DNA from: an uncultured Prevotellaceae bacterium
Lineage (GTDB): Bacteria; Bacteroidota; Bacteroidia; Bacteroidales; Bacteroidaceae
Assembly (NCBI GenBank): GCA_900316975.1
Contig: ONFA01000008.1
Coordinates: 4,164 to 68,163, forward strand
Direction of reading: 5' to 3'
Length of the DNA stretch: 64,000 nucleotides
Part shown: positions 1-64,000 of the stretch, piece after piece
Numbering within the stretch: the first letter of the stretch is position 1
Layout of the letters: the number at the start of each line of letters is the position of its first letter
The notes under the pieces: model-generated
The model's database searches: none
What the model was told of the DNA's origin: nothing
Seen by the model: only the letters and a program-made list of their open reading frames with translations
Position numbers and translations under genes: made by a program

Positions 1-43
1 TCCTCTTGTCAGGATATGTGTCGAAGAAAGGTCATGCTACTGT

Positions 44-95
44 CAAAGTATCGGCTTTAACTCCTAAACGTAGCGATAACTCCTTTAACTTCTTT
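44..95 (+). repeat. Dispersed intergenic repeat family A, copy 1
   Basis: caaaGTATCGGCTTTAACTCCTaaaCGtAGCGATAACTCCTTTAACTTC is the reverse complement of near-identical strings inside 38805-38920 and 45554-45722. All three copies have the same orientation relative to the downstream gene. Confidence 0.7.
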
Positions 96-160
96 TTCAA
101 TAGTCCCCTAACCATAAGACAAGTCGTCATATTTGTTGCGGGAACGAGAATTTTATTTGC

Positions 161-168
161 TATCTTTG
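161..168 (+). promoter_or_regulatory. Bacteroidota -7 promoter box TATCTTTG
   Basis: Exact match to TAnnTTTG, 25 nt upstream of the ATG at 193. Confidence 0.6.
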
Positions 169-192
169 TACCATCTAACACACGGCATTCCT

Positions 193-1113
193 ATGAATGT
201 ATTTTCTTCCACACTCTTGATAACCGTCGCACTGACAACATGCGTATCCATTGTTTCTGCTCAGAACAAAAGTGGCGGCATCTCGTTGAGACAGGCGACG
301 GGCAGCACTCCTACAGAGACGCTGATGAGGAACACACCACACTCGCAGAGTGGCACTCCAGAACTGACGAGGCTGGTGGGGGTGCTGAAGGACATCTATG
401 TGGAGGATTGGGGAGAACTGGTCTTGCTGGATGCAGGTAACATTGCCTTATACAACGATGCATCAATAAGGTCGGGTATTATGGAAACGAAGAGGAGAAA
501 TCTCACCATTGAGGGTCCTGTGGTGTTGCCCTGTTTCGGTAGGCAGAACGGGTGGTTTGCGGTGGAACATCCAACGGAGAACACAGTGGGATGGGTCAGC
601 GGAAATTACGTGCGGAGGGCTGGGCAGACACCCATTGCCGAGAGCCAACAGAACCGAATGTATCAGTTCGGAGAATGGGAGATGCTATGTGTGGCTGTGA
701 ATCAGGAAACAGGGCTTGCTTTGGGATATATACAGCGAAAAAGGAAAGCCGCCATCAATGGTAAGCCTCTCCGTCAAATCGCGATGGGCAAAGTACTCAA
801 CGATGCCTTTGTTTTCCATTATTTTGTGAATGTCGATATCATCCGCAGAGACAGAAAGAACAACTCTGGCTTCACTGCCGTCTGGCAGCCCAAAAGCCAG
901 ATGTTTGACATTCGTGTGGGGACAGACCTGCTGATTCCTAAATATTCGCACCTCAACATGATTGACCTCCAACGACTTCCCTCATCTGTCATTGAACAAC
1001 TTTTCGGGGACATCATCAAGGATGCAGAACCGTTGGATGCACATTCCTACCTCTTTGTGACCAGTGAACTGCTGAGTGAGGAGAACGAAGACAGAAGCAT
1101 TCACTGGTGGTGA
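193..1113 (+). CDS. Secreted hypothetical protein (possible SH3b-like segment)
   Basis: ORF 133..1113 starts at TTG and overlaps the -7 box, so I trimmed it to the first ATG. Signal peptide MNVFSSTLLITVALTTCVSIVSAQ. GWFAVEH..GWVSGNYV looks SH3b-like. No catalytic motif recognised. Confidence 0.6.
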   Translation: MNVFSSTLLITVALTTCVSIVSAQNKSGGISLRQATGSTPTETLMRNTPHSQSGTPELTRLVGVLKDIYVEDWGELVLLDAGNIALYNDASIRSGIMETKRRNLTIEGPVVLPCFGRQNGWFAVEHPTENTVGWVSGNYVRRAGQTPIAESQQNRMYQFGEWEMLCVAVNQETGLALGYIQRKRKAAINGKPLRQIAMGKVLNDAFVFHYFVNVDIIRRDRKNNSGFTAVWQPKSQMFDIRVGTDLLIPKYSHLNMIDLQRLPSSVIEQLFGDIIKDAEPLDAHSYLFVTSELLSEENEDRSIHWW

Positions 1114-1125
1114 TTGAGAATTGAA

Positions 1126-1343
1126 AGTGAATAGTGAAAAGTGAATAGTGAAAAATCTAAGTTACTTTTAGGAGTTAAAAGGAGATAGAACAAGACAGAA
1201 GGAGATAAAGGACATTTGTTTTGTGGCAGAAACAGGACAGACAGAGTATTGTCCTCTATCTTCCGCCGCTGAAAAGCGGCTATCTTCCTTTATCTCCCTT
1301 TAACTCCTTTTTTAGACTCTTCACTTTTAACTTTTAGTTTTAG
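1126..1343. repeat. Large imperfect palindromic element between convergent genes (likely bidirectional terminator region)
   Basis: The left arm is heptads AGTGAAT/AGTGAAA followed by aaatctaagttacttttaggagttaaaaggagata. The right arm tatctccctttaactccttttttagactcttcacttttaac is its imperfect complement. The central hairpin is GCCGCT-gaaa-AGCGGC at 1265-1280. Confidence 0.7.
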
Positions 1344-1358
1344 TTAAATGATTGTGTA

Positions 1359-2012
1359 TCAAGTTGCAGAATGAGGGTCGATGTAGCCACGGGCAATGGC
1401 CTTCACCATCAGTTCTGCCACATTGTGGGCTTCAAGTTTCTTGAACAGACTCTGCCGATGGGTTTCCACTGTATTCTCGGAGATGTAGAGTGCTGAGGCT
1501 ATCTCCAACGTTGATTTTCCCTTTGCTATTTCTTGAAGCACTTCGTTCTCTCGTTTGGTAGGGTGCTCCATTTTCGTGTTGTTCTCTGTAGCAAAACGCT
1601 TGAACTTCTGACAGAAATATTGCTCTCCCCTACTTACGGCTTTTATTGCTTCAAGCATCTGAGACAAGTCGGTCGATTTATACAGCACACCATTCACTTT
1701 CTTCTCCTGGATCGTGTTCACTATCCATATTTCTTCGTGCATCGTGTTGACAATGATGCGTGCCGCTGGGTGAATGGCACGAATACGATCTATAAAGTCA
1801 CCACCGTTCATGTCTGGCAACTCTATATCTACTATATAAATATCGTATTGCTGTTGAGGAATCCTCCTCAACAACTCGTTTGCCGAATGGAAGGCTTCAA
1901 CATGTGGATACCCTTTTTTTAGTAGAAAACCACACAAACCTTCCAATACCACATCGTGGTCATCAATAACCGCTATTGACATTACGTCATTTTTGATGCT
2001 CATTTCCTTCAT
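1359..2012 (-). CDS. LuxR/NarL-family response regulator
   Basis: REC domain (AVIDDHDVV, DIYIVDIELPDMNG) plus GerE/LuxR HTH (TKRENEVLQEIAKGKSTLEIASALYISENTVETHR). The GTG at 2021 overlaps a TACTTTTG box (2021-2028), so the ATG at 2012 or 2003 is more likely. Confidence 0.9.
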   Translation of the reverse strand: MKEMSIKNDVMSIAVIDDHDVVLEGLCGFLLKKGYPHVEAFHSANELLRRIPQQQYDIYIVDIELPDMNGGDFIDRIRAIHPAARIIVNTMHEEIWIVNTIQEKKVNGVLYKSTDLSQMLEAIKAVSRGEQYFCQKFKRFATENNTKMEHPTKRENEVLQEIAKGKSTLEIASALYISENTVETHRQSLFKKLEAHNVAELMVKAIARGYIDPHSAT

Positions 2013-2238
2013 AACAAACACAAAAGTAAGGCTTTTCCGTGAGTTTTAGGAATCTTTTCTTACATTTTTTAGCAATTAAGGATTGTAAATAGCGGATTTC
2101 CGTGACCCCAAAATGGCGAAATTGCTTTTTTGAAAGATATTTTCATTTACAATTTATCATGTACCATGTACAATTTGCCACGCGGCTTGCGCACATCGCG
2201 TTAGCCTAAACTGTACATGGTAAATGGTACATAGTAAA

Positions 2239-3741
2239 TTACTTCACTTCAAGCATAAAGAGTTGTGTACCTTCATGCTCCCGCACGATGATTTTGCCTC
2301 CGATGCTTTCAGCCCGTTGCTGCATGGTACGTAATCCAATGCCCCTCCGTTGTCCGTTGTCCATTGTCCATTGTCCGTTACTCACCACGGTCACGACAAT
2401 ATTTTCTGCCAGTTGCAACACCACCGCTATGAGTGTGGCTCCTGAATGCTTCAAGGAATTGCCCAAAGCCTCCTGCACGATTCGGTATATGCCTAAAGCC
2501 TGAGCCTTGGGTATCTTGTTCCAGTCGGCATCCACAGGCTCCGAGCGATAGGACAATTGGCATCCGTTGGCTCCATTCAGTTCTTCCACATAGTTCCGTA
2601 TGATTTCATCGAGGGTGGCATGGTCAAAGTCTGGCGGCATCAGTTCGTGCGACACCCGACGCACCTGTTCACGACTCTCAGTGAGCATCTGCATGGTTTG
2701 TGGAGTCAAACCATCTGATTGAAGTTTCATCTCGATGGCAAGCAGTTGATTGCTCACGCCATCGTGCATTTCTTTAGCCAAGCGATTGCGTTCCTCTTCC
2801 TTCCCTTCCAGATAACGTGATTCCGAATCTTCTTGGAGTTGAGTGATTCTTCGTTTGAGGCGATGCTGCCTGAACAGATAGATTCCAAGCATTCCCAACA
2901 TGACGAAAGCCAGAAGCCCACCAAGCCAAAGCAGTTGTCGATGCTGCCACCATGCCGTTTCCGTCGGCTTTTCCTGCGGGGCTTTCACCACCATCTGTTT
3001 CACTATGGTATCTCTTGCTTGGACAGAGGATTTGTCCGAGGGTTTGGCATGCAGACTGTCCTGCGCAAGTGTCAACTCTTTTTCTTCATCTGCCGAACTG
3101 CCATTTACCGCTTTCGCCTGCACCTTGGCAATATCCATGTCTGCCACTTTCTCATATTGGACAAGACCCAACTCATGTGCCAACCCCTTCCCCTTCTGCA
3201 AAAGGGGCATACCTTCCTCCACGTGACCTGCCTCCACAAGAACGTGACCCATGTAGGGGAAAATGAATGCCTGCAAGGCCTTGTCGTCCAAGCGCTGTGC
3301 CCACTTGACACTGGCACGTGCAGGCTGCACACTCTCCTTTAGATGTCCCATCTCCAACTCGTTCGTCGCCAGTGTGGCAAGCAACATGGCTGCGAAATGA
3401 CGTTGAGCATGGCCATCCATACGATTAAACTGAGGAGACTCCACCAACCGACCTGCCGCCCTCATCTGCTCCAGAGCCTCCAGTTCCGCACCCTCAGACC
3501 GCATGCTCACCCCCATAATCAGCCTCAACCTCGCTTCAGACAAGACATCCTCCTGCCGCATGACCTCAGGCAGCAACTCCTCTGCTATCGCACGAGCCTC
3601 ACTCATTCGCCCTATCTGAAAAAGTGAATCAACTCTTTCGACACGAATCCGCAAATCCTTATCCACTGCATACACTTCGACGCCACACAGCAGACAGAAC
3701 AATAAGGTCAGACCATATCTATATATCAAACAGTTTCTCAT
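2239..3741 (-). CDS. Sensor histidine kinase (TPR-like periplasmic region, HisKA_3, HATPase_c)
   Basis: TM segment LWLGGLLAFVMLGMLGIYLF. H-box ERNRLAKEMHDGVSNQL. ATPase boxes DNGQRRGIGLRTMQQRAESIGG. Start trimmed to the ATG at 3741, downstream of the -7 box at 3761-3768. Confidence 0.85.
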   Translation of the reverse strand: MRNCLIYRYGLTLLFCLLCGVEVYAVDKDLRIRVERVDSLFQIGRMSEARAIAEELLPEVMRQEDVLSEARLRLIMGVSMRSEGAELEALEQMRAAGRLVESPQFNRMDGHAQRHFAAMLLATLATNELEMGHLKESVQPARASVKWAQRLDDKALQAFIFPYMGHVLVEAGHVEEGMPLLQKGKGLAHELGLVQYEKVADMDIAKVQAKAVNGSSADEEKELTLAQDSLHAKPSDKSSVQARDTIVKQMVVKAPQEKPTETAWWQHRQLLWLGGLLAFVMLGMLGIYLFRQHRLKRRITQLQEDSESRYLEGKEEERNRLAKEMHDGVSNQLLAIEMKLQSDGLTPQTMQMLTESREQVRRVSHELMPPDFDHATLDEIIRNYVEELNGANGCQLSYRSEPVDADWNKIPKAQALGIYRIVQEALGNSLKHSGATLIAVVLQLAENIVVTVVSNGQWTMDNGQRRGIGLRTMQQRAESIGGKIIVREHEGTQLFMLEVK

Positions 3742-3760
3742 ACATTTTCCAAGAACGGCA

Positions 3761-3768
3761 CAAAGATA
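3761..3768 (-). promoter_or_regulatory. -7 promoter box TATCTTTG for the histidine kinase gene, with ctcatt-type upstream module
   Basis: The minus strand reads ..ctcatttctcatttctcaattattttccgTATCTTTG, 20 nt before the ATG at 3741. The same TTTTCCGTATCTTTG module occurs at 52945 and 55833. Confidence 0.6.
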
Positions 3769-3887
3769 CGGAAAATAATTGAGAAATGAGAAATGAGAAT
3801 TGAGAATTGCCATGCGGGTTGCATTTAACCCCAATCGGTCATTGGTTTTCCTCATTCTCAATTCCGTACCCCTCGGGTACGACACAA

Positions 3888-3927
3888 CGCACCCCTCGGG
3901 TACGATGCATCGTAGTCGAGGGGTGCG
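3888..3927 (-). terminator. Hairpin downstream of xylA
   Basis: An 11-bp stem CGCACCCCTCG / CGAGGGGTGCG encloses the palindrome tacgatgcatcgta. It lies 25 nt after the xylA stop. The T-run is weak. Confidence 0.55.
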
Positions 3928-3951
3928 GCCCTATGAAAAAAAGTATTTTCT

Positions 3952-5265
3952 TTATGCGTACATGGCAACGATTGCCTCGTAGAGTTCCTGCTTGCCAGAA
4001 GTCTGCTTGGGTTCGCCAACCTTCTTGCCGTACTCGTAAACCTGCTCGAGAGTGAGTTTGCCATCCTCGAAGTCCTTACCGATACCGCTGTCGAAGGAAG
4101 CGTAACGAGCCTTCTTCATCGCGCAGTATGGAGACTCCTCAAGGAGTTTAGCAGCAGACTCAAGAGCGCGAGCCATAGCGTCCATACCAGAGATGTGAGC
4201 GATGATGATGTCCTCGAGGTCGGTAGAGTTACGACGAGTCTTAGCGTCGAAGTTCGTACCACCAGTGCCGAGACCACCGCCACGGATGATTTCCATCCAA
4301 GCCTGAGTGAGTTCGTAGTTGTCAATTGGGAACTGGTCTGTATCCCAACCATTCTGGTAGTCACCACGGTTAGCGTCGATAGAACCGAGCATGCCAGCGT
4401 CAACTGCACAAGCGAGTTCGTGCTCGAAGGTGTGACCTGCGAGTGTAGCGTGGTTCACCTCGATGTTCACCTTGAAGTCCTTGTCAAGGTTGTGAGCCTT
4501 CAAGAAACCGATGACAGTCTCAGTGTCAACGTCATACTGGTGCTTAGATGGCTCCATTGGTTTTGGCTCGATGAGGAAAGTACCCTTGAAGCCCTTGCCA
4601 CGAGCATAGTCGCGAGCCATAGTGAGCATAGTAGCCATGTGCTCCTTCTCACGCTTCTGGTCTGTGTTCAGAAGGCTCATGTAACCTTCACGACCGCCCC
4701 AGAATACATAGTTCTCAGCACCGAGTTTGATACCTGCGTCGATAGCGTTCTTGATCTGAACGATAGCGCGAGCCACCACGTCGAAGTCTGGGTTAGTAGA
4801 AGCACCATTCATGTAACGGCCATTACCAAACACGTTAGCAGTTGACCACAACAGTTTGATGCCTGTCTCCTTCATCTTCACAGCGAGGTAGTCAGTGATT
4901 TCCTTGAGGTTTGCCTCATACTCCTCAACAGATGCACCCTCTGAAACGAGGTCAACATCGTGGAAGCAGAAGTATGGGATGCCGAGTTTCTGCATGATTT
5001 CGAAACCAGCGTCAGCCTTATTCTTTGCGATTTCAACGGCATTAGCACCTTCGTTCCAAGGGAACTTCTTAGTACCACCACCGAACTGGTCGCCACCTTC
5101 TGCACAGAGTGTGTGCCACCATGCCATAGCGAAGCGAAGCCAATCTTTCATTGGCTTGCCCATGATCACCTTCTCGGCGTCATAGTAATGGAATGCCATT
5201 GGATTCTTTGAATCCTTGCCTTCGAACTTGATTTTACCAATCTCTGGGAAAAATTCTTTAGCCAT
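3952..5265 (-). CDS. xylA: Xylose isomerase
   Basis: 437 aa. MAKEFFPEIGKIKFEGKDSKNPMAFHYYDAEK, FCFHDVD, WGGREGY and EPKPMEP are hallmark XylA strings. Confidence 0.97.
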   Translation of the reverse strand: MAKEFFPEIGKIKFEGKDSKNPMAFHYYDAEKVIMGKPMKDWLRFAMAWWHTLCAEGGDQFGGGTKKFPWNEGANAVEIAKNKADAGFEIMQKLGIPYFCFHDVDLVSEGASVEEYEANLKEITDYLAVKMKETGIKLLWSTANVFGNGRYMNGASTNPDFDVVARAIVQIKNAIDAGIKLGAENYVFWGGREGYMSLLNTDQKREKEHMATMLTMARDYARGKGFKGTFLIEPKPMEPSKHQYDVDTETVIGFLKAHNLDKDFKVNIEVNHATLAGHTFEHELACAVDAGMLGSIDANRGDYQNGWDTDQFPIDNYELTQAWMEIIRGGGLGTGGTNFDAKTRRNSTDLEDIIIAHISGMDAMARALESAAKLLEESPYCAMKKARYASFDSGIGKDFEDGKLTLEQVYEYGKKVGEPKQTSGKQELYEAIVAMYA

Positions 5266-5440
5266 AATTTTAGATTTTTTTGTTTAACTTTACTTTGTTT
5301 GTACTAATAAATATATGTGATATACTTACTTTCGTGGTTAGAGTTTTGAATTCAAGAATAGGGGTTAGTTTTTTTGAGTTCAGTAATTAGAGGTTAGAGG
5401 GTTGCGTATTGTTGGGGGACGAGCCTTTCTTCACTCCTCA

Positions 5441-6151
5441 TCACTTCACCCTCCTCCGCTTAAACTTATAATACCTTGCCGCGCGATGCTTCACTCCATC
5501 TTCCTTCTCTTCGAGCGGCACCACGTATGGCATCGCCGCCAACTTCTTATGGAAATTCTTCACATCAAGCCTCACCCCTCTCACCGTTTCCATCACCACC
5601 CTCAACTGAGCCGCTGTAAACTTCCTTGGCAGCAAGTCGAAAAGGAGGGTCGGGTCGAGCGTTGCTTTCTGTTTCACTGATTCAATCGCTTCACGCACAA
5701 TGTCATTGTGGTCAAAAGCCAATCGCGGCAGTTCACTCACAGGAATCCATTGCGCCTCATATCCACCCTGCAACTTCGTCATTCGACGGTCAATGCGCAA
5801 CAACGACAAGTATGCGATTGTGACAATACGTTCAATATGACTGTTTTCCACATGGTGAAACCGTTCCAGCCACACGCTGTCGGCAGGGTTCTTCAAGCGG
5901 TCTGTGCCGCCAAAAGCCTTCAACTGCATCATGTTCACCTGCACCAATCCTGTCATCTGGCATAGCACCCGCTGTGCTGCCTCGTCCAAGTTTTCATCCA
6001 TATAAATCAAACTGCCCGGCAGTTTATGTATCCCCGCATCCTCACCTTCACCTTTCCCATTCTGCCGCACAATGAGTGCATTGAGTTGCTCTCCATCAAA
6101 TCCAAGGAGCACACAATCCACCGAAACGTATGGATTAACAACATCGTTCAT
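5441..6151 (-). CDS. NrtR/AraR-type Nudix-related transcriptional regulator (candidate xylose regulon regulator)
   Basis: Nudix-fold N-terminus (VSVDCVLLGFDGEQLNALIVRQ) plus a C-terminal winged-helix-like region (FTAAQLRVVMETVRGVRLDVKNFHKKL). It sits directly upstream of xylA on the same strand. Confidence 0.7.
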   Translation of the reverse strand: MNDVVNPYVSVDCVLLGFDGEQLNALIVRQNGKGEGEDAGIHKLPGSLIYMDENLDEAAQRVLCQMTGLVQVNMMQLKAFGGTDRLKNPADSVWLERFHHVENSHIERIVTIAYLSLLRIDRRMTKLQGGYEAQWIPVSELPRLAFDHNDIVREAIESVKQKATLDPTLLFDLLPRKFTAAQLRVVMETVRGVRLDVKNFHKKLAAMPYVVPLEEKEDGVKHRAARYYKFKRRRVK

Positions 6152-6157
6152 GGGTTG

Positions 6158-6165
6158 CAAAGTTA
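6158..6165 (-). promoter_or_regulatory. -7 box TAACTTTG only 6 nt upstream of the regulator ATG (near-leaderless)
   Basis: The plus strand reads caaagtta at 6158-6165. The ATG complement is at 6149-6151. Confidence 0.5.
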
Positions 6166-6261
6166 TACCTTTATTTTAAATCACCAAAGAAAAAACAAAC
6201 TTTTTTTTGTTTTTTTACAAACTTTTTATCAAACAGTTACTTTTCTTACTTCCTACGATAA

Positions 6262-6993
6262 CTAATTGTTCACCTCGTTCGTCAATGTGAGTGAAAGCAC
6301 ATTGCCTGTTGCATGGATTTCGTCAAACAATGCAATGAAATCAGTCTTGTCTTGACTCCTCACCATAAAATTGATGGTCGTAGTGCCCAAAGTATAGTCA
6401 TAACGGAAAAACTCATCAGAGATATGGACGTGGTAGTTTGTGAAGAACTGACGGAACGGAGAAGCGTCCGTCACGATATAATTCACCTTCAGACGCACAA
6501 TCTTTTGTTCTTTTCCCCTAAACAACTTTTTCTCACATAGTTCCAGCAATGTCAACACCAATATAATCAGTACACTTGCGATAACTGCCACCCAATACAT
6601 TCCCGCACCGACCGCTAAACCAATTGATGCTGTCATCCACATGCCTGCAGCCGTGGTCAGTCCACGTACCGACCCCTTCATTTGTATGATGGCTCCTGCA
6701 CCTAAAAAGCCGATGCCTGAAATGACCTGCGCCGCAATACGCCCTGGGTCGCCATTCTTCAGTCCGAGATACTCCTGCGGGATGTAAATGGACACCAGCA
6801 TCGCCAACGTGGCTCCCATGGAAATAAGCGCAAATGTCCGCATTCCTGCTATCTGCCCTTTGTGACGACGTTCCAGTCCAACCATAGCGCCCAGCACCAT
6901 GCTCAGCAAGAGTTTGAACACAGAACCGACAAAGTTCACGTCTTCGTCGTTCACCTGCTCCAGCCAATTGGTTATGCCAAACATTTCTTCCAT
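6262..6993 (-). CDS. MgtC/SapB family membrane protein
   Basis: LLLSMVLGAMVGLERRHKGQIAGMRTFALISMGATLAM, with 4-5 TM helices and a soluble C-terminal domain. Confidence 0.85.
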   Translation of the reverse strand: MEEMFGITNWLEQVNDEDVNFVGSVFKLLLSMVLGAMVGLERRHKGQIAGMRTFALISMGATLAMLVSIYIPQEYLGLKNGDPGRIAAQVISGIGFLGAGAIIQMKGSVRGLTTAAGMWMTASIGLAVGAGMYWVAVIASVLIILVLTLLELCEKKLFRGKEQKIVRLKVNYIVTDASPFRQFFTNYHVHISDEFFRYDYTLGTTTINFMVRSQDKTDFIALFDEIHATGNVLSLTLTNEVNN

Positions 6994-7016
6994 ACGCCAT
7001 TCTATTTAAAACCAAA

Positions 7017-7054
7017 TTTGACGCCGCATTTGTCTGGGCAAATACGGCGTCAAA
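7017..7054 (-). terminator. Rho-independent terminator after the lipoprotein gene
   Basis: A 10-bp stem TTTGACGCCG / CGGCGTCAAA is followed on the minus strand by tttggtttt. Confidence 0.65.
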
Positions 7055-7065
7055 CTTAAAACATC

Positions 7066-7941
7066 TTACTTCAATCCTGCCCATGTCCCAATGCAGTTCT
7101 TGCACTGAGTATAGAATGCCGGGCAGTTAAACACCTTGTAGAGTTCCTGACCATCAGCCAAGAAGATTTCAGCGGAACGTTGAGTGGTGTCCCAGCCACC
7201 TCCGAGTACATAGAGATAGGTGACGAGACCCGGTGTTGCAGAGAGGTTCAACCTTTGAGGCAGGTTCACCGATGCAAGCATTTCTACCGTATAAGGCTCA
7301 TTTGCCTTATAAGCATTGGTAGGAAGAGCACCCTTCAATGTTGCAGCAGGCAGATAGCGCTGCATGTAAGTGTCGTTAGGACCAGCATAAGGAGAAGGCT
7401 CCCCGAACTTGTCTTTCAAGATGCTAACCATACTGTTTACGTTGTTCTCCACACAAAGCAGTTTGATGCACTTCAAACCGGTTTCTCTGTCGCGACCATA
7501 GATTTCCATTGCCATCGGAATCATGGCAGCTGTACCCTGAAGGCTCTTGCCCAAGAGTTCTTTATAGACAGTTTCAAACTCTTTGTAGCCAGATGGGATA
7601 TTGGTAAAAGTCACAAATGCCGTGGGGGTCAACTGAGGAACATCCAGTTTCTCATCAGCCACTCCGTCCTCGTTTTTGTCGGTACCTTCAGTATTGATGG
7701 AACCGCTCACTGTGTAAACATGAGAGCCATACGTAAGGGTGTTGCCCTCCAACTTGAAGGTCTGGGCATTCTCATTCACAAGATTAGCCCAAGAGTCTTT
7801 CGCCGTGTTGGTGTTGCTACCAGAATTACTACCAGAGTTGCTACCCTCATCATCGTCACCTCCACCGCAAGAACCGGCTGTTGTGACTGTCAGCAGCATT
7901 GCTGCTAAACCTGTTAAAAGAAATCCTTTAGTAAACTTCAT
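7066..7941 (-). CDS. Hypothetical lipoprotein (acidic post-Cys stretch suggests surface export)
   Basis: Lipobox TTAGS-C followed by GGGDDDEGSNSGSNSGSN. It has its own TATCTTTG box at 7991-7998. Confidence 0.6.
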   Translation of the reverse strand: MKFTKGFLLTGLAAMLLTVTTAGSCGGGDDDEGSNSGSNSGSNTNTAKDSWANLVNENAQTFKLEGNTLTYGSHVYTVSGSINTEGTDKNEDGVADEKLDVPQLTPTAFVTFTNIPSGYKEFETVYKELLGKSLQGTAAMIPMAMEIYGRDRETGLKCIKLLCVENNVNSMVSILKDKFGEPSPYAGPNDTYMQRYLPAATLKGALPTNAYKANEPYTVEMLASVNLPQRLNLSATPGLVTYLYVLGGGWDTTQRSAEIFLADGQELYKVFNCPAFYTQCKNCIGTWAGLK

Positions 7942-7990
7942 AATGATTTTGATAAGTTTTGTAATTATTAGAAATAGTTATAAGGAGTTA

Positions 7991-7998
7991 CAAAGATA
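7991..7998 (-). promoter_or_regulatory. -7 box TATCTTTG for the lipoprotein gene
   Basis: The plus strand reads caaagata, 50 nt upstream of the start at 7941. Confidence 0.55.
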
Positions 7999-8061
7999 TT
8001 GCTTTTTCGTTTTAACTCCAAACAATCCTGTTTCTTTTTGCCCATTTTAAGGATTTCTTTA

Positions 8062-12057
<3,996 letters not shown>

Positions 12058-12122
12058 TCAGTTTTTAGGTCGATTGTTATTCAACAGACCATTCATTCAT
12101 AAATGGAAAAGATTTGATGTTG

Positions 12123-12130
12123 CAAAGGTA
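12123..12130 (-). promoter_or_regulatory. -7 box TACCTTTG for the GH2 gene
   Basis: The plus strand reads caaaggta, 75 nt upstream of the start at 12048. Confidence 0.55.
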
Positions 12131-12259
12131 GCCATATTTCCGAAAAAGGATTATCACAAATGATACTTACTTTTTAGATTTTGATAAATATTACCCCCAA
12201 GAGAGAGGAAATAGACCAATAAAAGGGGCGGGAGCCTTGGTTCATGTGTGTGTTTTGTT

Positions 12260-12267
12260 TAACTTTG
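12260..12267 (+). promoter_or_regulatory. -7 box TAACTTTG for the CotH-like gene
   Basis: Exact TAnnTTTG, 41 nt upstream of the ATG at 12308. Confidence 0.55.
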
Positions 12268-12307
12268 CAGCAGGAATGAAAGTGAAGGTTATTCCGTACT
12301 AAAAGTT

Positions 12308-14095
12308 ATGGTCATTATCAAAAAATGGAGTATTGCCATCGTCTTATTGACAGGAATTTATTGCAACATGTTAGCACAAACCACAGAGTTTGAGCAGATG
12401 GTGAATGAGCGTAACTTAAACAAGGGCGTGACGGATTGCAGCATGGAGGAAAAGATTGTGATGGAGGAGCCACAGATGGCCTATGTGAACTTGACCGGAT
12501 TTACAAATATGCCCACCACCAAAAACATTACAATGAAGGGATGGATGGAAGTGTATGACGGCAACGGCATCTACTTCAAGAAACCCATCACCATCAGTGC
12601 ACAGGGGAATTATTCGCTCAAGTTTCCCAAACGAAATTTTGTGTGCCATTACTGTAACGACATGTGGGACGAGGACAAAGGGGCTGAAGTGAAAATCGGG
12701 AAGTGGGTGAAACAAAGTTCTTTCCATTTTAAGGCTTTTTACACCGACTTCCTGCGAGGTATCGGTGAAGTTGGATATAAAGTGTATGAAGAAGTGGTTG
12801 CCGACCGTGCTCCTTATTGGGAACGGGACGGTTATCAAGATGAAAGTAAGGGCAGGTGTTTCCCCGATGGTTTTCCTTGCGCTGTGTATCTGAATGGTGA
12901 GTTTTATGGAATCTTCGCATGGCAACTGAAGAAGAGTCGGAAAAACATGAACATGGAGAAGGACGTGGCAGAGCACATCCATCTGGATGGCACCCTGCAA
13001 GACCAAAGCATCTTCAGGGGAACAATCATCTGGAGAGACTTTGAAGTGCGCAACCCCAAGGGGCTCTATGACAAAAACGGGAATCAATATAATGGCAATA
13101 GCCCCAAGGAACTCATTGACGAGAAGTGCGCCAACTTTGATGATGAAGCGGACACACCCGACATCAGACTTGCCAAAGACATGACCAGCAAGGTGAAGGC
13201 ATATATCATGCAGATGAGCAAATACTGGTCAGAACTGTCAAGCATGGAGAAGGAAGGTGCAAGCAAAGAGGAAATGAGAGATGAGATAGAAAACAGATAC
13301 GAAATAGAGAGCCTGATTGACTATTGCGTCTTTTTCTATTTTCAAGCCAATGGAGACGGTTCTCTGAAAAACTGGCAATGGTTCACCTACGACGGGAAGA
13401 AGTGGATGGTGACACCCTACGACCTCGACCAGACATTTGGTGTCAATCTCTATGGAGCAGTGCGCCCTGCCACTTTAGGGTTGGACATATTGGTGTCGGG
13501 ACCCTTCTATTGGGTTTACAAATATTATCAGGAAGACCTGCGTGAACGATACAAGCAATTGCGTGACAGAGGAGTCTTCAATGCCGAGTTTGTCTGCCGC
13601 ATCATAGATGATTGGTATGGGCGTGTAGGCGAGGACTACTATGCGATGGAAAAAGCCAAATGGCCCGACAGCCCATGCTATCGCGACGCGGAATGTAACC
13701 CAGGATGGGAGGTCTATAACCAATGGGGCAACTATTCCGACACCGAGAATTACAACGTAACCCAGACATACAATGCTGGCGACATCGTCAAACTGGAAGG
13801 CAGGCTGTGGAGAGCCACCAAGACGGTGCACGGAGTGAGGCCATACAAGGTGAATGCCAACATCGACTCGCTCGAGCGATTGCATGGTTGGGTGAGTGAT
13901 CGCATAGACTATTTAGACGATTATTATGCTTACGTACCCACCACCGATGCTTTGGAGGAAGTGATTTCTCGTGAGCCGAACCGCCAGCTCATCGGCATCT
14001 ACAACACTACAGGCATACGATTGGAGCAGCCTCAAAGGGGCATTAACATTTATCAATATAGTGATGGAACAACAAAAAAGGTGCTGATTCATTAA
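12308..14095 (+). CDS. CotH kinase-family protein with CBM5/12-like segment and T9SS sorting domain
   Basis: FKAFYTDFLRGIGEVGYKVYEEV, AVYLNGEFYGIFAW and WMVTPYDLDQTFG resemble conserved CotH blocks. YNAGDIVKLEGRLWRATK is CBM5/12-like. The tail IGIYNTTGIRLEQPQRGINIYQYSDGTTKKVLIH is T9SS CTD-like. Confidence 0.65.
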   Translation: MVIIKKWSIAIVLLTGIYCNMLAQTTEFEQMVNERNLNKGVTDCSMEEKIVMEEPQMAYVNLTGFTNMPTTKNITMKGWMEVYDGNGIYFKKPITISAQGNYSLKFPKRNFVCHYCNDMWDEDKGAEVKIGKWVKQSSFHFKAFYTDFLRGIGEVGYKVYEEVVADRAPYWERDGYQDESKGRCFPDGFPCAVYLNGEFYGIFAWQLKKSRKNMNMEKDVAEHIHLDGTLQDQSIFRGTIIWRDFEVRNPKGLYDKNGNQYNGNSPKELIDEKCANFDDEADTPDIRLAKDMTSKVKAYIMQMSKYWSELSSMEKEGASKEEMRDEIENRYEIESLIDYCVFFYFQANGDGSLKNWQWFTYDGKKWMVTPYDLDQTFGVNLYGAVRPATLGLDILVSGPFYWVYKYYQEDLRERYKQLRDRGVFNAEFVCRIIDDWYGRVGEDYYAMEKAKWPDSPCYRDAECNPGWEVYNQWGNYSDTENYNVTQTYNAGDIVKLEGRLWRATKTVHGVRPYKVNANIDSLERLHGWVSDRIDYLDDYYAYVPTTDALEEVISREPNRQLIGIYNTTGIRLEQPQRGINIYQYSDGTTKKVLIH

Positions 14096-14140
14096 GAACC
14101 AACACCTTCCTTCTGTAAACTTTAACCGTTAAACCTTACA

Positions 14141-15622
14141 TTACTTTCCCAATCTCTTCACCCACAAATCATACGCAGCCTTGTAAGGAGCACAGTCTGC
14201 CTCTGGTTTAATGGTTGCCATGTGATTGAGTGTCTTGAAGGCTTCATCACTGTCCTTGTAGATGCCTGCACCAATACCTGCACCATAAGCAGCACCTACA
14301 GAGCCATCCGTCTCATAGAGTTCGATGGTGGCACCTGTGACGGATGCCAAAGTGCGGCAGAAGAGCGGATTGAGGAACATATTGGCATGACCAGCCTTGA
14401 TGGTGCTGATTTCCATGCCCATGTCCTTCATGATCTGCATGCCGTAGGCAAACGAGAACGCGATGCCCTCGTGAGCAGCACGGATGAGGTGTGCTTTCTT
14501 GTGAATGTTGAAGTTGATGCCATGAATGGAAGCACCCACATTCTCGTTCTGGAGCACACGTTCTGCACCGTTGCCAAATGGAATCACAGTCAAGCCATCA
14601 GCACCGATAGGAGCTGTCTCTGCGAGGTCGTTCATCTCCGGGTAACTCATGCCCTCTGGAGCCACAGTGCGACGCATCCACGCATTGAGGATACCTGTAC
14701 CGTTGATACAGAGAAGGACGCCCAGACGGGTTGCCCCACCCTCGCCATGATTCACATGCGCAAAAGTGTTGACACGAGACAGTTTGTCATAGTTGACTTC
14801 ACCAAGCACACCGTAAACCACACCTGAAGTACCACCGGTTGCAGCAATTTCACCCGGTTTCATCACATTGAGTGAAAGGGCATTGTTGGGCTGGTCACCA
14901 CCACGATAAGAAATAGGAGTGCCAACAGGAATGCCAAGTTCGTCAGCAATAGCCTGACAAACGGTGCTCTGCACTGAGAAGGTTGGCACAATCTCAGCGA
15001 TGAGATTTTCGGAGAAACCGAAATAGTTCATCACATCCTTGCTCACCTCATTGTTCTTGAAATCCCAGAACATACCCTCAGAAAGACCTGAAACGGTGGT
15101 TTTCTTGTCGCCACCAGAAAGGCGCATGGCGATGTAGTCGCCAGGAAGCATAATCTTGTCAATCTTGGCAAAAACGTCAGGTTCGTTCTCCTTCACCCAT
15201 GCCAACTTGGCTGCAGTGAAGTTACCAGGAGAATTGAGAAGATGCTGAAGACATTTCTCACCACCGATAGCATCGAATGCCTTGTTGCCATAAGGCACAG
15301 CACGACCGTCACACCAAATGATGGATGGGCGAAGCGGCTTTCCCTCCTTATCCACACACACGAGTCCGTGCATCTGATAAGAAATACCAATGGCTTTCAC
15401 GTCAGCCAGCGAACCGCCAGCCTTGGTAGCCACACGGGCTGTTGCCTGTTTGAGTTCATCCCACCACATTTCGGGTTCTTGCTCAGCCCAACCTGGCTGC
15501 TTGGCAATAATGGATGCCTCACTGTCTGGATATTGTGCACTTGCCACCGTCTGTCCTGTCTGTGCATCAACGAGGGATGCTTTGACCGACGATGTGCCAA
15601 TGTCGTAACCTAAAAGTAACAT
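14141..15622 (-). CDS. xylB: Xylulokinase (FGGY carbohydrate kinase)
   Basis: MLLLGYDIGTSSVKASLVD, GISYQMHGLV and GGGA-type C-terminal FGGY motifs. It shares an operon context with the GH43 and xyloside transporter genes. Confidence 0.88.
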   Translation of the reverse strand: MLLLGYDIGTSSVKASLVDAQTGQTVASAQYPDSEASIIAKQPGWAEQEPEMWWDELKQATARVATKAGGSLADVKAIGISYQMHGLVCVDKEGKPLRPSIIWCDGRAVPYGNKAFDAIGGEKCLQHLLNSPGNFTAAKLAWVKENEPDVFAKIDKIMLPGDYIAMRLSGGDKKTTVSGLSEGMFWDFKNNEVSKDVMNYFGFSENLIAEIVPTFSVQSTVCQAIADELGIPVGTPISYRGGDQPNNALSLNVMKPGEIAATGGTSGVVYGVLGEVNYDKLSRVNTFAHVNHGEGGATRLGVLLCINGTGILNAWMRRTVAPEGMSYPEMNDLAETAPIGADGLTVIPFGNGAERVLQNENVGASIHGINFNIHKKAHLIRAAHEGIAFSFAYGMQIMKDMGMEISTIKAGHANMFLNPLFCRTLASVTGATIELYETDGSVGAAYGAGIGAGIYKDSDEAFKTLNHMATIKPEADCAPYKAAYDLWVKRLGK

Positions 15623-15645
15623 AATTTATTAAATATAGTTTAGAA

Positions 15646-16683
15646 TTATTTGTCCAATCCTTCAATCTGCTGAATGGTGCCATCTGCGTTGTAGTGCAGT
15701 TCGCACACCTTCAGCGAGCGAAGCCATGTCTTGTCGTTCGACGGCACACAGTCGTGGTGGAAGAGATACCACTTACCCTTATACTCCGCAATAGAATGGT
15801 GAGTGGTCCAGCCCACCACTGGAGTCATGAGGACACCCTGATAGGTGAATGGTCCGTAAGGATTGTCACCGATAGCATAGCAGAGGAAGTGGCTGTCACC
15901 AGTAGAGTAAGAGAAGTAGTACTTACCATTGTACTTGTGCATCCACGAAGCCTCGAAGAAGCGGTGTGGATCACCAGCCTTCAGAGGCTGTCCGTCCTTG
16001 TCGAGGATGAGCACGCAACGGGGAGCCTCAGCAAACTCCATGTCATCATTCATCTTCACCACCCAACTTGGAAGAGCAGGCGCATCTGGCTTAGCGAAGA
16101 GTTGAGTCTTGCGGTCTGGAGCAGGACCTAAATCAATGAGTCCGTTCTTGTCGCCATACTTGCCAGGGATGGTCTCGAAACCATGATAGAGAGGCTGCCA
16201 CCACTGGAGTTGTCCACCCCAAAGACCGCCGAAGTAGGTGTAGATGGTGCCGTCATCATCCTTGAACACACATGGGTCGATAGAGAACGAACCACGAATG
16301 GCGAATGGGCGCGGAGTGAAAGGACCCTCAGGCTTGTCTGCCACAGCCACACCAAGACGGAACACACCGTCATAGCCCTTGGCAGAGAACACATAGTAGT
16401 ACTTGCCATCCTTCTCCACCACGTCGCTGTCCCACAACTGCTTTTCAGCCCATGGCACTTGCTCCACACTGAAGATAACACCGTGGTCAGTAGCCTTGCC
16501 GTTCTCCAAGTCATCGAAAGAGAGTGCATGGTAGTCCTTCATCTGGAAGTGACCGCCATCGTCATCTTCTTCAGCACCAGCCTCCCAGTCGTGAGAGGGG
16601 TAGATGTACAATTTACCATTGAATACATGCGCAGCAGGATCTGCCATGTAATCTTCTGGGAAAAGATATTTCTTTCCTTCCAT
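15646..16683 (-). CDS. GH43 beta-xylosidase/alpha-L-arabinofuranosidase (Xsa/XynB-like)
   Basis: YLFPEDYMADPAAHVFNGKLYIYPSHD is the characteristic N-terminus of the Xsa/XynB GH43 group. Confidence 0.9.
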   Translation of the reverse strand: MEGKKYLFPEDYMADPAAHVFNGKLYIYPSHDWEAGAEEDDDGGHFQMKDYHALSFDDLENGKATDHGVIFSVEQVPWAEKQLWDSDVVEKDGKYYYVFSAKGYDGVFRLGVAVADKPEGPFTPRPFAIRGSFSIDPCVFKDDDGTIYTYFGGLWGGQLQWWQPLYHGFETIPGKYGDKNGLIDLGPAPDRKTQLFAKPDAPALPSWVVKMNDDMEFAEAPRCVLILDKDGQPLKAGDPHRFFEASWMHKYNGKYYFSYSTGDSHFLCYAIGDNPYGPFTYQGVLMTPVVGWTTHHSIAEYKGKWYLFHHDCVPSNDKTWLRSLKVCELHYNADGTIQQIEGLDK

Positions 16684-16723
16684 AGTTTTTAGGTTTTATG
16701 GGTTATTATAAATAGATTAGTTA

Positions 16724-18130
16724 TTACTTCTTCGAACGAGCCTCAATCTCTCTGCTCATCTCGTCAAGTCTCTCATCAGTGAGAGGATATCTGTAAACCA
16801 AGAATCCTACAATGATCAGAAGGATGGCTGGGATGATACAAGTGAACACCAGAATGGCATTCTGAGCAATTTCAGAATAATTAGCCAATTTCACATAATA
16901 GGCATTTACAGGAGCGCTGATAAATGATGCCAGGAACACAACGACAAAGATGCCAAGCACTAACTGAAGGCTCTTGTTTGCTTTGAATTCCTGCCACATT
17001 TCGCCGAATGAAACAGGCTTTTCAGGGGTCGTGGTGATATTCTCCTTACAGCCAGCAAAGCAAAGCATCAAGAGAACAAAACCCACGAGGGCAAACACAC
17101 TGGTGACAGTAAACCAAGCCGTAGGATCGGTAGCCAAAGCAGACTCTTCACTGGCGAAGTTAAAGCCAATCCATCCCATCACCAGAGGTGTGATCCAACC
17201 GGCGATGGAGAAACCTGCCTTGAAAGCAACACCGGCAAGTGCATTCACTGTGGCAGCAGGTCTGTTTCCCGTTCGATACTCAGCCTCTGTAATCACTTCA
17301 GGAACCAGTGCCCACATCAGTGAACCTACAAGAAGTCCGACACCTGTCATGATCTTTGCAATCTGAACGATTGTATTGTAATTTGCCACATCAAAGAATT
17401 TACCAATGGTGAACAAGATGATAAATCCAACGAGGCCTACAGCAAGAAGCGTGTAATAAAGCCCCTTCTTACCCAGCCATTTCTTCAATGCAGGCAAAGA
17501 AGGCAGGATGATGAAAGCAGGGATGGTACCAATCGCCATAAATGTAGCCTGATTCCAGTCAATGGCAGCATGGACGCACATAGCAAGTCCGATAGGGAAA
17601 CCTGCCTGAACAACAATCTGACCGATATTGGCACAGACCATTCGCGTGGAAGTAAGAATAAGAACCTCATCGTTGTCACGGGTCATACTTGCCATAATCG
17701 AGCCGTATGGAATGTTCACGACTGAATAAATCATGCTCAGCACGGTATAACTGAGAGCAGCATAGACCATTTTCATGGGCATGGACCATTCGGCAGCCTG
17801 AGGAAGCATCAACAGACAGGCGGCAACAGTGAGAGGAATACCGCCATAAAGAAGATAAGCACGATATTTGCCCAACTTGGGATTGCGGTTATCAATATAA
17901 CGCCCCACCACAGGACTCCAGAAACAGTCAATGAGACGAACTGTGAGAATCAATCCACTGACAAAAGCAGCATTGATTTTCAACACCGTAGTAAGGTAAA
18001 TCATCAAGTAGGTTGCTACTGTCTGGAAAATAAGGTTCTGCGCAAGGTCGCCGGAGCCGAAGCCTATACGCTGAAGCCAACTGAGTTTGTAGAAGCCATT
18101 TGCTTCCTGAGTTGAATTTTCTGTTGCCAT
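16724..18130 (-). CDS. GPH-family glycoside/pentoside:cation symporter (xyloside transporter-like)
   Basis: Twelve predicted TM helices. WLQRIGFGSGDLAQNLIFQTVATYLMIYLT is typical of the GPH/MelB-XynT family. Confidence 0.88.
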   Translation of the reverse strand: MATENSTQEANGFYKLSWLQRIGFGSGDLAQNLIFQTVATYLMIYLTTVLKINAAFVSGLILTVRLIDCFWSPVVGRYIDNRNPKLGKYRAYLLYGGIPLTVAACLLMLPQAAEWSMPMKMVYAALSYTVLSMIYSVVNIPYGSIMASMTRDNDEVLILTSTRMVCANIGQIVVQAGFPIGLAMCVHAAIDWNQATFMAIGTIPAFIILPSLPALKKWLGKKGLYYTLLAVGLVGFIILFTIGKFFDVANYNTIVQIAKIMTGVGLLVGSLMWALVPEVITEAEYRTGNRPAATVNALAGVAFKAGFSIAGWITPLVMGWIGFNFASEESALATDPTAWFTVTSVFALVGFVLLMLCFAGCKENITTTPEKPVSFGEMWQEFKANKSLQLVLGIFVVVFLASFISAPVNAYYVKLANYSEIAQNAILVFTCIIPAILLIIVGFLVYRYPLTDERLDEMSREIEARSKK

Positions 18131-18198
18131 TTTCTTTTATTAGGTTTTGTTTATAATTGGTTATTATGCACAATAAGATGGTTAGCCCATTTGGGTTG

Positions 18199-18206
18199 CA
18201 AATTTA
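18199..18206 (-). promoter_or_regulatory. -7 box TAAATTTG for the transporter-GH43-xylB operon
   Basis: The plus strand reads caaattta, 69 nt upstream of the start at 18130. Confidence 0.5.
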
Positions 18207-18398
18207 AGACTTTTCTTTTATTTTTCCGCACATATTTGTAACAAACACTTCCACTCATGTAACTTTTTCTTTCGATTTCCTGAAAAAAAGCCCTTGGAAA
18301 AACAAAAAATACGCACTTCACGTGTTAACATTATTTAAAAGTTCTGTTCTGCAATTTCCTTTTTCGGTTTCCATTCCTCACACATCAAATAAAATGCC

Positions 18399-18406
18399 TA
18401 CCTTTG
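18399..18406 (+). promoter_or_regulatory. -7 box TACCTTTG for the 1313-aa T9SS cargo gene
   Basis: Exact TAnnTTTG, about 110 nt upstream of the ATG at 18517. Confidence 0.55.
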
Positions 18407-18516
18407 TAGCGTTATAACTTCATCGGAAGCATTTCTTGACTAAGAAAAGACTAACCAAAAGGGAAATAGATTAAAAACAACAATATTTATTAACTTTATT
18501 TAATCACTAACTTTTT

Positions 18517-21500
18517 ATGACAAGAAAAAAACTTTTTCTTACGGCTGTAACATTGTTACTTGCCGTGTTTGGTGGGGGGGGTAAAATCTCCGCACAAGCA
18601 TCCTACAATCACACCTACACAATCGGTACAGAAGTGGCTGCTGGAAGCGACTATTTCCTTTATAATATTGGAGCGAAGCAGTTCCTAACCAATGGCTTAG
18701 ACTATGGAACACGTGCTACCGTAGATAATTCTGGTCGCGTTCTCACCTTGGCTACTAACACAAACGGTTACAGTATTTACACAAATTACGTATCACTCAA
18801 CGAACGCAGTGAGGCAAAGGCTGGTTTTTTGACGACTAATGGGTATGTAGATACTGGAACAAATGATGCAGACTGGGTGTTTACCCCTGTCGATGTTGCA
18901 GGTTACACCAATGCCTACACCATCAAAAACAGTGATACACAATACCTCTTTTTTGATCAAAACAACACAAATCCCGGCTGTCCGGTGAATGTTGGCAATA
19001 ACACTGGTAACGATTATTCGTATTGGTTGCTCATTTCAAAAGCCACACGTGAAGCCATGGGTGACTATAGCCATTATCTCATCAACACCCAGATGAACGC
19101 AGCATGGGAATTTAAAACATGGTCTGGTTCTACCGCCTGGGACGATGTGTCTATAATTCAACCAGGCGGCCTTAACAGCAATCGTTGTGGCGAGAAATTC
19201 CATACCATTGTTGACATTTGTCAGAATGTAAAAGAAACACTTCCCAACGGACGGTATAAGTTCTACGGTCAAAGTTTCTGGCGTCAGGACGGTAGTGCTG
19301 AAGGCCCAGTGCTTTATGCTAATAGTGACACTAAAACCATTCTTTCCCTAACTGGTACAGAGAACAGCATGAATGATGCTTCTAGCTCTTTTACAGCAGG
19401 TAAATATGTAAATTCTGTTGAAACTTTTGTTAACGATGGAAAACTAAAAGTAGGTATCAACATCAGAGATGGCAACCAATGGGTCATTTTTGACAACTTC
19501 GTGCTTGACTATCTCGGACAATGCGTAATGGACTATGCCGTAAAACTCCCTGATGGTGGAAACATGGAAGCCGACACTTGGTATTACTTTGACATCGCAA
19601 CCGCTGCTGACAACTATACTGCTACAGCCACAACATTGGGAGACATCATCTGCACAACAGATGGCTATACGCAGACCTCATCCACCACAAGCACCGTGAC
19701 ATTGACGGCAGAGAACAACAATCTATTAGCACAGCGTTACTATGTGAAATCTTCATCGGCAAACAATCTTATTGTAGGTGTTGCCGCATATAGTTACTCT
19801 ATCAGCGAAGCCACTGCGGACTTGACTTACATCCAACCTGGCAATACAGTAACTGTAAACTACACTGTAAACACTAATGACCCAGAAGGTGCGCTAACTC
19901 AAGACTATAGTGGTGTAACCTTTGCAGGCAATGCCATCACAGTCACCCCAACAGCCAGCGGCTTTACCTTCACGGTACCTACTGTGGCTACGAACAACAA
20001 CTACGTGCTGGCAATCCCAGCTGGTGCCATCAAGTACAACAACGACAACCAGAATGCTGTACAGAATATTACATTAAAAACTCCCGTCCTGTTCGATGGC
20101 ACCTACTATTTGAGGGTCGAAGCCACCTATAATGGTACCATTGAGAGCACTAGCAATGCTGTCGGCAAGTATATGGCTCGTGGTACTGCCTATAGTACAC
20201 ACCTGTCAATAGACAACTATGGTCTTCCTGTTGTAGTCACCACTGATGGAAGCAACAGAACCACACTGAAAATGGCAGACACTAATGGTTATGTATTCTC
20301 AAACGGTGATTATGACGCCTTCGCTGATGGTGGATCGCCAACTTACTTCACAATAAGCATTCAAAACAGCAAATTCCTCATTGCCAGCAACAACCGCGGT
20401 GGTAAATATCTAAAGTATAACACCTCCGCTGTTGATGACGAAGAAATTTCCGTATTCGATGATGGCAATGGCACGAACAGCGGTCCTATTATCATGTGGA
20501 ATATAGAAAGTATCAGTGAACATGCCACTGCTATGCAAATAAAGAAAAATAACCAAGCTGCTACTGCCGCTGCTGCTGCCTACGCTTCTGGTAACTATAA
20601 CTCACTCAACGGCATCACAACTGTCAGTGCATTGGAGACCGAGTTGACCGCGAATTATATTGAGGGAGAATTTGTTAGCCCTTCAACCATTACAAGCGTT
20701 CTAGAATCTTATCAGCCACGCAATAACACTTTTGCAAATTTGGAGCCTGTCATGGTTTACAGCAATACCATTAACATCACAAAGCCAGGCTTTTATAAGT
20801 TCTCCATGCAAGCTTTCAACCGTGCCACATGGAACAACGATGTTCAAGCTTTGCACGAGGCTGGGGCTGACATGCCTGCTGCTGCTCTCTTCTTCGGTGA
20901 TAGTGAGACACAGATAAAATCGCTTTATGATGAAAGCGGTGAGGCTACCGCCACCACTACTGAAGGCAATACTGCCGATGTACTTTATAACGGCACCTAC
21001 TATGCCAATGGAACCGATGCCGCTCTTGTAATGTTCAAAAACAACAAGTACCACAACGATGTGTGGTTCTATGCACCTGCTGCTGGAACCTACACTTATG
21101 GTGTGAAGGTGATGGGCTATGCTGCTGGCCAATGGTTTATCTATTCTCCCGAGTCCGTTACCATCACGTCCTATGCAGCCGCCGCTGATGCTACCGACTA
21201 TACCAACTTAAATGCCGCCATTGAAACTGCAGAAGGTAAAATTTTGGGGTTCGAGGAAGGCGAGTATGCCCCATACAACAACGTTGATGCTATCACGGCC
21301 ATTACTACAGCCAAGGGAATTGACCAGAATGCAACAAACTCAAAGTTGTTGGTTCAAAGTACGATTGATGCTCTGAGCAATTGGATCATTAATGCCACAG
21401 ATGTAGATGCCTTCTATGATGGCGGATTCTCCCAAATAGCTATAGGCAATGTTAGCACAACAGGTGTGAAGGGGTGGACTACAGGCGATGCCAATAATAT

Positions 21501-22458
21501 GCGCCAGATTGTCAGTGCAGAAAAATTTGCTAATGAGAAGGCACTCTACATTTGGCCAACTACTGTCAACTATGGTGAAACCACGGGCTACACAATGCCT
21601 CTGAAAGCCAATACTTGGTATAAATTCACATACTCTTATGGTGGTTGGAATGATAACATGGATAGTCCAACTATCTCCATTTTGAACAGTAATGGAGAAG
21701 GTCTGACATCGACAGAAACCGGTTCTGCACCTAAATACGATACCGATGTGAAAACTTACGTCATCACCTTCCAAACTGGAGCTGCCGGCAACTACATCTT
21801 CTCATACGCGGCACCAAATGGTACTAATACTACAATTGGTGACTTCTCGTTGACCAAGTGCGAAAATGTAAATCTCAACATGAACATCACTGCTGCCGAA
21901 TGGGCAACCTTCATTGCCCCATTTGAAGTCACCATTCCTAATGGCGTGAAGGCTTACACAGTTGAAGGCATAGAGGGAGAAACTCTCCAAAAGACAGAAT
22001 TGGCAACAACGATTCCAGCCAACACCCCTGTGCTCTTGAACGGTCCTGCTGATACTTACCCTGTTTCGGGCGTGAATATCGCAACTGAAGATTCTTACAC
22101 GGAGGGTATCCTCGTTGGTGTTTATAAAGATCAAGCGGTTACCAGCAACGGCGCAAATGACGTGTATGTCTTACAGAAGCAAGATGATGGTTTGGGATTC
22201 TACAAGGCATCCACTGTTGCGGCTGAGGCACCCACTGTAAAAGCAAATCGCGCTTATATCAAACTGGCTTCTGGTGGTGGAATCAAGGCTCTCTTCTTCG
22301 ACGACGATGAGGCAACAGCCATCGAAAGCGTTGATGTGCAGACTGCTGGTGAGTACGATGCCATCTACACTGCTACTGGTGTGAAAGTGAATAGTCTGCA
22401 GAAGGGTTTGAACATTGTGGTGAAGAATGGTAAGAGTTACAAGATTTTCGTGAAATAA
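18517..22458 (+). CDS. Large secreted protein of unknown function with T9SS C-terminal sorting domain
   Basis: 1313 aa. Signal peptide MTRKKLFLTAVTLLLAVFGGGGKISAQ. No catalytic motif recognised. Two lectin-like segments recur (..NGYSIYTNYVS.. and ..NGYVFSNGDYD..). The tail AIYTATGVKVNSLQKGLNIVVKNGKSYKIFVK is T9SS CTD-like. Confidence 0.8.
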   Translation: MTRKKLFLTAVTLLLAVFGGGGKISAQASYNHTYTIGTEVAAGSDYFLYNIGAKQFLTNGLDYGTRATVDNSGRVLTLATNTNGYSIYTNYVSLNERSEAKAGFLTTNGYVDTGTNDADWVFTPVDVAGYTNAYTIKNSDTQYLFFDQNNTNPGCPVNVGNNTGNDYSYWLLISKATREAMGDYSHYLINTQMNAAWEFKTWSGSTAWDDVSIIQPGGLNSNRCGEKFHTIVDICQNVKETLPNGRYKFYGQSFWRQDGSAEGPVLYANSDTKTILSLTGTENSMNDASSSFTAGKYVNSVETFVNDGKLKVGINIRDGNQWVIFDNFVLDYLGQCVMDYAVKLPDGGNMEADTWYYFDIATAADNYTATATTLGDIICTTDGYTQTSSTTSTVTLTAENNNLLAQRYYVKSSSANNLIVGVAAYSYSISEATADLTYIQPGNTVTVNYTVNTNDPEGALTQDYSGVTFAGNAITVTPTASGFTFTVPTVATNNNYVLAIPAGAIKYNNDNQNAVQNITLKTPVLFDGTYYLRVEATYNGTIESTSNAVGKYMARGTAYSTHLSIDNYGLPVVVTTDGSNRTTLKMADTNGYVFSNGDYDAFADGGSPTYFTISIQNSKFLIASNNRGGKYLKYNTSAVDDEEISVFDDGNGTNSGPIIMWNIESISEHATAMQIKKNNQAATAAAAAYASGNYNSLNGITTVSALETELTANYIEGEFVSPSTITSVLESYQPRNNTFANLEPVMVYSNTINITKPGFYKFSMQAFNRATWNNDVQALHEAGADMPAAALFFGDSETQIKSLYDESGEATATTTEGNTADVLYNGTYYANGTDAALVMFKNNKYHNDVWFYAPAAGTYTYGVKVMGYAAGQWFIYSPESVTITSYAAAADATDYTNLNAAIETAEGKILGFEEGEYAPYNNVDAITAITTAKGIDQNATNSKLLVQSTIDALSNWIINATDVDAFYDGGFSQIAIGNVSTTGVKGWTTGDANNMRQIVSAEKFANEKALYIWPTTVNYGETTGYTMPLKANTWYKFTYSYGGWNDNMDSPTISILNSNGEGLTSTETGSAPKYDTDVKTYVITFQTGAAGNYIFSYAAPNGTNTTIGDFSLTKCENVNLNMNITAAEWATFIAPFEVTIPNGVKAYTVEGIEGETLQKTELATTIPANTPVLLNGPADTYPVSGVNIATEDSYTEGILVGVYKDQAVTSNGANDVYVLQKQDDGLGFYKASTVAAEAPTVKANRAYIKLASGGGIKALFFDDDEATAIESVDVQTAGEYDAIYTATGVKVNSLQKGLNIVVKNGKSYKIFVK

Positions 22459-22480
22459 CAAACAAGAAAGGACAACTACA

Positions 22481-22663
22481 ATGAGAAAAGTATATATGAA
22501 GCCCAGCATGGAGGCTTTCAAAATGGAAATTGAGAACATGGTTTGCGTATCGCCCGGCATCAAGAGCGGTGGGGCTAAAAAGGATCTCGAAGTGCTCGCA
22601 CCCGAGATGGAAGATTTTGTGGATGACATAGATTTTAACGAGATCAATTCCTGGAAATTGTAA
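22481..22663 (+). CDS. Possible small acidic protein (60 aa) co-transcribed with the T9SS cargo gene
   Basis: The ORF starts 22 nt after the upstream stop and ends 44 nt before a strong terminator. No signal peptide or TM segment. No homology recognised. Confidence 0.3.
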   Translation: MRKVYMKPSMEAFKMEIENMVCVSPGIKSGGAKKDLEVLAPEMEDFVDDIDFNEINSWKL

Positions 22664-22707
22664 TTTGAGCCTTTTCTCCTTCCCTGAGGAGAGGAGCAAT
22701 CATAGCA

Positions 22708-22748
22708 GAAGGGGCAGCATCAGAACCGATGCTGCCCCTTCTTTTTCT
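22708..22748 (+). terminator. Rho-independent terminator
   Basis: A 14-bp perfect stem GAAGGGGCAGCATC / GATGCTGCCCCTTC with loop agaacc, followed by tttttct. Confidence 0.85.
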
Positions 22749-22825
22749 ACCCCAAAACCGACGTGGAGCACACCAATTAACCGATGAGGCTGTTTCAAAA
22801 TAAGCTATTCAACAGCATCTAAAAT

Positions 22826-22894
22826 CGACATCGACGACATCGGTTGATCGACATCGACGACATCGGCTGACCGACATCGACGACGTCGATATGG
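22826..22894. repeat. Three contiguous 23-bp direct repeats (iteron-like)
   Basis: The units are CGACATCGACGACATCGGTTGAT, CGACATCGACGACATCGGCTGAC and CGACATCGACGACGTCGATATGG. They are bracketed by a 10-bp inverted repeat, aaaatcgaca (22821-22830) and tgtcgatttt (22927-22936). Confidence 0.8.
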
Positions 22895-23062
22895 GCAGTA
22901 TTGAACAAGCCATTTTGACACAGCCTTGTCGATTTTGGGGTGGTGAAGTACCAAGGAATGGATGGTTGGTTTTCAGCAGAGAGGTGTAGAGGGAATCATA
23001 ACATCTGCTGTGCGCTTTTTGTTTTTTTATTAAAAAAATTTTGGTATCAAGAAAAAAGAACG

Positions 23063-23070
23063 TATCTTTG
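23063..23070 (+). promoter_or_regulatory. -7 box TATCTTTG for the TrmH-like gene
   Basis: Exact TAnnTTTG, 22 nt upstream of the ATG at 23092. Confidence 0.6.
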
Positions 23071-23091
23071 TAAAATTTAATGAGTTGAAGA

Positions 23092-23877
23092 ATGGAAGAA
23101 ATGAAGATTACAAGTATGCAGAACCCGCGTGTGAAGGCAGTGGTTACGTTGCAGCAGAAGTCGGCTGAAAGACGTCGGACTGGACTGTTTGTAGTGGAAG
23201 GGAAACGGGAGTTGGAGCATTGTGTGAGGATGGGACTGGAGGTGAAGGAGGTGTTTGTGTGCAGAGAGATTGCTGGAGAGGTGGAGGCGCAGACAAACAC
23301 TTTGGAGGTGAGCAAAGAGGTGTATGAGAAGATGGCATACCGCGGGAGTACGGAGGGTGTGATGGCGGTGGTAAAGAGTCAAGAAAGAAAATTGGAAGAT
23401 TTGAGACTAAGTCAAAATCCTCTGATTGTGGTGGTGGAGCGTGTGGAGAAGCCTGGGAACTTGGGAGCCATCTTACGAAGTGCCGATGCGGCTGGGGCTG
23501 ATGCGGTAGTGGTGTGCAACGCATTGACGGATTTGTGGAATCCGAATTTGATTCGCAGTTCTATTGGAGCGGTGTTTACGGTGCCCTGTGTAGTGTGCAG
23601 TAGTGAGGAGTGTATCGCATTCCTGAAGGCGAGGGGCATCCAGATATTGACGGCGCAGTTGCAGGATTCTGAACTGTACTACAATACGGATATGAAATGT
23701 GGAACCGCCATTGTGATGGGAACGGAATCGACGGGGTTGACGGAGGTGTGGCGCAAGGCGGCTGATGCGCACATCAGGATTCCGATGCTGGGACGGTTGG
23801 ATTCGCTTAATGTGAGCGTAAGTGCGGCGGTGCTGTTGTTTGAGGCTGTAAGACAGAGAGGGGGGAGTCAAGGTTAA
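23092..23877 (+). CDS. SpoU/TrmH-family RNA 2'-O-methyltransferase
   Basis: SpoU motifs KPGNLGAILRSADAAG, GTESTGLT and IPMLGRLDSLNVSVSAAVLLFE. Confidence 0.85.
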   Translation: MEEMKITSMQNPRVKAVVTLQQKSAERRRTGLFVVEGKRELEHCVRMGLEVKEVFVCREIAGEVEAQTNTLEVSKEVYEKMAYRGSTEGVMAVVKSQERKLEDLRLSQNPLIVVVERVEKPGNLGAILRSADAAGADAVVVCNALTDLWNPNLIRSSIGAVFTVPCVVCSSEECIAFLKARGIQILTAQLQDSELYYNTDMKCGTAIVMGTESTGLTEVWRKAADAHIRIPMLGRLDSLNVSVSAAVLLFEAVRQRGGSQG

Positions 23878-23934
23878 GGTTAGAGTCAAGGTTAGAGGGG
23901 ATGAGTAAGAAATAAAAACATAAAGATTAGTGAT

Positions 23935-26361
23935 ATGAAAAAAGTGATTGGATTATGCCTGATGATGATTTCAACGGTCGTGATGCTGGCACAAGAGGAG
24001 TATCACATCAAGAATTTCGGGGAAAATGATGAGTTGAAAGTGCGTGGCGCTACGTGTGTCACACAGGTCAATGGCTTTATATGGATCGGCACATCGAAGG
24101 GGTTTTGTGCTTTCGACGGCAATCACGTGTACCCTTACACTATTCCCGACCCAAACGGTATGGGTGGTTACTACAGCCGTGTGACGTCGTTGGCGCCTTT
24201 TTCTGATGAGGAATTGTGGATTGGCACCAAGAGGGGCATTTATGTGTTTAACTTTCGTGACGAGCACTTGCAGAAATTCACCACGAAGAATTTGCCAGAA
24301 TCCCCCAATGTACGTGCCATGCTGTTTGACCAAGAGGGGCGGTTGTGGACTATCATGAATAATCAGGCGTACCTGATTGACGTGAAGGAGAAGAAGGCGG
24401 AATGTATCGGTGAGGGGGTGGTCTCGCCCGTGTGCATGACGGTGGCAGAGAATGGCACCGTGTGGCTGGGCGACAATGAGGGCACTCTCTACCGCTATGA
24501 CTCGCCCAACCATCGGCTACGCTCATACAATGTGAAGCCCGAGGGAGCGAAGAAGTTCACAAACCTGGTGAGCATCACGGAAATGAGAAACCGCCAATTG
24601 GCTTTGGTAAGTTACAACGATGGCATCTGCATGTTCTCGCCAGAGAAATTCACCTCCAAGCTGCTACTGACGCACGACGACGAGGGCTTTCCCATTGTGG
24701 CGCACACCTCCATCACGCCCGATGGTGATGACCTTTGGATAGGAACTGAACGCGGTGTGGTCATTTACCACACGAGAGACAGGCATTTAAGCGGTATCCG
24801 CCAATCGCGCATGGCTGCCAATTCGATGTCAGACAATGCGGTACACTCGTTGTTTGTGGATAGGGAGAACGGGGTGTGGGCTGGCACTTATTTCGGAGGG
24901 ATGAACCGCATCAGCATTTCACCCCGCAATTTTTCGGTTTTCTTGTCAGAGGGCCTGGAGGCTGACGGGGATGTGGTTCGCGAGATTTGCGAAGACAATT
25001 ACGGACATTTGTGGGTGGGAACAGAGGACGGTGGTCTGTACTTGCTGAACGAGGAGAAGAATGTGCTGCAACTGGCTCATGTGGATTGGGAGGGTGCACC
25101 GCCACCATTCAACGTCCAATCGCTGATGATGGTGGGCGATGATGAACTGTGGGTATCGAGTCTGACAAATGGCATCTATGTGGTGGACACGCGCAGCATG
25201 CGGCTGAAACGCCGATATGAAAAGACGAACAGGACGATGCTTGGCAATCCGATTGGCGCCATCAGCATGTGCCACCAAAACGGAACGGTCTTTGCGAGTT
25301 CGTCGGCTGGCGTCTATATCTGGGACGAGAAGGAGGAAGTCTTCAACATGATGCCAGACATGAGCGGTGTGTATGCACACCACCTCTATGCCGACCGCCA
25401 CGGGAACGTGTGGGTGGCGACGTTCGACAAGGGACTATGGAAGATTCGGCAGAAAAACGGGAAATGGAGGGCTGAACAAACAAAGTTCGACTATAAGTGC
25501 GCCACGGTGGTCATGGAGGACTCGAGGGGGCTCTACTGGGTGGGAACGGACGTGAACGGTCTGATGAGTTACGATGACAAGACGGGCAAAACGGAGCAGT
25601 TGGACGTGTCGGAGCGGTTGTGTCACGAAACGGTGACCAACATCGTGGAAGACCACCATCACCGCTTGTGGATCAGCACATTCAACGGGTTGTACAGTTA
25701 CAACATCGGCAAGAAGGTGGTCAACCACGTGACGACGGCAAACGGGCTGCCTTCCACATACTTGAACTACTCGTCGGGCTACGTGGATGAAGACGGCATT
25801 GTCTATATTGGCACCTATAAGGGACTTGTGAGCTTCAATCCCTCGTCGTTCGTCTTGTCGAGAGAGCGCTTGAAGCCTTATTTCCTCAGTCTGCACATGA
25901 ACGGAAAGCATATTGTTCCCAACGACGAGACAGGCATCTTGAAACAGACGCTGTACCAGACGAAGGAAATCACGCTGACCCACGACCAAAACACGTTCAG
26001 CATTGACTATGCCGTTCCGACCTACAGAAGCGGCGAGGTCGTGTGGTACCGATACAGGATGAACCCTGATGAACCGTGGGTGATAACGGAAAACGCACGC
26101 CCCATCCAAGTGACCAATCTCTCAACGGGTACATACAAAATCACCCTACAGGCCAGTTTTAACCCTGAACGCTGGGAGGGGGAAGCGGCTACAATCACAC
26201 TAAAGGTGGCTGCACCGACTTGGTTGAGTCTGGGCGCCTTCATCGGCTATGCCGCAGTGATTGTCATGATAGTGGTGGTGGTGATGTCGCAAATTAAGAA
26301 GAAAGAAATACGGAAATTAACTAACCAAGAGAATTCGACAAAGGAGGACCATCAAGAATGA
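23935..26361 (+). CDS. HTCS-type periplasmic sensor only (two-component regulator propeller repeats + Y_Y_Y + one TM, no kinase)
   Basis: At least 10 repeats of the (L/V)W(I/V)GT..G(L/I) type. Y_Y_Y segment VWYRYRMNPDEPW...TGTYKITLQA. TM segment WLSLGAFIGYAAVIVMIVVVVM. The cytoplasmic tail is only about 27 aa. Confidence 0.85.
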   Translation: MKKVIGLCLMMISTVVMLAQEEYHIKNFGENDELKVRGATCVTQVNGFIWIGTSKGFCAFDGNHVYPYTIPDPNGMGGYYSRVTSLAPFSDEELWIGTKRGIYVFNFRDEHLQKFTTKNLPESPNVRAMLFDQEGRLWTIMNNQAYLIDVKEKKAECIGEGVVSPVCMTVAENGTVWLGDNEGTLYRYDSPNHRLRSYNVKPEGAKKFTNLVSITEMRNRQLALVSYNDGICMFSPEKFTSKLLLTHDDEGFPIVAHTSITPDGDDLWIGTERGVVIYHTRDRHLSGIRQSRMAANSMSDNAVHSLFVDRENGVWAGTYFGGMNRISISPRNFSVFLSEGLEADGDVVREICEDNYGHLWVGTEDGGLYLLNEEKNVLQLAHVDWEGAPPPFNVQSLMMVGDDELWVSSLTNGIYVVDTRSMRLKRRYEKTNRTMLGNPIGAISMCHQNGTVFASSSAGVYIWDEKEEVFNMMPDMSGVYAHHLYADRHGNVWVATFDKGLWKIRQKNGKWRAEQTKFDYKCATVVMEDSRGLYWVGTDVNGLMSYDDKTGKTEQLDVSERLCHETVTNIVEDHHHRLWISTFNGLYSYNIGKKVVNHVTTANGLPSTYLNYSSGYVDEDGIVYIGTYKGLVSFNPSSFVLSRERLKPYFLSLHMNGKHIVPNDETGILKQTLYQTKEITLTHDQNTFSIDYAVPTYRSGEVVWYRYRMNPDEPWVITENARPIQVTNLSTGTYKITLQASFNPERWEGEAATITLKVAAPTWLSLGAFIGYAAVIVMIVVVVMSQIKKKEIRKLTNQENSTKEDHQE

Positions 26362-27842
26362 ACAGAATTGGGATGCTTATCACCGCGCTGCTACTGACGT
26401 CAACGAACATCATGGCACAGGAGGAGGAGGAGGATTTTGATGTACGCGGACACATTGAACATATAGGTACTGGACAGATGCTGTCACCCCAAAAGGGAAT
26501 GCGGAGGATAGGGACTACCGCCACTGCTCCCCTCACCTGTATGGGATCGCCCAAAGTGCCTGTAATTTTAGTGCAATTCGCTGACAGTTCGTTCAGCGTG
26601 AAAGAGGATGAGGAAGCGGTCAAGCAAGTCTATCAAGAGCTCTTCAATGCAACAGAAGGAATTCACCCTGGCACATCGTTCTGTTCCGTGAAGGAGTATT
26701 TCCGTGAGCAGTCCGATGGACAGTTCACGCCCGACTTCGACATCATCGGACCTGTGACGCTTTCCAAAAATCTTGCCTATTACGGTGAGGACAAAAACGG
26801 AGTGAAAGACATTCACATCAACGAGTTCTATACAGAAGCGTGCCAACTGGCGGTGGCGCAACATGAAGCGGATTGGAACCGATATGACAACGATGGAAAC
26901 GGGGTTGTGGATTTCATTTTCTTTATCTACGCAGGACATGGACAGAACCAAAAGGGGATAGATTCAAATGCCATCTGGCCTAAGGAGAAACCTATATATT
27001 CCGCCGTTAAAGATGACAACTCCGACATCTATTTCGGTTCCATTGGCTGCACCTGCGAATTGTACAAAAACAACATGGACGGCATCGGAGCCTGCACCCA
27101 TGAGTTGTGTCACGGATTAGGGCTTCCCGACTTCTACGATACAAACTATCAAGCATACGGGCTGGACTATTGGGACGTGATGGATACTGGATGCTACAAA
27201 ATCTCAGGACGCATGCCCGTAGGTTTTTCGGCATACGAACGGGATTTCATGGGGTGGCGGAAATTGGTGGAACTGAATCCTGATTCCGCTTATAGCTTGA
27301 CCCTTGACCCTCTGGAAACAGGAGGCGTGGCGTATAAAGTGGTGAACAAGGCTAACGAAAACGAGTACTTCATCCTTGAAAACCGCCAAGAAATCGGGTC
27401 AGACAAATATCTGGGTTGGGCTACCAGTTCACAATACACAAAATACGGTGCAAACCACGGACTGATGATTACGCATGTAGATTACAGTCTGTCAGCATGG
27501 AACTTAAACACCGTGAATACAGACAAATCCCATCAGCGCATCACGATTGTTCCCGCCGATGGAGAACTGATTTCTTCCAATGAACGTACAGACTCCCAAT
27601 GGGCCATATCGTTGCATGGTGACCTCTACCCTGGCGACAACAATGTGACCGAAATGAGTTCCTACGATGTCTTCACAGGTGGAACGCTCGGACAAACGAT
27701 TGACAATATCGTGGAGCATGAAGATGGCACCATCACCCTTGACATCAATGGTGGCAAAAAAGCCCCGGATAATCCAGACAACCCAGACAATCCAGAAGAC
27801 CCCGACGGTCTCTACGAGCCTGACGTACCTTCCATCGCATAA
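26358..27842 (+). CDS. Secreted M6-family (InhA-like) metalloprotease domain protein
   Basis: Signal peptide MNRIGMLITALLLTSTNIMAQ. Zinc motif HELCHGLGLPDFYD. PDNPDNPDNPEDPD tail. The start overlaps the upstream stop (ATGA at 26358-26361). Confidence 0.75.
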   Translation: MNRIGMLITALLLTSTNIMAQEEEEDFDVRGHIEHIGTGQMLSPQKGMRRIGTTATAPLTCMGSPKVPVILVQFADSSFSVKEDEEAVKQVYQELFNATEGIHPGTSFCSVKEYFREQSDGQFTPDFDIIGPVTLSKNLAYYGEDKNGVKDIHINEFYTEACQLAVAQHEADWNRYDNDGNGVVDFIFFIYAGHGQNQKGIDSNAIWPKEKPIYSAVKDDNSDIYFGSIGCTCELYKNNMDGIGACTHELCHGLGLPDFYDTNYQAYGLDYWDVMDTGCYKISGRMPVGFSAYERDFMGWRKLVELNPDSAYSLTLDPLETGGVAYKVVNKANENEYFILENRQEIGSDKYLGWATSSQYTKYGANHGLMITHVDYSLSAWNLNTVNTDKSHQRITIVPADGELISSNERTDSQWAISLHGDLYPGDNNVTEMSSYDVFTGGTLGQTIDNIVEHEDGTITLDINGGKKAPDNPDNPDNPEDPDGLYEPDVPSIA

Positions 27843-27861
27843 ACACCATATAAAAAGGGCG

Positions 27862-27897
27862 GACCCTGCAAAGTGCCTAAGGCAACTTTGCAGGGTC
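27862..27897. terminator. Bidirectional hairpin between convergent genes
   Basis: A 13-bp perfect stem GACCCTGCAAAGT / ACTTTGCAGGGTC. The GH67 stop codon (27877-27879) lies in the loop, and the right arm encodes the last residues of GH67. Confidence 0.7.
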
Positions 27898-29664
27898 TGC
27901 TGCTGTATAATTATCCATCCGAAGATGGTAGTTCATCACCTGCTCCAAAGTGAAATGGAAGGCAGGGCTATCAGGTGGAAGCGGACGGTGGGAGAAGGTC
28001 TGGAAATACAACAGACAAGCATCGCGCCACCATTGTGCATCCTTCGCCTGACGCTCAAAACGCCACAACTGCTCTTTATATTGTTCTTCCGGGACGTATG
28101 GTTTCATCGCCTCCCAAGTCTTGACAAACTCGTTTGCTTGGCGAACACCACGGTCATACGTATAGCAAAGATTGTCCCACAAAGAAAGCCCATTGCTCAA
28201 CGTCTCATCCCAAGCCACATGATGGAACCAAAGAATGAGGTTCTCAGGACATATTTCCTTATTATATAATGTACGCAAAGGCTCTGGATACTGGCTCACA
28301 TTGTTGGAACCAGCATTGCCTGCCAAACATGGTTCCTCATGGTCAGAACGGTTGAAACCGATACCGATGGAATCCACACGATGATAGAAACGTGGCAGCC
28401 AGTCTTCACGGGAACCACGAGGAGCATACCAAGGCTCAGGACCATAATGATGTCCACCGGCAAAAATGTGATGTAAACCCAGTGGCATCATATAATCCAC
28501 CACCGCTTCACGGCTTCTCAGAAGCAACTGCGTCATGGGGCGAAGGAAGTCTGGATTCTCCGTCTTGTAATAGTCGCGCAAGAAATCCTCAGCAATCTCT
28601 TTCGAAGAAGCATCCACATCATTAGCCAATCGACCGAAAGCATACCAGTTTGCCATCGCAAGGTCATTGGCTGTCCAGTTCGGACTGTCGCCAATATTGG
28701 AAACACCTGCCAAACCCACAAGATTAGGCATCTTTCCAAACATATTCAATGTATCAAAGAATTCCCGCCACATCGGAGCCAAGAAGCACGTATGAATGCT
28801 TTCGCCCGTATATTCCTGTGTAATCTGAAACTCCACCATCATCTTCGTCTTCTTCAATCCGAAGAACAAAGGAGACACAGCCTCACGAGGTTGGAAATCA
28901 ATCGGTCCATTCTTGATTTGGATGATGACATTATCTGCAAACTGACCATCGAAATGGATGAACTCCTCGTATGCCTGATTGGCACGGTCGCCTTCGTATG
29001 CACGTTGAGCAGGAGTCTTCTGAGTTCCTTCCCCACTCTTTGCAGAATAGACAAAAGCACGCCACATCACAATGCCGCCATAAGGTTTCAAAGCCGTTGC
29101 CAACATATTGGCACCATCCACGTGTGTGCGTCCATAATCCATCGGACCTGGTTCACCCTCACTGTTTGCCTTCACCAAGAAACCTCCGAAATCCGGAATC
29201 AGCCCATAGATCTCTTTTGCCTTCTTTTTCCACCACTCCTGCACCTTCTCATCCAGTGGGTCAGCAGTTTCCACGTCACCCAATGCCTTTGGGGACGCAA
29301 AATTAACGGAAAGATAGACCTTCAAGCCATAGGGACGCAACACATCTGCAATCTTTGCCGTCTTCTTCAACATATCCGAAGAGAGCGCAATAGGCTTGGC
29401 ATTCACGTTGTTGAGCACCGTGCCATTGATGCCATACTCCTTGTTGATGCGTCCATACTCCTCATAACGGGCTTTCAATTCCTTAGGCATGGAACCTTTT
29501 CCTGCTGGAATCTCATCCCACTTCCAGATAGAACGTCCGGCAAAGCCACGTTCAACAGTGCCATTAGGATTGTCCCAATGGTTGAGCAGACGCAATTCAA
29601 ATGTCTGTCCCCATGCGAGGTGGCAGACTATCAGCATCATAAAGGTGAAAAAAGTCTTTCTCAT
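27877..29664 (-). CDS. Alpha-glucuronidase, GH67-like (lacks the usual N-terminal domain length)
   Basis: LLNHWDNPNGTVERGFAGRSIWKW resembles the conserved GH67 central-domain entry motif. Signal peptide present. Sits in a xylan-utilisation context. Confidence 0.7.
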   Translation of the reverse strand: MRKTFFTFMMLIVCHLAWGQTFELRLLNHWDNPNGTVERGFAGRSIWKWDEIPAGKGSMPKELKARYEEYGRINKEYGINGTVLNNVNAKPIALSSDMLKKTAKIADVLRPYGLKVYLSVNFASPKALGDVETADPLDEKVQEWWKKKAKEIYGLIPDFGGFLVKANSEGEPGPMDYGRTHVDGANMLATALKPYGGIVMWRAFVYSAKSGEGTQKTPAQRAYEGDRANQAYEEFIHFDGQFADNVIIQIKNGPIDFQPREAVSPLFFGLKKTKMMVEFQITQEYTGESIHTCFLAPMWREFFDTLNMFGKMPNLVGLAGVSNIGDSPNWTANDLAMANWYAFGRLANDVDASSKEIAEDFLRDYYKTENPDFLRPMTQLLLRSREAVVDYMMPLGLHHIFAGGHHYGPEPWYAPRGSREDWLPRFYHRVDSIGIGFNRSDHEEPCLAGNAGSNNVSQYPEPLRTLYNKEICPENLILWFHHVAWDETLSNGLSLWDNLCYTYDRGVRQANEFVKTWEAMKPYVPEEQYKEQLWRFERQAKDAQWWRDACLLYFQTFSHRPLPPDSPAFHFTLEQVMNYHLRMDNYTAADPAKLP

Positions 29665-29699
29665 CTTGGAAAGTTTACTATAGATTGATCACGTAAGAA

Positions 29700-30974
29700 T
29701 TAATCTCGACGGAAGATGTCACGGGTATAAACCTTCTCCTGCACATCGTCAAGGCAGGAATCATAACGGTTGGCAATGATGGCTTGTGACTGTTCCTTGA
29801 ACTTGGCAAGGTCATTGACCACCTTCGAACCAAAGAATGTCGTGCCATCCTCCAAGGTCGGCTCATAGATGATGACCGTCGCACCTTTTGCCTTGATGCG
29901 CTTCATGACGCCTTGGATGGACGACTGACGGAAGTTGTCGGAGTTGCTCTTCATCGTCAGACGGAACACACCGATAATGACCTCCTTCTCCACATCCTGG
30001 CTCCAGCGTATGCGGTTGGAATAACTGTAATACCCTGCCATCTGCAACACACGGTCGGCAATGAAGTCCTTTCTCGTGCGGTTACTCTCCACTATGGCTG
30101 TCATCATCTGCTGAGGCACATCCTGATAGTTCGCCAGGAGTTGTTTCGTATCCTTCGGCAGACAGTAGCCGCCATAACCGAACGACGGGTTGTTATAGTG
30201 CGTGCCGATGCGCGGGTCAAGACCCACGCCCTGAATGATTGCCCGAGCGTCCAGTCCCTTCACCTCGGCATAGGTGTCCAGTTCGTTGAAGTAACTCACA
30301 CGAAGTGCCAGATACGTGTTGGCAAAGAGTTTCACTGCCTCTGCCTCGGTCAGCCCCATGTGGAGCACATCAATGTTCTCCTTTACGGCACCTTCCTGCA
30401 ACAACTTCGCAAACGTGTCCGCCGCATCATGCAGTTCTGCAGCATTCTTCACCTCAATGCGCTTGGGTGAACCCACGATGATGCGCGAAGGGTAAAGATT
30501 GTCGTAAAGTGCCTTGCTCTCGCGCAGAAACTCCGGCGAGAAAAGCAACTTCATGGCATAGCCATATTTCTTGTAGAGACCCTCCGTATAACCCACGGGG
30601 ATGGTCGATTTGATCACCATGACCGCATCGGGGTTCACCTCCAAGACCAAATCGATGACCTCTTCCACATGCGACGTGTCGAAGTAGTTCTTCACGGGGT
30701 CATAGTTCGTCGGGGCGGCGATGACCACAAAGTCAGCATCCGCATACGCCTTCTTTCCATCGAGCGTTGCCGTCAGGTTCAGTTCCTTTTCCGACAAGAA
30801 CTTCTCGATATATTCATCCTGAATGGGTGATTTCCTGTTATTGATGAGATCCACCTTCTCGGGAATCACATCCACGGCAGTCACCTGGTGGTGCTGCGCC
30901 AACAAAGTGGCAATGCTCAGACCTACATAACCGGTTCCTGCCACTGCCACTTGAATGTCCTTAAATTGTCTCAT
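29700..30974 (-). CDS. ugd: UDP-glucose 6-dehydrogenase / nucleotide-sugar dehydrogenase
   Basis: Rossmann motif [26 protein letters not shown] contains the catalytic Cys motif. The start overlaps the upstream CDS by 14 nt. Confidence 0.9.
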
Positions 30975-32385
30975 ATCCTTTTTTTAATTTTTCCTCACGG
31001 AACTTCTTTCCATACTCCGATGGCGACATGCCATATTCAGCCTTGAAATTTTCCGTGAAACGCTTTGGGTTCGCATATCCGAGTTCGGCTGCAATGTCAG
31101 CAATCGGCATCGTCGTCTGTTCCAGATACTGTTTGCCACGCTTCAGACGAATCGTGCGGATGAACTCCGCAGGTCCCTTGCCTGTAATATTGATGAGTTT
31201 TTTATACAGATAAGTACGGCTTAGCGACAGTTCATGACCAAGCACTTCCACCGAAAACTCGGTGTCTGACATGTGTTCTTCACAAATCTTGATAGCACGC
31301 TGAATGAATTGTTCGTCCATCGACGTAATCGTGATTTCGCTCGGTGCCACATCAATCTTCTCGCGAAACTGACGCTGACGGGATTCCTTCTTCTCAATGA
31401 ACTTCTTCACTCTCAGACGGAGCATCTCCACATTGAACGGCTTCGTGATGTAGTCATCCGCGCCAATGCGCAAGCCTTCCATCTCCAATTGGTCGCCCCG
31501 ACGTCCTGTCAAGAGAATGACGGGAATATGCGACCATCGCAAGTCTGTCTTGATACGCTTGCAGAGTTCCAGACCGTCCATTTTCGGCATCGTCACGTCA
31601 CTCACCACCAAATCAATGCTGTCGTTCTCCTCCAGACGTTGCAATGCCACCTCACCGTTATTAGCAGTGATGACATTATATTCACCTCGGAAATAATCAT
31701 GCACGAAACGGCACATGTCAGGACTGTCGTCCACCATCAGCATGGTGAAGCGTTCGTCAGGCTGACCGTCACCCGTTGCCTGTTGTGCCCTATCCGTAAC
31801 CACCGCTGCCGCATTGTTATCATCAATTCCAACAGGCTCCGTCCGTTGTCCTTTGTCCGTTGTCTGTTGTCCGTTGTCTGTTGTCCGTTGTCCCCTATCT
31901 GGCACGACAGTAGCCGGAACCTGCGTCATCACAGCATCCACAGGAGGGATCATGGCAGAGACCACATTACCCTTCACACCGGCAGGCAACATATTCACTT
32001 GGTGCAACAGCAACTGGGCATTTCTCAGAATCATTTGTACACGCACCCTCACATCGTCAGTCAATGGTTCAGCCGCCATCTGTTGCAGCGGACTGATAAT
32101 GAGCGTAATGGGCGTCAACAATTCTTGACTCACCCCCGACAGCACCTGCTGTTTCAACTCCTCCAGTTCTTTCCGATGCTCCGAACGCATACGAAGCCTT
32201 TCAGCCTCTTGCTTTTTATGTTCACGCGTGAGTATCCAGCGGCAGAGGGCATAAACCCCTATCGCCACCAGCAGTACAGCGAACAAGACAGCCCACATGG
32301 AACCTTGTGTGAAGATTCCATCGCCATCTGTTGTCACCGCTTCTGCAATCAAAATGTTTCCCATGTGCGAAGTCATTTTATCCAT
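30961..32385 (-). CDS. HTCS remnant: short exo-stub + TM + degenerate DHp (His replaced by Gln) + REC + AraC HTH; no sensor, no ATPase domain
   Basis: TM segment [37 protein letters not shown] occupies the place of the SHEFRTPLTLI H-box. REC domain ([22 protein letters not shown]). AraC HTH ([25 protein letters not shown]). Confidence 0.85.
31841..31896. repeat. Eight tandem heptanucleotides GTCYNTT inside the CDS linker
   Basis: gtccgtt gtccttt gtccgtt gtctgtt gtccgtt gtctgtt gtccgtt gtcccct. It encodes the 7-aa periodic stretch [19 protein letters not shown]. Confidence 0.85.
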
Positions 32386-32493
32386 TGATGATGCAAAATT
32401 AGTAAAAATAATTCATTTCAAGTGTTTTTACTGCATCTTTTTTTCATCATCACTGGTGCAGAAGCCGTTTTTGTTTCCCAAAGGGGGCAAAAT

Positions 32494-34929
32494 TCACTCC
32501 ACGACCACCCGTTCAATCACGATACCCGGGTCAAGCGGACGGAAGGTGAGGCGATGCTTACCCTGTGCGAGAGCAGGCAGGGTAAGTCGCTGCCTGTTCA
32601 TACGCGTGGTTTCCCATTCAAAGTTCTGGTCGTGCGACATCTGAACCACGTAGCGGCTTGCCTCATTCACATTGAGGGTCTGCACTTCTTTATCATCCAA
32701 ACTGATGGCAAGTCGTTGACCACGTCCGTCATTGAAGGGGAAATTGGTGGCAAGAACAATGGTGGCAGTCGCTTTCTCTACCGCCTCCGATGCATCGAAT
32801 TCATAAGAGATGGAAGCCCCTTCGGTGCTCTTCGTGTAGGGGAATAGTGCCACGCCCGCCTTCCAGATGCCGAGGTCTGGCACCACCTGCCAAGTTGCCT
32901 CCTTTGCGTCTGTCTTGCTCACAAACCCGTCGGCTTCGATGATGGCAATCGTCTTTTTCGGCACAATCGCCAGTTCCTCGCCAGCCACAGCCTCAGCAGC
33001 CTCCACGCGCCTCACCTGAGGCATCGTGTTACGTGGAGGATTGTTCCACGAACGATAGCCGATATGGATTTCGTCCATCATGTGGTTCCACTTGCCACCT
33101 GCAATCTTGTGGTTATATTCGTCACAAAGTTCTCCAGCCCGACGGAAGCAGAGTTCCACCTTGTCCGCCCATTCGTTGGCACGGAGATCCTTACGCTGTG
33201 CATAATAACTATTCATCGCCACCGCATAATACATGTTATAAAGGTTGCAGAACACACGCACAGGATGGTAAATCAATTCATTGTAAGCATTTCTGTTCTG
33301 CACAGGCATCAGTTCACGCAGGATGGTCGCGTCGCGCTCCAATTGGTCGTATTCCGCCACACGCTCCTTCCATTCGCCAGAAAGAAGGTCAAACGTACGG
33401 GCATCCAACTGCTCAGGGGTGCGACGATGTGCATACTTGCATTGCAGATTCAAAATGCGGGCAGCCTCCTTGGCGCACTTCTCGCCAAACTGCTGACGGC
33501 AGAAGTTCTCCGTGTATTCCATCAGATTGCCAGCATTGAACTGTGCGGGGTTCCATGCCATCTTGAACCAGAAATCAATCGGGAACTCCATCGGTTTCAA
33601 GTCACCCACATTGAGAATCCAGAGTTTATCCACACCATAAGTATAAGTGAGTTGCAACTGCTCCCACATACGCTGCACCTGGCTGATATTCTGAAATTTC
33701 GAGTTACGTGGCGCACCCACATAGTCCACGTGGTAATACATGCCATAACCGCCAGGATGACGCTTGGAGAAAGCGCCTGTACCCTTGTTCCACTCCTGTT
33801 CAGGCAACACACGCACATTGCCCCAGTTGTCGTCACAGAGCAGCAGAATCACATCGTCTGGCACATTCATGCCCTTCTCGTAATACTCCTGCACTTCCTT
33901 ATAGAGCGCCCACACCTGCGGCGTTTCCTTGGCTGGCTTGCCTGTCGCTTCTTCTATCAGTTTGCGCTGATTCGTCACGATGCGTTCCAACAATGCCACA
34001 TCAGCATGGTCACCCATCGCCTCGTCACCATCACCACGCATACCAATCGTCACCACATCATCAGTGTGCTTCATACGCTCTACACCACCCTTCCAGAATT
34101 TGTCCAGTGTTTCCTGGTTGGTATCATAGTTCCATGCACCATATTCCCTTCGATGGCTTGTCCACTCCTTGTGTGCACGTGCCAACGGTTCATGGTGGCT
34201 GGTACCCATACAGATGCCCATGTCATCGGCGGTCTGCATGTTCAGTGGGTCGTCCGCATAGAACATGGCATCCCACATGGCAGGCCACATGAAGTTTCCT
34301 TTCAGCCTCAACACCAATTCAAACACGCGGGCATAAAACTCATGGTTATACCCACCATAATTCTCTTTCACCCAACCTGTCAGACAAGGAGCCTCATCAT
34401 TGAGGAAGATGCCACGATAGCGCACCGCTGGTTCACCATCCGTATAGACACCCTTCTTCACATAAAGGTTTGCATGTTTTTCCACAGGGACATCCGCCCA
34501 ATCATACCAAGGACTCACACCAATCTGCTGTGAGAGTTCATATACACCATAGATGGTGCCACGCTTGTCACTTCCGGCAATGACCAACTGATCCTTCACT
34601 GTCGTGATGACAAACATCTCCGTTTTGCCCTTCAACTGCTTAATGGCAGGAACTTTCTTCGCCATCTTGTCAATCGCGGCACTCTTGCCCAACGTACCCA
34701 CCACGATAGGGAAATCCTGTCTGCCTGTCACCTTTTCCAAGTCCTTCTTCAGGTTGTCGATGGCAAGATGCACACCCTTCCAGTCATTCTGGTCATACAC
34801 AATAGTCCCCTTTTGGTCAGTCAGACAAAAGGCATCGCCTTGCGGGGCGAAACTTACGAACTGCTCCGCTGCCAACGCCGAGATGACAGCACAAATGTTG
34901 CATGCAACACACAAAAACAATTTTCTCAT
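32494..34929 (-). CDS. GH115-like xylan alpha-glucuronidase
   Basis: 811 aa with a signal peptide. VVGTLGKSAAIDKMAKK...LKGKTEMFVI and YRGIFLNDEAP resemble GH115 N-terminal and catalytic-domain blocks. Confidence 0.7.
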   Translation of the reverse strand: MRKLFLCVACNICAVISALAAEQFVSFAPQGDAFCLTDQKGTIVYDQNDWKGVHLAIDNLKKDLEKVTGRQDFPIVVGTLGKSAAIDKMAKKVPAIKQLKGKTEMFVITTVKDQLVIAGSDKRGTIYGVYELSQQIGVSPWYDWADVPVEKHANLYVKKGVYTDGEPAVRYRGIFLNDEAPCLTGWVKENYGGYNHEFYARVFELVLRLKGNFMWPAMWDAMFYADDPLNMQTADDMGICMGTSHHEPLARAHKEWTSHRREYGAWNYDTNQETLDKFWKGGVERMKHTDDVVTIGMRGDGDEAMGDHADVALLERIVTNQRKLIEEATGKPAKETPQVWALYKEVQEYYEKGMNVPDDVILLLCDDNWGNVRVLPEQEWNKGTGAFSKRHPGGYGMYYHVDYVGAPRNSKFQNISQVQRMWEQLQLTYTYGVDKLWILNVGDLKPMEFPIDFWFKMAWNPAQFNAGNLMEYTENFCRQQFGEKCAKEAARILNLQCKYAHRRTPEQLDARTFDLLSGEWKERVAEYDQLERDATILRELMPVQNRNAYNELIYHPVRVFCNLYNMYYAVAMNSYYAQRKDLRANEWADKVELCFRRAGELCDEYNHKIAGGKWNHMMDEIHIGYRSWNNPPRNTMPQVRRVEAAEAVAGEELAIVPKKTIAIIEADGFVSKTDAKEATWQVVPDLGIWKAGVALFPYTKSTEGASISYEFDASEAVEKATATIVLATNFPFNDGRGQRLAISLDDKEVQTLNVNEASRYVVQMSHDQNFEWETTRMNRQRLTLPALAQGKHRLTFRPLDPGIVIERVVVE

Positions 34930-34954
34930 GTCAATAGATTTTGGATTATGGCGG

Positions 34955-34962
34955 CAAAGTTA
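34955..34962 (-). promoter_or_regulatory. -7 box TAACTTTG for the GH115 gene
   Basis: The plus strand reads caaagtta, 26 nt upstream of the start at 34929. Confidence 0.55.
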
Positions 34963-35048
34963 CAACTTTTTCGTCTTATCCACCCTTTTCTATCGTTACT
35001 TTTTTTTGCCTGTATGTTACAGATGCATCAAGGAAAAAGTCAGTACTT

Positions 35049-35495
35049 TTACTGACGGCCACTTGCTGCCAACAAGTCGTAGCGGATGCCATCTTCCAGC
35101 ATCGAAACTCCGATTTTTTCCGATTTTAGAGGAGTTGCAGCAGGTTTGGCTGCCGCCATGACAGGACGCGGACGTACTGGACGGTGGGGGTCGGTGGTCT
35201 GATAGATTGTGTCGTGCACCACTTGATGTACAATGACCGTATCGACTCGCACCTCCGTGTGTGCCACAGGTTGCTCAACAGGAGCGACTTCCACCGACGG
35301 ACGCAGGTAGAACCCCAACAGGAACCCCACAAGACAGGCTGCAGGAACACCCACATACCAACCTGCATGATAGCGCGGTTGCCATGGGCGAACATTCATA
35401 CGACGGTTTTCCTCATCACGAAGATGGCGGGCAGCAGCGATGATGTCGTCATCGCTGAGCAGAGGACGGTTGGAGGGAAGATTATTCTTTGTCAT
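35049..35495 (-). CDS. Putative anti-sigma factor (single-pass membrane protein)
   Basis: Overlaps the stop of the ECF sigma gene by 14 nt. One TM segment (WYVGVPAACLVGFLLGFYL). No other domain recognised. Confidence 0.5.
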   Translation of the reverse strand: MTKNNLPSNRPLLSDDDIIAAARHLRDEENRRMNVRPWQPRYHAGWYVGVPAACLVGFLLGFYLRPSVEVAPVEQPVAHTEVRVDTVIVHQVVHDTIYQTTDPHRPVRPRPVMAAAKPAATPLKSEKIGVSMLEDGIRYDLLAASGRQ

Positions 35496-36075
35496 AGTGC
35501 TGTAATTTTTTACGAATCAATATCATGAGATTGTGCAGTCTCGATTTCACCGTTCCTTCGGGAATCTCCTCTATTTGGGCAATTTGCGGAACGGTGAGTT
35601 CCTCCTCATAGCGGAGGGAGAAGAGCAGGCGGAGCGGAGGGGGCAATGACTGGAGTGCAGTGTGCAAGGCTTCGTTCAGCCGTTCACGATCCATCCTCAC
35701 CTCCGCATCATCTTCCGCGAGTGGTTCGGCGTCGAGCGTGGCAAGATAGGTATTCACGTGTTCGTTGTGCCGATAAGCATTCTTGCAGAGGTTATAGGCG
35801 ATGGAAAAGAACCATGTGGCCACATTGCTGCCCTCCTGATAGCGGTTGCGTGCCTCATACACCCGCAGGAAGACATCGTGGGTATAGTCTGCCGCTGCTT
35901 CCTCGTCGCCGCCCAATTGTCGGAAAAAGAAGCCCTGTAACCGTCGGGCATACCGACGGTACAGTTCTTCGAATGCCGATTCGCTGCCACGACTCGCACG
36001 ATGCATCAACTGCTCGTCGGTCATCTGACGGTTGGATTTGAAGAGAAGGATGCTCATGGGTTCATTCCTGATCAA
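35482..36075 (-). CDS. ECF-type RNA polymerase sigma-70 factor
   Basis: Region 2 (FEELYRRYARRLQGFFFRQL, DVFLRVY) and region 4 (LRYEEELTVPQIAQIEEIPEGTVKSRLH). The alternative ATG at 36057 would avoid overlap with the upstream gene. Confidence 0.88.
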   Translation of the reverse strand: MIRNEPMSILLFKSNRQMTDEQLMHRASRGSESAFEELYRRYARRLQGFFFRQLGGDEEAAADYTHDVFLRVYEARNRYQEGSNVATWFFSIAYNLCKNAYRHNEHVNTYLATLDAEPLAEDDAEVRMDRERLNEALHTALQSLPPPLRLLFSLRYEEELTVPQIAQIEEIPEGTVKSRLHNLMILIRKKLQHYDKE

Positions 36076-37333
36076 GGTCCAACTTAGTCACTTCGTACTC
36101 CAAATAGTTCGGGCTCTTCGCCTCCAAACTGAGGTCCTCCATATCATACCCTTGTTCATCCAGCCGCTGATAGAGATGGGTTAGCAGTTCCCTGAGCCAC
36201 GTGTAGCGTTCGGGATTGTGCTTTTTGTAATAAGGCAGTTGGTCGCGCAACAAGATAATGTAGTTCATGGCACAAAAGTTTCCCTCCGCACTCTCCTTTT
36301 TCTCTGGCTGAAACGACATGCGCAGATACTCCAACCAGTAGCGCGTCTCGATGTTGCGCCGCTTCACCGCCATATTGTCATAGTTTTTGGGGGAATAGCG
36401 CAACGTCAGACCCTCATTGTAGAAGTGTGGCTGCAAATCTTTGGGAATGCCTTCGCCGAGGCTGAACCATGACACGCTGGTGGCTGACACATAGATGGGA
36501 CGCTTGGAATGGGTGCAGATATGGCGGAAGATGCGAGGATATGATTCGCTCTGAAAGGACGACCAGAGTTTGTCCCATAAAGCATCGTCGAAATCCATCC
36601 CGATGCGCTTGAAGACACTCCCCACATATTCTTTCCATACCGCACAATTCTCGTCGTACAGAATCTTGTCGCGGTGCACCCCCTTCACCAGTTGCAGGAT
36701 GAGTTTACCGATGATATCCCCTTCGTGAGGAGCCAGATAGACAGCCCCCTCTTCCATGCCCTGCAGTTCGTTGAAATGATATTGCAGTTCCTCGGCCGGG
36801 TAGAGCCCGCGTTCGTAGTATTCGGTCAGCACGCGCGTCAACCGAGCGGTGTCCTGCTTGTGGATGAGATAGCCCGCCCATGTCTTATAATCCGACGCCA
36901 CGGCATCGTGCGGCAAGTGGTCAACGGCAAGGTCGGCAAACTTTTCATAGTGTTCGAAGAACTCTTCCGAGCTCCATCCGTCCTCCCGGTATGCTCCTTC
37001 GTACGCGCAATAATAAAATGTATAGGTATCGGGTATCGCCTGCTTCATGCGACCCACCACATTCAGTTCCTTGCGCAGTTCCTCGCCCTTGTTCCAGTCC
37101 TTGAAGTGCAGACGCTCCACCAAGCCGTTTTCCACTTCGAAGAGGTTTCGCCACGCCTTCTCGTCCTTCGGGTGCTGAGCCACGAAGTCGTTCCAATAGT
37201 TGTACAGGCTGTCCAGCTTTTCCGTCTTCTCGAGGAGCATCTCGATATGCCCTTCTATCTGTTCAGTCTCCTGCGCACAGACATTTGCTGTACCTGCCGC
37301 GATGAGCAACAATGCAATCAATATCTTTTTCAT
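36062..37333 (-). CDS. Secreted hypothetical protein (423 aa), first gene of the ECF sigma operon
   Basis: Signal peptide MKKILIALLLIAAGTANVCAQ. Helical and Trp/Tyr-rich. No family recognised. Confidence 0.7.
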   Translation of the reverse strand: MKKILIALLLIAAGTANVCAQETEQIEGHIEMLLEKTEKLDSLYNYWNDFVAQHPKDEKAWRNLFEVENGLVERLHFKDWNKGEELRKELNVVGRMKQAIPDTYTFYYCAYEGAYREDGWSSEEFFEHYEKFADLAVDHLPHDAVASDYKTWAGYLIHKQDTARLTRVLTEYYERGLYPAEELQYHFNELQGMEEGAVYLAPHEGDIIGKLILQLVKGVHRDKILYDENCAVWKEYVGSVFKRIGMDFDDALWDKLWSSFQSESYPRIFRHICTHSKRPIYVSATSVSWFSLGEGIPKDLQPHFYNEGLTLRYSPKNYDNMAVKRRNIETRYWLEYLRMSFQPEKKESAEGNFCAMNYIILLRDQLPYYKKHNPERYTWLRELLTHLYQRLDEQGYDMEDLSLEAKSPNYLEYEVTKLDLDQE

Positions 37334-37440
37334 TTTCTTCTACGTTTTGTTTGGTTTTCTGATTGTTTCACTGTCTGAAAGCACTTGACGTCTTTTTGCT
37401 TTACATGACAGCATACACTTGAAACGCCAGACCGTTCACG

Positions 37441-37495
37441 AAAAAAGCAAAAAAACGACATGCCCCACATCGGTTCACCGACGTGGGGCATGTCG
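37441..37495 (-). terminator. Rho-independent terminator after the porin gene
   Basis: An 18-bp stem CGACATGCCCCACATCGG / CCGACGTGGGGCATGTCG with one mismatch and loop ttca, followed on the minus strand by a T-rich run (plus strand aaaaaagcaaaaaaa). Confidence 0.8.
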
Positions 37496-37565
37496 CTGCA
37501 CCGACGTGGGGCACGTCGATAAAGGGGGTGTAGAAGCACCCTAACAGAATTTCTTTGTAGAGACC

Positions 37566-38774
37566 TTAGAAGCGCACGTACATCTCAGCCCAGAGTTCGT
37601 TGTAGTCCTTGTGCTGGAGGTTGCGGTCATGCACGTGGTTGTATTGCACCTGCATCATGAGATTCTTATGAATCTGGAAGTTGGGGATGATGCTGTAGAT
37701 GGTCTTCATTGACTCCCAAGTCTTGGCACTGCGATAAGCATCGTACTTGCCATACACTTTAAGCCAAGAAGTGCAGGGAACGCCCACGGTGGCATACCAG
37801 CCATCGGCCTTGCCTTCGGTCTTATAGTCAGCAAGGATGCCCTGTGCATGAGCATACTCGGCACGCACTGTCCAGTCGTTGTGCTCGTACTTCACAGAGG
37901 CAGCCCAACGGTTGCGGTCAACCTCTGCACCAGCAGCAGTCACATAGTCGCCCGTCCAACCAAACAAGCCGATATAGAGATCCTTCACAGGCTGCACTTG
38001 CAGAGAACCAATGAAATCCTTGTGCCCATTGGCATCGCCAGTGTTGATGCCCTGACCGTTCATCACCTGCAACTGATAGTGGATGAAACGGTGACCGTCT
38101 AACTTGGCAGGGAAAAGGTCACCTTGCACCTGCAAGCCCTGGTCGCGTCCGCCATTGCCCACATTGCCGTCTTTGTTGCTGATGCCTGCCAGTTGGTTGG
38201 AAATCTGCGAGTAGTCGCCAGCACCCACATCCCAAGGGTTATAGGGATTCTCGAAGAGGAAGGCACGTTTGTACTGACCGAACTTGATGGCAAGTTCCTT
38301 CCAGTGCGACCACTCCACGAAGTAGTCCTTCATGTGGAAGGTGGAATTGTTCACCTGTGCCTGAATGCGGTACTTGAAGTCCGTGAGGATGGTGCCATCG
38401 ACATACACACGAATGAGTCGCTGGCTGAAGCCTGCACCGCCATGTGCTCCGGCTTGGTCGCTGTAGGCATACTTCCCGATGAAGTAGCCGCCAAACTTGG
38501 GTGCAGAAGCATAGTCGGTCAATTTCCTGCCCAACTGTGGCTTTGCATCAGAAGCGGGAGCCGCACTCTGAAGGGCATCGGCAAGGCTGTTATTCACCAG
38601 TTCGGTGATGAAGCCAGCGCCTGGTGTACCGTTGGGTTCAAACTCACTCACCTCAATTCTCTCATCAGCAGGCTCGATCATGTCCTGCTCCTCGTAGCCT
38701 TCAGCCCAGAGTGGCAAGAAGGAAAGATTTGCCACAAGGGCAAAAGCAAAGATTTTTCTCATAATTATTGTCAT
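37566..38774 (-). CDS. Outer-membrane beta-barrel porin (OprO/P-like)
   Basis: Signal peptide MRKIFAFALVANLSFLPLWAEG (ATG at 38762 also possible). Alternating beta-strand pattern with a C-terminal aromatic residue (..EMYVRF). Confidence 0.65.
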   Translation of the reverse strand: MTIIMRKIFAFALVANLSFLPLWAEGYEEQDMIEPADERIEVSEFEPNGTPGAGFITELVNNSLADALQSAAPASDAKPQLGRKLTDYASAPKFGGYFIGKYAYSDQAGAHGGAGFSQRLIRVYVDGTILTDFKYRIQAQVNNSTFHMKDYFVEWSHWKELAIKFGQYKRAFLFENPYNPWDVGAGDYSQISNQLAGISNKDGNVGNGGRDQGLQVQGDLFPAKLDGHRFIHYQLQVMNGQGINTGDANGHKDFIGSLQVQPVKDLYIGLFGWTGDYVTAAGAEVDRNRWAASVKYEHNDWTVRAEYAHAQGILADYKTEGKADGWYATVGVPCTSWLKVYGKYDAYRSAKTWESMKTIYSIIPNFQIHKNLMMQVQYNHVHDRNLQHKDYNELWAEMYVRF

Positions 38775-38804
38775 TAATATAAGTTCCGGATGTTTTATTT
38801 CGTT

Positions 38805-38920
38805 GGAGTTAAAGGAGTTATAAGGAGTTATCGCTCCGCTCAGGAGTTAAAAGCCGATACTCTAAAGAATGAAAGAATGAAGGAATGAAAAGTTGCCCTC
38901 AACTCTCAACTCCTCTAACT
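38805..38920 (-). repeat. Dispersed intergenic repeat family A, copy 2 (with 8-mer and heptad modules)
   Basis: GGAGTTATCGCTCCGCTCAGGAGTTAAAAGCCGATACTCTAAAGAATGAAAGAATGAAGGAATGAAAAGTTGCCCTCAACTCTCAACT is about 95% identical over roughly 90 nt to 45580-45660. Confidence 0.85.
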
Positions 38921-38937
38921 TCAAAGAAGTTGAGTCA

Positions 38938-40314
38938 TTAATAAAATATCGTTGTAATGACCAATCCCACGATGGTGCTGACGATGACACTGACAAGACC
39001 TGGCATCATGAAGGAGTGGTTGAGCAGGTACTTGCCAATGACGGTGGTGCCTGAACGGTCAAAGTTCACGGTAGCGATGTCGGACGGATAGTTGGGGATG
39101 AAGAAGTAGCCATAGACGGAAGGGAGCACACCGAGCAACACGGGACCAGGGATGCCCAGCGAGTAAGCCAACGGTAGCATCGAAACCACTACGGCACCCT
39201 GACTGTTGATGAGCACAGACACAGCGAAGAAGGCAATGGAAATCGCCCAAGGATACTGGCTGACAATGCCTTCAAGCCCCTCCTGTATCTCGTCCATATA
39301 GTTGCTGAAATAAGTGTCGGCAAGCCATGCAATGCCATAGATAGCCACCACTGCCACCATGCCTGACTGCCACACAGAACCAGCCACAGCCTTCTTGGGA
39401 CTTGCTTTCGCAAAGATAATCATGGCGGCAGCAGCCATAATCATGACAATCTGGATGATGATGTTCATGCCGATAGGCTTCATCACAGGGTTGCCAGCAT
39501 CATCTAATTTGCCAGAATCGACCACTGGACGGATGTCGCACCCTGCAATCTGGAAGAGCGAGTACAACACGATGATCGCCAAGGCACCAAGGAAGATGAA
39601 GACGGAAATCTTAGCGTTTTTGTCCACCTCCTTATCAAGCAGCGAAGCCGTATCACCATACATATACTCTTTCAACTGAGGGTCAGCCAACCGAGCCTGA
39701 AACTTCGGATCCTTGTCAAGGTCTTTCCCTCGCTTGTAGGAACAAAGGGCAGCGGCAAAGATTCCGCACAGACTAGCAGGAATGGTCACGGCAATCACTT
39801 GCAGGTTGTTGACCTCAAAACCTGCTTCGTTGCTAATAACCACAAACGATGCCACAGCAGCAGCGATGGGCGAGCAGGTGATGCCCACCTGCGAAGCGAC
39901 AGAGGCGACAGCGCAAGGGCGTTCAGGCCGGATGCCCTTCTTCAAGGCGATGTCACAGATGATGGGCATGAGTGTGTACACCACGTGTCCTGTTCCGACC
40001 AGCACTGTGAGGAAGAACGTACACAGCGGCGCCAAGAAGGTGATATGTGCCGGATGTTTTCGCAGCAGTTTCTCCGCCAACTGGATGAGCCAATCCATGC
40101 CACCTGCCGCCTGCATGATGCCGGCACAAGTGACAGCAGCCACAATAATGTAAATCACGTCAGTGGGAGGATTACCCGGCTTCATACCAAAGCCCAACAC
40201 CAAAATGGCAAGACCGATGCCCGAGATGGCACCCAATGCCAAACTGCCATAGCGTGAGCCCACATAAAGCGCACCCAACACAATGAGCAGTTGCAAGATC
40301 ATGACAAAATCCAT
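38938..40314 (-). CDS. dcuB: Anaerobic C4-dicarboxylate transporter, DcuB-like
   Basis: LAEKLLRKHPAHITFLAPLCTFFLTVLVGTGHVVYTLMPIICDIALKKGIRPERP closely parallels E. coli DcuB. Confidence 0.9.
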   Translation of the reverse strand: MDFVMILQLLIVLGALYVGSRYGSLALGAISGIGLAILVLGFGMKPGNPPTDVIYIIVAAVTCAGIMQAAGGMDWLIQLAEKLLRKHPAHITFLAPLCTFFLTVLVGTGHVVYTLMPIICDIALKKGIRPERPCAVASVASQVGITCSPIAAAVASFVVISNEAGFEVNNLQVIAVTIPASLCGIFAAALCSYKRGKDLDKDPKFQARLADPQLKEYMYGDTASLLDKEVDKNAKISVFIFLGALAIIVLYSLFQIAGCDIRPVVDSGKLDDAGNPVMKPIGMNIIIQIVMIMAAAAMIIFAKASPKKAVAGSVWQSGMVAVVAIYGIAWLADTYFSNYMDEIQEGLEGIVSQYPWAISIAFFAVSVLINSQGAVVVSMLPLAYSLGIPGPVLLGVLPSVYGYFFIPNYPSDIATVNFDRSGTTVIGKYLLNHSFMMPGLVSVIVSTIVGLVITTIFY

Positions 40315-40358
40315 AGTTTTTTGTTTAAGATATTAGATTAAATGATGCAACATTGGGA

Positions 40359-40511
40359 CAAAGGTACAAAAAAGTTGAGAGTTAAGAGTTGAGAGTTGAG
40401 AGTTTTTTGTTGTTTAATGTCTTTTTTTCTCGGGAAAGTAACAATTCCTCATTCCTTTTTTCTTTTTTCATCTTCTCATTCTTTCATTTTTCTATTTTTT
40501 CCATACCTTTG
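40359..40511. promoter_or_regulatory. Bidirectional promoter cassette type B, copy 1
   Basis: Bounded by caaaggta (a TACCTTTG box on the minus strand) and TACCTTTG on the plus strand. The interior is GTTGAGA-type heptads followed by taacaattcctcattcc...ttctcattctttcatt. About 85-90% identical to 63566-63717. Confidence 0.75.
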
Positions 40512-40530
40512 CAACCAAAAGCCGACCAAC

Positions 40531-41541
40531 ATGTCACCATCCAACCAACAAGCGAGTGTAAGATTAACGGGAGTGAGTGCCCTACTCCATTTCCTCGTCG
40601 ATGGACTCTGCATCTGTTGTTTGTACCTCGCAACGGTAGGCAAAATGGACATCGTAACGACTTACGTGACCTACAATGTGTTGGCATTCCTGACACAACC
40701 CCTCACCGGGTGGTGGGCTGACTGGATGAGGCAGAGACATTGGATGTTGCTCGGTTCGGTGCTGTTACTGACGTTGGGTGTGGCAGCATGTCAACTGTCA
40801 ACCATCAACGAACAGTTCATCATGCCTACCGCAGTTTTGCTGGGTATCGGCAATTCGCTCTTTCACGTATGGGGCGGCAAGCAAGTGGCAGTCAACACAG
40901 GAAACGACATCCGCGCATTGGGGGTGTTCGTCTCAACTGGTGCATTCGGACTTGCGATCGGAGGGGTATTGGCATCGTGGTCCCTGTTGTATGTGTTTCT
41001 GCTGAGCATCTGTGTATTGGCGATACAGACCCTTCAGGCACAGACCCTCCCCTCACCCTCCCTACAGGGAGGGAGTAGTATCTCTATTAATGAAAAAACA
41101 AGTGAGCAAGGTAACCACCCCCTCCCTGTAGGGAGGGTGAGGGGAGGGTCTGTGGTGAGGGGAGGGTCTATTATCCTTCTCATCATGCTCGTCGTGGCAG
41201 GACGCTCTTTTACAGGTGAGGCATTCACGACGGGCATCACGAAAAATGCCATGCTCATCTTGTTGTTGGGAGCCACCTCGATGGCTGGAAAGATGGCTGG
41301 CGGATGGCTTGCCAAAAGCATGGGGATATGGAAAGCCTTGCTGCTGATGGTGGTGGGGACGATTCTCTGCTTCCTCGGCAAGGACCTGCACATCGCTGTG
41401 ATGCTCACGGGACTTTTCCTCATCAACTGCACCATGCCTGTCACCCTCTATTGGGCGAACACGCTGTTAAAAGGGTATGAGGGATTAGCGTTCGGACTGT
41501 TGGCGGCAGCATTGATACCAGGGTATCTGCTCGCCACATGA
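40531..41541 (+). CDS. Multi-pass membrane protein of unknown family carrying an in-frame palindromic insert
   Basis: ORF 40396..41541 trimmed to the ATG 20 nt downstream of the -7 box. About 9-10 TM helices. Motifs LHFLVDGLC and GNSLFHVWGG. The central loop is encoded by the 41041-41168 repeat. Confidence 0.7.
   Translation: MSPSNQQASVRLTGVSALLHFLVDGLCICCLYLATVGKMDIVTTYVTYNVLAFLTQPLTGWWADWMRQRHWMLLGSVLLLTLGVAACQLSTINEQFIMPTAVLLGIGNSLFHVWGGKQVAVNTGNDIRALGVFVSTGAFGLAIGGVLASWSLLYVFLLSICVLAIQTLQAQTLPSPSLQGGSSISINEKTSEQGNHPLPVGRVRGGSVVRGGSIILLIMLVVAGRSFTGEAFTTGITKNAMLILLLGATSMAGKMAGGWLAKSMGIWKALLLMVVGTILCFLGKDLHIAVMLTGLFLINCTMPVTLYWANTLLKGYEGLAFGLLAAALIPGYLLAT
41041..41168. repeat. Perfect 33-bp inverted repeat (46-bp spacer) plus partial direct duplication, inside a CDS
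   Basis: CAGACCCTCCCCTCACCCTCCCTACAGGGAGGG at 41041-41073 is the exact reverse complement of 41120-41152. GTGAGGGGAGGGTCT is repeated at 41137-41151 and 41154-41168. The G4 motif GGGAGGGTGAGGGGAGGG is at 41131-41148. Confidence 0.9.
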
Positions 41542-41563
41542 TAACAAGAAATAAGACGGTAAC

Positions 41564-41956
41564 ATGTTCCACCTCTTAGACATCGCCCACCCCTTGTCGT
41601 TTCCTTTGGAGGATGACTACGAACTGATGGTGCAACTGCTCACTGCACTCATTCCCACCATCCTCATCGAGTTGGGAGTGTTGTGGCTGTTGAAGGAACA
41701 GCGCAAGAAGGTGCTGCTATCGTCCATTGCCGTCAACGTGCTGACCAACGTGCCGCTGAACCTGTATGTGCTGCTGGTCAACGACAGCATGGGAGACATC
41801 CTCATTGGCGAGGTAGCGGTTTTCCTTGTCGAAGCCGTATGGTACTGGTGCTTCACGCATCGCGTCAAGCAAGCCGTTATTTACAGTTTCTTGTGCAATG
41901 CCATCAGTTTCCTCATCGGATTGCTCCTGCAACTCCTATACCAATTCTTCATGTAA
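41564..41956 (+). CDS. Small multi-pass membrane protein (130 aa)
   Basis: Starts 23 nt after the upstream stop. 3-4 TM helices. N-terminus MFHLLDIAHP. Confidence 0.55.
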   Translation: MFHLLDIAHPLSFPLEDDYELMVQLLTALIPTILIELGVLWLLKEQRKKVLLSSIAVNVLTNVPLNLYVLLVNDSMGDILIGEVAVFLVEAVWYWCFTHRVKQAVIYSFLCNAISFLIGLLLQLLYQFFM

Positions 41957-41966
41957 AACAACGTGA

Positions 41967-42145
41967 GTTCGGTATAAGAATAACGCCTTCGGCGGCTTGA
42001 AAAAAATAAGAAAAAACAAAAGAAAATAAGAAAAAAATAGAGAAAGTGAAATGCTTTTTTTCTTGTATTTTTTATTTTTTCTTGTTTTTCTAAAGCCCGC
42101 AAAGCGGTAAAAAGAACTCCGAAGTTAAGTTCTCTTATACCGAAC
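41967..42145. repeat. Palindromic A/T-rich intergenic element
   Basis: The outer 13-bp inverted repeat is GTTCGGTATAAGA (41967-41979) and TCTTATACCGAAC (42133-42145). The inner part has mirrored A-rich and T-rich halves (gaaaaaaataagaaaaaacaa / ttgtattttttattttttc) and small hairpins gccttcggc and ccgcaaagcgg. Confidence 0.7.
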
Positions 42146-42188
42146 AGGCGTTAAAATAGTATTACTCATTATTTAAATAGTATTGCTT

Positions 42189-42533
42189 ATGCTCAATCTT
42201 TTAGACATTGCCTATCCAGGCAGACCCTATCGGCCACGCATCATCATTGACCATCCTATTGATACGGTCAAGGCACCTCAGCCCGTAACCGATACGGTGG
42301 AGGCTCCCAAGAATGTGCTCGACACACTGACCGCGCCCCTCGATTCTCTCGGATGCAAGGAGGCTGTGGAAGACACATTGCGCTCTGCCATCAACTTCTT
42401 CAACGATTTGGGGACCAGCGACGGCTCCTCCACCCTGTTGTGGACCAGTCTTGTCGTGCTTGCCGCCTTGTCGCTATGCGGCTACTTTGTATGGATGTAT
42501 CGTCAGCATCTGCTGAAGAGTAGTGCGAACTGA
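42189..42533 (+). CDS. Hypothetical protein with C-terminal TM anchor
   Basis: ATG at 42189 (the ORF track begins at the TTG at 42183). The N-terminus MLNLLDIAYP mirrors that of the 41564 gene. TM segment LLWTSLVVLAALSLCGYFVWM. Confidence 0.45.
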   Translation: MLNLLDIAYPGRPYRPRIIIDHPIDTVKAPQPVTDTVEAPKNVLDTLTAPLDSLGCKEAVEDTLRSAINFFNDLGTSDGSSTLLWTSLVVLAALSLCGYFVWMYRQHLLKSSAN

Positions 42534-42542
42534 TACCCCCAA

Positions 42543-42572
42543 AATCGGTCATTAAAATATTTATGACCGATT
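42543..42572. terminator. Hairpin between convergent genes
   Basis: A 10-bp stem AATCGGTCAT / ATGACCGATT with loop taaaatattt. No strong T-run. Confidence 0.45.
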
Positions 42573-42604
42573 CAGGATAAAACTGAAATGAAAAAGAGAC
42601 CGAC

Positions 42605-43432
42605 TCACCGAGCCAGTTTCTTTTTCATTTTCTTCATTTCTTTCAACGATGCCTTGCCTGCCTTTTCACCCATGGCAATCATCTCCGCTATTTTCTTTGG
42701 CGAGAAATCCTCTGGCCCATATCCTTTCAGTCGTGGATTGATATAGATGTCAGCATCTTCGCAATTCTGTTGGTATTTCTTTGCGTCAAGCCGCAACGAC
42801 GACGAGGATTTGTTCACTGTCAAATCCACCGCTATCACAAAGTCTGCCCCCATGTCTCTCGCCACATCCACAGGCAAATTGTTCAGCACACCGCCATCCA
42901 CAAGCCGCATGCCGTTCATCTTCACAGGCTTGAACACCAACGGAATCGCCATGCTGGCACGCATCGCTTGAGCCAGATCACCTTCACGCAACACCACCTC
43001 CCGCATCTTATTTATATCCACCGCCACACAACGGAAAGGGATGGGCAGGTCGTCAAAATTGACCGACCCTCTATCGCCCGTCATCTGCCGCAACGGACGC
43101 ACGATGCTGTCACCCATCAGCGAACCGGCAAACATATCTGTCCACTGTTGGGAACGAAACATCGAATCCAACTGCTCACTGCGATACCCTAAAGCATAGA
43201 GTCCACCCACAATGGAACCAATGCTCGTGCCCACCACCATGTCAATTGGCACACCAGACTCCTCCACATATTTCAGCACACCCACCGTGGCAGCACCTTT
43301 TGCACCACCACCACCAAGCACCAACGCCACTTTGGGACAAACTTTCTTTCCATCTGTAGAAAAGGACGCATCCTGTGCCTTCACTGCCACACATACAAGC
43401 AGCAACAGAATGAAACACAGTCTCTTCTTCAT
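42605..43432 (-). CDS. Patatin-like phospholipase with signal peptide
   Basis: Signal peptide MKKRLCFILLLLVCVAVKAQ. Oxyanion motif GGGGAKG. Nucleophile elbow GTSIG. DGG-type Asp motif (LVDGGVLNNLP). Confidence 0.85.
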   Translation of the reverse strand: MKKRLCFILLLLVCVAVKAQDASFSTDGKKVCPKVALVLGGGGAKGAATVGVLKYVEESGVPIDMVVGTSIGSIVGGLYALGYRSEQLDSMFRSQQWTDMFAGSLMGDSIVRPLRQMTGDRGSVNFDDLPIPFRCVAVDINKMREVVLREGDLAQAMRASMAIPLVFKPVKMNGMRLVDGGVLNNLPVDVARDMGADFVIAVDLTVNKSSSSLRLDAKKYQQNCEDADIYINPRLKGYGPEDFSPKKIAEMIAMGEKAGKASLKEMKKMKKKLAR

Positions 43433-43449
43433 ATTTCCATTTTTGTTTG

Positions 43450-43508
43450 CAAAGATAAGAAAAAGTTTAGAGTTTAAGGATGAGAGTTAAGAGTTTTTTG
43501 TATCTTTG
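43450..43508. promoter_or_regulatory. Short bidirectional promoter cassette
   Basis: caaagata ... TATCTTTG flank four heptads (gtttaga gtttaag gatgaga gttaaga), between divergent patatin genes. Confidence 0.65.
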
Positions 43509-43539
43509 CACATCAAAACACAAAAAACGACTGAAACAC

Positions 43540-44388
43540 ATGAAACGAGGATTAGTTCTGGAAGGTGGGGGCATGCGCGGACTCTTCTCCGAAGGATTCA
43601 TCGATGTGATGCAAGAGGAAGGCATCACCGTCGATGGCATGATTGGCGTGTCGGCAGGTGCCCTGTTCGGCTGTAACTTCAAGTCACACCAAGTAGGACG
43701 CGGGCTCCGCTACAACACACGTTTCAAAGATGACCCTCGCTACATGGGATGGCGTTCTTTTCTCACAACGGGCAACTTCGTCAATGCCCAATTTGCCTAC
43801 CACACCATGCCGATGGAACTGGACGTGTTCGACATCCCCACATTTGAAGCAGACCCTACAGCGTTCTATCTGGTGTGTACCGATATTGAAGCCGGAAAGC
43901 CTGTCTATCAACAGATTGACCATGTAGAAGACAGCACCCTCGAGTGGTTTCGTGCCACAGGTTCCATGCCCATCGTATCCAAACCCGTTGAGATTGACGG
44001 CATGAAACTCTTGGACGGAGGGCTTATTGACTGTATTCCTCTCCAACATTTCCAAGAGATTGGCTACGAGCGCAACATCGTCATCCTTACCAGACCCAAA
44101 GGTTACCAGAAGACACCCAACAAATTCACATGGCTCTTCAAGATGTGGTACCCCAACTACCCCCAAGTGGCTGCCTGCATGAGACAGAGGCACGAGATGT
44201 ACAATGCCGAACTGCAATACATTGAGGAGCAGGAACGGGCTGGAAACATTCTGGCGATTTACCCTGACCATCCATTAGAAATAGGGCGCACAGAACTCAA
44301 CGAAGAGAAACTGCACGCCATCTATCAACATGGGCAGGAGAAAGCCCATGCCATGTTGGAGGAAGTGAAACGATTCTTAGCCGTCTGA
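43540..44388 (+). CDS. Patatin-like phospholipase (cytoplasmic type)
   Basis: LVLEGGGMRGLFSEG, GVSAGALFG and LLDGGLIDCIPL. ORF trimmed to the ATG downstream of the -7 box. Confidence 0.85.
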   Translation: MKRGLVLEGGGMRGLFSEGFIDVMQEEGITVDGMIGVSAGALFGCNFKSHQVGRGLRYNTRFKDDPRYMGWRSFLTTGNFVNAQFAYHTMPMELDVFDIPTFEADPTAFYLVCTDIEAGKPVYQQIDHVEDSTLEWFRATGSMPIVSKPVEIDGMKLLDGGLIDCIPLQHFQEIGYERNIVILTRPKGYQKTPNKFTWLFKMWYPNYPQVAACMRQRHEMYNAELQYIEEQERAGNILAIYPDHPLEIGRTELNEEKLHAIYQHGQEKAHAMLEEVKRFLAV

Positions 44389-44394
44389 ACCGTT

Positions 44395-45507
44395 TTACTC
44401 ACCAAATATTTCTTTCAGTTTTTTGCCCAAGGCGTCACCTCGCAGGTCACGTGCCACAATCTTTCCTTCAGGATTGACTAACAGGCTTGCTGGGATGGCA
44501 TCGATGTGATACACTTTGGCAGCGGCTGTCTCCCAACCTTTCAAGTCAGCAAGGTGTACCCAAGGCATCTTGAGGTCCTGAATCGCCTTGACCCACGCAT
44601 CCTTGCTTTGATCGAAAGAAAGCCCAACGATGTTGAAACCCTTGGCATGATATTTCTCGTAATTTGCCACCACATTGGGCATCTCGGCACGGCAAGGACC
44701 ACACCATGAAGCCCAGAAGTCGATGAGCACCCACTTACCTTTGCCCACATACTCGCTAAGTTTGTGCAGGTTACCGTCGGTATCAGCCTCCTCGAGGTCG
44801 ATGAAAGGCTGTCCAATCACCTTCTTCTTTGCCTCTTCTTGCGCCAGACGATACTTGATTTCATCTACGGCTGGATGACTGGCGTATGGTGGATTGGCGT
44901 CCAGCATCTCCTTGAAGCCTTCCATCCCATAGAAAGCCAGAAGATTATCAACAAAAGCAGCAGGAACCAACGTCTTCGCGTTCTCTTTCAGCATCTGGTC
45001 CATCAGTTCCTTATCCTTGTTGATCAGCCGGTCCAGTTCGGGTTTCACCTCCGCACCCTTCTTTTCCGCATTACTCTCCCGCTCTTCTTCTGGAACGGAC
45101 GTATCATAATAGGCATCCAATACTTCTGAACGCAAGGCACTCACCTGCATCATCAAAGAGTCATTCTGACGGTCATAATAGTTTAGACTCTGGTTTTGGG
45201 CAGAGCCTTTCAGCACGTTGGTGTTAAGGTCAATGGTGGCAGGTGTACCATCATTGAACATGATAACGAAACGGGGGGCTTCATCCACTCTCACATAAAG
45301 AAGGGCGTCCTTGGCGTAAGAGCCTTCGAGGGAGAACTTACCGCCACTTACAGCAGCACTGTCCAGCACCTCACGTGAATCACGGTTTCCCACATATACC
45401 ATCTTGCTACCTGCAGGGGCTGTACCCTTAATACTGTACTTTGTCTGTTGTGCCATGACTGGCAGCGTAGCCACTGCAAGGGCTACCATTGCTAAAACTT
45501 TTTTCAT
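44395..45507 (-). CDS. TlpA-family thiol:disulfide oxidoreductase (DUF4369-like N-domain + thioredoxin fold)
   Basis: Signal peptide MKKVLAMVALAVATLPVMAQ. Active site DFWASWCGPCRAEMP. An alternative upstream ATG is at 45528. Confidence 0.85.
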   Translation of the reverse strand: MKKVLAMVALAVATLPVMAQQTKYSIKGTAPAGSKMVYVGNRDSREVLDSAAVSGGKFSLEGSYAKDALLYVRVDEAPRFVIMFNDGTPATIDLNTNVLKGSAQNQSLNYYDRQNDSLMMQVSALRSEVLDAYYDTSVPEEERESNAEKKGAEVKPELDRLINKDKELMDQMLKENAKTLVPAAFVDNLLAFYGMEGFKEMLDANPPYASHPAVDEIKYRLAQEEAKKKVIGQPFIDLEEADTDGNLHKLSEYVGKGKWVLIDFWASWCGPCRAEMPNVVANYEKYHAKGFNIVGLSFDQSKDAWVKAIQDLKMPWVHLADLKGWETAAAKVYHIDAIPASLLVNPEGKIVARDLRGDALGKKLKEIFGE

Positions 45508-45553
45508 TTCTATAATTATTGTATTCATATAAGTTTCATTTTATAGAACGATA

Positions 45554-45722
45554 GAAGTTAAAGGAGTTAGAGGAGTTATCGCTCCGCTCAGAAGTTAAAG
45601 GCCGATACTCTAAAAAATGAAAGAATGAAGGAATGAAAAGTTGCCCTCAACTCTCAACTGTCAACTCTTAACTCTAAACTGTCAACTCTCAACTCTAAAC
45701 TGTCAACTCTCAACTCTTAACT
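45554..45722 (-). repeat. Dispersed intergenic repeat family A, copy 3, fused to an 11-unit heptad array
   Basis: Same core as copy 2. It is followed by caactct caactgt caactct taactct aaactgt ... from 45648, and the array runs into the stop codon at 45723-45725. Confidence 0.85.
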
Positions 45723-46145
45723 CTAAACCCTCATCCCTTTCAAGAACTTTCCAAACTCCTCCATCACACACTGTGTGGCAATCTCCACATTCTTCACCCT
45801 GCCGAAGTCCTCACGCAAACACATCGAATGCACATCACCTTCACTACCCCATGCCACCCAAATCTCCACTTCATGTCCCTCCCATGCTTCCGCATAACCT
45901 GTGGAAGCCAATGCATAGTCGGTATGGAACAATCGGCATGCCCCCTTCACCATCTCTTCCGCCACCTGACGCGACACCACACCATACCTCTCAATCATTT
46001 CTGCCGGCACACCCAACATTTGTTCCTTCACCTCATTCTGATATGCCACCAATCCACCCACAAAGTAACGACTCGCACCACTTCGAGCCGTGATGGCAGA
46101 CGCAATGCGACCACCCGTACACGATTCCGCTGTCGAAACTGTCAT
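45723..46145 (-). CDS. CinA-family C-terminal domain protein (PncC-like nicotinamide-nucleotide amidase)
   Basis: MTVSTAESCTGGRIASAITARSGASRYFVGGLVAYQNEVKEQMLGV is the canonical CinA/PncC block. ORF trimmed to the ATG at 46145 outside the promoter cassette. Confidence 0.85.
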   Translation of the reverse strand: MTVSTAESCTGGRIASAITARSGASRYFVGGLVAYQNEVKEQMLGVPAEMIERYGVVSRQVAEEMVKGACRLFHTDYALASTGYAEAWEGHEVEIWVAWGSEGDVHSMCLREDFGRVKNVEIATQCVMEEFGKFLKGMRV

Positions 46146-46175
46146 AAAACTTCTTCCTTTTGATGATTTGCGATG

Positions 46176-46316
46176 CAAAGGTAGGAAATAAAGTGAAAAG
46201 TGGAAAGTGAAAAGTGAAAAATCTATATTAGTAGCCATTCGGACTGTTCCTCATAACAAAGTAACTTAGATTTTTCACTTTTCACTTTCCACTTTTCACT
46301 TTATTTCCTACCTTTG
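46176..46316. promoter_or_regulatory. Perfectly palindromic bidirectional promoter cassette (50-bp arms)
   Basis: 46176-46225 (caaaggtaggaaataaagtgaaaagtggaaagtgaaaagtgaaaaatcta) is the exact reverse complement of 46267-46316. Each arm ends in a TACCTTTG -7 box facing outward. The spacer is 41 bp. Confidence 0.85.
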
Positions 46317-46347
46317 CAAAAACTTCAATCTTTCAAATCTCATCAAC

Positions 46348-48024
46348 ATGAGCACCTCTATCAAAACCCTTATTGCAGTCACTTGTTGCACAGCATTGGC
46401 AACATCCTGCACCAACAAAACCACAGAAATGGCACAACAAGAACTCACGACCGTAGGTAACCCCTTCATGCCCCTTTGGGAACACATCCCTGACGGTGAA
46501 CCTTACGTGTTTGAAGACCCTGACCAGCCAGGGAAATATCGCGTGTATGTGTATGGCTCACACGATGACCTCATCAGTGAATACTGCGGACGCGACCAAG
46601 TCGTATGGTCCGCCTCTGTCGATAGCCTCAACAACTGGCGGTATGACGGTGTCATTCTGGTGGTAGATAAGAATGCCAACGGAGAACCTTTTGACTCGAA
46701 AAGCACTGCAGATGTGCTCTATGCGCCTGACGTGACGTTGGTAACTAACAGCACGGGCAAGAAAACCTACTACTTGTTCCCCAACGACCAGACGGGCATC
46801 CGCAATGGATTGATAGCCAAGAGCGACCGTCCCGATGGTCCTTTTGAGGTGTGCAACTGGAGCAAGGACGATCCCAACCAGGTGGATGGCGTGCTGCAGT
46901 TTGACCCTGCCGTGTTTGTCGATGATGACGGCAGAGTGTATGGTTATTGGGGCTTCGAGCGTTCCTATGCCGCCGAGTTTGACCCCGAGACCATGGCAAC
47001 GGTGAAGCCTGGCACCCAGATTGTCGAGGACATGATTTCTGGTAGAAACCAAGAGGGGATATTCAGTTTCTTCGAAGCCTCCTCCATCCGCAAGATCAAA
47101 GACAAGTACGTCTTCATCTATAGTCGTTTCACCAAGGACGGTGAATTCGGACTGCCCATTTCCAATTACACCTTGGCATATTGTTACAGCGACAACCCGT
47201 TAGGTCCTTGGACGTATGGTGGCACCATCATTGATGGACGTGGTCGTGAAAAGGATGAGCAGGGCAATGTCATCGCCTCTGCCACCCCTGACGGCAACAC
47301 CCACGGTTCCATCTGTGAAATCAACGGACAATGGTATGTCTTCTACCACCGTCAGACAGGCACTGACGAATATGCCCGCCAAGCCATGGTGGCACCTATT
47401 GAAGTGAAAGTGGAAGAAGGCAAAGGTGGCAAGGTGGAGATTTCTGAAGGTGAATACACCTCAGAAGGCTTTGCCCTTGATGGTCTCAACCCGTTGGAAC
47501 GACACTCTGCTGGCATCGCCTGTTGGTACACAGGACCGAAGCCTGCCCTCCACGAATGGCCCAACAACACCTTCTTTGGCTCGTATGTGGCAGCCAGTTA
47601 TGGTGGCGAGGCAGGCATGACCAAGGAGGAGGCATTGGCTTCAACGAAAAAGTATGACACACCCTATGACTTGCGTTACAACACCAATGATGTGGTGAAC
47701 AACACCGACGGCAGCATCGTGGGCTACAAATACTTCAACTTCAATGCCACAAAAGGACGTAATGATGTAAAACTCCTGCTGAATGCCACGCCATTGGGCG
47801 TGGATGGCACCATCGAAATCCGTGCAGACCGTCCTTGGACTTCGCAAGGAATGCTGTTGGGCACCATTGAACTGCGTGCAGACATGCCACAGCAACCCAC
47901 TGAACTGAGCGTTGTCCTTCCTGACATCGGCAAATTGGAGCATAAACATGCCATCTTCTTCACTTTCAAGTCTGACACGAAGGAGAAATCGCTCTGCACC
48001 TTGCACAACTTCGTCTTTGAATGA
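46348..48024 (+). CDS. GH43-like glycoside hydrolase (lipoprotein-type signal)
   Basis: GNPFMPLWEHIPDGEPYVFEDPDQPGKYRVYVYGSHD and the five-bladed-propeller-like repeats are typical of a GH43 subgroup. Signal peptide with Cys (LATSC). Confidence 0.65.
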   Translation: MSTSIKTLIAVTCCTALATSCTNKTTEMAQQELTTVGNPFMPLWEHIPDGEPYVFEDPDQPGKYRVYVYGSHDDLISEYCGRDQVVWSASVDSLNNWRYDGVILVVDKNANGEPFDSKSTADVLYAPDVTLVTNSTGKKTYYLFPNDQTGIRNGLIAKSDRPDGPFEVCNWSKDDPNQVDGVLQFDPAVFVDDDGRVYGYWGFERSYAAEFDPETMATVKPGTQIVEDMISGRNQEGIFSFFEASSIRKIKDKYVFIYSRFTKDGEFGLPISNYTLAYCYSDNPLGPWTYGGTIIDGRGREKDEQGNVIASATPDGNTHGSICEINGQWYVFYHRQTGTDEYARQAMVAPIEVKVEEGKGGKVEISEGEYTSEGFALDGLNPLERHSAGIACWYTGPKPALHEWPNNTFFGSYVAASYGGEAGMTKEEALASTKKYDTPYDLRYNTNDVVNNTDGSIVGYKYFNFNATKGRNDVKLLLNATPLGVDGTIEIRADRPWTSQGMLLGTIELRADMPQQPTELSVVLPDIGKLEHKHAIFFTFKSDTKEKSLCTLHNFVFE

Positions 48025-48036
48025 TAGTTGAACTCA

Positions 48037-48086
48037 CACAAAAGAAGGGGATGCACGTCTTTCGATGTGCATCCCCTTCTTTTGTG
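48037..48086. terminator. Strong bidirectional terminator hairpin
   Basis: A 20-bp perfect stem CACAAAAGAAGGGGATGCAC / GTGCATCCCCTTCTTTTGTG with a 10-nt loop, between convergent genes. Confidence 0.85.
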
Positions 48087-48105
48087 ATGATTGCAAAACC
48101 TTTCC

Positions 48106-49947
48106 TTATTTCAGGCTCAACAGCAGTTTCTCCAATGCCTTGCGACGCTCTGCCCAAGTCTTGTAGTCAGAAGCCTTCAGCGTGTAAGTTTTCATCTTAG
48201 CGTTCTTGGCTGTTGAAGTGGTCAAGAGGCAAGGCTGGGTCTTTCCGTCGGCGAGGAGTTTGTCAGCAATGAGATTGGCACCACCCACCTTGAACCAACT
48301 CTCCATCGTATCATCATCACCAGGAATGAGTTGGATGAGCACAGTTGGATTTTCTGCCATTGGCGGGAAATAGGTAGCCACATTCTGGTTCAAGTCATAA
48401 CTGACCTTTCCAAAGTTGATGTCGCCAAGCACCTGAACATCGAATGGGTTGCTGGGGGCGTAAGCAATGCTGTACTTGAGGCCCTTATCAGGTGAGAGGT
48501 ACATGTTGGTGGGATCTGCGATTTTTGTGCCATCCACCACAAAACAATACTTATAGACATCAGCCACATGGTCGGTCAGCGTGACACTCCACACACCATC
48601 GTCACCCTTCGTGAGTGCAACAGGTGCTGAAAACAATTCACCCTCCATCTGCACGCTCTTTGCATCGGGAGCATTGAGGCGGAAAGTGACCTTTCCATCT
48701 GCATAGTCGGGAGAGGTGACCTGTCGGGGGAACAGGCGTGCCATCGTGGCACCCGTGAACTGCTGCTCCTGACCTGTACGTTCCAAAGCCGGCTTGCCGT
48801 TTTTCATCGCCTCTTCGGAGGCTGTAGGATTGAAGAGCAGGCGCAATGACTTGTCGAGGAAATACTTGGCATTCATCCAAGTATGACCGTACTTGTCATG
48901 CGTAAACTCCTTCACACTACGAATGCCGTGCTTGTCGAGGTGCTCCATGTAGTCACGTGCATTTCCAAAAAGGAAATCATCGGTGCCCACACCCAACCAG
49001 AAGAGGTGAATCTTCTGATTTGTATCGGCAGCATGATCATATACACCAGGGATTTCAGTTGCCGTGAATGAACTGTAAGAGCAAAGGTAAGAGAACTTGT
49101 CGAGGTTGCGAAGCCCGATTCCCAATCCTTGGTTTCCTCCACGTGAGAAACCGCCGATGCCACGATGGTCGCGGTCATTGATGGTGCGATAGTGACTCTC
49201 CACATAGTTCATCAAATCGCCTGTGATGTCATCACCCACCACATCGCGCATCATGCCCATACCGCCGAAACCGCCAAATCCGCCAGCAGGAGCCGGTGCT
49301 GGAGGCAATAGTTTTGTTGGGTTGCCATAGGGAAGCACGACAATCATCTCAACAGCCTTTCCTTCAGCAATCAGGTTGTCGAGGATGTAGTTCACGCGGC
49401 CCACCTTATAATATACTTCTTCCGTATCGGTCGTACCGCTGAGCAGATAGAACACGGGATACTTCTTGTTCTTGTCCGTATCATACTTGGGAGGAAGATA
49501 GACGATGGCGTTGTTCACACCTTTCAAACTCTTGGAATAGTAATGGATGTATTCCACCTTGCCGTGTGGTACATTCTTGATGTCATGTGCCAACGAACCA
49601 GTCTTTGCAGGAATTTCCAAGAGACTGTTCTTGAAACCCTCGTTAGGGAAGTATTGTGGACAAAGCGGGTCCATCACGCTCACGCCATCCACCACAAAAC
49701 AATAGGGATACATGTCAGGAGCAGCAGGACCAAGCGTGGCTGTCCACACACCATCCGCGCCTTTCGTCATTGGATTTCTGCCAGCAAACTGCACATCCAC
49801 CTCCACATTCTTGGCATTGGGGTTCTCATACTTGAAGGTCACTGTGCCATCTGCATTGCAAATAGTGGATTGTTTGACCTTTTGAGCCATGGTGGCGGCT
49901 GCACATAAGCAAGCCGCCACACACATGATATATCTGAATGTTTTCAT
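48106..49947 (-). CDS. Esterase-family protein (CE1/feruloyl-esterase-like) with two E-set/CBM48-like modules
   Basis: HGKVEYIHYYSKSLKGVNNAIVYLPPKYDTDKNKKYPVFYLLSG is typical of the putative-esterase fold. Two Ig-like modules (TVTFKYENPNAKNVEVDVQF and KVTFRLNAPDAKSVQMEGE). Confidence 0.7.
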   Translation of the reverse strand: MKTFRYIMCVAACLCAAATMAQKVKQSTICNADGTVTFKYENPNAKNVEVDVQFAGRNPMTKGADGVWTATLGPAAPDMYPYCFVVDGVSVMDPLCPQYFPNEGFKNSLLEIPAKTGSLAHDIKNVPHGKVEYIHYYSKSLKGVNNAIVYLPPKYDTDKNKKYPVFYLLSGTTDTEEVYYKVGRVNYILDNLIAEGKAVEMIVVLPYGNPTKLLPPAPAPAGGFGGFGGMGMMRDVVGDDITGDLMNYVESHYRTINDRDHRGIGGFSRGGNQGLGIGLRNLDKFSYLCSYSSFTATEIPGVYDHAADTNQKIHLFWLGVGTDDFLFGNARDYMEHLDKHGIRSVKEFTHDKYGHTWMNAKYFLDKSLRLLFNPTASEEAMKNGKPALERTGQEQQFTGATMARLFPRQVTSPDYADGKVTFRLNAPDAKSVQMEGELFSAPVALTKGDDGVWSVTLTDHVADVYKYCFVVDGTKIADPTNMYLSPDKGLKYSIAYAPSNPFDVQVLGDINFGKVSYDLNQNVATYFPPMAENPTVLIQLIPGDDDTMESWFKVGGANLIADKLLADGKTQPCLLTTSTAKNAKMKTYTLKASDYKTWAERRKALEKLLLSLK

Positions 49948-49958
49948 TTCTGTCGTAT

Positions 49959-52904
49959 TTATTTCACTACGAAATCAAGGGTCTGGAGATCTTTATCGAG
50001 TGAAGAACTACCATAGAGAATCTGATAACGTCCAGGGCGAGTGGAAAGCTCGTCGATGGATGGATCATAATACTCGAAAGATTCACCATCAAGCGTGATG
50101 ACAGCCTGTGCAGTCTGACCTGCATTGAGGAAGAGTTTTTGGAAGCCCTTGAGCGACTTGATGGGTGCTTCTGGGTAGTCAAGTGCCTTCACATACACCT
50201 GTACGATTTCAGCACCTTCGCGCTTACCCGTGTTGGTCACAGGAACAGTGAGGGTCACCTTGCCGTCAGCAGTCATAGATGACTTAGAGAGTTTGCCCTT
50301 ACCATACTCAAAAGTAGTATAAGAAAGACCATAACCGAAGGCATACTGCGGTACCCCCTTGAAGTAACGATAGGTGCGGTTCTCCATGCTGTAATCCGTA
50401 AATTCGGGCAGGTCATTGTTGGAACGATAGAAAGTGACTGGCAACTTGCCGCTTGGGTTGAAATCGCCGAAGAGCACTTCAGCCAATGCCTTGGCACCAC
50501 CCTGACCAGGATACCATGCCTGAAGGAGTGCGTCGTACTGTCCCTCCACGCTACCGAATGCAATGGCTGAGCCAGAGCAATTCACGAAGATGACTGGCTT
50601 ACCTGTGGCATGCATGGCCTTGACAAGACGCTGCTGTACGGCAGGCAGTTCGATGTCAGCCTTGTCACCGCCTTCACCTTCCATACGGGCAGAGATACCA
50701 CCGATGATGATGATGGCATCCATGTCCTTCACCTCGTTGGCAAGTTCAGTGAACTCGATGAGTTTGCGCTCGCAGATGTCACCACGCAACATGGCAAAGT
50801 TACCATTACCATGCTTGTATTCAATCACAACATCGTAGGTCTCGCCAGCCTTCACAGGGAAAGACTTGTAGTTGGCACCACCACGACCGAAGCCGAAGCC
50901 AAAGCCACCACGACCGCCGCCCTTAGATTCTTCCACGACGTTGCCGTTGATCTTGAGCACATAACCATTATCAGTGCTGAGCGTGTATTGCATATCACCT
51001 GTGAAGGTAGCCTTGTACTTACCAGAAAGACGGACAGACAGCGTATCCTTGCTGACACCCTGAGCAAAGCCCCATGCGCCGAAGGTGGAGAAGTTCAGTT
51101 CGTTGTAATAGTTGGTCACGGCAGGCTTGCCACTCAGACTGTTGTTGTTGAAGAATTCAGCCATGATGCCCTTGCCGTCGTTGAATTCCTGCAAGTGGTG
51201 GATGGTCGTGTAGCCGTCAGACAGTTCGCAAGCCTTCTTGTAGAACACCTCCGTGTTAGGCAAAGCATTCTTGATGCCCTCAAGCAGTGAATGCTGATGT
51301 GCCTTCGTAGGTGTACCGCCATAGTTTCCGTTGAGCAGTTCCACATCGTCGGCATTAGGACCTAACACAGCGATGCGCTTGAGATTCTTCGAAAGAGGAA
51401 GCACACCCTTGCTGTTCTCAAGCAGCACCATTGACTCGCGTGCAGCCTGAACGGCGAGGTCGTTATTGGACTCACTGCTGATCACCTCTGGTTTGAGGTT
51501 TGCCCAAGGAAGCATCTCGGCTGGATCGAACATACCCAATTCAAAACGTCCGTAGAGTGTCTTGCGCAAGTGATAATCAAGTGTGCTCTCCTGAATGAGA
51601 CCTTTCTCCAAAGCCTCCGTAAGCACCATGAACACCTTACCGCACTCGAGGTCGGTACCGTTCAACACTGCATCGACAGAAGCCTCCAGTGGACCAGCGT
51701 GAGTCTCATGCTGACCACGGTTGTAGAAGTTATTGATTGCATCGCAGTCTGTAAGGACGATGCCATCGTAGCCCCACTTGTTGCGGAGAATGTCAACCAG
51801 CAGACGGTCACTCGTACAGCAAGGCTTGCCCTCATAACGGTTGTAGGCACACATCACCTCACGCACATTGCCTTTCTTCACCAATGCCTTGAAAGCCGGG
51901 AGATAGGTTTCCCAAAGGTCACGCATGGAGACTGAAGCATTGAAGGAGTGGCGCTGAGGCTCTGGGCCGCTGTGTACAGCATAGTGCTTGGCACAAGCGT
52001 GGGTCTTGAGATACTTGTCGTCATCACCCTGCATACCGAGAACGGTCTGCACACCCAAAACGGCATTCAGATAAGGGTCTTCACCACAAGTTTCCTGACC
52101 ACGTCCCCAACGGGGGTCACGGAAGATGTTCACGTTTGGACACCAGAAAGTCAGTTCCGGGTTGCCAGGATAGTAAGTGACACCCATTGGCACATTGAAG
52201 AGTTTAGGGTCATTGTGGTCGGTACGGTTCCAGTTGGCACGTGCCTCGTCAGACACAGTTGAGAACACCTCATACATCTGCTGAGGATTGAAAGCAGCCG
52301 CCATACCGATAGGCTGTGGATATACGGTGTAGTCGCCCTGACGCACACCGTGACAAGCCTCGCTCCACCAGTTGTAGGAAGGAATGCCCAGACGATCGAC
52401 AGAGACGGACTTGTTCATCATCAAACCCACCTTCTCCTCGGGAGTGAGCAGAGAAATAAGGTTCTCCACACGCTCTGCGTAAGAAAGTGACGTGTTCTGA
52501 TAAGGATACTTCTGTGGAGCAGGTCCCTCGCTGACCATCGCCTTGATGGAAAGCGCACCAAGGGTGTTGCCGTTTTTGTCGAACAATGCCACGCTACGGA
52601 AACTCTTCCCGATGGATTTGGCAGGGTTGAACACGACCATCACCGTGGCAGACTGACCTGGGGCTACTGCCTCATCGTCATACTGTGCCAGGATGCACTC
52701 GCAACTGGGTTCAGCCTTACCGATGGTAACGGGTGCCTTCGACTTGTTCTTGAATGTGAATGTGTGACAAATGGCGCCTTCTGCCGCATTGACAGTTCCG
52801 AAATCATACTCGTAGGAGTCGAACGAAACAGCACTCTTCTTTTGTGCCCAAACAGGTGCTGCAAGGAGCATGGCACAAAAACTAATTGCAAATAGTTTCT
52901 TCAT
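49959..52904 (-). CDS. GH3 beta-xylosidase/beta-glucosidase with N-terminal DUF1573-like domain and PA14 insert
   Basis: DUF1573-like YEYDFGTVNAAEGAICHTFTFKNKSKAPVTI. GH3 blocks RLGIPSYNWWSEACHGV and GIVLTDCDA. PA14-like AEFFNNNSLSGKPAV. Confidence 0.92.
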   Translation of the reverse strand: MKKLFAISFCAMLLAAPVWAQKKSAVSFDSYEYDFGTVNAAEGAICHTFTFKNKSKAPVTIGKAEPSCECILAQYDDEAVAPGQSATVMVVFNPAKSIGKSFRSVALFDKNGNTLGALSIKAMVSEGPAPQKYPYQNTSLSYAERVENLISLLTPEEKVGLMMNKSVSVDRLGIPSYNWWSEACHGVRQGDYTVYPQPIGMAAAFNPQQMYEVFSTVSDEARANWNRTDHNDPKLFNVPMGVTYYPGNPELTFWCPNVNIFRDPRWGRGQETCGEDPYLNAVLGVQTVLGMQGDDDKYLKTHACAKHYAVHSGPEPQRHSFNASVSMRDLWETYLPAFKALVKKGNVREVMCAYNRYEGKPCCTSDRLLVDILRNKWGYDGIVLTDCDAINNFYNRGQHETHAGPLEASVDAVLNGTDLECGKVFMVLTEALEKGLIQESTLDYHLRKTLYGRFELGMFDPAEMLPWANLKPEVISSESNNDLAVQAARESMVLLENSKGVLPLSKNLKRIAVLGPNADDVELLNGNYGGTPTKAHQHSLLEGIKNALPNTEVFYKKACELSDGYTTIHHLQEFNDGKGIMAEFFNNNSLSGKPAVTNYYNELNFSTFGAWGFAQGVSKDTLSVRLSGKYKATFTGDMQYTLSTDNGYVLKINGNVVEESKGGGRGGFGFGFGRGGANYKSFPVKAGETYDVVIEYKHGNGNFAMLRGDICERKLIEFTELANEVKDMDAIIIIGGISARMEGEGGDKADIELPAVQQRLVKAMHATGKPVIFVNCSGSAIAFGSVEGQYDALLQAWYPGQGGAKALAEVLFGDFNPSGKLPVTFYRSNNDLPEFTDYSMENRTYRYFKGVPQYAFGYGLSYTTFEYGKGKLSKSSMTADGKVTLTVPVTNTGKREGAEIVQVYVKALDYPEAPIKSLKGFQKLFLNAGQTAQAVITLDGESFEYYDPSIDELSTRPGRYQILYGSSSLDKDLQTLDFVVK

Positions 52905-52944
52905 TGTTAATGATTTGATAAAAGATAATAATAGGTTTTGGTGA

Positions 52945-53076
52945 CAAAGATACGGAAAAATTAGGAATGAGGAGTCTGGAATGAAGAATTATTTGCCATC
53001 TTTGGCATTTTTTATAGGAAATAGTAACAAATCGCTAAACGCCAAACGCTAAACTCAAAACTTTTCCGTACATTTG
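52945..53076. promoter_or_regulatory. Bidirectional promoter cassette type C, copy 1
   Basis: Bounded by caaagata and TACATTTG. Its reverse complement is about 80-85% identical to 55708-55840 (gtttagYg heptads, atttgttactatttcc, aataattcYtcattcc, tttttccgtatcttYg). Confidence 0.75.
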
Positions 53077-53106
53077 CAATGTAAACAAACCAAATTGACA
53101 ATACGC

Positions 53107-53817
53107 ATGAGAATTTGTTATATAGTGGCAATGGTGGCAGAAGCCCAACCATTCATCGAGAGATACGGTATCAGGAAAGTGGAGGGATTTTTCGCCCCAC
53201 TCCCTTGCGAACTTTATGAGGGAGAAGTGAACAATGTCACGCTCAATGTGGTGCTGAACGGTCAGCAACAAGGCAGCGACCTCGTGGGATGCGAGGCTGC
53301 TGCAGTGGCAACCCTCAGTGCCATCCAACGATTGCATCCTGACATTGTGGTAAATTCAGGCACTTGCGGTGCCTTCCGCGAGAAGGGTGCCGACATTGCC
53401 GAAGTGTATATCGGCAACGGGGTGATGTTTCACGACCGCCGTGTGCCAGGCGATGACGCATGGGGTACACAGAGCCTTGGCAACTACCCTGTGTGGGAAG
53501 GAAGCCCAGCACTGGCAAAAGCATTGGAATTGAAAATGGGCAAGGTCACGACAGGCTCATCGTTGGACATGCAGCCCTGTGACCTTGAGATGATTCAAAA
53601 GCATGGCGGGGAACTCAAAGATATGGAAGGAGCCGCTGTGGGATTTGTCTGCTCCTTGTTCAAAACCCCCATTCTCTATGTCAAGTCTGTCACCGACCTC
53701 TGTGACAACGGTGCAGAAACTTTCGAAGAGTTCTCCCGCAATCTCCACAGAGCCTGCGACACCCTTCGCACCGCTAACGAAAAAGTGATTGACTACTTAG
53801 CAACAAACTTTCGTTAA
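53107..53817 (+). CDS. PNP_UDP_1-family nucleosidase (MTA/SAH nucleosidase-like)
   Basis: MRICYIVAMVAEAQPF, NSGTCGAF and DMEGAAV are typical of the nucleoside phosphorylase/nucleosidase fold. The TTG at 53074 lies inside the -7 box, so I prefer the ATG at 53107. Confidence 0.6.
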   Translation: MRICYIVAMVAEAQPFIERYGIRKVEGFFAPLPCELYEGEVNNVTLNVVLNGQQQGSDLVGCEAAAVATLSAIQRLHPDIVVNSGTCGAFREKGADIAEVYIGNGVMFHDRRVPGDDAWGTQSLGNYPVWEGSPALAKALELKMGKVTTGSSLDMQPCDLEMIQKHGGELKDMEGAAVGFVCSLFKTPILYVKSVTDLCDNGAETFEEFSRNLHRACDTLRTANEKVIDYLATNFR

Positions 53818-53846
53818 CGGAGTTTATACTCAACTTTCGGAAGTTA

Positions 53847-54027
53847 TTTTTTCAACAACGAATATTCCGAATGTGGCGAATCGTTTTTAATGGGCAAGCC
53901 CGACGAATGAAATCCTGCTAATTTCTCCGAATGAGGAACGCCCGCCATTCGTTTTCCTTCGTTGCCGTCCCGCGGCATTGAAAAGAAAATAGATTCGTTT
54001 CATTAGTTCTATTCGTTGTTGAAAAAA
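53847..54027. repeat. MITE-like element with perfect 18-bp terminal inverted repeats
   Basis: TTTTTTCAACAACGAATA (53847-53864) and TATTCGTTGTTGAAAAAA (54010-54027). The 145-bp interior is rich in cgaatg/cattcg motifs. It has no ORF and lies between convergent genes. Confidence 0.5.
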
Positions 54028-54161
54028 CTGCGAATCCGTGGTTTTATTACTGGCGAGTGTTTAAGACAGACACAAGGTTTTACAAGTGAGCCCTAAATTT
54101 ACTCCGTATTTACTTGATATTTACTTTCCGGGAAAGCGCCACCGGCGCAACTTCTCACCCC

Positions 54162-54189
54162 CAACTGTCAACTGTCAACTGTCAACTGA
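54162..54189. repeat. Four tandem heptads CAACTGT abutting a stop codon
   Basis: caactgt caactgt caactgt caactga lies immediately before the complement stop cta at 54190-54192. Confidence 0.85.
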
Positions 54190-55680
54190 CTAATCCTCGT
54201 TGGTATTCTCCTCTTCCAGAGAGTGGAACGAACTACCGTCAAAGCAGTGTGTACACACTTGGCACTTCTCAAGTCCTATCGCATTCACAATGGTTTCCAA
54301 CGAGGAGAACTTGAGGCTGTCGAGGTTGAGTCGATGGGCTATCTCTGCCACCATCGCCTTGTATTCGGGTGAATCGGTTGTGGCATATGCTTTGATGCGC
54401 TCAGCAGGCACCTCCACATTCTGTGCCGTCTGTGCATCCGCCAGCATGGTGGCTGTACGCGAATGCGTCTCGAGGTCTTTGATGACACGGCGTGTGATCA
54501 ACTCCAATTCCGACTTGCTGGCAGAGAAGTTCACGAACGGACAAGCATAAATCAGTGGAGGACAGGCAATACGCATGTGTACCTCCTTCGCTCCCAAATC
54601 TTTCAGCACCTTCGTGTTCTCTCTCAACTGTGTACCTCTCACGATGGAATCATCGCAGAAAAGACAACGCTTACCCTTCAGCATATCTTTGTTGGGAATG
54701 AGTTTCATTTTCGCCACGAGGTTGCGCACTTCCTGACTTGGTGGCATGAACGAGCGAGGCCATGTAGGCGTGTATTTGCTGATGCCACGCTGATAAGGGA
54801 TGTGACTGCCGGCACTGTAACCCACAGCCATGCCGATGCCCGAATCGGGGATGCCACCCACACAATCCACTTCCGTTTCGTCCGTTTCGCCCATCACGCG
54901 TCCCGTCTCGAAGCGTACCTCTTCCACGTTCTTTCCTTCATACGACGAGGTGGGGAACCCATAATATATCCAAAGGAAGGAACAAATCTGCATCTTCTTG
55001 TTGGGCTTGCGCAACTGCTCCATGCCATCGGCACGCAGACGCACAATCTCGCCTGGACCCACAAAGTATGTCGTTTCGTAACCCAAATTAGGGAATGCCG
55101 TGTTCTCGCTGGTAGCAGCCATCGCGCCCTCCTTCTTGCCAATGATGATAGGTGTACGTCCCCAAGCATCGCGGGCAGCAATGATGCCATCCTCCGTCAG
55201 CAACAACATGGAGCAGGAACCTTTCACAACCTTGAACACATTCTCAATACCTTCCACAAATGTCTTGCCCTGCACAATCAACACACCAATCAACTCCGTC
55301 GGATTGATCTTTCCTGACGAGAACTCAGACAGGTACATGTTCTCGTCCAAGAGTTTGGAGGCAATCTCCTCCATATTGTTGATTTTCGCCACCGTCACAA
55401 TCGCGAAACGCCCCAAGTGACTGTTGAACAGCATCGGTTGTGCATCGGTGTCACTGATGATACCAATGCCCGACTCGCCTTCAAACTTAGACAGTTCCGC
55501 CTCAAAACGTGTACGAAAATAAGTGCTCTCCAGATTATGGATGGCGCGGTAGAACCCCTTTTCCTTACTATACGAAGCCATACCTCCGCGTCGTGTACCG
55601 AGGTGTGACTGATAGTCTGTGCCATAGAAAAGGTCTGCCGCACATTTTTCCATTGATACGGTCCCAAAAAAACCTCCCAT
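54190..55680 (-). CDS. Amidophosphoribosyltransferase-like protein (PurF family) lacking the N-terminal Cys nucleophile
   Basis: PRPP motif CLFCDDSIVRGTQL. The N-terminus is MGGFFG where PurF has MCGI(V/F)G. LFYGTDYQSHLGTRRGG parallels YYGL..LQHRGQEG. Cys-rich tail CQVCTHCFDGSS. The TTG at 55710 lies in the -7 box. Confidence 0.8.
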   Translation of the reverse strand: MGGFFGTVSMEKCAADLFYGTDYQSHLGTRRGGMASYSKEKGFYRAIHNLESTYFRTRFEAELSKFEGESGIGIISDTDAQPMLFNSHLGRFAIVTVAKINNMEEIASKLLDENMYLSEFSSGKINPTELIGVLIVQGKTFVEGIENVFKVVKGSCSMLLLTEDGIIAARDAWGRTPIIIGKKEGAMAATSENTAFPNLGYETTYFVGPGEIVRLRADGMEQLRKPNKKMQICSFLWIYYGFPTSSYEGKNVEEVRFETGRVMGETDETEVDCVGGIPDSGIGMAVGYSAGSHIPYQRGISKYTPTWPRSFMPPSQEVRNLVAKMKLIPNKDMLKGKRCLFCDDSIVRGTQLRENTKVLKDLGAKEVHMRIACPPLIYACPFVNFSASKSELELITRRVIKDLETHSRTATMLADAQTAQNVEVPAERIKAYATTDSPEYKAMVAEIAHRLNLDSLKFSSLETIVNAIGLEKCQVCTHCFDGSSFHSLEEENTNED

Positions 55681-55707
55681 AAATAGTAATGTGTTTGAAA
55701 TCGGGTA

Positions 55708-55840
55708 CAAAGGTACGAAAAAGTTTAGAGTTTAGTGTTTAGTGTTTAGTGATTTGTTACTATTTCCCATAAAAAAACGACTAAGATGACAAATAATTCC
55801 TCATTCCTAACTTCTCATTCCCAATTTTTCCGTATCTTCG
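55708..55840. promoter_or_regulatory. Bidirectional promoter cassette type C, copy 2
   Basis: Bounded by caaaggta and TATCTTCG. The interior is gtttaga gtttagt gtttagt gtttagt heptads followed by ...aataattcctcattcctaacttctcattcccaatttttccg. Confidence 0.75.
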
Positions 55841-55861
55841 CCACACAAAACCTACAAGACC

Positions 55862-56704
55862 ATGAGAAAAAGAGCAGATTATATCCAGAGCATAGAGATC
55901 AAGGCTCTGTGGAAAGGTGGCAGGCACATCATCTGGCACTTGCAACCTGACGTGAACATCCTCAGTGGCATCAACGGTGTGGGCAAAAGCACCATCATCA
56001 ACCATTCGGCACGCACGCTGGCGGAGATTGACCGCGACGAGATTGTGCCGAAAGAGGCTCCACAGGGGGTGACCATCAAACTGATGCCGGAAGATGCAAC
56101 TTACATCAAGTTTGACGTCATCCGCTCGTTTGACCGCCCTCTGCTGCACAGCGACTTGCTGGAGAAGCTGTCGGATTCGCGGGTGAAGACGGAACTGGAT
56201 TGGCAAATCTACCGTTTGCAAAAGAGGTTCCTCGACTATCAGGTGAACATCGGCAACCGTATCATCGAACTGCTGACCAGCGGAGACCCCGACGACCAGA
56301 TGAAGGCTGCGGAGGTGAGTGCGCCCAAAAAGCAGTTTCAGGACATGATTGACGAACTGTTTGCCGACACAAACAAGAAGATTGACAGGAAAAGCAACGA
56401 AATCCAGTTTGTGCAGACAAACGGTAACGGAACCACCGAGATGATTACACCCTATCAACTCTCCAGCGGTGAGAAGCAGATGCTTGCCATCCTGCTGACC
56501 GTACTGGTGGAGAACCGAGAACCGTATGCCTTGTTGATGGACGAACCCGAAATCTCGCTCCATATCGACTGGCAACAACGCCTCATCGACCTGATACGGC
56601 AACTCAACCCGAATGCCCAAATCATCCTCTCCACCCACTCCCCTGCCCTCATCATGGATGGATGGATGAGCAATGTGACGGAAGTGGGAGATATCAGTAA
56701 TTAA
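55862..56704 (+). CDS. Compact ABC-type (AAA_21/AAA_15-like) ATPase
   Basis: Walker A GINGVGKST. ABC signature LSSGEKQML. Walker B LLMDEPEISLH. H-loop STHSP. Only 280 aa, with an insert of about 100 aa between Walker A and the signature. Confidence 0.85.
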   Translation: MRKRADYIQSIEIKALWKGGRHIIWHLQPDVNILSGINGVGKSTIINHSARTLAEIDRDEIVPKEAPQGVTIKLMPEDATYIKFDVIRSFDRPLLHSDLLEKLSDSRVKTELDWQIYRLQKRFLDYQVNIGNRIIELLTSGDPDDQMKAAEVSAPKKQFQDMIDELFADTNKKIDRKSNEIQFVQTNGNGTTEMITPYQLSSGEKQMLAILLTVLVENREPYALLMDEPEISLHIDWQQRLIDLIRQLNPNAQIILSTHSPALIMDGWMSNVTEVGDISN

Positions 56705-56710
56705 GTGAAT

Positions 56711-56797
56711 AGTGAAAAGCGAAAAATCTAAGTTACTTTTGCAAATGAAAAGCCAACAAGCTGAATGGCAGGTTACTTGAATTTTTCACTTTTAACT
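56711..56797. repeat. Imperfect inverted repeat between the ATPase and DUF4435-like genes
   Basis: AGTGAAAAGCGAAAAATCTAAGTTAC (56711-56736) pairs with GTTACTTGAATTTTTCACTTTTAACT (56772-56797). It shares the gtgaaaaatctaagttac module with 1145-1165 and 46215-46280. Confidence 0.7.
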
Positions 56798-56807
56798 TCT
56801 ATGGCTT

Positions 56808-57818
56808 ATGGCACGTCATTTGCTTTCCAACATCAGTTCCGCCTATATCGAGGCTGCGAACCGTTTGCGACCCAAGACCCGCAAACGGAAGATTGTGGCG
56901 TATGTGGAATCGTATGACGACATCTTCTTCTGGCGGGACGTGCTGAGTGAGTTTGAGGACGAGAACACCGCGTTCGAGGTGATGCTGCCCAGCCGAACCA
57001 ACTTGAACCGTGGGAAGAAAACTGCATTGATGAACAAACTTGGAGAGTCTTTAGGAGGATACATGATTGCCTGCGTGGATGCCGACCTCGACTATCTCTT
57101 GCAGCGTCACACACCTTCCTCCCAAAGGATGCTTGACAACCCTTATGTGCTCCACACCTATGCTTACTCCATCGAAAGTTTCCAGTGCTATGCCCCCTCG
57201 CTGCACAATGTGTGTGTGATGGCAACCCTAAACGACCGCGACATCTTTAACTTTGAGGAATACCTGCGCCAGTACTCTGAAATCATTTATGAACTGTTTG
57301 TCTGGATGGTGTGGTTGCATCGACGTGGACGCTATAATGACTTTCCCCTCACGAACTTCAACAACATTGTGTCGGTGGAGCAACTCAATGTATTCAAGCC
57401 CATCGATGCACTTGAACGTGTGCGCAAGCAGGTGAACCGCAAATTGGCTTGGCTTCAGCAACACGTGAAAGATGCCAAGGGGAAACTCACCCCGTTGAAA
57501 CAGGAACTTGCCGAACTCGGGGTGAGAAAAGACAACACCTATCTCTTCATCCAAGGGCACCACCTGATGGAAAATGTGGTGGATGCCGCTCTGACCCCCG
57601 TGTGCACCATCCTTCGACGCGAACGGGAAAAAGACATCAAGATGCTGGCACGGGGCAACAGCCAGCAGATGAACAACGAACTCTCCTGCTATTCCCACAG
57701 CCAGTTCCAACCAGCCCAGATGCTACGTCGCAACACCCAATATAAGGATTGCGACGCCTATATTATGCTACGGAACCAAGTGGCTGATTTCTTGCAGAGA
57801 CAACAGAACAAGAACTAA
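56808..57818 (+). CDS. DUF4435/Toprim-like protein (AriB/OLD-nuclease-like)
   Basis: KIVAYVESYDDIFFW (Toprim-type Glu) and IACVDADLDYLL (DxD) have the order and spacing expected for DUF4435. 336 aa. Confidence 0.7.
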   Translation: MARHLLSNISSAYIEAANRLRPKTRKRKIVAYVESYDDIFFWRDVLSEFEDENTAFEVMLPSRTNLNRGKKTALMNKLGESLGGYMIACVDADLDYLLQRHTPSSQRMLDNPYVLHTYAYSIESFQCYAPSLHNVCVMATLNDRDIFNFEEYLRQYSEIIYELFVWMVWLHRRGRYNDFPLTNFNNIVSVEQLNVFKPIDALERVRKQVNRKLAWLQQHVKDAKGKLTPLKQELAELGVRKDNTYLFIQGHHLMENVVDAALTPVCTILRREREKDIKMLARGNSQQMNNELSCYSHSQFQPAQMLRRNTQYKDCDAYIMLRNQVADFLQRQQNKN

Positions 57819-59725
57819 GTACAGGGGATGTCGAAAATGAAACGTGCTCCTTCTGTGTAGGTGGAATCGAGCACAAGTGTGCCTCCCAACAAATGTGCAT
57901 ATTGTTGAGACAGTCCAAGTCCAAGTCCTAACCCTTCGCTGAAACTGTCAAGTTTGACGAAGGGAATAAACACATGGTCACGCTCCGCCTCGGTGATGCC
58001 CACACCTTTGTCCTCGATGACGAAGCGCAGGGTGGTGCTGTCCATCAATGTCAGCGTCATGCCCACTTCTTTGCCTGACGCGAACTTCTTCGCGTTGATG
58101 AGCAATTCTCTCAAGACTCTGTTGAGGTAGAGACGGTTGGTGTGTATCGTGAAGTGGTCGGGCAGGGTTGTCGTGAAGTTCAGAACCACGTCGTGCGGTG
58201 CTTTCTCTTCGAACGACTTGATGACGTTCTGCACCGCAGGAATGACCTCCACCTCCTTGGACAAATCGAGTTTCTGCCCGCCATCCATGCGGGACACATC
58301 GAAAATCATCGTGGACATACGCTGAATCGTGTCTGCGTTCTGCTTCATGGTCTCCGCAAAGTTCACCACTTCCTCTTTGGGCAGGAGGGTGAAGGTCTCG
58401 CGCAACACTTGCATGAAGCCTGCTATAATGTTGAGGGGTGTGCGTATCTGAAGGGACACGTCATGGATGAACGCGGCTTTCCGTCGGTCGGAATCTTCTA
58501 TGAGGGCGTTGGCGGTCTGCAGTTCGCTGTTGCGCCTTTCGGCCTCATCGTTCACCCGCTGTATGTCGCTGATGTTTGCATTGATGGACTGCTGCATCTG
58601 TACAAAACTGTTTTGCAGATGCCCTACCACATCGACGCGGTTGCTTGAAGGGAGGGGCTTGTGGTAGTGTCCGGCTGTGATGTGGCGTGACTGCTGTGCC
58701 AGTTGGTCGAGCGGACGGATGAAATGCTGGACTATTTTCCAACAAACTATAAGCATCAGCACCAAACCGATGACAAGCAGCGGGATGAGGATGTAGCCCA
58801 AACGGTTGTAGCCTGCAAAGATCTCACTTTCAGGACAGACGAGGGCGATGCTCCATGTGGTGCCTTTCAACGGCTGATAGAACACGATGCAAGGTTTCCC
58901 GTCCACATTGACACGCATGTTTCCAGTCTTTCCCGAGGTCATTTCGTGTCCCAACACAATGATGTCGTGATGTTTATGGGCATCAACGGATGAGAATATG
59001 CTCTCCTTCACCAATTTCAACCTGTCGGGGTGGACAAAATAGCGTCCGTCTGTGCCAAGCATCATGCAGTAAGAGTGAGGATACGGCTTTTCGGCAGTGA
59101 TGGCACGGGAAAGCCATTCGATGGAAAGGTCTGTGGAGATGACGCCAATGAAGTCGCCCTGCGGATTCTTCAAAGGCTTGCAATAAGATGCAATCATGAC
59201 GGGAGATGAGAGTGTCCCCTCATTGAAGTCGTTGAAGGGATCGACCCAACATGCCTCATTCCGCTCACGAGGAGTCTTGTACCACACCTTCTCATAATAG
59301 TTGTACTTTCCTTCGATGACGGTTTCTATCGTGTCGTGCCCCCTCAGAGAATAGACGGAAAAGGGGGTGCCGAACTGAGGGAAGAATGCGGGTTCCATGG
59401 TGATGGAGCATCCGTTGACATTGGGATTGAGTTCAACCACACGACGAGTGTAGTTGTAAAGGGAATCGGGCTGGAGATTTTTGATTGCCAACCATTCCAT
59501 GTTGTCGGTGGCTTTTTCCACTTCGTTAAGGTATCCCGTCACCCGCAAGGCGGTGTTCTCAAGCATGCGGGTGGCATGTTCCATCGCCTCCTGCTTCACG
59601 AGCTGCCGTGAGCGTTGGAAGAGGAAGCCGAGGCTGAGGACGAACACCATCACCACAAATAGCAAGATGCCTAAACTCAGTTTCAGCGACAACGAGCGGT
59701 TGATATGGAAGAATACGCTTTTCAT
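57815..59725 (-). CDS. Sensor histidine kinase (Cache-like periplasmic domain, HAMP, HisKA, HATPase_c)
   Basis: TM1 LGILLFVVMVFVLSLGFLF and TM2 ILIPLLVIGLVLMLIV. H-box AAFIHDVSLQIRTPLN. ATPase boxes EDKGVGI and GLGLGLGLS. Confidence 0.88.
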   Translation of the reverse strand: MKSVFFHINRSLSLKLSLGILLFVVMVFVLSLGFLFQRSRQLVKQEAMEHATRMLENTALRVTGYLNEVEKATDNMEWLAIKNLQPDSLYNYTRRVVELNPNVNGCSITMEPAFFPQFGTPFSVYSLRGHDTIETVIEGKYNYYEKVWYKTPRERNEACWVDPFNDFNEGTLSSPVMIASYCKPLKNPQGDFIGVISTDLSIEWLSRAITAEKPYPHSYCMMLGTDGRYFVHPDRLKLVKESIFSSVDAHKHHDIIVLGHEMTSGKTGNMRVNVDGKPCIVFYQPLKGTTWSIALVCPESEIFAGYNRLGYILIPLLVIGLVLMLIVCWKIVQHFIRPLDQLAQQSRHITAGHYHKPLPSSNRVDVVGHLQNSFVQMQQSINANISDIQRVNDEAERRNSELQTANALIEDSDRRKAAFIHDVSLQIRTPLNIIAGFMQVLRETFTLLPKEEVVNFAETMKQNADTIQRMSTMIFDVSRMDGGQKLDLSKEVEVIPAVQNVIKSFEEKAPHDVVLNFTTTLPDHFTIHTNRLYLNRVLRELLINAKKFASGKEVGMTLTLMDSTTLRFVIEDKGVGITEAERDHVFIPFVKLDSFSEGLGLGLGLSQQYAHLLGGTLVLDSTYTEGARFIFDIPCT

Positions 59726-61344
59726 GAGTTCGGTCTATTTTTTGTTTCGCTTTCTTCCCCTGCAATTCGGTCGAGTACAGACGAGGCCGTCTTGTCCTCG
59801 CCGTCCTTCCTGTTCTTCTTGGGGATGTCAAGCATCTGGTCTAACAAATCAGTGATAGTCTTCGTGTGGTTCATCACATCCTCCGACATGGACACGACAT
59901 CTTCCTTCTTCAATTCGGCATGACGTGCCGACAAGTCATCGACAATGGCCACGATACCTTTGATGGGCAGAATCATCTTGTCAGCAATCTTATGGATAAG
60001 ATTCATCTTTATGTTGTCAGCATCCTTCACCTCTTCATGGATAGCACCCAAAGTTTCATTTTGCTCCTTGAGGTTACGGGACAACTTCCTCATCTGCTGA
60101 ATGTGGCGATACAGAGATGTCTGCATGGCACCAAAACTGTTTTGCAACACACCTATCTCATCCGTCCTGTTCGTGGAGGGTATCGTGCCCGAATAGTTGC
60201 CTCGCGCAATGCGCTGTGCCGACTTTGCCAACATGTTGAGCGGAGCCAATTGGCGGCTGACGAAACAGAAGCAGAAGGACACAATCAACACGATGCCCAG
60301 CAGGATGATGACTGTCATGTAGGATTGCTGCCGGTGGCTGGCTTCGAAGATGTCGCTTTCAGGACAAACTATGCAGGCACTCCAATGCTTGTTGTTGAGC
60401 GATTTGAAAAGCACGTATGAGTCCTTGCCGAACAAACGGACAGAGCGGCATCCCGACTCGCCTGCCAGCATGGATTCCACAAGTTCCCCCACTCGCTCGT
60501 CGGGTTCCTGTCTGGCAACATCACGCAACATGCTATGGTAGAGTTTCGTGCTGTCAGGGTGGATGATGTAGGAACCCTGCACACCCAACATCATACAATA
60601 GGAATGGGGGAAAGGCTTCGAGTCAAGCACGACACGGGACAGCCATGCCACTGAAATGTCGGCAGCCATCACACCCACAATGCTCCCCTGCTTGTCATGG
60701 ATGGGCATGCAGCAAGACACCACAGTGGAGTTGACGGTGTCATTTGGCGCATGTGGCCGCACCCAGCAAGTCAAGTTCTCCTGCTTGGGTATATTGTACC
60801 AATTGACCTGCCAATAAGGCACATCGCTAAACATGTCCGGCTCAATCACCAATGGGTCATGAGTAAGCATGATTTCATCCTTGTCTTCCTCCATGCGGTA
60901 GGTGTACGTGATATAGGACTCACCCTTCTCCTTGTAGTAGCCTGGCTCAAAAGCAATGGCACACCCCATGATGTCGGGATTGCTCTCCAGCATCTTCACG
61001 CTATACGTCACCATCGCATCGGGATTGTCCAGATGCTGCTCTACATTCCAAAGCATGTTTCTCGTCGCCACTTCCACTTTGTGCAACTGATTGTCAATTT
61101 GCAGCACCTTACCATCAAGCATCTGCTGTGTCTTTGCCAATGATTCCTGTTCAATTGCATGGTGGGAGTATCGGAACATAATGACAAGGGCAGCCACAAA
61201 CAAGATGGTCACCGACATCAATACCCATAAGCTGATTCGTGCAGAGAGTGTTTTACGAAAATATTGAACTATTTTAATCAAAGGCTTCTTTCTGTTATAA
61301 TACAACAAGAATTTCTTATTCCTGTTTTGAGCGCAAATATACAA
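59722..61344 (-). CDS. Paralogous Cache-HAMP-DHp sensor lacking the ATPase domain
   Basis: Same architecture as the downstream kinase up to the DHp (MNLIHKIADKMILPIKGI), then a short acidic tail. Stop/start ATGA overlap at 59722-59725. The TTG at 61344 sits in a TATATTTG box, so the TTG at 61281 (IKIVQYFRKTLSARISL) aligns better with the paralog N-terminus. Confidence 0.75.
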   Translation of the reverse strand: MYICAQNRNKKFLLYYNRKKPLIKIVQYFRKTLSARISLWVLMSVTILFVAALVIMFRYSHHAIEQESLAKTQQMLDGKVLQIDNQLHKVEVATRNMLWNVEQHLDNPDAMVTYSVKMLESNPDIMGCAIAFEPGYYKEKGESYITYTYRMEEDKDEIMLTHDPLVIEPDMFSDVPYWQVNWYNIPKQENLTCWVRPHAPNDTVNSTVVSCCMPIHDKQGSIVGVMAADISVAWLSRVVLDSKPFPHSYCMMLGVQGSYIIHPDSTKLYHSMLRDVARQEPDERVGELVESMLAGESGCRSVRLFGKDSYVLFKSLNNKHWSACIVCPESDIFEASHRQQSYMTVIILLGIVLIVSFCFCFVSRQLAPLNMLAKSAQRIARGNYSGTIPSTNRTDEIGVLQNSFGAMQTSLYRHIQQMRKLSRNLKEQNETLGAIHEEVKDADNIKMNLIHKIADKMILPIKGIVAIVDDLSARHAELKKEDVVSMSEDVMNHTKTITDLLDQMLDIPKKNRKDGEDKTASSVLDRIAGEESETKNRPNS

Positions 61345-61454
61345 ATTTTATGTATATAAGAAGAATTTTTTTTCAAAAAAATGTTGTTCCTTCATAAAAA
61401 AACATCGTTCGGGCATGATTGCGAGTGCCTTTTTCTGACTTTTCCGCAAAGAAC

Positions 61455-61496
61455 GGGAAAAAGCGGGACTGCACCCATCAAGGCACAGTCCCGCTT
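61455..61496 (-). terminator. Rho-independent terminator after the GH51 gene
   Basis: An 11-bp stem AAGCGGGACTG / CAGTCCCGCTT, followed on the minus strand by tttttcccgttctttg. Confidence 0.75.
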
Positions 61497-61523
61497 GCAT
61501 GTTCATCACAAAGTGACAAAAAA

Positions 61524-63524
61524 TCACTTCACCTTCAGACGAATCACGTTAGCCGAATAAGGTTCAACCGTCAGTTTCATCTTCTTCGCAATCTTGACAT
61601 CCTTCGTCTGAGGAGCCACAGGCTGAGCGTCGAAGTTGTTCTCAGCATCAATCGAGGCATTGCTGATGGTGGTCATCGGAGCCACAGATGGGAAGCCCTT
61701 GAACTTGCCCAAGTCGATGGTGGCAGTCTTTGCTTCAGCAGCGGCATTGATGAGTTTAATGTACAACTCACCCTTCTCCGTGTTGAGCACAGCCGAAGTG
61801 CCTTGATACTTGTCACCGCCCTCGAACTTAGCCACATCGCCATAGTAGTAGTCGCCAGAAGTGGTGCCGAACATCTGCTGCACGTAGTAACTGCAAGTGT
61901 AGATGACCTTCTCGTTGTCGAAGTAGATGAGGTCAGGATTCCAACTCTCGTGGTTCTTCTTGCAGAAGAGAGGAGCATAACTTGTCATGGTCACCACGTC
62001 GCCGTTTCGTTCGATGCCAAGAAGATAGAGACCTTCGTAAAGCGCATCAGCCAGTTTCTTATCCTTAGCGGCATATTCACCCAAATAAACCTTTGTCTTG
62101 CGGTCGCGTGGGTAGTTGTCATAGTTGGCCTGGTTGTCGAGGAAGTAGTTGCGTGGCTCGTAGTAGTGCTCATCCAGAATGTCCACACCTGTCTCTTCTG
62201 CAATCCTCCAACCGTTCTCGAAGTCAGGATTGCCCTTGTGAGAGCCAGGACCTGCTGTGCCGACAATCACAATGTCAGGATATTTCGCACGTACACGATC
62301 ATATATGTACTTGAAACGCTCCTCAAACTCCTTCGTAATCTTCTCCTCGTTGCCGAGACCCAGATACTTCAGGTTGAAAGGCTTGGGGTGACCTGCTTCC
62401 GCACGCACCTTACCCCACTTGGTGTTCACGTCGCCGTTTGCCCACTCAATGAGGTCAAGCGCTTCGTTCACCCATTCATCCATCTCGCTCATAGGCACAG
62501 CATCCTGAGCCTGAGTGCGCATGCTCCAGCCACCATTCGTACCCTGGCAGTTCACGCCACAAGGAAGAATAGGAAGTGGCTCCATGCCAAGGTCTTCGCA
62601 GAACTGGAAGTACTCATAGTAACCGAGACCCATTGACTGGTGATAGCCCCAAGTGTTCTTCAAGCCGCGACGTTGCTCCTTCGGACCCACCGTCGTCTTC
62701 CAGCGGTAAGTGTCCCAGAAACCGTCACCGCCACCATGCACCACGCAACCGCCAGGGAAACGCATGAACTTAGGCTCCAGACCTGCCAGCGCCTCAGCGA
62801 GGTCCTTGCGCAAACCATGACCCTTGTAAGTGTCCTGTGGCATCAGCGAAACCATATCAATGTCAAGGTCGCCCTGAGTCAGCACCAAAATCTGCAAACT
62901 GGCATTTGTGCAGTCCTCCGCTGACGTCAGCGTGGCCTCATATTTTTTCCAAGCAGCGTCACCCACATTCAGCGTGGTCTCAGCCAACACGGTAGGCTGA
63001 GCGCCCCATCCCTGTCCTGGCTTCACCAGCACCACACGCACCTGCTTTGCAGCACCAAAGTTGCGGAAGAACACGGAGAAGTCATACTTCGCACCAGCCT
63101 TCACGCTGATGCCGTCGAAACCGTCGTTCTCCAAGCCAAAGCCCTTCCAACCTGCATAGTCGTAATACTCCTTCACACGCTCCGTGTGCAGACGCATATA
63201 GGTAGGGTTGTTAGGATGGATGGGGTTGTCCATGCGTACCTGCAACATACCCAGCGAATGACCCGGACGTGCCGTTTTCCATGATGTACCAGGCCCCCAT
63301 CCGTCACGCTCGTTAGGATTGTACTCAAACGAGCCATTCTCTATCAACTCAGCATACAAACCACCATCAGCCGAGTAACTGATGTCTTCGAAGAAGATGC
63401 CGATGAGTTCCTTACTGATTTTCTTACCTCCTGCAGGAGCCTTCACTTTCTGAGCCGAAGCCGACAGCGGTGCTCCCAAAAATGCTGCAAGCGTAACAGC
63501 CTGCATAACGTTTCTGAATGACAT
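61524..63524 (-). CDS. GH51-like alpha-L-arabinofuranosidase
   Basis: GGLYAELIENGSFEY, FMRFPGGCVVHGG, YLGLGNEE and VYLGEYA follow the GH51 block order. Signal peptide present. Confidence 0.75.
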   Translation of the reverse strand: MSFRNVMQAVTLAAFLGAPLSASAQKVKAPAGGKKISKELIGIFFEDISYSADGGLYAELIENGSFEYNPNERDGWGPGTSWKTARPGHSLGMLQVRMDNPIHPNNPTYMRLHTERVKEYYDYAGWKGFGLENDGFDGISVKAGAKYDFSVFFRNFGAAKQVRVVLVKPGQGWGAQPTVLAETTLNVGDAAWKKYEATLTSAEDCTNASLQILVLTQGDLDIDMVSLMPQDTYKGHGLRKDLAEALAGLEPKFMRFPGGCVVHGGGDGFWDTYRWKTTVGPKEQRRGLKNTWGYHQSMGLGYYEYFQFCEDLGMEPLPILPCGVNCQGTNGGWSMRTQAQDAVPMSEMDEWVNEALDLIEWANGDVNTKWGKVRAEAGHPKPFNLKYLGLGNEEKITKEFEERFKYIYDRVRAKYPDIVIVGTAGPGSHKGNPDFENGWRIAEETGVDILDEHYYEPRNYFLDNQANYDNYPRDRKTKVYLGEYAAKDKKLADALYEGLYLLGIERNGDVVTMTSYAPLFCKKNHESWNPDLIYFDNEKVIYTCSYYVQQMFGTTSGDYYYGDVAKFEGGDKYQGTSAVLNTEKGELYIKLINAAAEAKTATIDLGKFKGFPSVAPMTTISNASIDAENNFDAQPVAPQTKDVKIAKKMKLTVEPYSANVIRLKVK

Positions 63525-63565
63525 AAGTTATTAAGTTTTTGTGTTGGTTATTAAGTTTTCGGGCA

Positions 63566-64000
<435 letters not shown>

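Follow-up and report, generated by a model that had tools for sequence, protein, structure and literature searches.

A recurring heptad-repeat cassette with putative outward promoters between divergent genes of uncultured rumen Prevotellaceae

Introduction

Bacteroidetes promoter architecture is known only as a -7 box with a weak -33 element, and to our knowledge nothing has been described about promoter architecture in the uncultured Prevotellaceae that dominate the rumen. Invertible promoters of Bacteroidales have inverted repeats around a single promoter, which is flipped by a recombinase. In Neisseria, the Correia repeat-enclosed elements, reportedly treated by Siddique et al. in 2011, are intergenic sequences of about 100–155 bp whose inverted ends carry outward promoters. 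They are transposon-like, duplicate a TA target, occur in all intergenic contexts and are often co-transcribed.

BrickBuilt of Porphyromonas gingivalis is always intergenic, is present in about 19 copies and has bidirectional promoter activity (PMC4596501). Its authors also liken it to putative mobile promoters (PMC4596501). Matus-Garcia, Nijveen and van Passel (2012) define these as sequences that precede unrelated genes of the same genome and share at least 80% identity across 50 nt or more (PMC3575422). The hmw1A/hmw2A promoters of Haemophilus influenzae contain 7-bp repeats in 9–28 units, whose number differs from strain to strain and works as a rheostat (PMC2424069).

Here we describe a cassette family found in a 64,000-nt stretch of DNA from an uncultured Prevotellaceae bacterium (hereafter the window) and in related genomes. 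Like Correia elements, the cassettes are intergenic repeats of similar size, with ends that resemble inverted repeats and with putative outward-facing promoters; unlike them, they lack a target duplication and are nearly confined to divergent junctions. With the invertible promoters they share the Bacteroidales host, the TAnnTTTG promoter and inverted repeats, but a cassette has two fixed putative outward promoters at its ends, so flipping it would change nothing. Tandem heptanucleotides in a promoter region are common to the hmw1A/hmw2A repeats and the cassettes, although the latter have 4–5 units that are stable across strains and species. BrickBuilt likewise belongs to the Bacteroidales, is intergenic and is modular, with a tandem repeat between leader and tail subunits (PMC4596501). 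Its own features are 23-nt repeats in a single direct array that expands and contracts between strains, together with 12-bp terminal repeats, 4-bp target duplications and filled and empty sites (PMC4596501); none of these features was found for the cassettes, in which 7-bp repeats form two mirrored arms ending at -7 boxes. As for putative mobile promoters, one pair of cassettes fits the working definition (89% over 153 nt, unrelated genes). However, whereas that study is a similarity-only catalogue (PMC3575422), the cassettes have a defined architecture of two putative promoters, heptad arms and a centre, lie almost only at divergent junctions and have a documented conservation across species.

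A preliminary description of the window, made from its sequence, had named no earlier account of such a module. The concept is in fact known from putative mobile promoters, Correia elements and BrickBuilt, but the particular family was not found in literature on Prevotella heptamers, 7-bp tandem repeats, promoter motifs, Bacteroidetes MITEs and the literal heptad string. The cassette family and its extreme conservation thus appear to be new, while the general concept has precedents.

Results

Two unrelated gene pairs share one cassette

Copy A (40359–40511, 153 nt) and copy B (63566–63717, 152 nt), which had been judged by eye to be about 85–90% identical along their full length, match in 137 of 154 alignment columns (89%). 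Shuffled controls reached 52.5 ± 2.1%, with a maximum of 58% in 500 shuffles. The 60-nt flanks of the two copies are 52–54% identical on each side, which is background; the two outward-facing TAnnTTTG boxes therefore mark the precise limits of the likeness. Identity is 87–90% in the left arm, the centre and the right arm alike, with 87.5% in the non-repetitive centre, so the match is more than a low-complexity repeat. The parts of both copies and their neighbours are listed below, with the strand where a feature has one.

40359–40366, - strand: left -7 box of copy A, CAAAGGTA (TACCTTTG on the - strand), putative dcuB promoter; the dcuB ATG lies 44 nt beyond
40373–40404: left arm of copy A, 4.6 GTTGAGA heptads, one of them GTTAAGA; dcuB sense strand nearly G-free (Tandem Repeats Finder, composition)
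40405–40452: centre of copy A, with a T-run, a short dyad TTTC-TCGG-GAAA and the probe box AAAGTAACAATTCCTCAT at 40435–40452
40453–40503: right arm of copy A, 51 nt, T/C-rich, zero G, period 7–8 (TTCTCAT / TCTTTCAT)
40504–40511, + strand: right -7 box of copy A, TACCTTTG, putative promoter of the MFS gene, 19 nt from the ATG at 40531
63566–63573, - strand: left -7 box of copy B, CAAAGATA, putative GH51 arabinofuranosidase promoter, 41 nt from the ATG
63578–63611: left arm of copy B, 4.9 GTTGAAA / GTTGAGA heptads (Tandem Repeats Finder)
63612–63658: centre of copy B, containing AAAGTAACAATTCCTCAT at 63641–63658
63659–63709: right arm of copy B, T/C-rich, G-free, period about 8
63710–63717, + strand: right -7 box of copy B, TACCTTTG, putative tyrS promoter; tyrS ATG at 63752
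38938–40314, - strand: dcuB, anaerobic C4-dicarboxylate transporter (DcuA_DcuB domain), left neighbour of copy A
40531–41541, + strand: MFS transporter gene (MFS_1 domain, frame checked), right neighbour of copy A
61524–63524, - strand: GH51 alpha-L-arabinofuranosidase gene (Alpha-L-AF_C Pfam domain), left neighbour of copy B
63752–64000, + strand: 5' part of tyrS (tRNA-synt_1b), which exits the window, right neighbour of copy B

CAAAG(G/A)TA opens both copies and TACCTTTG closes both, as the preliminary description had read them. Its four or five GTTGARA heptads correspond to 4.6 units in copy A and 4.9 in copy B of a heptad reported by Tandem Repeats Finder as AGTTGAG/AAAGTTG, and the domains found (DcuA_DcuB and MFS_1 beside copy A, Alpha-L-AF_C and tRNA-synt_1b beside copy B) agree with the neighbours that it had named. 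The two gene pairs are both divergent and mutually unrelated. On their sense strands the type B arms are pyrimidine-rich, with 0 or 1 G each. Single-base indels separate A from B. A small ORF within the cassette was considered as well: in copy A, the ATG at 40417 shares the reading frame of the MFS gene, but copy B is out of frame, which together with the 1-nt indels rules it out.

The cassettes form a family in one rumen clade

To search outside the window, we used the box-free central 18-mer AAAGTAACAATTCCTCAT as a probe and scanned one genome per species from 185,579 species. There were 48 hits, about 27 of which came from uncultured rumen Prevotellaceae (Bacteroidaceae in GTDB), with 5–7 matches per genome in RUI029 and RUG204. 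About 20 scattered single matches in unrelated phyla are close to the roughly 17 estimated by chance for an 18-mer in so large a collection. No named cultured species among the 185,579 species genomes matched, and no cassette was detected in about 330 kb of more distant Bacteroidales loci (DcuB 70–84% identical, metagenome scan), so the family appears to be limited to a single uncultured clade. GTDB does not include the window's species among its representatives, the nearest of which is RUI029, with 78% nucleotide identity in dcuB and about 85% in other genes. Assemblies from cattle rumen commonly contain the window's species.

All but two of the Prevotellaceae matches have both boxes and a common layout. 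The left half consists of CAAAG(G/A)TA, about 5 nt, about four GGAATKA heptads, ATTATTTGC and about 10 variable nt. The centre has a T-run, a short dyad and an A-run, followed by AAAGTAACAATTCC, and the right half has about three and a half TCCTMAT heptads, about 10 nt and TA(C/T)CTTTG. Distal boxes, GGAATTATTTG on one side and AAAGTAACAATTCC on the other, thus frame the T-run/A-run centre, with mirrored heptads outside them. Because the halves mirror each other, every copy also matches on the opposite strand. Box-to-box length is mostly 131–134 bp (about 133), with others at 111, 126 and 152–155 bp, and the main length classes are about 21 bp, or three heptads, apart.

A hidden Markov model (HMM) built from the aligned copies added members that the probe had not seeded, namely 55707–55841, 52944–53077 and 46175–46317 in the window and second copies at two outside loci (L002, L003). 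Type B shares the boxes, T-runs and right distal box with the family; it departs from it in the GTTGARA left arm, in the longer T/C-rich right arm of period 7–8 and in being non-palindromic. One locus (L042) has a GTTGARA left arm and almost no right arm, and others (L005/L033 and L019) have the long right arm joined to other left arms, which indicates that the arms are modular. Among the paralogs of the family, the A/B pair (89%) is one of the most similar. No tyrS orthologues were found among the retrieved loci. We conclude that the two 150-bp look-alikes are true members of a recurring cassette family in a clade of rumen Prevotellaceae.

Further cassettes in the window

Run on the window, the family HMM matched 40358–40512, 63565–63718, 55707–55841, 52944–53077 and 46175–46317. 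The members besides copies A and B are the following.

52945–53075: type C1 member, between a TonB-dependent-receptor-like gene and a nucleosidase-like gene
55708–55840: type C2 member, an inverted copy of C1, 83–88% complementary
46174–46318: palindromic member with near-perfect GTGAAAA-heptad arms, 57 nt each, 96% complementary
43450–43508: short form, two boxes with a single heptad array between them; member of repeat family D1
3760–3865: weak member in a tandem (- -) context, HMM E = 1.4e-4, right box decayed to TACCCCTC

Types C1 and C2 and the palindrome at 46174–46318 belong to the same family and have heptads other than those of type B. In RUI029, the type C1 orthologue has a canonical right arm, unlike the window's. 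Cassettes occupy 6 of 8 divergent junctions in the window versus 1 of 33 other junctions (Fisher p = 4e-5). The count of six out of eight had already been given in the preliminary description, and it holds: five were recovered by the family HMM and 43450–43508 through D1. Autocorrelation in the window's intergenic DNA was 0.349 at lag 7 and 0.326 at lag 14, with about 0.28–0.30 at neighbouring lags, and coding DNA of the window gave no period-7 signal; the expected periodicity of seven is thus present in intergenic DNA only. Heptad arrays were also found at convergent, tandem and 5'-UTR positions, so heptads are not exclusive to promoters.

Cassettes lie between divergent genes and end in -7 boxes

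At 24 of 26 Prevotellaceae matches to AAAGTAACAATTCCTCAT, the gene to the left is encoded on the - strand and the gene to the right on the + strand, and both start just outside the boxes. About 16 distinct junctions are represented, of which about 15 are divergent; with 25% expected as background, the binomial p is about 1e-8. The neighbouring genes, as read from the N-terminal sequences of flanking ORFs, include purD, polA, nadB, mutY, pheS and dcuB. Since the probe contains no box, it tests the enrichment fairly, and the predicted concentration of copies between divergent genes was found outside the window as it was within.

From box end to ATG, the median distance is 27 nt (interquartile range 19–33 nt). 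This fits the leader length typical of the phylum, the 5' UTR of B. thetaiotaomicron having a mode of 23 nt and a median of 32 nt (PMC7366714). The TAnnTTTG motif stands at both ends of copies A and B and in 24 of 25 aligned family members; in B. thetaiotaomicron, the -7 motif is found upstream of 81% of primary transcription starts (PMC7366714). The TTTG of the sigma-ABfr -33 element, which lies 19–21 nt upstream of the -7 motif, is missing at the expected spacing in the cassettes as read from their sequence; TTCC or CTTTC from the heptads stands in that position. In other Bacteroidetes the -33 element is weak or absent (PMC7366714). TTTG occurs 21 times in cassette interiors versus 40.9 ± 5.1 in shuffles, a twofold depletion, and depletion of full TAnnTTTG motifs within the interiors was not significant. 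These results support the earlier picture of a recurring two-faced module bounded by outward -7 boxes, and the distances from box to ATG fit Bacteroides leaders.

Conservation and inheritance at each junction

The cassette is more strongly conserved than the coding DNA beside it. Among five species, it is 90–99% identical at the purD junction, where the adjoining 390 nt of coding sequence are 73–94% and the leaders 44–91% identical; its repeat number is the same in four of the five, and one species has one heptad less. Only one substitution and one 2-nt indel in a T-run separate the cassette interior of the window from that of RUI029 at the dcuB junction; for dcuB itself the identity is 77.7%, and for the leaders about 52%. 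Each -7 box there differs by one base. As the boxes vary while the interior is constant, they behave as flank and not as element ends. An assembly chimera behind the RUI029 interior was ruled out, because two switches would have to fall within 150 bp of an assembly made with k=141 and because the two copies differ by the substitution and the indel.

Mean identity is 93% between orthologous cassettes and 76% (maximum 90%) between paralogs of the same genome. Copies have therefore been inherited at their own junction with no homogenisation inside the genome, and within-genome concerted evolution is ruled out. Cassettes, including their repeat number, are identical in 12 metagenome contigs, which were retrieved by exact protein identity and thus represent near-identical strains.

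Replacement of arms and interiors

A lineage whose dcuB is nearer to the window's than that of RUI029 (84–86% identical) has the same MFS-dcuB junction, with leaders almost identical to those of RUI029. Its cassette interior is wholly different: both arms are built of AATTGAK heptads, the centre is another one, and the switch falls exactly at the boxes. Among the type C members, the right arm of 52945–53075 is different in RUI029, and for 55708–55840 that genome has GTGAAAA heptads and another right-hand neighbour. In a relative with an 88% identical GH51 gene, this gene lies in a tandem context, where its putative promoter consists of a terminator hairpin and then TTTTTTGTACCTTTGCA, and no array is present. 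The GH51-tyrS junction and its cassette are hence specific to the window's lineage, and the TTTTTTGTACCTTTGCA core without an array suggests that the array is dispensable for the existence of a promoter.

Overall, these comparisons demonstrate that cassettes are inherited vertically at their junctions and that, now and then, a single arm or all of the interior between the boxes is replaced. The preliminary description had called the module portable. Replacement of arms and interiors and the lineage-specific GH51-tyrS junction favour this indirectly, but inheritance is mostly vertical (93% versus 76%), target-site duplications are lacking in 16 copies and the 12 contigs of near-identical strains are identical. 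The gain or loss of cassettes that it had proposed to look for did not appear as empty sites: each of the five species has a cassette at the purD junction, and related junctions show replacement.

Folding and covariation of the arms

The canonical cassette has a fold z-score of -9.2 and the palindrome at 46174 one of -17.6, while type B gives +1.6 and -1.5 and type C +0.6. Covariation between the arms of 19 canonical copies has a term of about zero, with a two-sided change in 2 of 33 pairs. In type B, the inverted repeat is limited to the boxes of 8–11 bp, which two promoters explain equally well. A selected hairpin or cruciform was thus rejected, since the strong folding of canonical copies is not shared by types B and C and the arms lack covariation. 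With no compensatory change and a non-folding type B, function would lie at the level of DNA sequence and not of a hairpin, and the mirror symmetry would represent two opposed copies of one upstream design.

Discussion

On the basis of these sequence comparisons, we regard the cassette, with a probability of roughly 0.6, as an upstream module shared by two back-to-back promoters, which would have spread by ancient duplication or recombination and not by active transposition. Two promoters of the sigma-ABfr type (Bacteroidetes housekeeping) would stand back to back, each using TAnnTTTG at about -7. The two outward boxes, which are probably active promoters, would form the ends of the cassette, and each copy would be a complete upstream region common to both genes. 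Upstream of each box, the region comprises a T-rich stretch and about four 7-bp repeats with a pyrimidine-rich, nearly G-free sense strand (45–50 nt), and further in the distal box (GGAATTATTTG or AAAGTAACAATTCC, depending on the side) and the central T-run/A-run. The interior may act as duplex DNA, either UP-element-like or as a protein-binding platform; alternatively, it may be a spacer whose defined length would fix the geometry between the two polymerases and which would keep stray promoter motifs out of the space between them. The family could have spread, and type B could have come to lie at two junctions, by ancient duplication, by ectopic conversion or by shuffling of genes, presumably via recombination at the conserved box/T-run and centre sequences and without an active transposon.

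Ordinary promoter function does not explain the near-invariance of about 130 bp where paralogs differ by 10–40%. This near-invariance argues for more than a spacer, and the replaceability of the arms argues that the design and not the exact sequence matters. It is conceivable, and we put this forward tentatively from the same comparisons, that the cassette represents a new kind of cis-regulatory module in bacteria: a symmetric heptad platform of fixed length through which a clade-specific factor or supercoiling would couple both genes, and whose interior would be swapped at the -7 boxes without a transposase, possibly between species. In the supercoiling variant, the platform would respond to negative supercoiling between the diverging polymerases. 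An exchangeable platform would cover both the near-invariance (one substitution versus 22% gene divergence) and the different interior of the same design in the sister lineage.

Several features recall instead a MITE, a non-autonomous transposon comparable to Correia elements or BrickBuilt, which would have become largely immobile, would have outward promoters in its terminal inverted repeats and would have been kept only between divergent genes. The two ends look like inverted repeats (TGCAAAGGTA ... TACCTTTGCA), canonical copies form long palindromes whose z-scores range from -9 to -18, each genome has many copies, and promoter-active precedents exist (PMC3575422, PMC4596501). The sharp-edged interior swap at the dcuB junction, the copy at the GH51-tyrS junction that is missing from the 88%-identical relative and the decayed copy in a tandem context at 3760–3865 also point this way. 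We nevertheless consider this origin unlikely. No target-site duplication of 3 bp or more was found in 16 copies when offsets of 0–4 from the boundary were allowed, and neither the presence of the cassettes nor their repeat number varied among 12 metagenome contigs of near-identical strains. All five species have a cassette at the purD junction, and related junctions show replacement instead of emptiness. Orthologous copies are far more alike than paralogous ones, and 24 of 26 copies sit between divergent genes, whose start codons lie at leader distance from either end. Between the window and RUI029 the boxes differ and the interior is the same, and type B has no inverted repeat beyond its boxes. 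Furthermore, phage and plasmid collections (blastn) and viral contigs (18-mer scan) contained no cassette match.

Tandem 7-bp repeats directly upstream of promoters might also suggest a simple-sequence contingency locus, in which slippage alters promoter strength or phase, and tuning by repeat number has a precedent (PMC2424069). The arms have only 4–5 units, however, and their number is constant in the 12 contigs of near-identical strains and in four of the five purD species, whereas the hmw loci have 9–28 units that vary between isolates (PMC2424069); slippage is accordingly a very unlikely basis for the cassette. A structured non-coding RNA or leader transcribed across it, for which the long hairpin that canonical copies would form could speak, is highly improbable: Rfam gave no match at the gathering score over the window and none at E <= 1 for 40250–40600, the cassette lies upstream of both outward-facing boxes, the covariation term is about 0 with 2 of 33 pairs two-sided, types B and C fold no better than shuffled sequences, and the single-base indels between A and B exclude a small ORF. 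Finally, both type B regions are AT-rich and repetitive, as two low-complexity intergenic regions resembling each other by chance or convergence would be, but 89% identity against a maximum of 58% in 500 shuffles, 87.5% in the non-repetitive centre, the sharp edges and family HMM E-values of 1e-19 to 1e-26 leave this with next to no probability.

A shared upstream module of back-to-back promoters would mean that one clade has a stereotyped unit of about 133 bp, better conserved than protein sequences, at many housekeeping divergent pairs (purD, polA, nadB, mutY, tyrS, dcuB and others). Its most striking feature is the combination of near-invariance with unit-wise replacement. If functional, the module points to a new DNA-binding factor or structural mechanism, would provide ready-made bidirectional promoters for Prevotella engineering and would be a natural system for the duplication and swapping of regulatory modules without transposases. 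The cassettes also bear on genome annotation: in the window, several start codons had been called within them, for example at 43480 and 53074 and for an ORF from 40396.

Heptad repeats in intergenic DNA

Autocorrelation across all intergenic DNA of the window (5.75 kb) was 0.349, 0.326 and 0.302 at lags of 7, 14 and 21, respectively, with values of approximately 0.28-0.30 at other lags. No period-7 autocorrelation was found in the coding DNA of the window. Heptads (7-bp repeats), which form the arms of the two-way promoter cassettes between divergent genes, were also located in the following features.

1114-1358, long palindrome at a convergent junction
56705-56807, long palindrome at a tandem junction
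1124, 46190, 46258 and 56703, four occurrences of the module (GTGAAWA)n-AATCTAAGTTACTTT
38823-38911 and 45571-45659, two copies of an 89-nt intergenic module
45646-45733, array of 12.6 CTCAACT repeats after the second copy of the 89-nt module
2346-2379, array of 4.9 TCCGTTG repeats within a long ORF
31841-31901, array of 7.6 GTCCGTT repeats within a long ORF

In both long palindromes, GTGAAWA/GGAGTTA heptad arrays enclose an ordinary terminator hairpin. Because such palindromes occupy convergent and tandem junctions and the (GTGAAWA)n-AATCTAAGTTACTTT module recurs, heptad arrays are a general building material of the intergenic DNA of this genome and are not limited to promoters. Short-period arrays near dcuB were also seen in more distant rumen Bacteroidales (AACTTTR at locus L069, CTATAAA at L123, TTTTCAC at L126 and a period of 8-9 at L130).

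The two copies of the 89-nt module, 97% identical to each other and each flanked by same-strand genes, are composed of the heptads GGAGTTA, GAATGAA and CTCAACT. The CTCAACT array has a super-period of 21 nt. The GTCCGTT array has the same super-period, corresponding to seven codons, so that in-frame linkers within ORFs may be another context in which heptads are tolerated.

Cassette lengths and exchange between copies

The box-to-box lengths of the cassettes cluster at 111, 131-134 and 152-155 bp (family alignment, the palindrome at 46174-46318, and locus L032); lengths of 126 and ~140 bp fall outside these clusters. The classes step by ~21 bp, that is, three heptads or roughly two helical turns, the independent junctions being too few for a test of helical phasing.

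The type C cassettes at 52945-53075 and 55708-55840 are mutually inverted copies 2.6 kb apart, which enclose two convergent genes. In RUI029, the closest GTDB representative genome, the gene order of this region is unchanged, yet both cassettes differ, which suggests conversion between neighbouring cassettes rather than inversion.

The MFS transporter gene and its junction with dcuB

The MFS transporter gene (40531..41541, +) carries a G+C-rich, in-frame inverted repeat at 41039-41154, with arms of 41 nt that are 95% complementary and spaced by 34 nt. The repeat covers aa 170-208 of 336, near the middle of the protein, and on this basis is taken to encode part of the presumed central loop of the transporter. 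A shorter and weaker version is present in the relative L061, whose MFS gene has a 5' end like that of the window and a leader like those of RUI029 and L148. Such mosaic flanks at the MFS-dcuB junction (L061 versus L037 versus L148-150) indicate that homologous recombination is probably frequent among these co-resident rumen lineages.

ORF calls within cassettes

In these genomes, genes that are annotated automatically may reach too far, into cassette sequence. Mechanically called ORF starts lie inside cassettes at 43480, 53074 and 40396; for example, a start codon was called at the TTG within TACATTTG (53068-53075).

Follow-up and report, generated by a model that had tools for sequence, protein, structure and literature searches.

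Background

The Rickettsia palindromic elements (RPEs; Ogata et al. 2000, summarised in PMC10969869) are multi-copy sequences of ~100-150 bp that lie in frame in many genes, and the 2024 review that summarises them treats in-frame palindromes as a speciality of Rickettsia whose occurrence elsewhere is merely conceivable (PMC10969869). Among other small bacterial repeats, the REP superfamilies that figure in a survey of these sequences include ones bearing a GTAG or CGTC tag at one end (PMC3733652), ~90% of the conserved MITEs were placed in intergenic DNA by another survey (PMC11602168), and the Prevotella intermedia/nigrescens-specific repeat (PINSR) was described as having no terminal inverted repeats and being distinct from MITEs (PMC4755523). 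Here we report a palindromic segment situated in frame in a permease gene of the window, by which we mean the whole 64-kb stretch of DNA that was analysed. This segment very probably belongs, as a single copy, to a dispersed family of non-autonomous palindromic repeats found in Prevotellaceae, and is carried as a tolerated in-frame passenger; a description of such a palindrome family was not encountered in the literature searched, including by the exact DNA motif.

Architecture of the palindrome

Using a repeat finder we recovered two arms that are exact reverse complements over 33 nt and stand 46 nt apart (Table 1), precisely where an earlier note, made from the letters of this DNA, had placed a perfect 33-bp inverted repeat. 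Upon allowing two mismatches the inverted repeat grows to 41-nt arms (95% identity; 41039-41079 and 41114-41154). No occurrence of the 33-mer turned up in 100 shuffled versions of the window with dinucleotides preserved. Each arm is itself nearly palindromic, as the note had also observed, with a local hairpin of an 8-bp stem whose central dinucleotide varies independently in the two arms. In the window copy GTAG is present only at the variable center of the hairpin and not at an end. The same note's claim of a four-tract G4 motif on the sense strand, with its complement in the left arm, agrees with a regular-expression search for four tracts of at least three G separated by loops of 1-7 nt: the motif GGGAGGGTGAGGGGAGGG was found at 41131-41148 on the plus strand and at 41045-41062 on the minus strand, and these were the sole two matches in the 64 kb. 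The direct duplication reported beyond the right arm is likewise present, with a measured length of 16 nt (GGTGAGGGGAGGGTCT, 41136-41151 and 41154-41169, period 18) rather than the 15 nt originally given. A partial tandem duplication at the left terminus, which had been missed, has a period of 15 nt, i.e. 5 codons (QTLQA). Terminal part-duplications of a like kind are also seen in copies from other loci (L041, L081 and the RsgA copy P0121).

Table 1. Coordinates of the permease gene and of the parts of the palindromic element (window numbering)
Feature	Position	Strand	Remarks
Host gene, MFS-like permease, 336 aa	40531..41541	+	Begins MSPSNQQ, as near-identical proteins do
Element-derived coding segment	41026..41169	+	48 codons, Q166 to S213: QTLQAQTLPSPSLQGGSSISINEKTSEQGNHPLPVGRVRGGSVVRGGS; central loop of the permease
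Core palindromic element	41042..41151	+	110 nt, AGACCC to GGGTCT; bounds from family consensus
Inverted repeat of core element, full run	41039-41154	+	Repeat finder
Left arm, C-rich	41041..41073	+	14-nt tail AGACCCTCCCCTCA (41042-41055), then local hairpin
Left-arm local hairpin	41056-41073	+	CCCTCCCT-AC-AGGGAGGG
Spacer, 46 nt	41074..41119	+	Encodes SSISINEKTSEQGNH; conserved among the in-frame subfamily (alignment A3)
Right arm, G-rich	41120..41152	+	Local hairpin, then tail TGAGGGGAGGGTCT (41138-41151)
Right-arm local hairpin	41120-41137	+	CCCTCCCT-GT-AGGGAGGG
18-nt terminal unit, two tandem copies	41136..41171	+	GGTGAGGGGAGGGTCTGT, GGTGAGGGGAGGGTCTAT; number of copies differs between strains
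Left terminus, partial tandem duplication	41025..41039	+	ACAGACCCT at 41025-41033, again at 41040-41048

The host permease and its central loop

The mechanical open reading frame of the permease opens at a TTG at 40396. We found 1594 homologues of the protein, and a near-identical gene is present in the MAG GCA_016293385.1; its Pfam match, to MFS_1 (E = 3.4e-7), falls below the gathering score, and a sequence search of the PDB recovered no match. Its neighbors in the window are DcuA/DcuB and patatin genes and small ORFs with no family match. The plus-strand frame is open throughout the palindrome, and translating it exactly reproduces the peptide that had been quoted as evidence of read-through; the host gene is the only ORF that passes through the element, whose core, at 110-116 nt across copies, lies under ~800 bp. 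Conservation of the frame suggests that the element is translated, and the predicted tryptic peptides of the stretch it encodes are TSEQGNHPLPVGR and ETNEQGNHPLPVGR. An AlphaFold model of the permease (alignment A1) has a mean pLDDT of 49.6, and we took from it the secondary structure alone. It displays 5+5 helices with a coil at residues 173-208, bordered by helices at 132-172 and 209-232, and this low-confidence prediction agrees with the proposal that the insert occupies a central loop between two transmembrane bundles.

A dispersed repeat family in Prevotellaceae

An exact 20-mer from the arm matched at least 98 stretches of DNA, almost all of them from rumen or gut Prevotellaceae/Bacteroidales assemblies; ~44 assemblies carry it among the matches listed, with several contigs each, and multiple copies are present in related assemblies (e.g. 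RGIG3623 and RUG192). As this family sample was picked by an exact 20-mer, the conservation of the G-rich tail within it is partly built in. Inverted pairs recur in other genomes at an 88-nt offset, identical to that of the window copy, and flanks are wholly different from copy to copy. The further arm copies that the earlier note had proposed to seek by blastn do exist in related genomes, both within unrelated genes and between genes, and include full-length copies with the same spacer (110-116 nt, 83-93% identical to 41039-41154); an nhmmer profile of the family matches the window core with E = 2e-39. In the family alignment the ends are invariant and the spacer is conserved. The stems show compensatory variants in partner arms, namely CCCTCCCT/AGGGAGGG (n=50), CTCCCCCT/AGGGGGAG (n=17), TTTCCCCT/AGGGGAAA and others, as found by a search that demanded perfect hairpins and is hence biased towards such pairs.

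Motif and nhmmer-profile searches of the 64-kb window revealed no second copy, diverged ones included. The evidence for multiple copies therefore comes from related genomes, the source genome being represented by the one copy in the window. A blastn search of plasmids and phages and an exact 20-mer scan of IMG/VR viral contigs yielded no match to the element. Rfam returned nothing at gathering scores and, at E<=1, just sub-threshold eukaryotic miRNA-precursor models that reflect the generic hairpin shape.

Residence in frame within unrelated genes

Within the sampled loci the short-spacer copies lie nearly always in frame inside real genes, in a constant orientation and with a near-constant encoded peptide across hosts (QTLPSPSLQGGS-ISANEETNEQGNH-LPVGRVRGGS). 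This subfamily has a single stop-free frame, which gives a 37-aa hydrophilic peptide in which Pro, Ser and Gly abound. An open frame of at least 150 nt lies on each of the two sides in 22 of the 38 paired arm hits, and ORFs extend for hundreds of nucleotides beyond the copies on both sides. Elements measure 98, 110, 113, 122 or 134 nt, always a multiple of 3 apart; long-spacer copies that carry stop codons are intergenic. The Pfam domains flanking or split by the insert are RsgA, RecG, DnaG, Topoisom_bac, ABC_tran, NtrC-like, UbiE, RlmN and GT2, and a peptide search added further hosts: a Mur ligase, a SpoU methylase, RNase H1, an ArsP permease and GSCFA. According to the Pfam boundaries the inserts occur both at 1) domain linkers, as between RsgA_N and the GTPase domain or between receiver and AAA+ domains, and 2) within domains, as in ABC_tran, Topoisom_bac and DNAG_N; in RsgA the site of the insert corresponds to the interval from residue 61 to residue 75 in the PDB chain 1u0l_A.

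In every multi-gene case the two flanking sequences match one and the same host gene, which makes assembly chimeras an unlikely source of these occurrences. A 43-aa peptide query against an index of 5.8 billion proteins gave one candidate sharing words and 0 hits, and the same query against 50% cluster representatives gave 10 matches at E<=1e-3; the latter are few because a query of this length has little statistical power there, and they serve to name hosts rather than as a census.

Gain, loss and movement

The clearest view of turnover comes from RsgA, where one allele (L110) has a second copy that another (L088) is without, with a net insert of 165 nt. As the two are near-identical in alignment apart from this insert, the gain or loss of the copy appears to be recent. 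Comparison of the filled and empty states of this second RsgA site indicates that ~10 nt of target were replaced and not duplicated. No direct repeat that could represent a target-site duplication is shared by the flanks of 11 aligned copies. We found no clean empty-site junction; the ancestral loop is not retained at the MFS locus and at RsgA site 1. In a weak test for a transposase, tblastn with three approximate Y1 sequences against the window and 740 kb of loci returned nothing significant; the one weak match (E = 0.17, 54385-54648) sits in an ORF for a PurF-like amidotransferase. No arm pair surrounding a transposase-sized ORF was noticed among the 98 loci listed.

A bolder reading of these data is that they are the first sighting of a large and still active family of protein-invading palindromes, which repeatedly enters essential genes, replaces short stretches of target without duplicating them, has its arms held at consensus over long periods and moves by an undescribed single-stranded DNA mechanism. 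We regard this as possible but doubtful. If it were true, the essential targets would be rsgA, dnaG, recG, topB and rlmN, the arms would be kept by conversion between arms or copies, the mover would recognize a hairpin or G4 on single-stranded DNA, and the family would be a free-living, culturable counterpart of the RPEs.

Variation at the permease locus and alternative explanations

In permease orthologues of ~52-57% identity the element segment is absent and the loop is different, shorter (~24 aa) and unrelated to the element; the earlier note had proposed exactly such an alignment as a check on the insertion. The element is common to orthologues down to ~69% identity, with variable decay: decayed copies occupy the same permease site in L113 and L006 (69-70% identity) and in L010. 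Strain alleles of the permease encode 330, 336 or 342 aa, corresponding to one 18-nt unit more or less on either arm. A single right-hand unit is present in L008 and L009 and an additional mirrored unit on the left arm in L007, and L112 has a 40-nt frameshifting deletion at the right tail and has lost both tails.

These alleles bear directly on whether the element, having arrived as selfish DNA, is now a domesticated module, i.e. whether its peptide or its DNA/RNA structure has come under selection for the benefit of the permease or the cell. The arms of the window copy match each other and the family consensus perfectly, although the insertion, being common to the 69-70% orthologues, seems older than their split, and simple neutral decay does not explain this. 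Moreover, the ancestral loop of the distant orthologues is gone and the element now constitutes the loop. Against L009, whose protein is 91% identical, 65 of the 66 arm positions match as compared to ~93% identity for the DNA of the gene; yet with ~4.7 arm changes expected and 1 seen (P ~0.05 by our own Poisson estimate) the excess conservation is only marginal, and we claim no selection. Furthermore, L006 and L010 have let the element decay or have partly deleted it while retaining the gene, changes of ±6 aa and amino-acid replacements within the element peptide are tolerated among strains, and one lineage carries the frameshifting deletion. We accordingly hold domestication to be improbable: the earlier note's view of a MITE/REP-type element lying in frame in a coding sequence is supported, whereas its description as domesticated goes beyond the data, which fit tolerance rather than an acquired function.

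The earlier note also raised a structured switch for translation or recombination. On such a view the hairpin or G4 in the mRNA or DNA would control translation of the permease, or the inverted repeats would let the 46-nt spacer invert as an on/off phase switch. The predicted hairpin is indeed very stable, both as RNA (-103.6 kcal/mol, folding z -10.7) and as DNA (-53.9 kcal/mol, folding z -9.3), there is a canonical G4 motif, strains differ in how long the G-rich unit is, and an inverted spacer would place the stops TAA TAA in frame and thereby shut the gene off. However, the spacer has the identical orientation in 13 of the 13 alleles examined, and no invertase or recombinase gene adjoins the element among its neighbors in the window. 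The indels are mostly multiples of 18 nt that keep the frame, so this is no on/off tract. In the energy model the G4 is favored over the hairpin for the right arm alone (-20.2 versus -16.5 kcal/mol), but the hairpin is predicted to beat the G4 in the full element. The element also occurs in dozens of unrelated host genes and in intergenic DNA, and so is not gene-specific. We found no evidence for a translational or recombinational switch and consider one very unlikely.

The notion that the palindrome is not mobile DNA but arose on the spot, the ancestral loop having been duplicated in inverted form or copied through a template switch (quasi-palindrome correction), is scarcely credible and was dropped after the 20-mer and full-length matches in other genomes: loop peptides of the 70% orthologues, whose shared residues had suggested it, are homologous to the spacer and right arm, and template switching could produce the left-arm mirror of the right-arm unit duplication in L007, but the entire unit with its spacer recurs in unrelated genes elsewhere at the 83-93% identity noted above, what the 70% orthologues carry is better explained as this same element in decay, and template switching, while it may keep the arms matched, leaves the origin of the element unexplained.

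A model for a tolerated palindromic passenger

We return to the reading of a dispersed repeat carried as a passenger. In each arm an 8-bp stem makes up a G+C hairpin of REP type, to which a G-rich or C-rich tail of 14 nt is attached, and the two arms lie in inverted orientation around the spacer in the fashion of a REPIN or a MITE. Copies that happen to insert in the stop-free frame and matching orientation, within a domain linker or a permissive loop, would survive purifying selection and be translated as part of the host protein. One such copy, as its shared position suggests, probably entered the permease loop in the ancestor of a group of Prevotella-like species from the guts of pigs and ruminants and was thereafter inherited, presumably as a tolerated passenger with no dedicated function. 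The G-rich terminal unit is unstable: slippage adds or removes 6 codons (18 nt) on either arm, and a larger deletion, of 40 nt, has frameshifted the gene in some strains. As to the mobilizer, the ends and the hairpin in each arm would suit a RAYT or an IS200/IS605-type enzyme that recognizes single-stranded hairpins.

For the window permease itself the consequence would be modest, namely a longer and variable cytoplasmic loop. More generally, RPE-like behavior is now seen in Prevotellaceae, a dominant and culturable gut and rumen group, in dozens of host genes. This makes it possible to study by experiment how selfish DNA is tolerated in proteins and by what route such elements move, and points to one cause of polymorphism in loop length and of genes being inactivated via deletion. 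The G-tracts and hairpins in coding DNA also allow tests of stalling of replication or translation. As a practical warning, the repeat will distort alignments of orthologues; it also seems to yield chimeric genes in metagenome assemblies.

Comparison with known systems

PINSR resembles the present element in being a dispersed repeat confined to a Prevotella lineage, but it has not been reported as an in-frame protein insert and its description sets it apart as another element. Like the bacterial MITEs (Correia/NEMIS, ERIC, RUP, BOX, QMITE1; PMC10969869), the element is small and, in related genomes, multi-copy, codes for no transposase and has terminal inverted repeats, and MITEs too occasionally form in-frame fusions with host ORFs. 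It differs from them in that no target-site duplication and no parental IS with the same ends were found, the arms make up ~60% of its length, and in-frame residence is the rule in the sampled short-subfamily copies.

The REP/REPIN sequences mobilised by RAYTs (e.g. in Pseudomonas and E. coli) share with it the short, G+C-rich, imperfect palindromes (20-40 nt) with compensatory stem variants, the joining of two inverted units into a larger hairpin of ~110 nt, the lack of a target-site duplication in either, and the placement of many copies just past gene ends. In contrast to them, the element ends in AGACCC / GGGTCT and bears no GTAG or CGTC tag, and approximate-query tblastn gave no match to RAYTs, which are single-copy genes, in the loci and the window. 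REPs are also extragenic by definition, whereas the short-spacer subfamily is mainly intragenic and appears to be translated.

The closest parallel is with the RPEs, despite their host being an obligate intracellular alphaproteobacterium and the present hosts being Bacteroidota anaerobes of the gut and rumen. The extremely G/C-tract-rich arms with G4 motifs and the REP-like hairpin in each arm are peculiar to the Prevotellaceae element, as is a mostly intergenic sister subfamily whose spacer is long and AT-rich. The likeness is one of behavior, a relationship in sequence not being expected and Rfam holding no RPE family: in both systems palindromes with no known transposase of their own reside in many unrelated, often housekeeping, genes, encode a conserved peptide per family, and seem to insert in a manner compatible with the function of the host protein.

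The palindrome and its host gene

The palindrome in the permease gene is one copy of a multi-copy family of elements, one subfamily of which resides in frame in protein-coding genes, and it is to this subfamily that the window copy belongs. Its architecture is as the earlier note had described it: the sequence itself and a repeat finder both yield arms of 33 nt that are exact reverse complements separated by 46 nt, and these extend to 41 nt if two mismatches are allowed. A small palindrome, CCCTCCCT-NN-AGGGAGGG, lies inside each arm, and the direct duplication on the right side is a tandem pair of the unit GGTGAGGGGAGGGTCT with a period of 18. The 33-mer was absent from all 100 shuffles of the window, and the 64 kb contain just two four-tract G-quadruplex (G4) motifs, one per arm. 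Relative to shuffled controls, the element folds strongly both as DNA (-53.9 kcal/mol; z -9.3) and as RNA (-103.6 kcal/mol; z -10.7). In an energy model G4 folding is possible for the isolated G-rich arm (-20.2 versus -16.5 kcal/mol for the hairpin), whereas with both arms present the full hairpin beats the G4. At gathering scores Rfam has no family for the element; at a relaxed threshold several eukaryotic miRNA-precursor models (mir-627, mir-3158, mir-188 and others) match with E-values down to 2e-11, all far under their gathering scores, an instance of long perfect hairpins drawing miRNA models.

The ORF reads through the element, as also claimed earlier, and encodes an MFS-like permease (Pfam MFS_1, E-value 3.4e-7, under the gathering score), whose start we place by that of near-identical homologues. 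A low-confidence AlphaFold model (pLDDT 49.6) predicts five helices, a coil (residues 173-208) and five further helices, in agreement with the proposed central loop between two TM bundles, and in this model the coil is the element. Two antisense ORFs across the element, overlapping the permease gene, are most likely spurious, being due to C/G-tract arms that lack stop codons in most frames.

The upstream gene, for a DcuA/DcuB C4-dicarboxylate transporter, is intact both in the window and in two other permease loci, L009 (458 aa) and L006 (481 aa). For several near-identical strains (among L001-L005, L007, L008 and L010) gene calling yields only a 98-104-aa fragment, adjoining a porin-like gene, a pattern suggestive of rearrangement or deletion at the strain level next to the permease. 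The small, hydrophobic ORF directly downstream, with no Pfam match, is kept beside the permease in all loci, and in two proteins, P0013 and P0014 (464 and 488 aa), its counterpart and the permease form one fused polypeptide; ORF and permease probably belong to a single functional unit.

Coordinates of the element, its neighborhood and related features in other loci
Feature	Locus	Position	Strand	Remark
Left arm	window	41041-41073		exact, 33 nt
Right arm	window	41120-41152		exact, 33 nt
Left arm, extended	window	41039-41079		two mismatches allowed
Right arm, extended	window	41114-41154		two mismatches allowed
Tandem units	window	41136-41151, 41154-41169		period 18
Relaxed Rfam matches	window	41038-41156		miRNA-precursor models
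Permease start	window	40531	+	
DcuA/DcuB gene	window	38938-40314	-	458 aa
Downstream ORF	window	41564-41956	+	130 aa
Antisense ORF	window	41034-41444	-	136 aa
Antisense ORF	window	41062-41391	-	109 aa
Methyltransferase-like single ORF	L087	736-2166		PG_1098_Fer and THUMP-like domains; two in-frame copies, ~420 nt apart
Tandem array	L013	~690-900		~five 30-nt units

History of the element in permease orthologues

The alignment of orthologues suggested by the earlier note showed that at ~52-57% identity the element segment is missing and the loop is shorter, unrelated and of ~24 aa. Orthologues of 69-70% identity share both the element and its site, with varying decay. The arms are ~8% changed in L113, its right tail still being consensus, and match only ~60-80% in L006; in L010 the centre is deleted. 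In L112, whose 43-kb contig occurs in three samples, a 40-nt deletion takes out the two G-rich tails and puts the gene out of frame. Near-identical strain alleles encode 330, 336 and 342 aa, and at the DNA level differ by gain or loss of one 18-nt unit: the right arm has one unit in L008 and L009 and two in the window and L001-L005, while L007 has an additional second unit on the left arm, mirroring the right-hand duplication. The G-rich terminal unit of the element thus varies in number. The allele lengths, the decayed copies and the L112 deletion together indicate that the element is old at this locus, vertically inherited, tolerated and an indel hot spot.

Domestication in the permease, as the earlier note had it, is hinted at but unlikely. 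The window arms are perfect and consensus-like though the insertion seems to predate the split from the 69-70% orthologues, and 65 of 66 arm positions are shared with L009 against ~93% DNA identity over the gene; however, this excess is only marginal, and the element has been left to decay in other lineages. A translational or inversion switch is likewise unlikely: an inverted spacer would introduce two stop codons in the gene, but spacer orientation is identical in all alleles examined, no recombinase lies near the window element, and the element occurs in many genes rather than specifically in the permease.

A dispersed palindromic family

A scan of one genome per species with a 20-mer of the right arm matched at least 98 stretches. 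Nearly all of the matches listed come from rumen or gut Prevotellaceae/Bacteroidales, and they include ~44 different assemblies and multiple copies per genome on separate contigs; inverted arm pairs recur with an 88-nt offset, exactly as in the window. The few matches outside Bacteroidales fall in GC-rich genomes; they are without hairpin context and look like chance. The search for other arm copies was thus positive in related assemblies and negative within the window, which has one copy only. BLASTN searches with 41039-41154 against the matched loci recovered full-length copies (83-93% identity), which contradict a purely local origin of the palindrome and support the initial reading as a MITE/REP-type element that sits in frame within a coding sequence.

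An alignment of eleven copies revealed invariant ends (AGACCC...GGGTCT) and a core of 110 nt; the spacer, GTATCTCTGCnAATGAGnAAACAAACGAACAAGGTAACCAC, is conserved, and the flanks are unrelated. Copies of a sister class carry AT-rich spacers of greater length (123-212 nt), and their left arm is often the variant GCTCCCCCT-nnn-AGGGGGAG. Between arm types the stems of the local hairpins show compensatory changes, and the centre dinucleotide of each hairpin varies independently in the two arms; on these patterns the hairpin in each arm looks like the conserved structural unit, as in REP. The element was not found in plasmid, phage and viral collections, and literature searches, including by exact DNA motif, returned no description of this family. 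Terminal-unit expansion far exceeding that of the window is seen in L013, a locus in which each unit of a tandem array has a G-rich tail (GGGGAGGGTGAGGGGAGGGTCTTCTTTCCA), the array lying inside a long open frame of the opposite strand.

In-frame residence and mobility

Around most short-spacer copies an open frame extends for hundreds of nucleotides on both sides, and Pfam domains flank the insert or are split by it, indicating real genes. Hosts thus identified are RsgA, RecG, DnaG, type IA topoisomerase, an ABC ATPase, an NtrC-like regulator, UbiE, RlmN, a GT2 glycosyltransferase and a THUMP-like methyltransferase whose single ORF holds two copies; searching cluster representatives with the peptide recovered a Mur ligase, a SpoU methylase, an RNase H1 linker, an ArsP permease and GSCFA. 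These copies almost always share orientation and frame, giving (Q/E/K)TLPSPSLQGGS-ISANEETNEQGNH-LPVGRVRGGS, only two of the six frames of the consensus, read by eye, are stop-free, and element lengths (98, 110, 113, 122 and 134 nt) differ by multiples of three. These sequence features point to selection acting on translated copies. Copies of the long-spacer class are interrupted by stops and lie between genes, often close against gene ends. Three chimeric metagenome proteins recovered with the element peptide (P0244, P0250 and P0247) join two unrelated genes exactly at the element, the combinations being RsgA_N and SpoU methylase, RsgA_N and DAP epimerase, and a methyltransferase N-terminus and a helicase tail; they are most likely repeat-caused assembly chimeras, or possibly real recombination between copies.

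RsgA has two element positions. Site 1 falls where the N-terminal OB domain meets the GTPase domain (between residues 61 and 75 of PDB chain 1u0l_A); depending on lineage it holds the element, is empty or contains a different palindrome-like peptide. The other insert, of similar size (e.g. PLCPEGISPSMGR...GGQKGSG; columns ~78-125 of the RsgA alignment A2 in P0132, P0135, P0136 and P0182), could represent a further palindromic family or a copy in advanced decay, and its presence at the element site suggests a permissive hot spot or element-by-element replacement. Site 2 falls within the GTPase domain; L110 has an insert there and L088 has none, the genes of these two loci being otherwise nearly identical in alignment. 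The insert, of net 165 nt (55 codons), includes a duplicated left unit and replaces ~10 nt of target; this difference provides evidence of recent movement. Neither this site nor the flanks of the eleven aligned copies showed a target-site duplication.

We propose that insertion would be random as to frame, with selection sparing only insertions that lie at permissive sites and read in the single hydrophilic open frame, and that the encoded peptide would be a flexible loop with no function of its own. The changes in 18-nt unit number and the 40-nt deletion would come from slippage, or from stalling, where the G-tract and hairpin lie. The hairpin-per-arm design and lack of target duplication suggest mobilization by a transposase of the RAYT or IS200/IS605 type that recognises hairpins on single strands; crude TBLASTN over the collected loci and the window recovered none.

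Relation to known systems

The significance of these observations lies more at the level of the family than of this permease gene, for which it is modest. The family represents protein-coding palindromic repeats, a known kind, here in Bacteroidota. The Prevotella repeat PINSR, described as lacking terminal inverted repeats (PMC4755523), is by that description a different element. The mostly intragenic short-spacer copies depart from the extragenic location of REP, whose GTAG/CGTC tags are absent, as is the target-site duplication of MITEs. Structurally, the family comes closest to the REPIN doublet of REP hairpins, whereas in behaviour its closest match is the Rickettsia palindromic elements, which are ~150 bp long and reside in frame in many unrelated genes with a conserved peptide per family (PMC10969869).

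Follow-up and report, generated by a model that had tools for sequence, protein, structure and literature searches.

Correia elements (NEMIS) of Neisseria are palindromic repeats of 100-155 bp that can provide adjacent genes with outward promoters and yield hairpins processed by RNase III, and chloroplast genomes contain minute inversions in which the loop of a hairpin is inverted in a 'flip-flop' manner. REP sequences are assigned to super-families by their GTAG/CGTC end tags (PMC3733652), and are described as targets for insertion sequences (IS) by Tobes and Pareja (2006), as cited in PMC8040213. BrickBuilt of P. gingivalis is a Bacteroidales-specific intergenic MITE found in 19 copies per genome, with segments that act as bidirectional promoters (PMC4596501); the Bacteroidales are also known for many DNA inversions (PMC12632263). 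Template switching has been documented to make perfect stems and invert loops, and also repairs stem mismatches, leading to concerted evolution of the two arms (PMC8794818). No specific report emerged from literature searches on REP or MITE elements in Prevotella or on heptad repeats in the promoters of Bacteroidota. The rumen Prevotellaceae form an abundant, mostly uncultured group whose non-coding regions are poorly annotated.

The palindrome considered here lies between a CinA-domain gene and a GH43 gene within the window, which is the whole stretch of 64,000 nucleotides that was analysed (Table 1). The preliminary description had claimed a perfect 50/50 inverted repeat at 46176-46225 and 46267-46316; this is borne out, and is contained in a slightly longer repeat of 52 bp in which 52/52 positions are complementary, with an extended form of 57 nt at 96% (46174-46230 and 46262-46318). 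The symmetry centre is at 46246 and the perfect arms are 41 bp apart, giving a palindrome of 145 bp in all (46174-46318); a centre of 41 nt would disfavour cruciform extrusion from duplex DNA. The four AAGTGRA heptads and the outward -7 box claimed for the end of each arm are likewise present in the sequence, the heptads within each arm reading AAGTGAA AAGTGGA AAGTGAA AAGTGAA. The inverted repeat is far beyond chance; in shuffled sequence the expected count of an arm 24-mer is 0.00, and the single-strand DNA fold of the palindrome has an energy of -60.4 kcal/mol compared to -13.8 +/- 2.8 for shuffles (z = -16.9). The core also holds a degenerate loop box, GTTACTTTG. No Rfam family reached its gathering score anywhere in the window; permissive Rfam matches on the palindrome scored far below threshold and were rejected as a generic long-hairpin resemblance to precursors of plant miRNAs.

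Table 1. Coordinates of the palindrome, its parts, the flanking genes and the other family copies in the window.
Feature	Position	Strand	Details
Left arm of perfect inverted repeat	46174-46225		Layout TGCAAAGGTA GGAAATA (AAGTGRA)x4 AAATCTA
Right arm of perfect inverted repeat	46267-46318		Mirrors left arm
Asymmetric 41-bp core	46226-46266	-	Family loop and decayed inner stem; from family alignment
Conserved loop motif	46234-46242	-	CCGAATGGC, inside core
Exact family 19-mer	46258-46276	-	GAAAAATCTAAGTTACTTT; inner stem and loop start
Left-arm heptad array	46190-46220	+	AAAGTGA x4.4, by TRF
Mirror heptad array	46272-46302	-	TTTTCAC x4.4 on + strand, by TRF
Candidate -7 box, CinA-domain gene	46176-46183	-	TACCTTTG; 30 nt before ATG 46145
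Candidate -7 box, GH43 gene	46309-46316	+	TACCTTTG(C); 31 nt before ATG 46348
CinA C-terminal-domain gene	45723-46145	-	140 aa; PF02464, E 1.3e-34
GH43 lipoprotein gene	46348-48024	+	558 aa; PF04616, E 5.6e-20
Second full family copy	56701-56806	+	nhmmer E 9e-25; begins at stop codon of upstream gene
Half family copy	1126-1169	+	Heptads and AAATCTAAGTTACTTTT, directly after stop codon; nhmmer E 1e-8

Divergent promoters are likely at the two arm ends, judging from their sequence. Both outward boxes (TACCTTTGC) fit the Bacteroidota -7 consensus TANNTTTGY (PMC12632263); the box on the CinA side lies on the minus strand and is read at 46176-46183 as CAAAGGTA. The mirror-image promoters of the preliminary description therefore stand as far as the boxes fit this consensus, sit at promoter-like distances from both start codons and are kept in relatives, while their supposed origin by promoter duplication does not. 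A start for the CinA-domain gene at 46238 was dropped in favour of the ATG at 46145; in the longer ORF the heptads would be coding sequence. The -33 element TTTG is absent at ~19-21 nt upstream of the -7 box, where heptads are found (CACTTTC / CACTTTT), and other promoters with heptad arrays likewise have no TTTG at this position. A lag-7 array is found just upstream of 26/183 candidate promoters (14%), compared to 0 for lags of 5, 6 and 10; the common layout in this clade is four heptads, a T-rich linker of 6-8 nt and a -7 box, the commonest form of which is TACCTTTGCA. The palindrome arms fill the heptad-array slot on both sides of the CinA/GH43 spacer, so that both predicted promoters would see an identical 'four heptads + ATTTCC + TACCTTTG'. 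A sigma-70 promoter and terminator scan flagged no terminator in the palindrome, and its promoter side is uninformative for Bacteroidota.

The palindrome is a copy of a previously undescribed, dispersed family of hairpin-forming intergenic repeats, and not the unique, non-mobile structure that had been claimed. A search of genome contigs with the exact 19-mer returned 44 loci, none of which overlaps the window; six were excluded (five single matches in unrelated taxa, and one in an uncultured Bacteroides sp. that does not have the family architecture). The 38 family loci hold 40 exact matches in 13 rumen Prevotellaceae/Bacteroidaceae MAGs, with 17 in UBA4359 and 5 in Reindeer_1_mag_61; further copies of the arm are thus present at dozens of unrelated loci, and an nhmmer family profile detects three copies within the window itself. 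The sequences related to the window (STEW19, RUG, RGIG and MAGs from reindeer, sheep and goat) place it among the rumen Prevotellaceae. The plan of the family is an arm of AAGTGAR heptads, an inner stem AAATCTAAGTTAC, a loop of 30-35 nt and the mirrored arm; the conserved loop sequence, CCGAATGGCAGGTAAC, includes the motif CCGAATGGC and follows the pattern TTTTGC.AATGA...CCGAATGGCAGG, and in most members the loop has an intact TACTTTTG. In the 37 full elements the stems are ~27-45 bp and the loops mostly 30-35 nt; family arms range from 27-58 bp and total lengths from 59-145 bp, resembling a MITE in terminal inverted repeats and small size. The family consensus ends are (T)TAAGTGAA...TTCACTTA(A). 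In the family alignment 81.8% of stem cells are paired, compared to 36-49% when the partner columns are slid, and three of four copies folded as RNA gave energies between -70 and -86 kcal/mol (z -13 to -17). The window copy has the longest and most perfect arms in the sample (145 bp in total versus 59-121 bp); only its outer 10 bp (TGCAAAGGTA) exceed the usual arm end of the family, and these are the commonest -7 box of the clade. The intact loop box of the copy at 56701-56806 is directed toward the downstream gene, and a larger imperfect palindrome (1114-1358) has the half copy at its left end. A small ORF considered on inspection of the loop by eye was rejected, as neither its ATG nor its frame is shared between the subfamilies with 31-nt and 35-nt loops.

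Family copies are found preferentially at gene ends. By gene context the 38 copies comprise 15 convergent (>E<), 14 >E>, 8 <E< and one divergent (<E>) case; divergent sites are depleted (1/38 versus a background of 18-20%, p = 0.005-0.0025) and convergent sites are enriched (p = 0.02). At least one gene end adjoins 37/38 copies, many of which start at a stop codon, the exception being the copy at the CinA/GH43 locus; as the sole divergent case among the 38, this copy may not be an ordinary passenger. The terminator scan flagged none in the element, which has AT-rich stems, loops of 30-35 nt and a U-rich descending arm, and the traits of canonical intrinsic terminators (a short GC-rich stem and a small loop) are absent from it; classical GC-rich terminators exist elsewhere in the genome, for example at 48047-48095. 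In one related locus (L054) an IS with a DDE_Tnp_1_3 domain interrupts the element next to the core; the terminus of this IS, ...CGAACTCACGTTA, is unlike the family arms. Heptad copy number varies, and the element ends are therefore ragged. No consistent target-site duplication was found around the copies examined, where the flanking TTAA/TAA is itself palindromic; the 'TA' flanking the window copy, considered as a target duplication, is simply the TA of each -7 box. As neither a target-site duplication nor a cognate transposase was found, it is from dispersal that the family is presumed to be mobile.

The spacers orthologous to that between the CinA-domain and GH43 genes separate the history of the promoters from that of the element. 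The element is present in the window lineage and in a related species (L055), where its arms are imperfect, and is absent from L060, L084, L111 and L059/L063. In L060, L084 and L111, whose GH43 is 82% identical, two -7 boxes lie 42-44 bp apart with one four-heptad array and no palindrome; in L059/L063 the boxes are 24 bp apart between the same divergent gene pair. The GH43-side box is positioned 24-48 nt before the GH43 ATG in L055, L060, L084 and L111, and the CinA-side box 27-30 nt before the CinA ATG in the same loci (60 nt in L059); both are kept in all these loci although other spacer sequence differs. Removing the element from the window copy would leave the two -7 boxes overlapping, unlike the actual empty sites. 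Because orthologous loci without the element retain both -7 boxes, the two predicted promoters are, on this sequence comparison, older than the palindrome. The recent promoter duplication of the preliminary description is not borne out, since the boxes are already present in element-free spacers and the arms belong to a dispersed family.

The two arms change in concert. Non-consensus heptad letters have a Watson-Crick partner in the other arm in 23 cases, compared to 12.3 +/- 2.8 expected (p = 0.0004); the variant heptad GTGGAAA/TTTCCAC is mirrored between the window arms, and the junctions, which read CGAC..AAAGTG on both sides in L055, read GGAAATAAAGTG on both sides in the window. Global covariation over the 44-pair stem is weak and not significant versus column shuffles, an analysis limited by slippage of the heptad register. 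The perfection of the palindrome had been attributed to duplication, gene conversion or selection; this concerted change makes gene conversion or selection a fair reading, which recent duplication is not. The left heptad arm is identical at 35/35 positions between the window and L055, compared to 32/41 in the core and with greater divergence in the UTRs, a hint that the arm sequence is itself constrained.

The window palindrome is considered to be a family copy situated between pre-existing promoters, whose arms would owe their continued identity to template switching or gene conversion; a probability of roughly 0.7 is assigned to this reading. Family members, normally located right after stop codons, would on transcription form a long 3' hairpin, which may have a terminator-like role, may serve as an mRNA-end structure or may be tolerated as selfish DNA. 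At the CinA/GH43 locus, one copy would lie between two older back-to-back Bacteroidota sigma-A promoters, the consensus -7 boxes of which would adjoin the ends of the arms and drive outward transcription of the CinA-domain gene and the GH43 gene, with both promoters presumably in use; the arms would take the slot of the usual four-heptad array and its 6-8-nt T-rich linker. Arm identity would be upheld by concerted evolution within the palindrome, through template switching at replication or gene conversion, and the same homogenising process may be able to flip the loop.

Both promoters could instead have been delivered on insertion by a mobile promoter cassette, a MITE-like unit with outward promoters in its ends, which is an unlikely origin. 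The outward boxes are fixed at 32-33 nt from the inner stem in 7/9 cases (both sides of the window copy and of L050, together with L028, L035 and L048), the junction CACTTTATTTCCTACCTTTG is identical in L028 although the gene there is not orthologous, lineages differ in whether the orthologous locus has the element, and BrickBuilt provides a Bacteroidales precedent of a tandem-repeat element with bidirectional promoter activity (PMC4596501); however, both -7 boxes already exist in the element-free orthologues, at matching distances from the start codons, and a -7 box occurs within 90 nt of only 9/74 element ends. In this sample arm-adjacent boxes tend to occur only beside gene starts and to be absent from convergent-site copies, the TACCTTTGCA box is simply the commonest of the clade, and the ragged palindromic ends (59-121 bp) show no consistent target-site duplication. 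Built on the preliminary description, another model invokes a locus-specific inverted duplication of a promoter forming a symmetric operator, through which a dimeric regulator would co-control both genes. In its favour are the perfect 52-bp symmetry and a left heptad arm that two species share in full (35/35), but the dispersal of the element already largely refutes it, since these arms and this loop recur at dozens of unrelated loci, most of them located at the 3' ends of genes; as the four-heptad arrays before other promoters carry unrelated sequences, a symmetric, sequence-specific regulator is improbable, and no functional connection is evident between the CinA-domain gene and the GH43 gene. 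The model is very unlikely. An assembly artefact from mis-joined reads, which the preliminary description had raised, is next to negligible: several short-read contigs are broken or contain Ns inside the palindrome (L001-L003, L007, L135), yet the same 145 bp is found in independent assemblies made with different tools (L005, L006, L132/L134), a k=141 contig (L004) reads through core, right arm and GH43 gene, the related species holds a partly decayed orthologous copy, and dozens of paralogous copies share the plan.

A minimal inverton-like switch, in which the 41-bp core flips between the 52-bp arms and alternately favours the two genes by moving an asymmetric site (the CCGAATGGC motif or the -7-like box of the loop) between their promoters, is quite improbable. 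An exact reverse-complement core between unchanged arms is seen in L052, L053 and L056 (145/145 matching in the inverted-core alignment), but these are near-identical and all stem from one '__coassemble' project, and a de Bruijn graph with k < 54 is unable to orient the core; all other assemblies, including L004 (k=141), L005, L006, L132/134, L135, L054 and L055, have the window orientation, and look-ups by neighbouring protein for more flipped copies gave only this orientation or a gapped scaffold. On the GH43 side, flipped L053 is nearer to unflipped L005 (99.5%) than to flipped L052 (98.7%), so that the flip, if real, has recurred, and contigs that break or hold Ns within the palindrome would be expected if both forms coexist. 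Most family loops have an intact TACTTTTG, and for >E> copies lying 20-56 nt from the next start codon no other -7 box is available; the window core, by comparison, has no TAnnTTTG on either strand (it has TACTTTGT), and its -7 boxes lie in the arms, unaffected by a flip. The loop box was also considered as a promoter in its own right and set aside, as its bias toward downstream genes (8:3 when intact, 3:5 without it) is not significant and amounts to a hint. The eight neighbouring genes scanned (42605-53817) encode two patatins, a thioredoxin-like protein, CinA, GH43, an esterase, GH3 and PNP, with no recombinase among them, although a global invertase may act from elsewhere; three groups of orthologous copies in different MAGs (10 loci) contain no flips.

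For the family copy between older promoters, the consequence is that a seemingly unique and 'designed' palindrome becomes one member of a repeat family, which points away from a locus-specific regulator. A family of 85-145-bp hairpins that breaks short-read assemblies, attracts IS insertions, abuts promoters at a fixed distance and may flip its loop bears on MAG quality, on promoter prediction and on inverton-calling pipelines, which would flag such sites. A by-product of the analysis may exceed the palindrome in interest: in this sample roughly one candidate promoter in seven has a stereotyped four-heptad array, arbitrary in sequence, in place of the -33 element. It is speculated, with considerable doubt, that exactly four 7-bp repeats and a short T-rich linker constitute a functional, sequence-independent promoter module in rumen Prevotellaceae that replaces the -33 element, that the palindromes are portable terminator-plus-promoter cassettes with flippable loops, and that the window copy serves as a compact bidirectional switch or insulator.

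Among known systems, invertons resemble this locus in that inverted repeats flank a segment seen in both orientations in sequence data, the putative flipped form here coming from one assembly project; known invertons, however, have a promoter inside a segment of at least 100 bp, short inverted repeats and a dedicated recombinase, whereas here the predicted promoters lie within the arms, the 41-bp segment has no -7 box and the neighbouring genes scanned offer no recombinase. Hairpins shaped by template switching (PMC8794818) share with the family perfect stems and loops in either orientation among close relatives; most descriptions of them concern short hairpins of RNA genes and the spacers of plastids, and a bacterial case with 52-bp arms would extend this by inference. 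Correia elements differ in having defined 26-bp terminal inverted repeats, an IHF site and duplication of a TA target, features not found in the window family, and also in that the window -7 boxes pre-exist at orthologous empty sites. BrickBuilt likewise combines internal tandem repeats with inverted-repeat ends; compared by description, it consists of a central 23-nt minisatellite with leader and tail units and small inverted-repeat ends, whereas the 7-nt units of the window family themselves form inverted arms around a unique, conserved loop, and the two would not be expected to be alike in sequence. REP/BIME/REPIN elements of Proteobacteria are similar in being dispersed in tens of copies per genome, in being strictly extragenic, imperfect stem-loop palindromes, in their enrichment after stop codons and between convergent genes with proposed roles in termination or mRNA stabilisation, and in acting as IS insertion targets, as in the IS-interrupted copy of the window family in L054. 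The family differs from REPs in its size (~85-145 bp versus 20-40 bp per REP), in arms that are heptad arrays of variable copy number, in the absence of a GTAG or CGTC tag from the ends of its consensus, and in its host phylum, the Bacteroidota; in the broad sense it is REP-like, with many copies, an extragenic bias toward gene 3' ends and a conserved stem-loop.

The inverted repeat between the CinA-domain and GH43 genes is exact, as the preliminary description claimed, and slightly longer than noted there; its arms are complementary at 52 of 52 positions, lie 41 bp apart around a centre at 46246, and grow to 57 nt (46174-46230 / 46262-46318) if two mismatches are allowed. Each arm carries the heptads AAGTGAA, AAGTGGA, AAGTGAA and AAGTGAA (TRF: period 7, 4.4 copies), and the outward -7 boxes stand 30 and 31 nt from the start codons; the true start of the CinA-domain gene is 46145, since the heptads would be translated in an ORF opening at 46238. 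A chance origin is excluded, with 0.00 occurrences of the arm 24-mer expected from shuffles. The palindrome folds at -60.4 kcal/mol as single-stranded DNA (z = -16.9) and at -86.1 kcal/mol as RNA. It is no assembly artefact, though difficult to assemble: metagenome assemblies made independently contain the same 145 bp without a difference (L006, L132/L134 and L005, the last a SPAdes-style NODE contig), and L004, a k=141 contig, covers the core, right arm and GH43; contigs L001-L003 and L007 stop at or within the palindrome, and scaffold L135 has Ns in the left arm.

Features of the window: palindrome, family copies, promoter layouts and further repeats
Feature	Position	Strand	Remark
CinA C-terminal-domain protein gene	45723-46145	minus	PF02464
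Left arm	46174-46225		
Outward -7 box, CinA side	46176-46183	minus	CAAAGGTA; end of left arm
Core	46226-46266		
Right arm	46267-46318		
Outward -7 box, GH43 side	46309-46316	plus	TACCTTTG; end of right arm
GH43 lipoprotein gene	46348-48024	plus	PF04616
Heptads then AAAATCTAAGTTACTTTT	1122-1169, 56703-56740		AAGTGAA-type
Family profile matches	46191-46301, 56701-56806, 1126-1169		profile built from A3
Intact loop box in family copy	56734-56741		
Period-7 arrays 5' of -7 boxes	3762, 40359, 43450/43501, 53069, 55708, 63566		directly 5'; positions of the boxes
Period-7 arrays 3' of stop codons	45646-45733, 54162-54188		directly 3'
Four-heptad layout	3762-3809, 40359-40404, 43450-43508, 53028-53076, 55708-55751, 63566-63611, 63661-63717		
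CTCAACT array	45646-45733		12.6 copies, 21-bp super-period
8-bp array	45612-45638		beside CTCAACT array
~110-bp repeat	38775-38937, 45529-45645		reverse-complement relative at 40-100
Nested palindrome	1114-1358		245-bp spacer of convergent genes
7-nt repeats in long ORFs	2346-2379, 31841-31893		TCCGTTG; GTCCGTT x7.6

A reading as a unique, non-mobile palindrome is not supported; instead, 38 loci in 13 rumen MAGs and three window copies belong to one repeat family. AAGTGAA-type heptads followed by AAAATCTAAGTTACTTTT, the sequence of the right arm's inner part, occur at two further window sites. The 19-mer GAAAAATCTAAGTTACTTT, scanned against contigs from one genome per species, matched 44 loci; thirteen rumen Prevotellaceae/Bacteroidaceae MAGs account for 38 of these, with 40 matches: UBA4359 has 17 matches, Reindeer_1_mag_61 five and RUI029 three; RUG204, RGIG4883, Sheep_2_mag_43, ruminal_MAG_222 and SRR8387717_bin.84 have two each, and five further MAGs one each. 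The other six loci were rejected as members, five being lone matches in unrelated taxa and one, from an uncultured Bacteroides sp., having no family architecture. The flanks share the plan (AAGTGAR)n - AAAATCTAAGTTAC - loop TTTTGC.AATGA...CCGAATGGCAGG - GTAACTTAGATTTT - (YTCACTT)n; both halves are present in 37 copies, two of them in the window, and six copies are half elements. Full copies have stems of ~27-45 bp and loops mostly of 30-35 nt; in the family alignment A3 (36 members) 81.8% of stem cells are paired, against 36-49% with the partner columns slid. Read on the minus strand, the core of the window palindrome matches the family's loop (…AAGTTACTTTGTTATGAGGAACAGTCCGAATGGCTAC…); one side of the palindrome's inner stem has decayed, with TATTAGTAG where the family has AGTTACCTG. 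In most loops of A3 a -7-like box (GTTACTTTTGC = TACTTTTG) is intact and directed through the right arm, with a non-significant orientation bias of 8:3; in those tandem contexts where the next start codon is just 20-56 nt away, it is the sole available box, as for the gene at 56808. Rfam has no family corresponding to the repeat, and the literature searched does not describe it.

Neighbouring genes, called with a crude ORF map, were resolved on both sides of 38 copies: 15 are convergent (>E<), 14 tandem (>E>), eight tandem (<E<) and one divergent (<E>), this last being the window palindrome itself. Divergent sites make up 18-20% of background spacers in the same loci; family copies are depleted there (p = 0.005 by number, 0.0025 by length) and enriched at convergent sites (p = 0.02), and the stop codon itself is the start of many copies (…TAAGTGAA…, …TGAAAGTGAA…). 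This distribution fits REP-like or terminator-like hairpins, not promoter elements; together with the arbitrary sequence of heptads at promoters, it speaks against the symmetric operator suggested earlier. A canonical intrinsic terminator was rejected on the AT-rich stems, the large loops and a terminator scan that made no call within the element; ordinary GC-rich terminators are present elsewhere in the genome. Because the distribution is REP/terminator-like yet canonical terminator features are absent, the usual role is described as that of a 3'-end hairpin, which could act in termination, processing or stabilisation, or be tolerated selfish DNA.

Metagenomes scanned for relatives of the GH43 protein yielded 80 related loci, ten of which keep the divergent CinA neighbour. 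The spacers of L060, L084 and L111 (GH43 ~82% identical) are without the palindrome and feature two -7 boxes back to back, separated by 42-44 bp, and a single four-heptad array between them, its sequence lineage-specific (CTCTAAA, AATTGAA, AGTTTAG); the separation is 24 bp in L059/L063. A box precedes the CinA ATG by 27-30 nt (L055, L060, L084, L111) or 60 nt (L059), and the GH43 ATG by 24-48 nt in the compared orthologous loci; the -7 consensus is TANNTTTGY (PMC12632263). Such a phylogenetic footprint supports a promoter role for both boxes, in keeping with the divergent pair first proposed, and these putative promoters are older than the palindrome at this locus; a promoter duplication, also proposed, is not supported. 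In loci with GH43 ~76% identical (L107, L123-L125) a lone TTCACTT x4 array precedes the -7 box without a palindromic partner; AAGTGAA-type heptads are therefore also present as plain promoter arrays.

Period-7 arrays are widespread in window spacers. In related DNA totalling ~680 kb, a lag-7 array (a 28-nt stretch of >=85% self-identity, <=50 nt upstream) accompanies 26 of the 183 candidate promoters (14%), compared to 0% at lags 5, 6 and 10, 2.7% at lag 8, and 0/867 coding controls at lag 7. These promoters share a stereotyped layout: four heptads, arbitrary in sequence (for example CTCAACT, CTAAACA, TCCTAAT, AATTGAA), a 6-8-nt T-rich linker, and TAyCTTTG(CA); it recurs in related loci L021, L041, L060, L084, L111, L116 and L128, and divergent gene pairs share one array, placed between boxes that are 42-44 bp apart. 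The -33 TTTG is absent from these promoters and from those of the window palindrome, and the layout is not described in the literature searched. Of nine cases with a promoter next to a family element, seven have the box at a distance of 32-33 nt from the inner stem (window and L050, both sides; L028, L035, L048), and L028 has a junction, CACTTTATTTCCTACCTTTG, identical to the window's at a different gene; the arm therefore fills the slot of four heptads plus linker. The perfect repeat goes beyond the usual arm end of the family by its outer 10 bp only (TGCAAAGGTA), and TGCAAAGGTA is the clade's commonest -7 box; the mirror-image promoters are thus explained as a palindromic repeat between two consensus boxes. 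At L050:7788-7930 (RGIG4883, a roe deer rumen MAG) another family copy is likewise flanked on either side by outward -7 boxes, the gene on one side being beyond the locus sequence examined.

The window holds further repeats. The CTCAACT array begins at the CinA stop codon; in L005 (a 99.2%-identical strain) its unit order is altered at the same length and the adjacent 8-bp array has lost one unit, and turnover of both is fast. A second dispersed intergenic repeat, AGTTGAGAGTTGAGGGCAACTTTTCATTCCTTCATTCTTTCATT.TTTAGAGTATCGGC.TTTAACT.CTGAGCGGAGCGATAACTCC...., made of 7-, 8- and 9-bp tandem units, lies 5' of two unrelated minus-strand genes. The large imperfect nested palindrome holds, from outside in, AAGTGAA-type heptads, AGGAGTTAA/GGAGATA 9-mers and a central GC-rich hairpin, GCCGCTGAAAAGCGGC; the 7-nt repeats in long ORFs are in frame as 21-nt / 7-aa repeats (…DNGQ…).

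How the arms stay identical is addressed by L055 (GH43 91%), where the orthologous element is present and oriented as in the window; entry into the spacer therefore came before the two species split. Its left heptad arm is identical to the window's (35/35), its core matches at 32/41, and its right arm has a 31-nt insertion; the junctions read CGAC..AAAGTG on both sides, against GGAAATAAAGTG on both in the window. Since the split the arms have changed in concert; one lineage has retained perfect arms and the other has lost them. Family-wide, 23 non-consensus heptad letters have a Watson-Crick partner in the opposite arm, against 12.3 +/- 2.8 expected (p = 0.0004); the effect is partial and global covariation weak. 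These matched letters and the concerted junction change point to homogenisation between arms; they support concerted evolution, in line with the gene conversion or selection suggested earlier, and a recent promoter duplication was set aside as the cause of arm perfection. Template switching in replication creates perfect stems, fixes mismatches and inverts loops (PMC8794818); this, or arm-to-arm gene conversion, probably keeps the arms identical. In L054, a 97.7%-identical strain, an IS (1-888) with a DDE_Tnp_1_3 transposase (E 6e-64) sits inside the element, its breakpoint at window 46224/46225, exactly the left arm's inner edge, and the core and right arm still adjoin GH43; REPs are palindromic repeats known as IS targets.

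Three contigs, L053 and the mutually identical L052 and L056, have the 41-bp core exactly reverse-complemented between unchanged arms. Compared on the GH43 side, L053 shares 99.5% identity with unflipped L005 and 98.7% with flipped L052; a flip, if real, would have happened more than once among strains ~1% apart. A single '__coassemble' project is the source of all three, and an assembler at k < 54 is unable to orient the core; every other assembly examined has the window orientation, unambiguously in L004 (k=141), IS-interrupted L054 and L055 (imperfect arms). The odds that the flip is real are roughly even. Three points make a regulated switch by core inversion unlikely: the core lacks a -7 box, the arms carry the boxes, and no recombinase was found among the eight neighbouring genes scanned. 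With the palindrome itself explained, interest remains in a repeat family not described before, in the promoter layout of four heptads, and in a loop that may flip.

Like REP/BIME/REPIN and ERIC-type repeats, the family is dispersed, has a hairpin plan, is biased towards 3' ends and serves as an IS target. Correia elements supply outward promoters, and the family element resembles them; at the window locus the promoters predate the element. Defined ends and target duplications were not found for the family element. It differs from REP in lacking GTAG/CGTC, the REP tag (PMC3733652), and resembles BrickBuilt of P. gingivalis in its build of tandem repeats with IR ends, for which bidirectional promoter activity is described (PMC4596501). 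The repeat fits best among the dispersed extragenic palindromic repeats, as a new family of this known kind.

Follow-up and report, generated by a model that had tools for sequence, protein, structure and literature searches.

Two adjacent genes on the forward strand of the window, the whole 64,000-nucleotide stretch of contig ONFA01000008.1 that was analysed, encode a short AriA-type ABC ATPase of 280 aa (55862..56704, +) and an AriB-type DUF4435/Toprim nuclease of 336 aa (56808..57818, +). The first assignment draws on AAA_21, AAA_15, PADLOC, PDB and hhalign matches, and the second on Pfam, PADLOC, an AF2 model and Foldseek. Re-derivation of the open reading frames returned the boundaries given in an earlier sequence-only reading of this DNA, and all of the motifs quoted there were found in the two proteins. 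The host belongs to an uncultured gut or rumen lineage of Bacteroidales.

Gene layout and neighbourhood

TAnnTTTG is the -7 promoter consensus of Bacteroidetes. A promoter-like element with one mismatch to it, TATCTTCG, lies about 29 nt 5' of the ATPase start (55833..55840, +), and 20 of the 33 sequences examined carry an exact copy 27-35 nt 5' of that start. The two genes have the same orientation and are separated in the window by a spacer of 103 nt (56705..56807, +), which contains the exact promoter-like match TACTTTTG (56734-56741). This spacer is lineage-specific. Among relatives, the distance between the genes varies from -23 to +188 nt, with 13 loci at which they overlap or are no more than 5 nt apart. 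The two genes are adjacent in all eight distinct contexts seen and were never found apart.

The neighbours are those described before: upstream a PurF-like gene, which scores 194 bits with TIGR01134 against a cutoff of 350 bits, and a PNP_UDP_1 gene, and downstream a dCache-HAMP-HisKA-HATPase sensor kinase gene followed by a gene for a Cache-HAMP protein. Mobile genes were likewise absent, in the window from the GH43 gene to the arabinofuranosidase gene and in near-identical contigs up to tyrS. The 4-nt overlap of the convergent stops (CTAA, 57815..57818) is real, as the DUF4435 gene ends in AAC TAA (57816-57818) and CTA (57815-57817), read as its reverse complement, is the stop of the kinase gene. 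We consider the overlap incidental and functionally meaningless: the kinase genes are lineage-specific, and a related species has a GH8 gene in their place. The remark that the locus has no terminator did not hold up: terminator-like matches in the region numbered 2 against 3.0 expected, and at this chance level the remark carries no weight.

The ATPase retains the motifs of AriA

AriA, the ATPase of PARIS, has been described as a Rad50-like ABC ATPase. The window ATPase matches AAA_21 (4e-20, 73.5 bits) and AAA_15 (2e-17, 64.6 bits) in Pfam, and the PADLOC AriA model PDLC04164 over positions 4-250 of 253 (1.3e-56). Its best sequence match in the PDB is AriA (8ux9_B). When an 83-sequence alignment of the short family was compared with a canonical 460-aa AriA by hhalign, residues 3-279 of the query were paired with AriA 1-445 at a probability of 99.8% (E 4.7e-28).

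In Walker A, GINGVGKST (G36-T44; 55967..55993, +), the residues G36, N38, G39, G41, K42, S43 and T44 reach at least 90% conservation across 83 diverse members of the family and do not vary in alignment A1 of the ATPase. The ABC signature LSSGE (L200-E204; 56459..56473, +) forms the start of LSSGEKQML at residue 200 and lies opposite AriA 366-370, with L200, S201, G203 and E204 at least 90% conserved. Residues 224-234, LLMDEPEISLH, make up Walker B and the D-loop, and H259 (STHSP; 56636..56638, +) is the H-loop histidine, conserved in the family alignments. Across the 83 members, Walker A, signature, Walker B, D-loop and H-loop are all at least 90% conserved. Judged by its sequence, the protein is a catalytically competent ABC ATPase with every catalytic motif kept, and it shares all ABC motifs with the PARIS system of E. 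coli B185 (P4-satellite; 8UX9, 8V45-8V49).

Published work on AriA identifies E393 as the Walker B glutamate and D401 and E404 as residues of the AriB interface. The segment that contains Walker B, the D-loop and the AriB-docking site, DEPEISLHIDWQ (D227-Q238; 56540..56575, +), aligns to 8ux9_B and is identical to the E. coli protein across 12 residues. Of the docking contacts on the ATPase side, D401 is kept as D236 and E404 is replaced by Q239.

A short form of AriA

The window ATPase falls short of AriA by about 170 aa; it has 280 aa, and the E. coli B185 protein has 464 aa. Residues 51-198 of the window ATPase (148 aa) replace AriA residues 48-364 (317 aa). AriA has two insertions, IS1 (122-180) and IS2 (242-289), which together with a coiled-coil four-helix bundle build the A6B3 propeller and bind Ocr. 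Neither the insertions nor the bundle were found in the window ATPase in alignments or in its model. The hhalign comparison shows a gap of about 115 aa after residue 75, and the missing block includes IS1, the predicted site of trigger recognition. Removing IS1 and IS2 wholly from AriA (107 aa) would still leave an excess of about 62 aa over the query.

The four-helix coiled-coil/IS2 bundle, which is the hexamer interface and Ocr-binding site of AriA, appears to be replaced by a two-helix hairpin predicted by AF2 at residues 111-166 (56192..56359, +). Its helices (111-139 and 143-166) have a block-mean pLDDT of 71-83 in a model that averages 54 over the whole ATPase and was built on an alignment of 30 sequences, 88-100% identical, and hhalign sets the hairpin opposite AriA ~240-330 at low alignment confidence. 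Because the model is poor, the hairpin and the oligomeric state deduced from it should be regarded as tentative. A helical insert of about 100 aa had been described here; the predicted hairpin, in this model of low overall confidence, is closer to 56 aa.

The ATPase had also been proposed to represent an uncharacterised minimal variant. It is indeed much shorter than characterised AriA, as the tested PARIS systems have ATPases of ~464 and ~490 aa, and we found no experimentally tested PARIS with an ATPase this short (~280 aa) in the literature. However, PDLC04164 already matches it end to end; a canonical 460-aa AriA matches that model only partially. The short family comprises 290 clusters at 50% identity, and its members are mostly of 300-350 aa, which places the 280-aa ATPase at the short end. 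Both window proteins match the short-form AriA and AriB models of PADLOC-DB v2 (PDLC04164 and PDLC04165) with no architectural difference, and a pair from B. finegoldii behaves identically with these models. DefenseFinder lists a PARIS, of whichever subtype, in Bacteroides fragilis (PMC13139388). The short-ATPase form is already recognised by detection tools; experimental characterisation of the systems behind the PADLOC short-form models, or of the Bacteroides PARIS pairs of DefenseFinder, was not found in the literature.

An intermediate length is seen in the P2-hotspot PARIS #149 (Rousset et al., 2022), with an AAA_21 ATPase of ~395 aa and a DUF4435 protein of ~283 aa. As here, the AAA_21-type ATPase is shorter than B185 AriA and the DUF4435 motifs are similar (FVFEGVDD, FFVDHDFD), but the ATPase is about 115 aa longer than ours, and the system is phage-borne and stands beside a Y1 transposase in some genomes. 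It lies outside the two systems (B185 and O42) whose defence tests are described by Rousset et al. (2022).

The DUF4435 protein retains the Toprim metal site

The second protein covers positions 1-237 of 238 of the DUF4435 profile (3.1e-49, 168.3 bits) and matches the PADLOC AriB models PDLC02983 (6.8e-59) and PDLC04165 (1.1e-35). AriB models were the only ones matched in PADLOC and DUF4435 the only one in Pfam, with no match to RloB, HNH, Toprim_OLD or GajA in either collection.

The motifs VESYDD..FFW and CVDADLD were located at E34-W42 and C89-D95. In published AriB work, the two-metal Toprim site is formed by E26, D30, D88, E90 and E122. The first two correspond to E34 and D38 of the Toprim Glu motif E34-S-Y-D-D38 (56907..56921, +), both invariant in alignment A2 of the nuclease. 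D88 and E90 correspond to D91 and D93 of the DxD motif D91-A-D93-L-D95 (57078..57092, +), where D91 and D95 do not vary in A2 and D93 reaches at least 90% conservation, and the fifth acidic residue is E123 (57174..57176, +), again invariant. The five residues are spaced as in AriB, four of them being invariant and one at least 90% conserved in 46 sequences. By sequence, protein 2 is a DUF4435 Toprim nuclease in which all five metal-binding acidic residues are kept. The residues with which AriB docks to AriA, R28 and R31, are not conserved, and Y36 and I39 occupy the equivalent positions.

The AF2 model of the nuclease has a pLDDT of 82.3 and a pTM of 0.81. Its top PDB match in Foldseek, and the sole one with a probability of 1.00, is 8ux9_A, which we take to be the PARIS AriB. 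The match is loose (E 8e-3, TM 0.40/0.44, RMSD 9.1 Å over 368 columns, ~9% identity). The C-terminal region of OLD was among the weak matches (rank 6), and RNase M5 was not among the top 50 PDB fold matches. Searches of PDB sequences with the single sequence and with the family profile did not recover the solved AriB, and hhalign of A2 against one canonical AriB gave a probability of 0.1%. Since sequence and profile searches failed in this way, the link between the nuclease and AriB is based on the Pfam and PADLOC profiles, the residue spacing and Foldseek.

Assignment to the PARIS family

The published rule for PARIS asks for adjacent genes with an ATPase that scores at least 32 bits with AAA_15 or at least 27 bits with AAA_21, and a partner with at least 27 bits for DUF4435 (Rousset et al., 2022; PMC9122126). 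The co-oriented, adjacent window genes score 64.6, 73.5 and 168.3 bits, respectively. The proposal that the ABC ATPase and DUF4435/Toprim pair belongs to the PARIS family (AriA/AriB, OLD class 4) is therefore borne out by the published rule and by the PADLOC models, at 1.3e-56 for AriA and 6.8e-59 for AriB, and the profile matches to AAA_21, AAA_15 and DUF4435 are all far beyond chance. The order of the genes, co-oriented and with the ATPase first, is also that of E. coli B185 PARIS.

Related ABC-ATPase systems were considered and fit less well. OLD nucleases and Gabija GajA (classes 1 and 2) likewise combine an AAA_15/21 ABC ATPase with a Toprim nuclease that uses two-metal chemistry, but their ATPase and Toprim parts are fused, the latter is Toprim_OLD and not DUF4435, and they act on DNA. 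The window pair is encoded by two separate ORFs, and its top PADLOC matches included no model of GajA or OLD. The C-terminal half of the ATPase gave secondary PADLOC matches to PtuA (3.7e-24), mad3 (2e-18) and AbiLi (4.8e-13). Septu was discarded on the partial extent of the PtuA matches and on the absence of an adjacent HNH protein, and AbiL on the AbiLi value as compared with 1.3e-56 for AriA and on protein 2, which has no AbiLii or RloB match.

Distribution, inheritance and selection

Of 31 informative genomes at species level, 25 carry the pair no more than 10 kb from the same PurF-like gene. The other six close genomes lack it around PurF, and in more distant ones it lies elsewhere. A second conserved position (Cob_adeno_trans ... 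AraC/AsnC/fumarate reductase) is common to two diverged lineages. The six PurF loci that lack the pair are rearranged housekeeping regions (PurD, Rpe, ComEC, Cob_adeno_trans) and not clean empty sites. Its position is not universal, and loss of the pair from those six genomes does not follow. An exact-sequence look-up of the PurF-like neighbour, intended for strain-level presence or absence, returned no record.

For the ATPase, dN/dS was estimated at 0.013-0.07, and for the nuclease at 0.03-0.12, values similar to or below those of the PurF-like, PNP and ASD1 genes, and dS was equal to that of flanking genes. In some lineages the PurF-like gene has diverged more than the ATPase, and in one species pair ATPase identity was 90%, compared to 84% for PurF-like and 72% for ASD1. 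Divergence of the pair goes along with that of its neighbours (Spearman 0.69 and 0.83) and correlates with PurF divergence. A pair that is strictly core and syntenic in all relatives had been named as an outcome that would refute a defence module. The proximity to PurF in 25 of 31 genomes, the co-divergence and the housekeeping-like dN/dS come near to such a state, but do not fully reach it.

PARIS is typically, although not by definition, located in phage or satellite hotspots or in defence islands, and the E. coli B185 system occupies a satellite hotspot. In contrast, the pair described here sits among housekeeping genes of the chromosome and is vertically inherited. No integrase, transposase or other defence gene was found near it in any of the eight distinct contexts, where it is flanked by genes for housekeeping or glycan utilisation. 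No close phage-borne copy turned up in viral contigs, phage genomes, BFVD or PHROGs. The sole viral pair found is a distant one of 356 and 335 aa (L110, 27% identity) on a predicted viral contig; protein 2 had otherwise no match in these collections. Matches at 47-51% identity to B. finegoldii "plasmid 41" and Phocaeicola "plasmid 93" were rejected as evidence of mobility, because these sequences have chromosomal gene content (MeaB, TonB receptor, alpha-2-macroglobulin). We also considered whether the pair is functionally linked to its PurF-like and PNP_UDP_1 neighbours, as nucleosidase- and PRTase-like effectors exist in defence systems, and rejected this because the pair has entirely different neighbours in other lineages.

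Discussion

We favour the view, with a probability of roughly 0.6, that the two genes make up a self-contained PARIS-family operon in its short-ATPase form, chromosomal and vertically inherited, that acts as a resident sequester-and-release nuclease system. The conserved synteny, the co-divergence and the dN/dS values weaken the assumption of a typical mobile defence island, and a function in defence is therefore argued from homology. By analogy with the E. coli system, a head-to-head ATPase dimer would hold the nuclease inactive above the ATP sites, until a trigger and ATP hydrolysis set it free. The released nuclease would then dimerise and cut an essential RNA, which is tRNA in E. coli, and translation and phage growth would stop. 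The ATPase appears to keep the segment of the AriA head that docks AriB (DEPEISLHIDWQ).

An A6B3 propeller with Ocr-type sensing at the coiled-coil interface would be unlikely in the short form, because the IS1 block is missing and a hairpin is all that is predicted of the coiled-coil bundle. A simpler complex built on A2, whose trigger surface would differ, may be expected instead. If the pair is active in defence, the minimal PARIS machinery would come down to a dimer of ABC heads and the Toprim RNase it sequesters, with neither the hexameric propeller nor the Ocr-binding bundle, and infection would be sensed differently in these abundant gut and rumen Bacteroidales, whose phages (e.g., crAss-like phages) are poorly understood.

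The pair could instead be a housekeeping module domesticated from a PARIS-like ancestor, for instance for RNA maturation, RNA quality control or nucleic-acid repair, which we consider somewhat unlikely. Much of the evolutionary evidence would suit such a role: the position near PurF shared by 25 of the 31 informative genomes and the second one in two diverged lineages, a dS equal to that of flanking genes with dN/dS as low as or below that of PurF-like, PNP and ASD1, the 90% identity of the ATPase (84% and 72% for PurF-like and ASD1 in the same species pair), the correlation with PurF divergence, the eight contexts free of mobile and defence genes, and the missing trigger-sensing IS1 and coiled-coil bundle. 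RNase M5, a Toprim enzyme that matures 5S rRNA, offers a parallel, as it is chromosomal and vertically inherited and served as a structural relative and outgroup of AriB in published work, but it has no partner ATPase. On the other hand, every characterised relative of the pair is a defence system, a predicted viral contig carries a related pair, and a defence system could also be retained vertically in the long term. The absence of the pair near PurF in six of 31 close genomes and its location elsewhere in distant ones mean that it is not demonstrably universal, and nothing here connects it to rRNA, tRNA or repair genes. The more specific proposal, in which the pair was domesticated throughout a large Bacteroidales clade, lost the parts of AriA that sense phage triggers (IS1 and the coiled-coil bundle) and was kept, much as core genes are, for an endogenous function such as regulated RNA processing or turnover instead of as an accessory anti-phage system, is unlikely.

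Domestication would make the pair a clear case of an immune module recruited for housekeeping, and HMM-based counts of PARIS in Bacteroidota might then exaggerate the defence repertoire. In both cases the practical significance is modest, as the pair is already labelled by standard tools and its sequence gives no hint of new chemistry.

It is improbable that the pair is an addictive element of the toxin-antitoxin type, in which loss of the ATPase would free a toxic nuclease with no benefit to the host. AriA is named "antitoxin" in PDB entries 8V45-8V49, PARIS is listed among TA systems in a B. fragilis paper, and the two genes were never apart in any context seen. However, either gene of E. 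coli PARIS can be deleted without toxicity, and a TA mechanism was excluded by the authors (PMC9122126); AriB alone is just mildly toxic according to published work. Addiction would also leave unexplained why the active site of the nuclease has stayed under purifying selection across species-level divergence.

Compared with these readings and with the PARIS-family assignment that we favour, it is very improbable that a different ABC-ATPase system, such as AbiL (AbiLi/AbiLii), Septu (PtuA/PtuB), MADS (mad3) or a split OLD/Gabija, has been mislabelled as PARIS: the ATPase also matches the PtuA, mad3 and AbiLi models, all of which share the AAA_15/AAA_21 ATPase, but no third gene is conserved with the pair, protein 2 matches just AriB in PADLOC and DUF4435 in Pfam, and the AriA model fits the ATPase at full length and at least 30 orders of magnitude better.

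Identity of the gene pair

The two genes lie in tandem on the forward strand, the 280-aa ATPase (protein 1) at 55862-56704 and the 336-aa DUF4435 nuclease (protein 2) at 56808-57818. Both reading frames were found exactly where the sequence-only reading had placed them, and all the motifs that it quoted from the two proteins are present. Its 4-nt stop overlap with a convergent histidine kinase gene (57815-59725) was also confirmed: the TAA of the DUF4435 gene occupies 57816-57818 and the kinase stop is the reverse complement of CTA at 57815-57817.

The proposed relationship to PARIS is borne out by Pfam, by the PADLOC AriA and AriB models and by hhalign. Protein 1 matched AAA_21 (4e-20) and AAA_15 (2e-17) in Pfam and AriA model PDLC04164 in PADLOC (1.3e-56, model positions 4-250 of 253). 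NCBIfam gave no match above its cutoffs. The best sequence match of protein 1 among solved structures was AriA (8ux9_B, 464 aa), limited to the Walker A region and residues 199-265 (AriA 365-430). An alignment of 83 diverse short-family sequences matched the canonical 460-aa AriA of Pseudoalteromonas with 99.8% probability (hhalign; E 4.7e-28; query 3-279, AriA 1-445). Residues D227-Q238 of protein 1 are identical to DEPEISLHIDWQ, the part of the AriA head that docks AriB and contains D401. The published PARIS rule sets score cutoffs for adjacent ATPase and DUF4435 genes, and the AAA_21, AAA_15 and DUF4435 scores of the pair lie above them (PMC9122126).

For protein 2, the DUF4435 assignment made from motifs held up, with a significant Pfam match (3e-49) covering the whole model. 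PADLOC AriB models matched at 6.8e-59 (PDLC02983) and 1.1e-35 (PDLC04165), and no match to solved or canonical AriB was found at the sequence level. Its AF2 model was good (pLDDT 82.3, pTM 0.81), and the top PDB match was 8ux9_A, a chain that we take to be PARIS AriB because it is 306 residues long; no other match reached probability 1.00, but its scores were loose (TM 0.40/0.44). Published work places five acidic residues, E26, D30, D88, E90 and E122, at the metal site of AriB; they correspond with identical spacing to E34, D38, D91, D93 and E123 of protein 2, which are invariant or nearly so among 46 relatives. The AriB arginines R28 and R31, the partners of the AriA docking segment, are not conserved in protein 2.

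A short form of the ATPase

AriA residues 48-364 (317 aa) are replaced in protein 1 by residues 51-198 (148 aa). Outright deletion of IS1 (122-180) and IS2 (242-289) would explain only 107 of the approximately 170 missing residues; in the hhalign alignment some 115 residues are missing after residue 75, equivalent to canonical positions ~78-191 and including IS1. The AF2 model of protein 1 was poor overall (pLDDT 54) because the alignment was shallow. Within it, helices 111-139 and 143-166 (block-mean pLDDT 71-83) form a predicted hairpin, whereas AriA has a four-helix bundle at this place. In AriA the coiled-coil interface serves hexamer formation and Ocr binding, IS1 is the predicted site of trigger recognition, and AriB docks at the head-head interface (PMC11464382, PMC10802264). 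In the short form the docking side is kept and the side for sensing and hexamerisation is absent; the missing IS1 and coiled-coil bundle argue against an A6B3 propeller and Ocr-type sensing.

The idea that this is an uncharacterised minimal variant stands in part. We found no published experiments on a short-ATPase PARIS pair; the ATPases of tested systems measure ~490 aa (PARIS-1) and 464 aa (PARIS-2), and that of the P2-hotspot PARIS ~395 aa. However, the form is already in databases and captured by PDLC04164, a 253-position model matched over its whole length by the window ATPase and by a homolog from B. finegoldii, and only at positions 105-238 by canonical 460-aa AriA. An exhaustive search gave 290 clusters (50%-identity representatives, E<=1e-30). 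The best 150 of these are mostly 250-360 aa, none near 460 aa. Most of 82 near-full-length representatives are 300-350 aa and have extra residues inserted after residue 75, which puts the 280-aa form at the lower end of the family's size range. B. fragilis NCTC 9343 carries a PARIS according to DefenseFinder (PMC13139388), which may or may not be of the short-ATPase subtype. The pair belongs to an established type of system (PARIS, OLD class 4), of which it is an architectural variant with a short ATPase.

Inheritance and likely function

The ATPase occurs at 99% identity on 680 contigs, with the window's gene order in all eight contexts shown. The absence of mobile genes nearby was upheld within the annotated ~±8 kb of near-identical contigs; no tRNA gene was found in the window, and the GC content of the pair (0.49-0.53) equals that of its flanks. 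In another species (ATPase 90% identical) the order PNP, PurF-like, ATPase, DUF4435, ASD1 and TyrRS is retained, and GH8 replaces the kinases. Eighty species-level genomes were scanned for the PurF-like neighbour and every locus was scored for the pair. Strict core synteny of the pair in relatives is approached without being complete: it lies within 10 kb of PurF in 25 loci (PurF at least 83% identical in all) and is missing there in six loci that have 7.8 kb or more of sequence upstream; in a further 11 the flank was too short to be informative. The six are housekeeping regions that have been rearranged, not clean excisions. None of the 38 loci with PurF at most 80% identical has the pair near PurF. 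Homologs at 63-78% identity occupy other ordinary contexts (ArgRS/RNase H; Cob_adeno_trans with AraC/AsnC/fumarate reductase; MeaB/DMT/MscS in B. finegoldii), one arrangement being common to two diverged lineages, and none of these distant contexts contained an integrase, a transposase or another defence gene.

Against L027, the closest other species, dS was 0.48 for both pair genes and 0.50-0.67 for the flanks, and dN/dS was 0.013 (ATPase), 0.054 (nuclease), 0.030 (PurF-like) and 0.055 (PNP). Across computable loci, dN/dS ranged over 0.013-0.07, 0.03-0.12 and 0.015-0.05 for ATPase, nuclease and PurF-like, respectively; the more distant L015 gave 0.14 (ATPase) and 0.13 (nuclease). Pair identity follows PurF identity (Spearman 0.69 for ATPase, 0.83 for nuclease; n=26), and in some lineages the ATPase is conserved more strongly than the PurF-like protein. 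Such vertical inheritance under strong constraint is an atypical evolutionary pattern.

What is observed for this pair is its homology, its intact active sites, purifying selection and its operon structure. With a confidence of roughly 0.6, the most likely reading is that it forms a resident sequester-and-release module of PARIS type. The two proteins would form a complex in which a dimer of ATPase heads keeps the Toprim nuclease inactive; a trigger and ATP hydrolysis would free the nuclease, which would cut essential RNA, with a presumed anti-phage effect. Domestication of the pair to a housekeeping role is the main rival; it has the core-like evolution in its favour, as indirect evidence, and we consider it rather doubtful. 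An addiction module is unlikely, as is misassignment of what is really AbiL, Septu, MADS or OLD; PADLOC matches of protein 1 to PtuA, mad3 and AbiLi were partial and far weaker than that to AriA.

Gene spacing, neighbours and outlying copies

In 20 of 33 sequences (the window plus 32 related loci) an exact TAnnTTTG, the Bacteroidetes -7 promoter element, precedes the ATPase start by 27-35 nt; at this promoter-like position the window reads TATCTTCG. The pair genes overlap or lie at most 5 nt apart in 13 loci. The 103-nt spacer of the window is lineage-specific and contains an exact element, TACTTTTG (56734-56741), also present in two relatives (L001, L038), so in this lineage a separate promoter may serve the nuclease gene.

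No close copies of the pair were found in phage and viral collections. A distant pair (27% identity) on a predicted viral contig (IMGVR_UViG_2700989454_000001, 12.8 kb; 4928-7002) has a mid-size, 356-aa ATPase whose gene overlaps that for a 335-aa DUF4435 protein. A 450-aa secretin-like ORF lies upstream of this pair and suggests a filamentous-phage-like or secretion-associated element. Short pairs are also encoded on NZ_OY725943.1 ("plasmid 41", B. finegoldii) and OY726067.1 ("plasmid 93", Phocaeicola massiliensis), at 57-65% (ATPase) and 47-51% (DUF4435) identity; these PLSDB records carry chromosomal-type genes (MeaB, TonB-dependent receptor, alpha-2-macroglobulin) and are probably mislabelled contigs.

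Downstream of the pair lie the dCache-HAMP-HisKA-HATPase kinase gene, a Cache-HAMP gene (59722-61344) overlapping it by 4 nt, and an arabinofuranosidase gene. The first two (57815-61344) are a lineage-specific insert; in a related species (L009-L014) a GH8 gene fills the slot between the DUF4435 and arabinofuranosidase genes. On the other side are a GH3 gene and, at 53104-55677, the PurF-like gene, transcribed divergently from the pair (194 bits against the TIGR01134 cutoff of 350), and the PNP_UDP_1 gene, whose product scores below MTA/SAH nucleosidase cutoffs. These two encode divergent, paralog-like enzymes and stay adjacent in more than 20 species-level genomes. In a close relative (L029, 4524-8309) the PurF-like gene and the pair are separated by an inserted gene for a 1261-aa LRR/DUF285 surface-type protein, and in another locus (L023) a porin-like gene fills this slot; the intergenic region between the PurF-like and ATPase genes can thus accommodate insertions. 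In the window, this divergent region holds about five tandem GTTTAG(A/T) heptamers (55723-55757).
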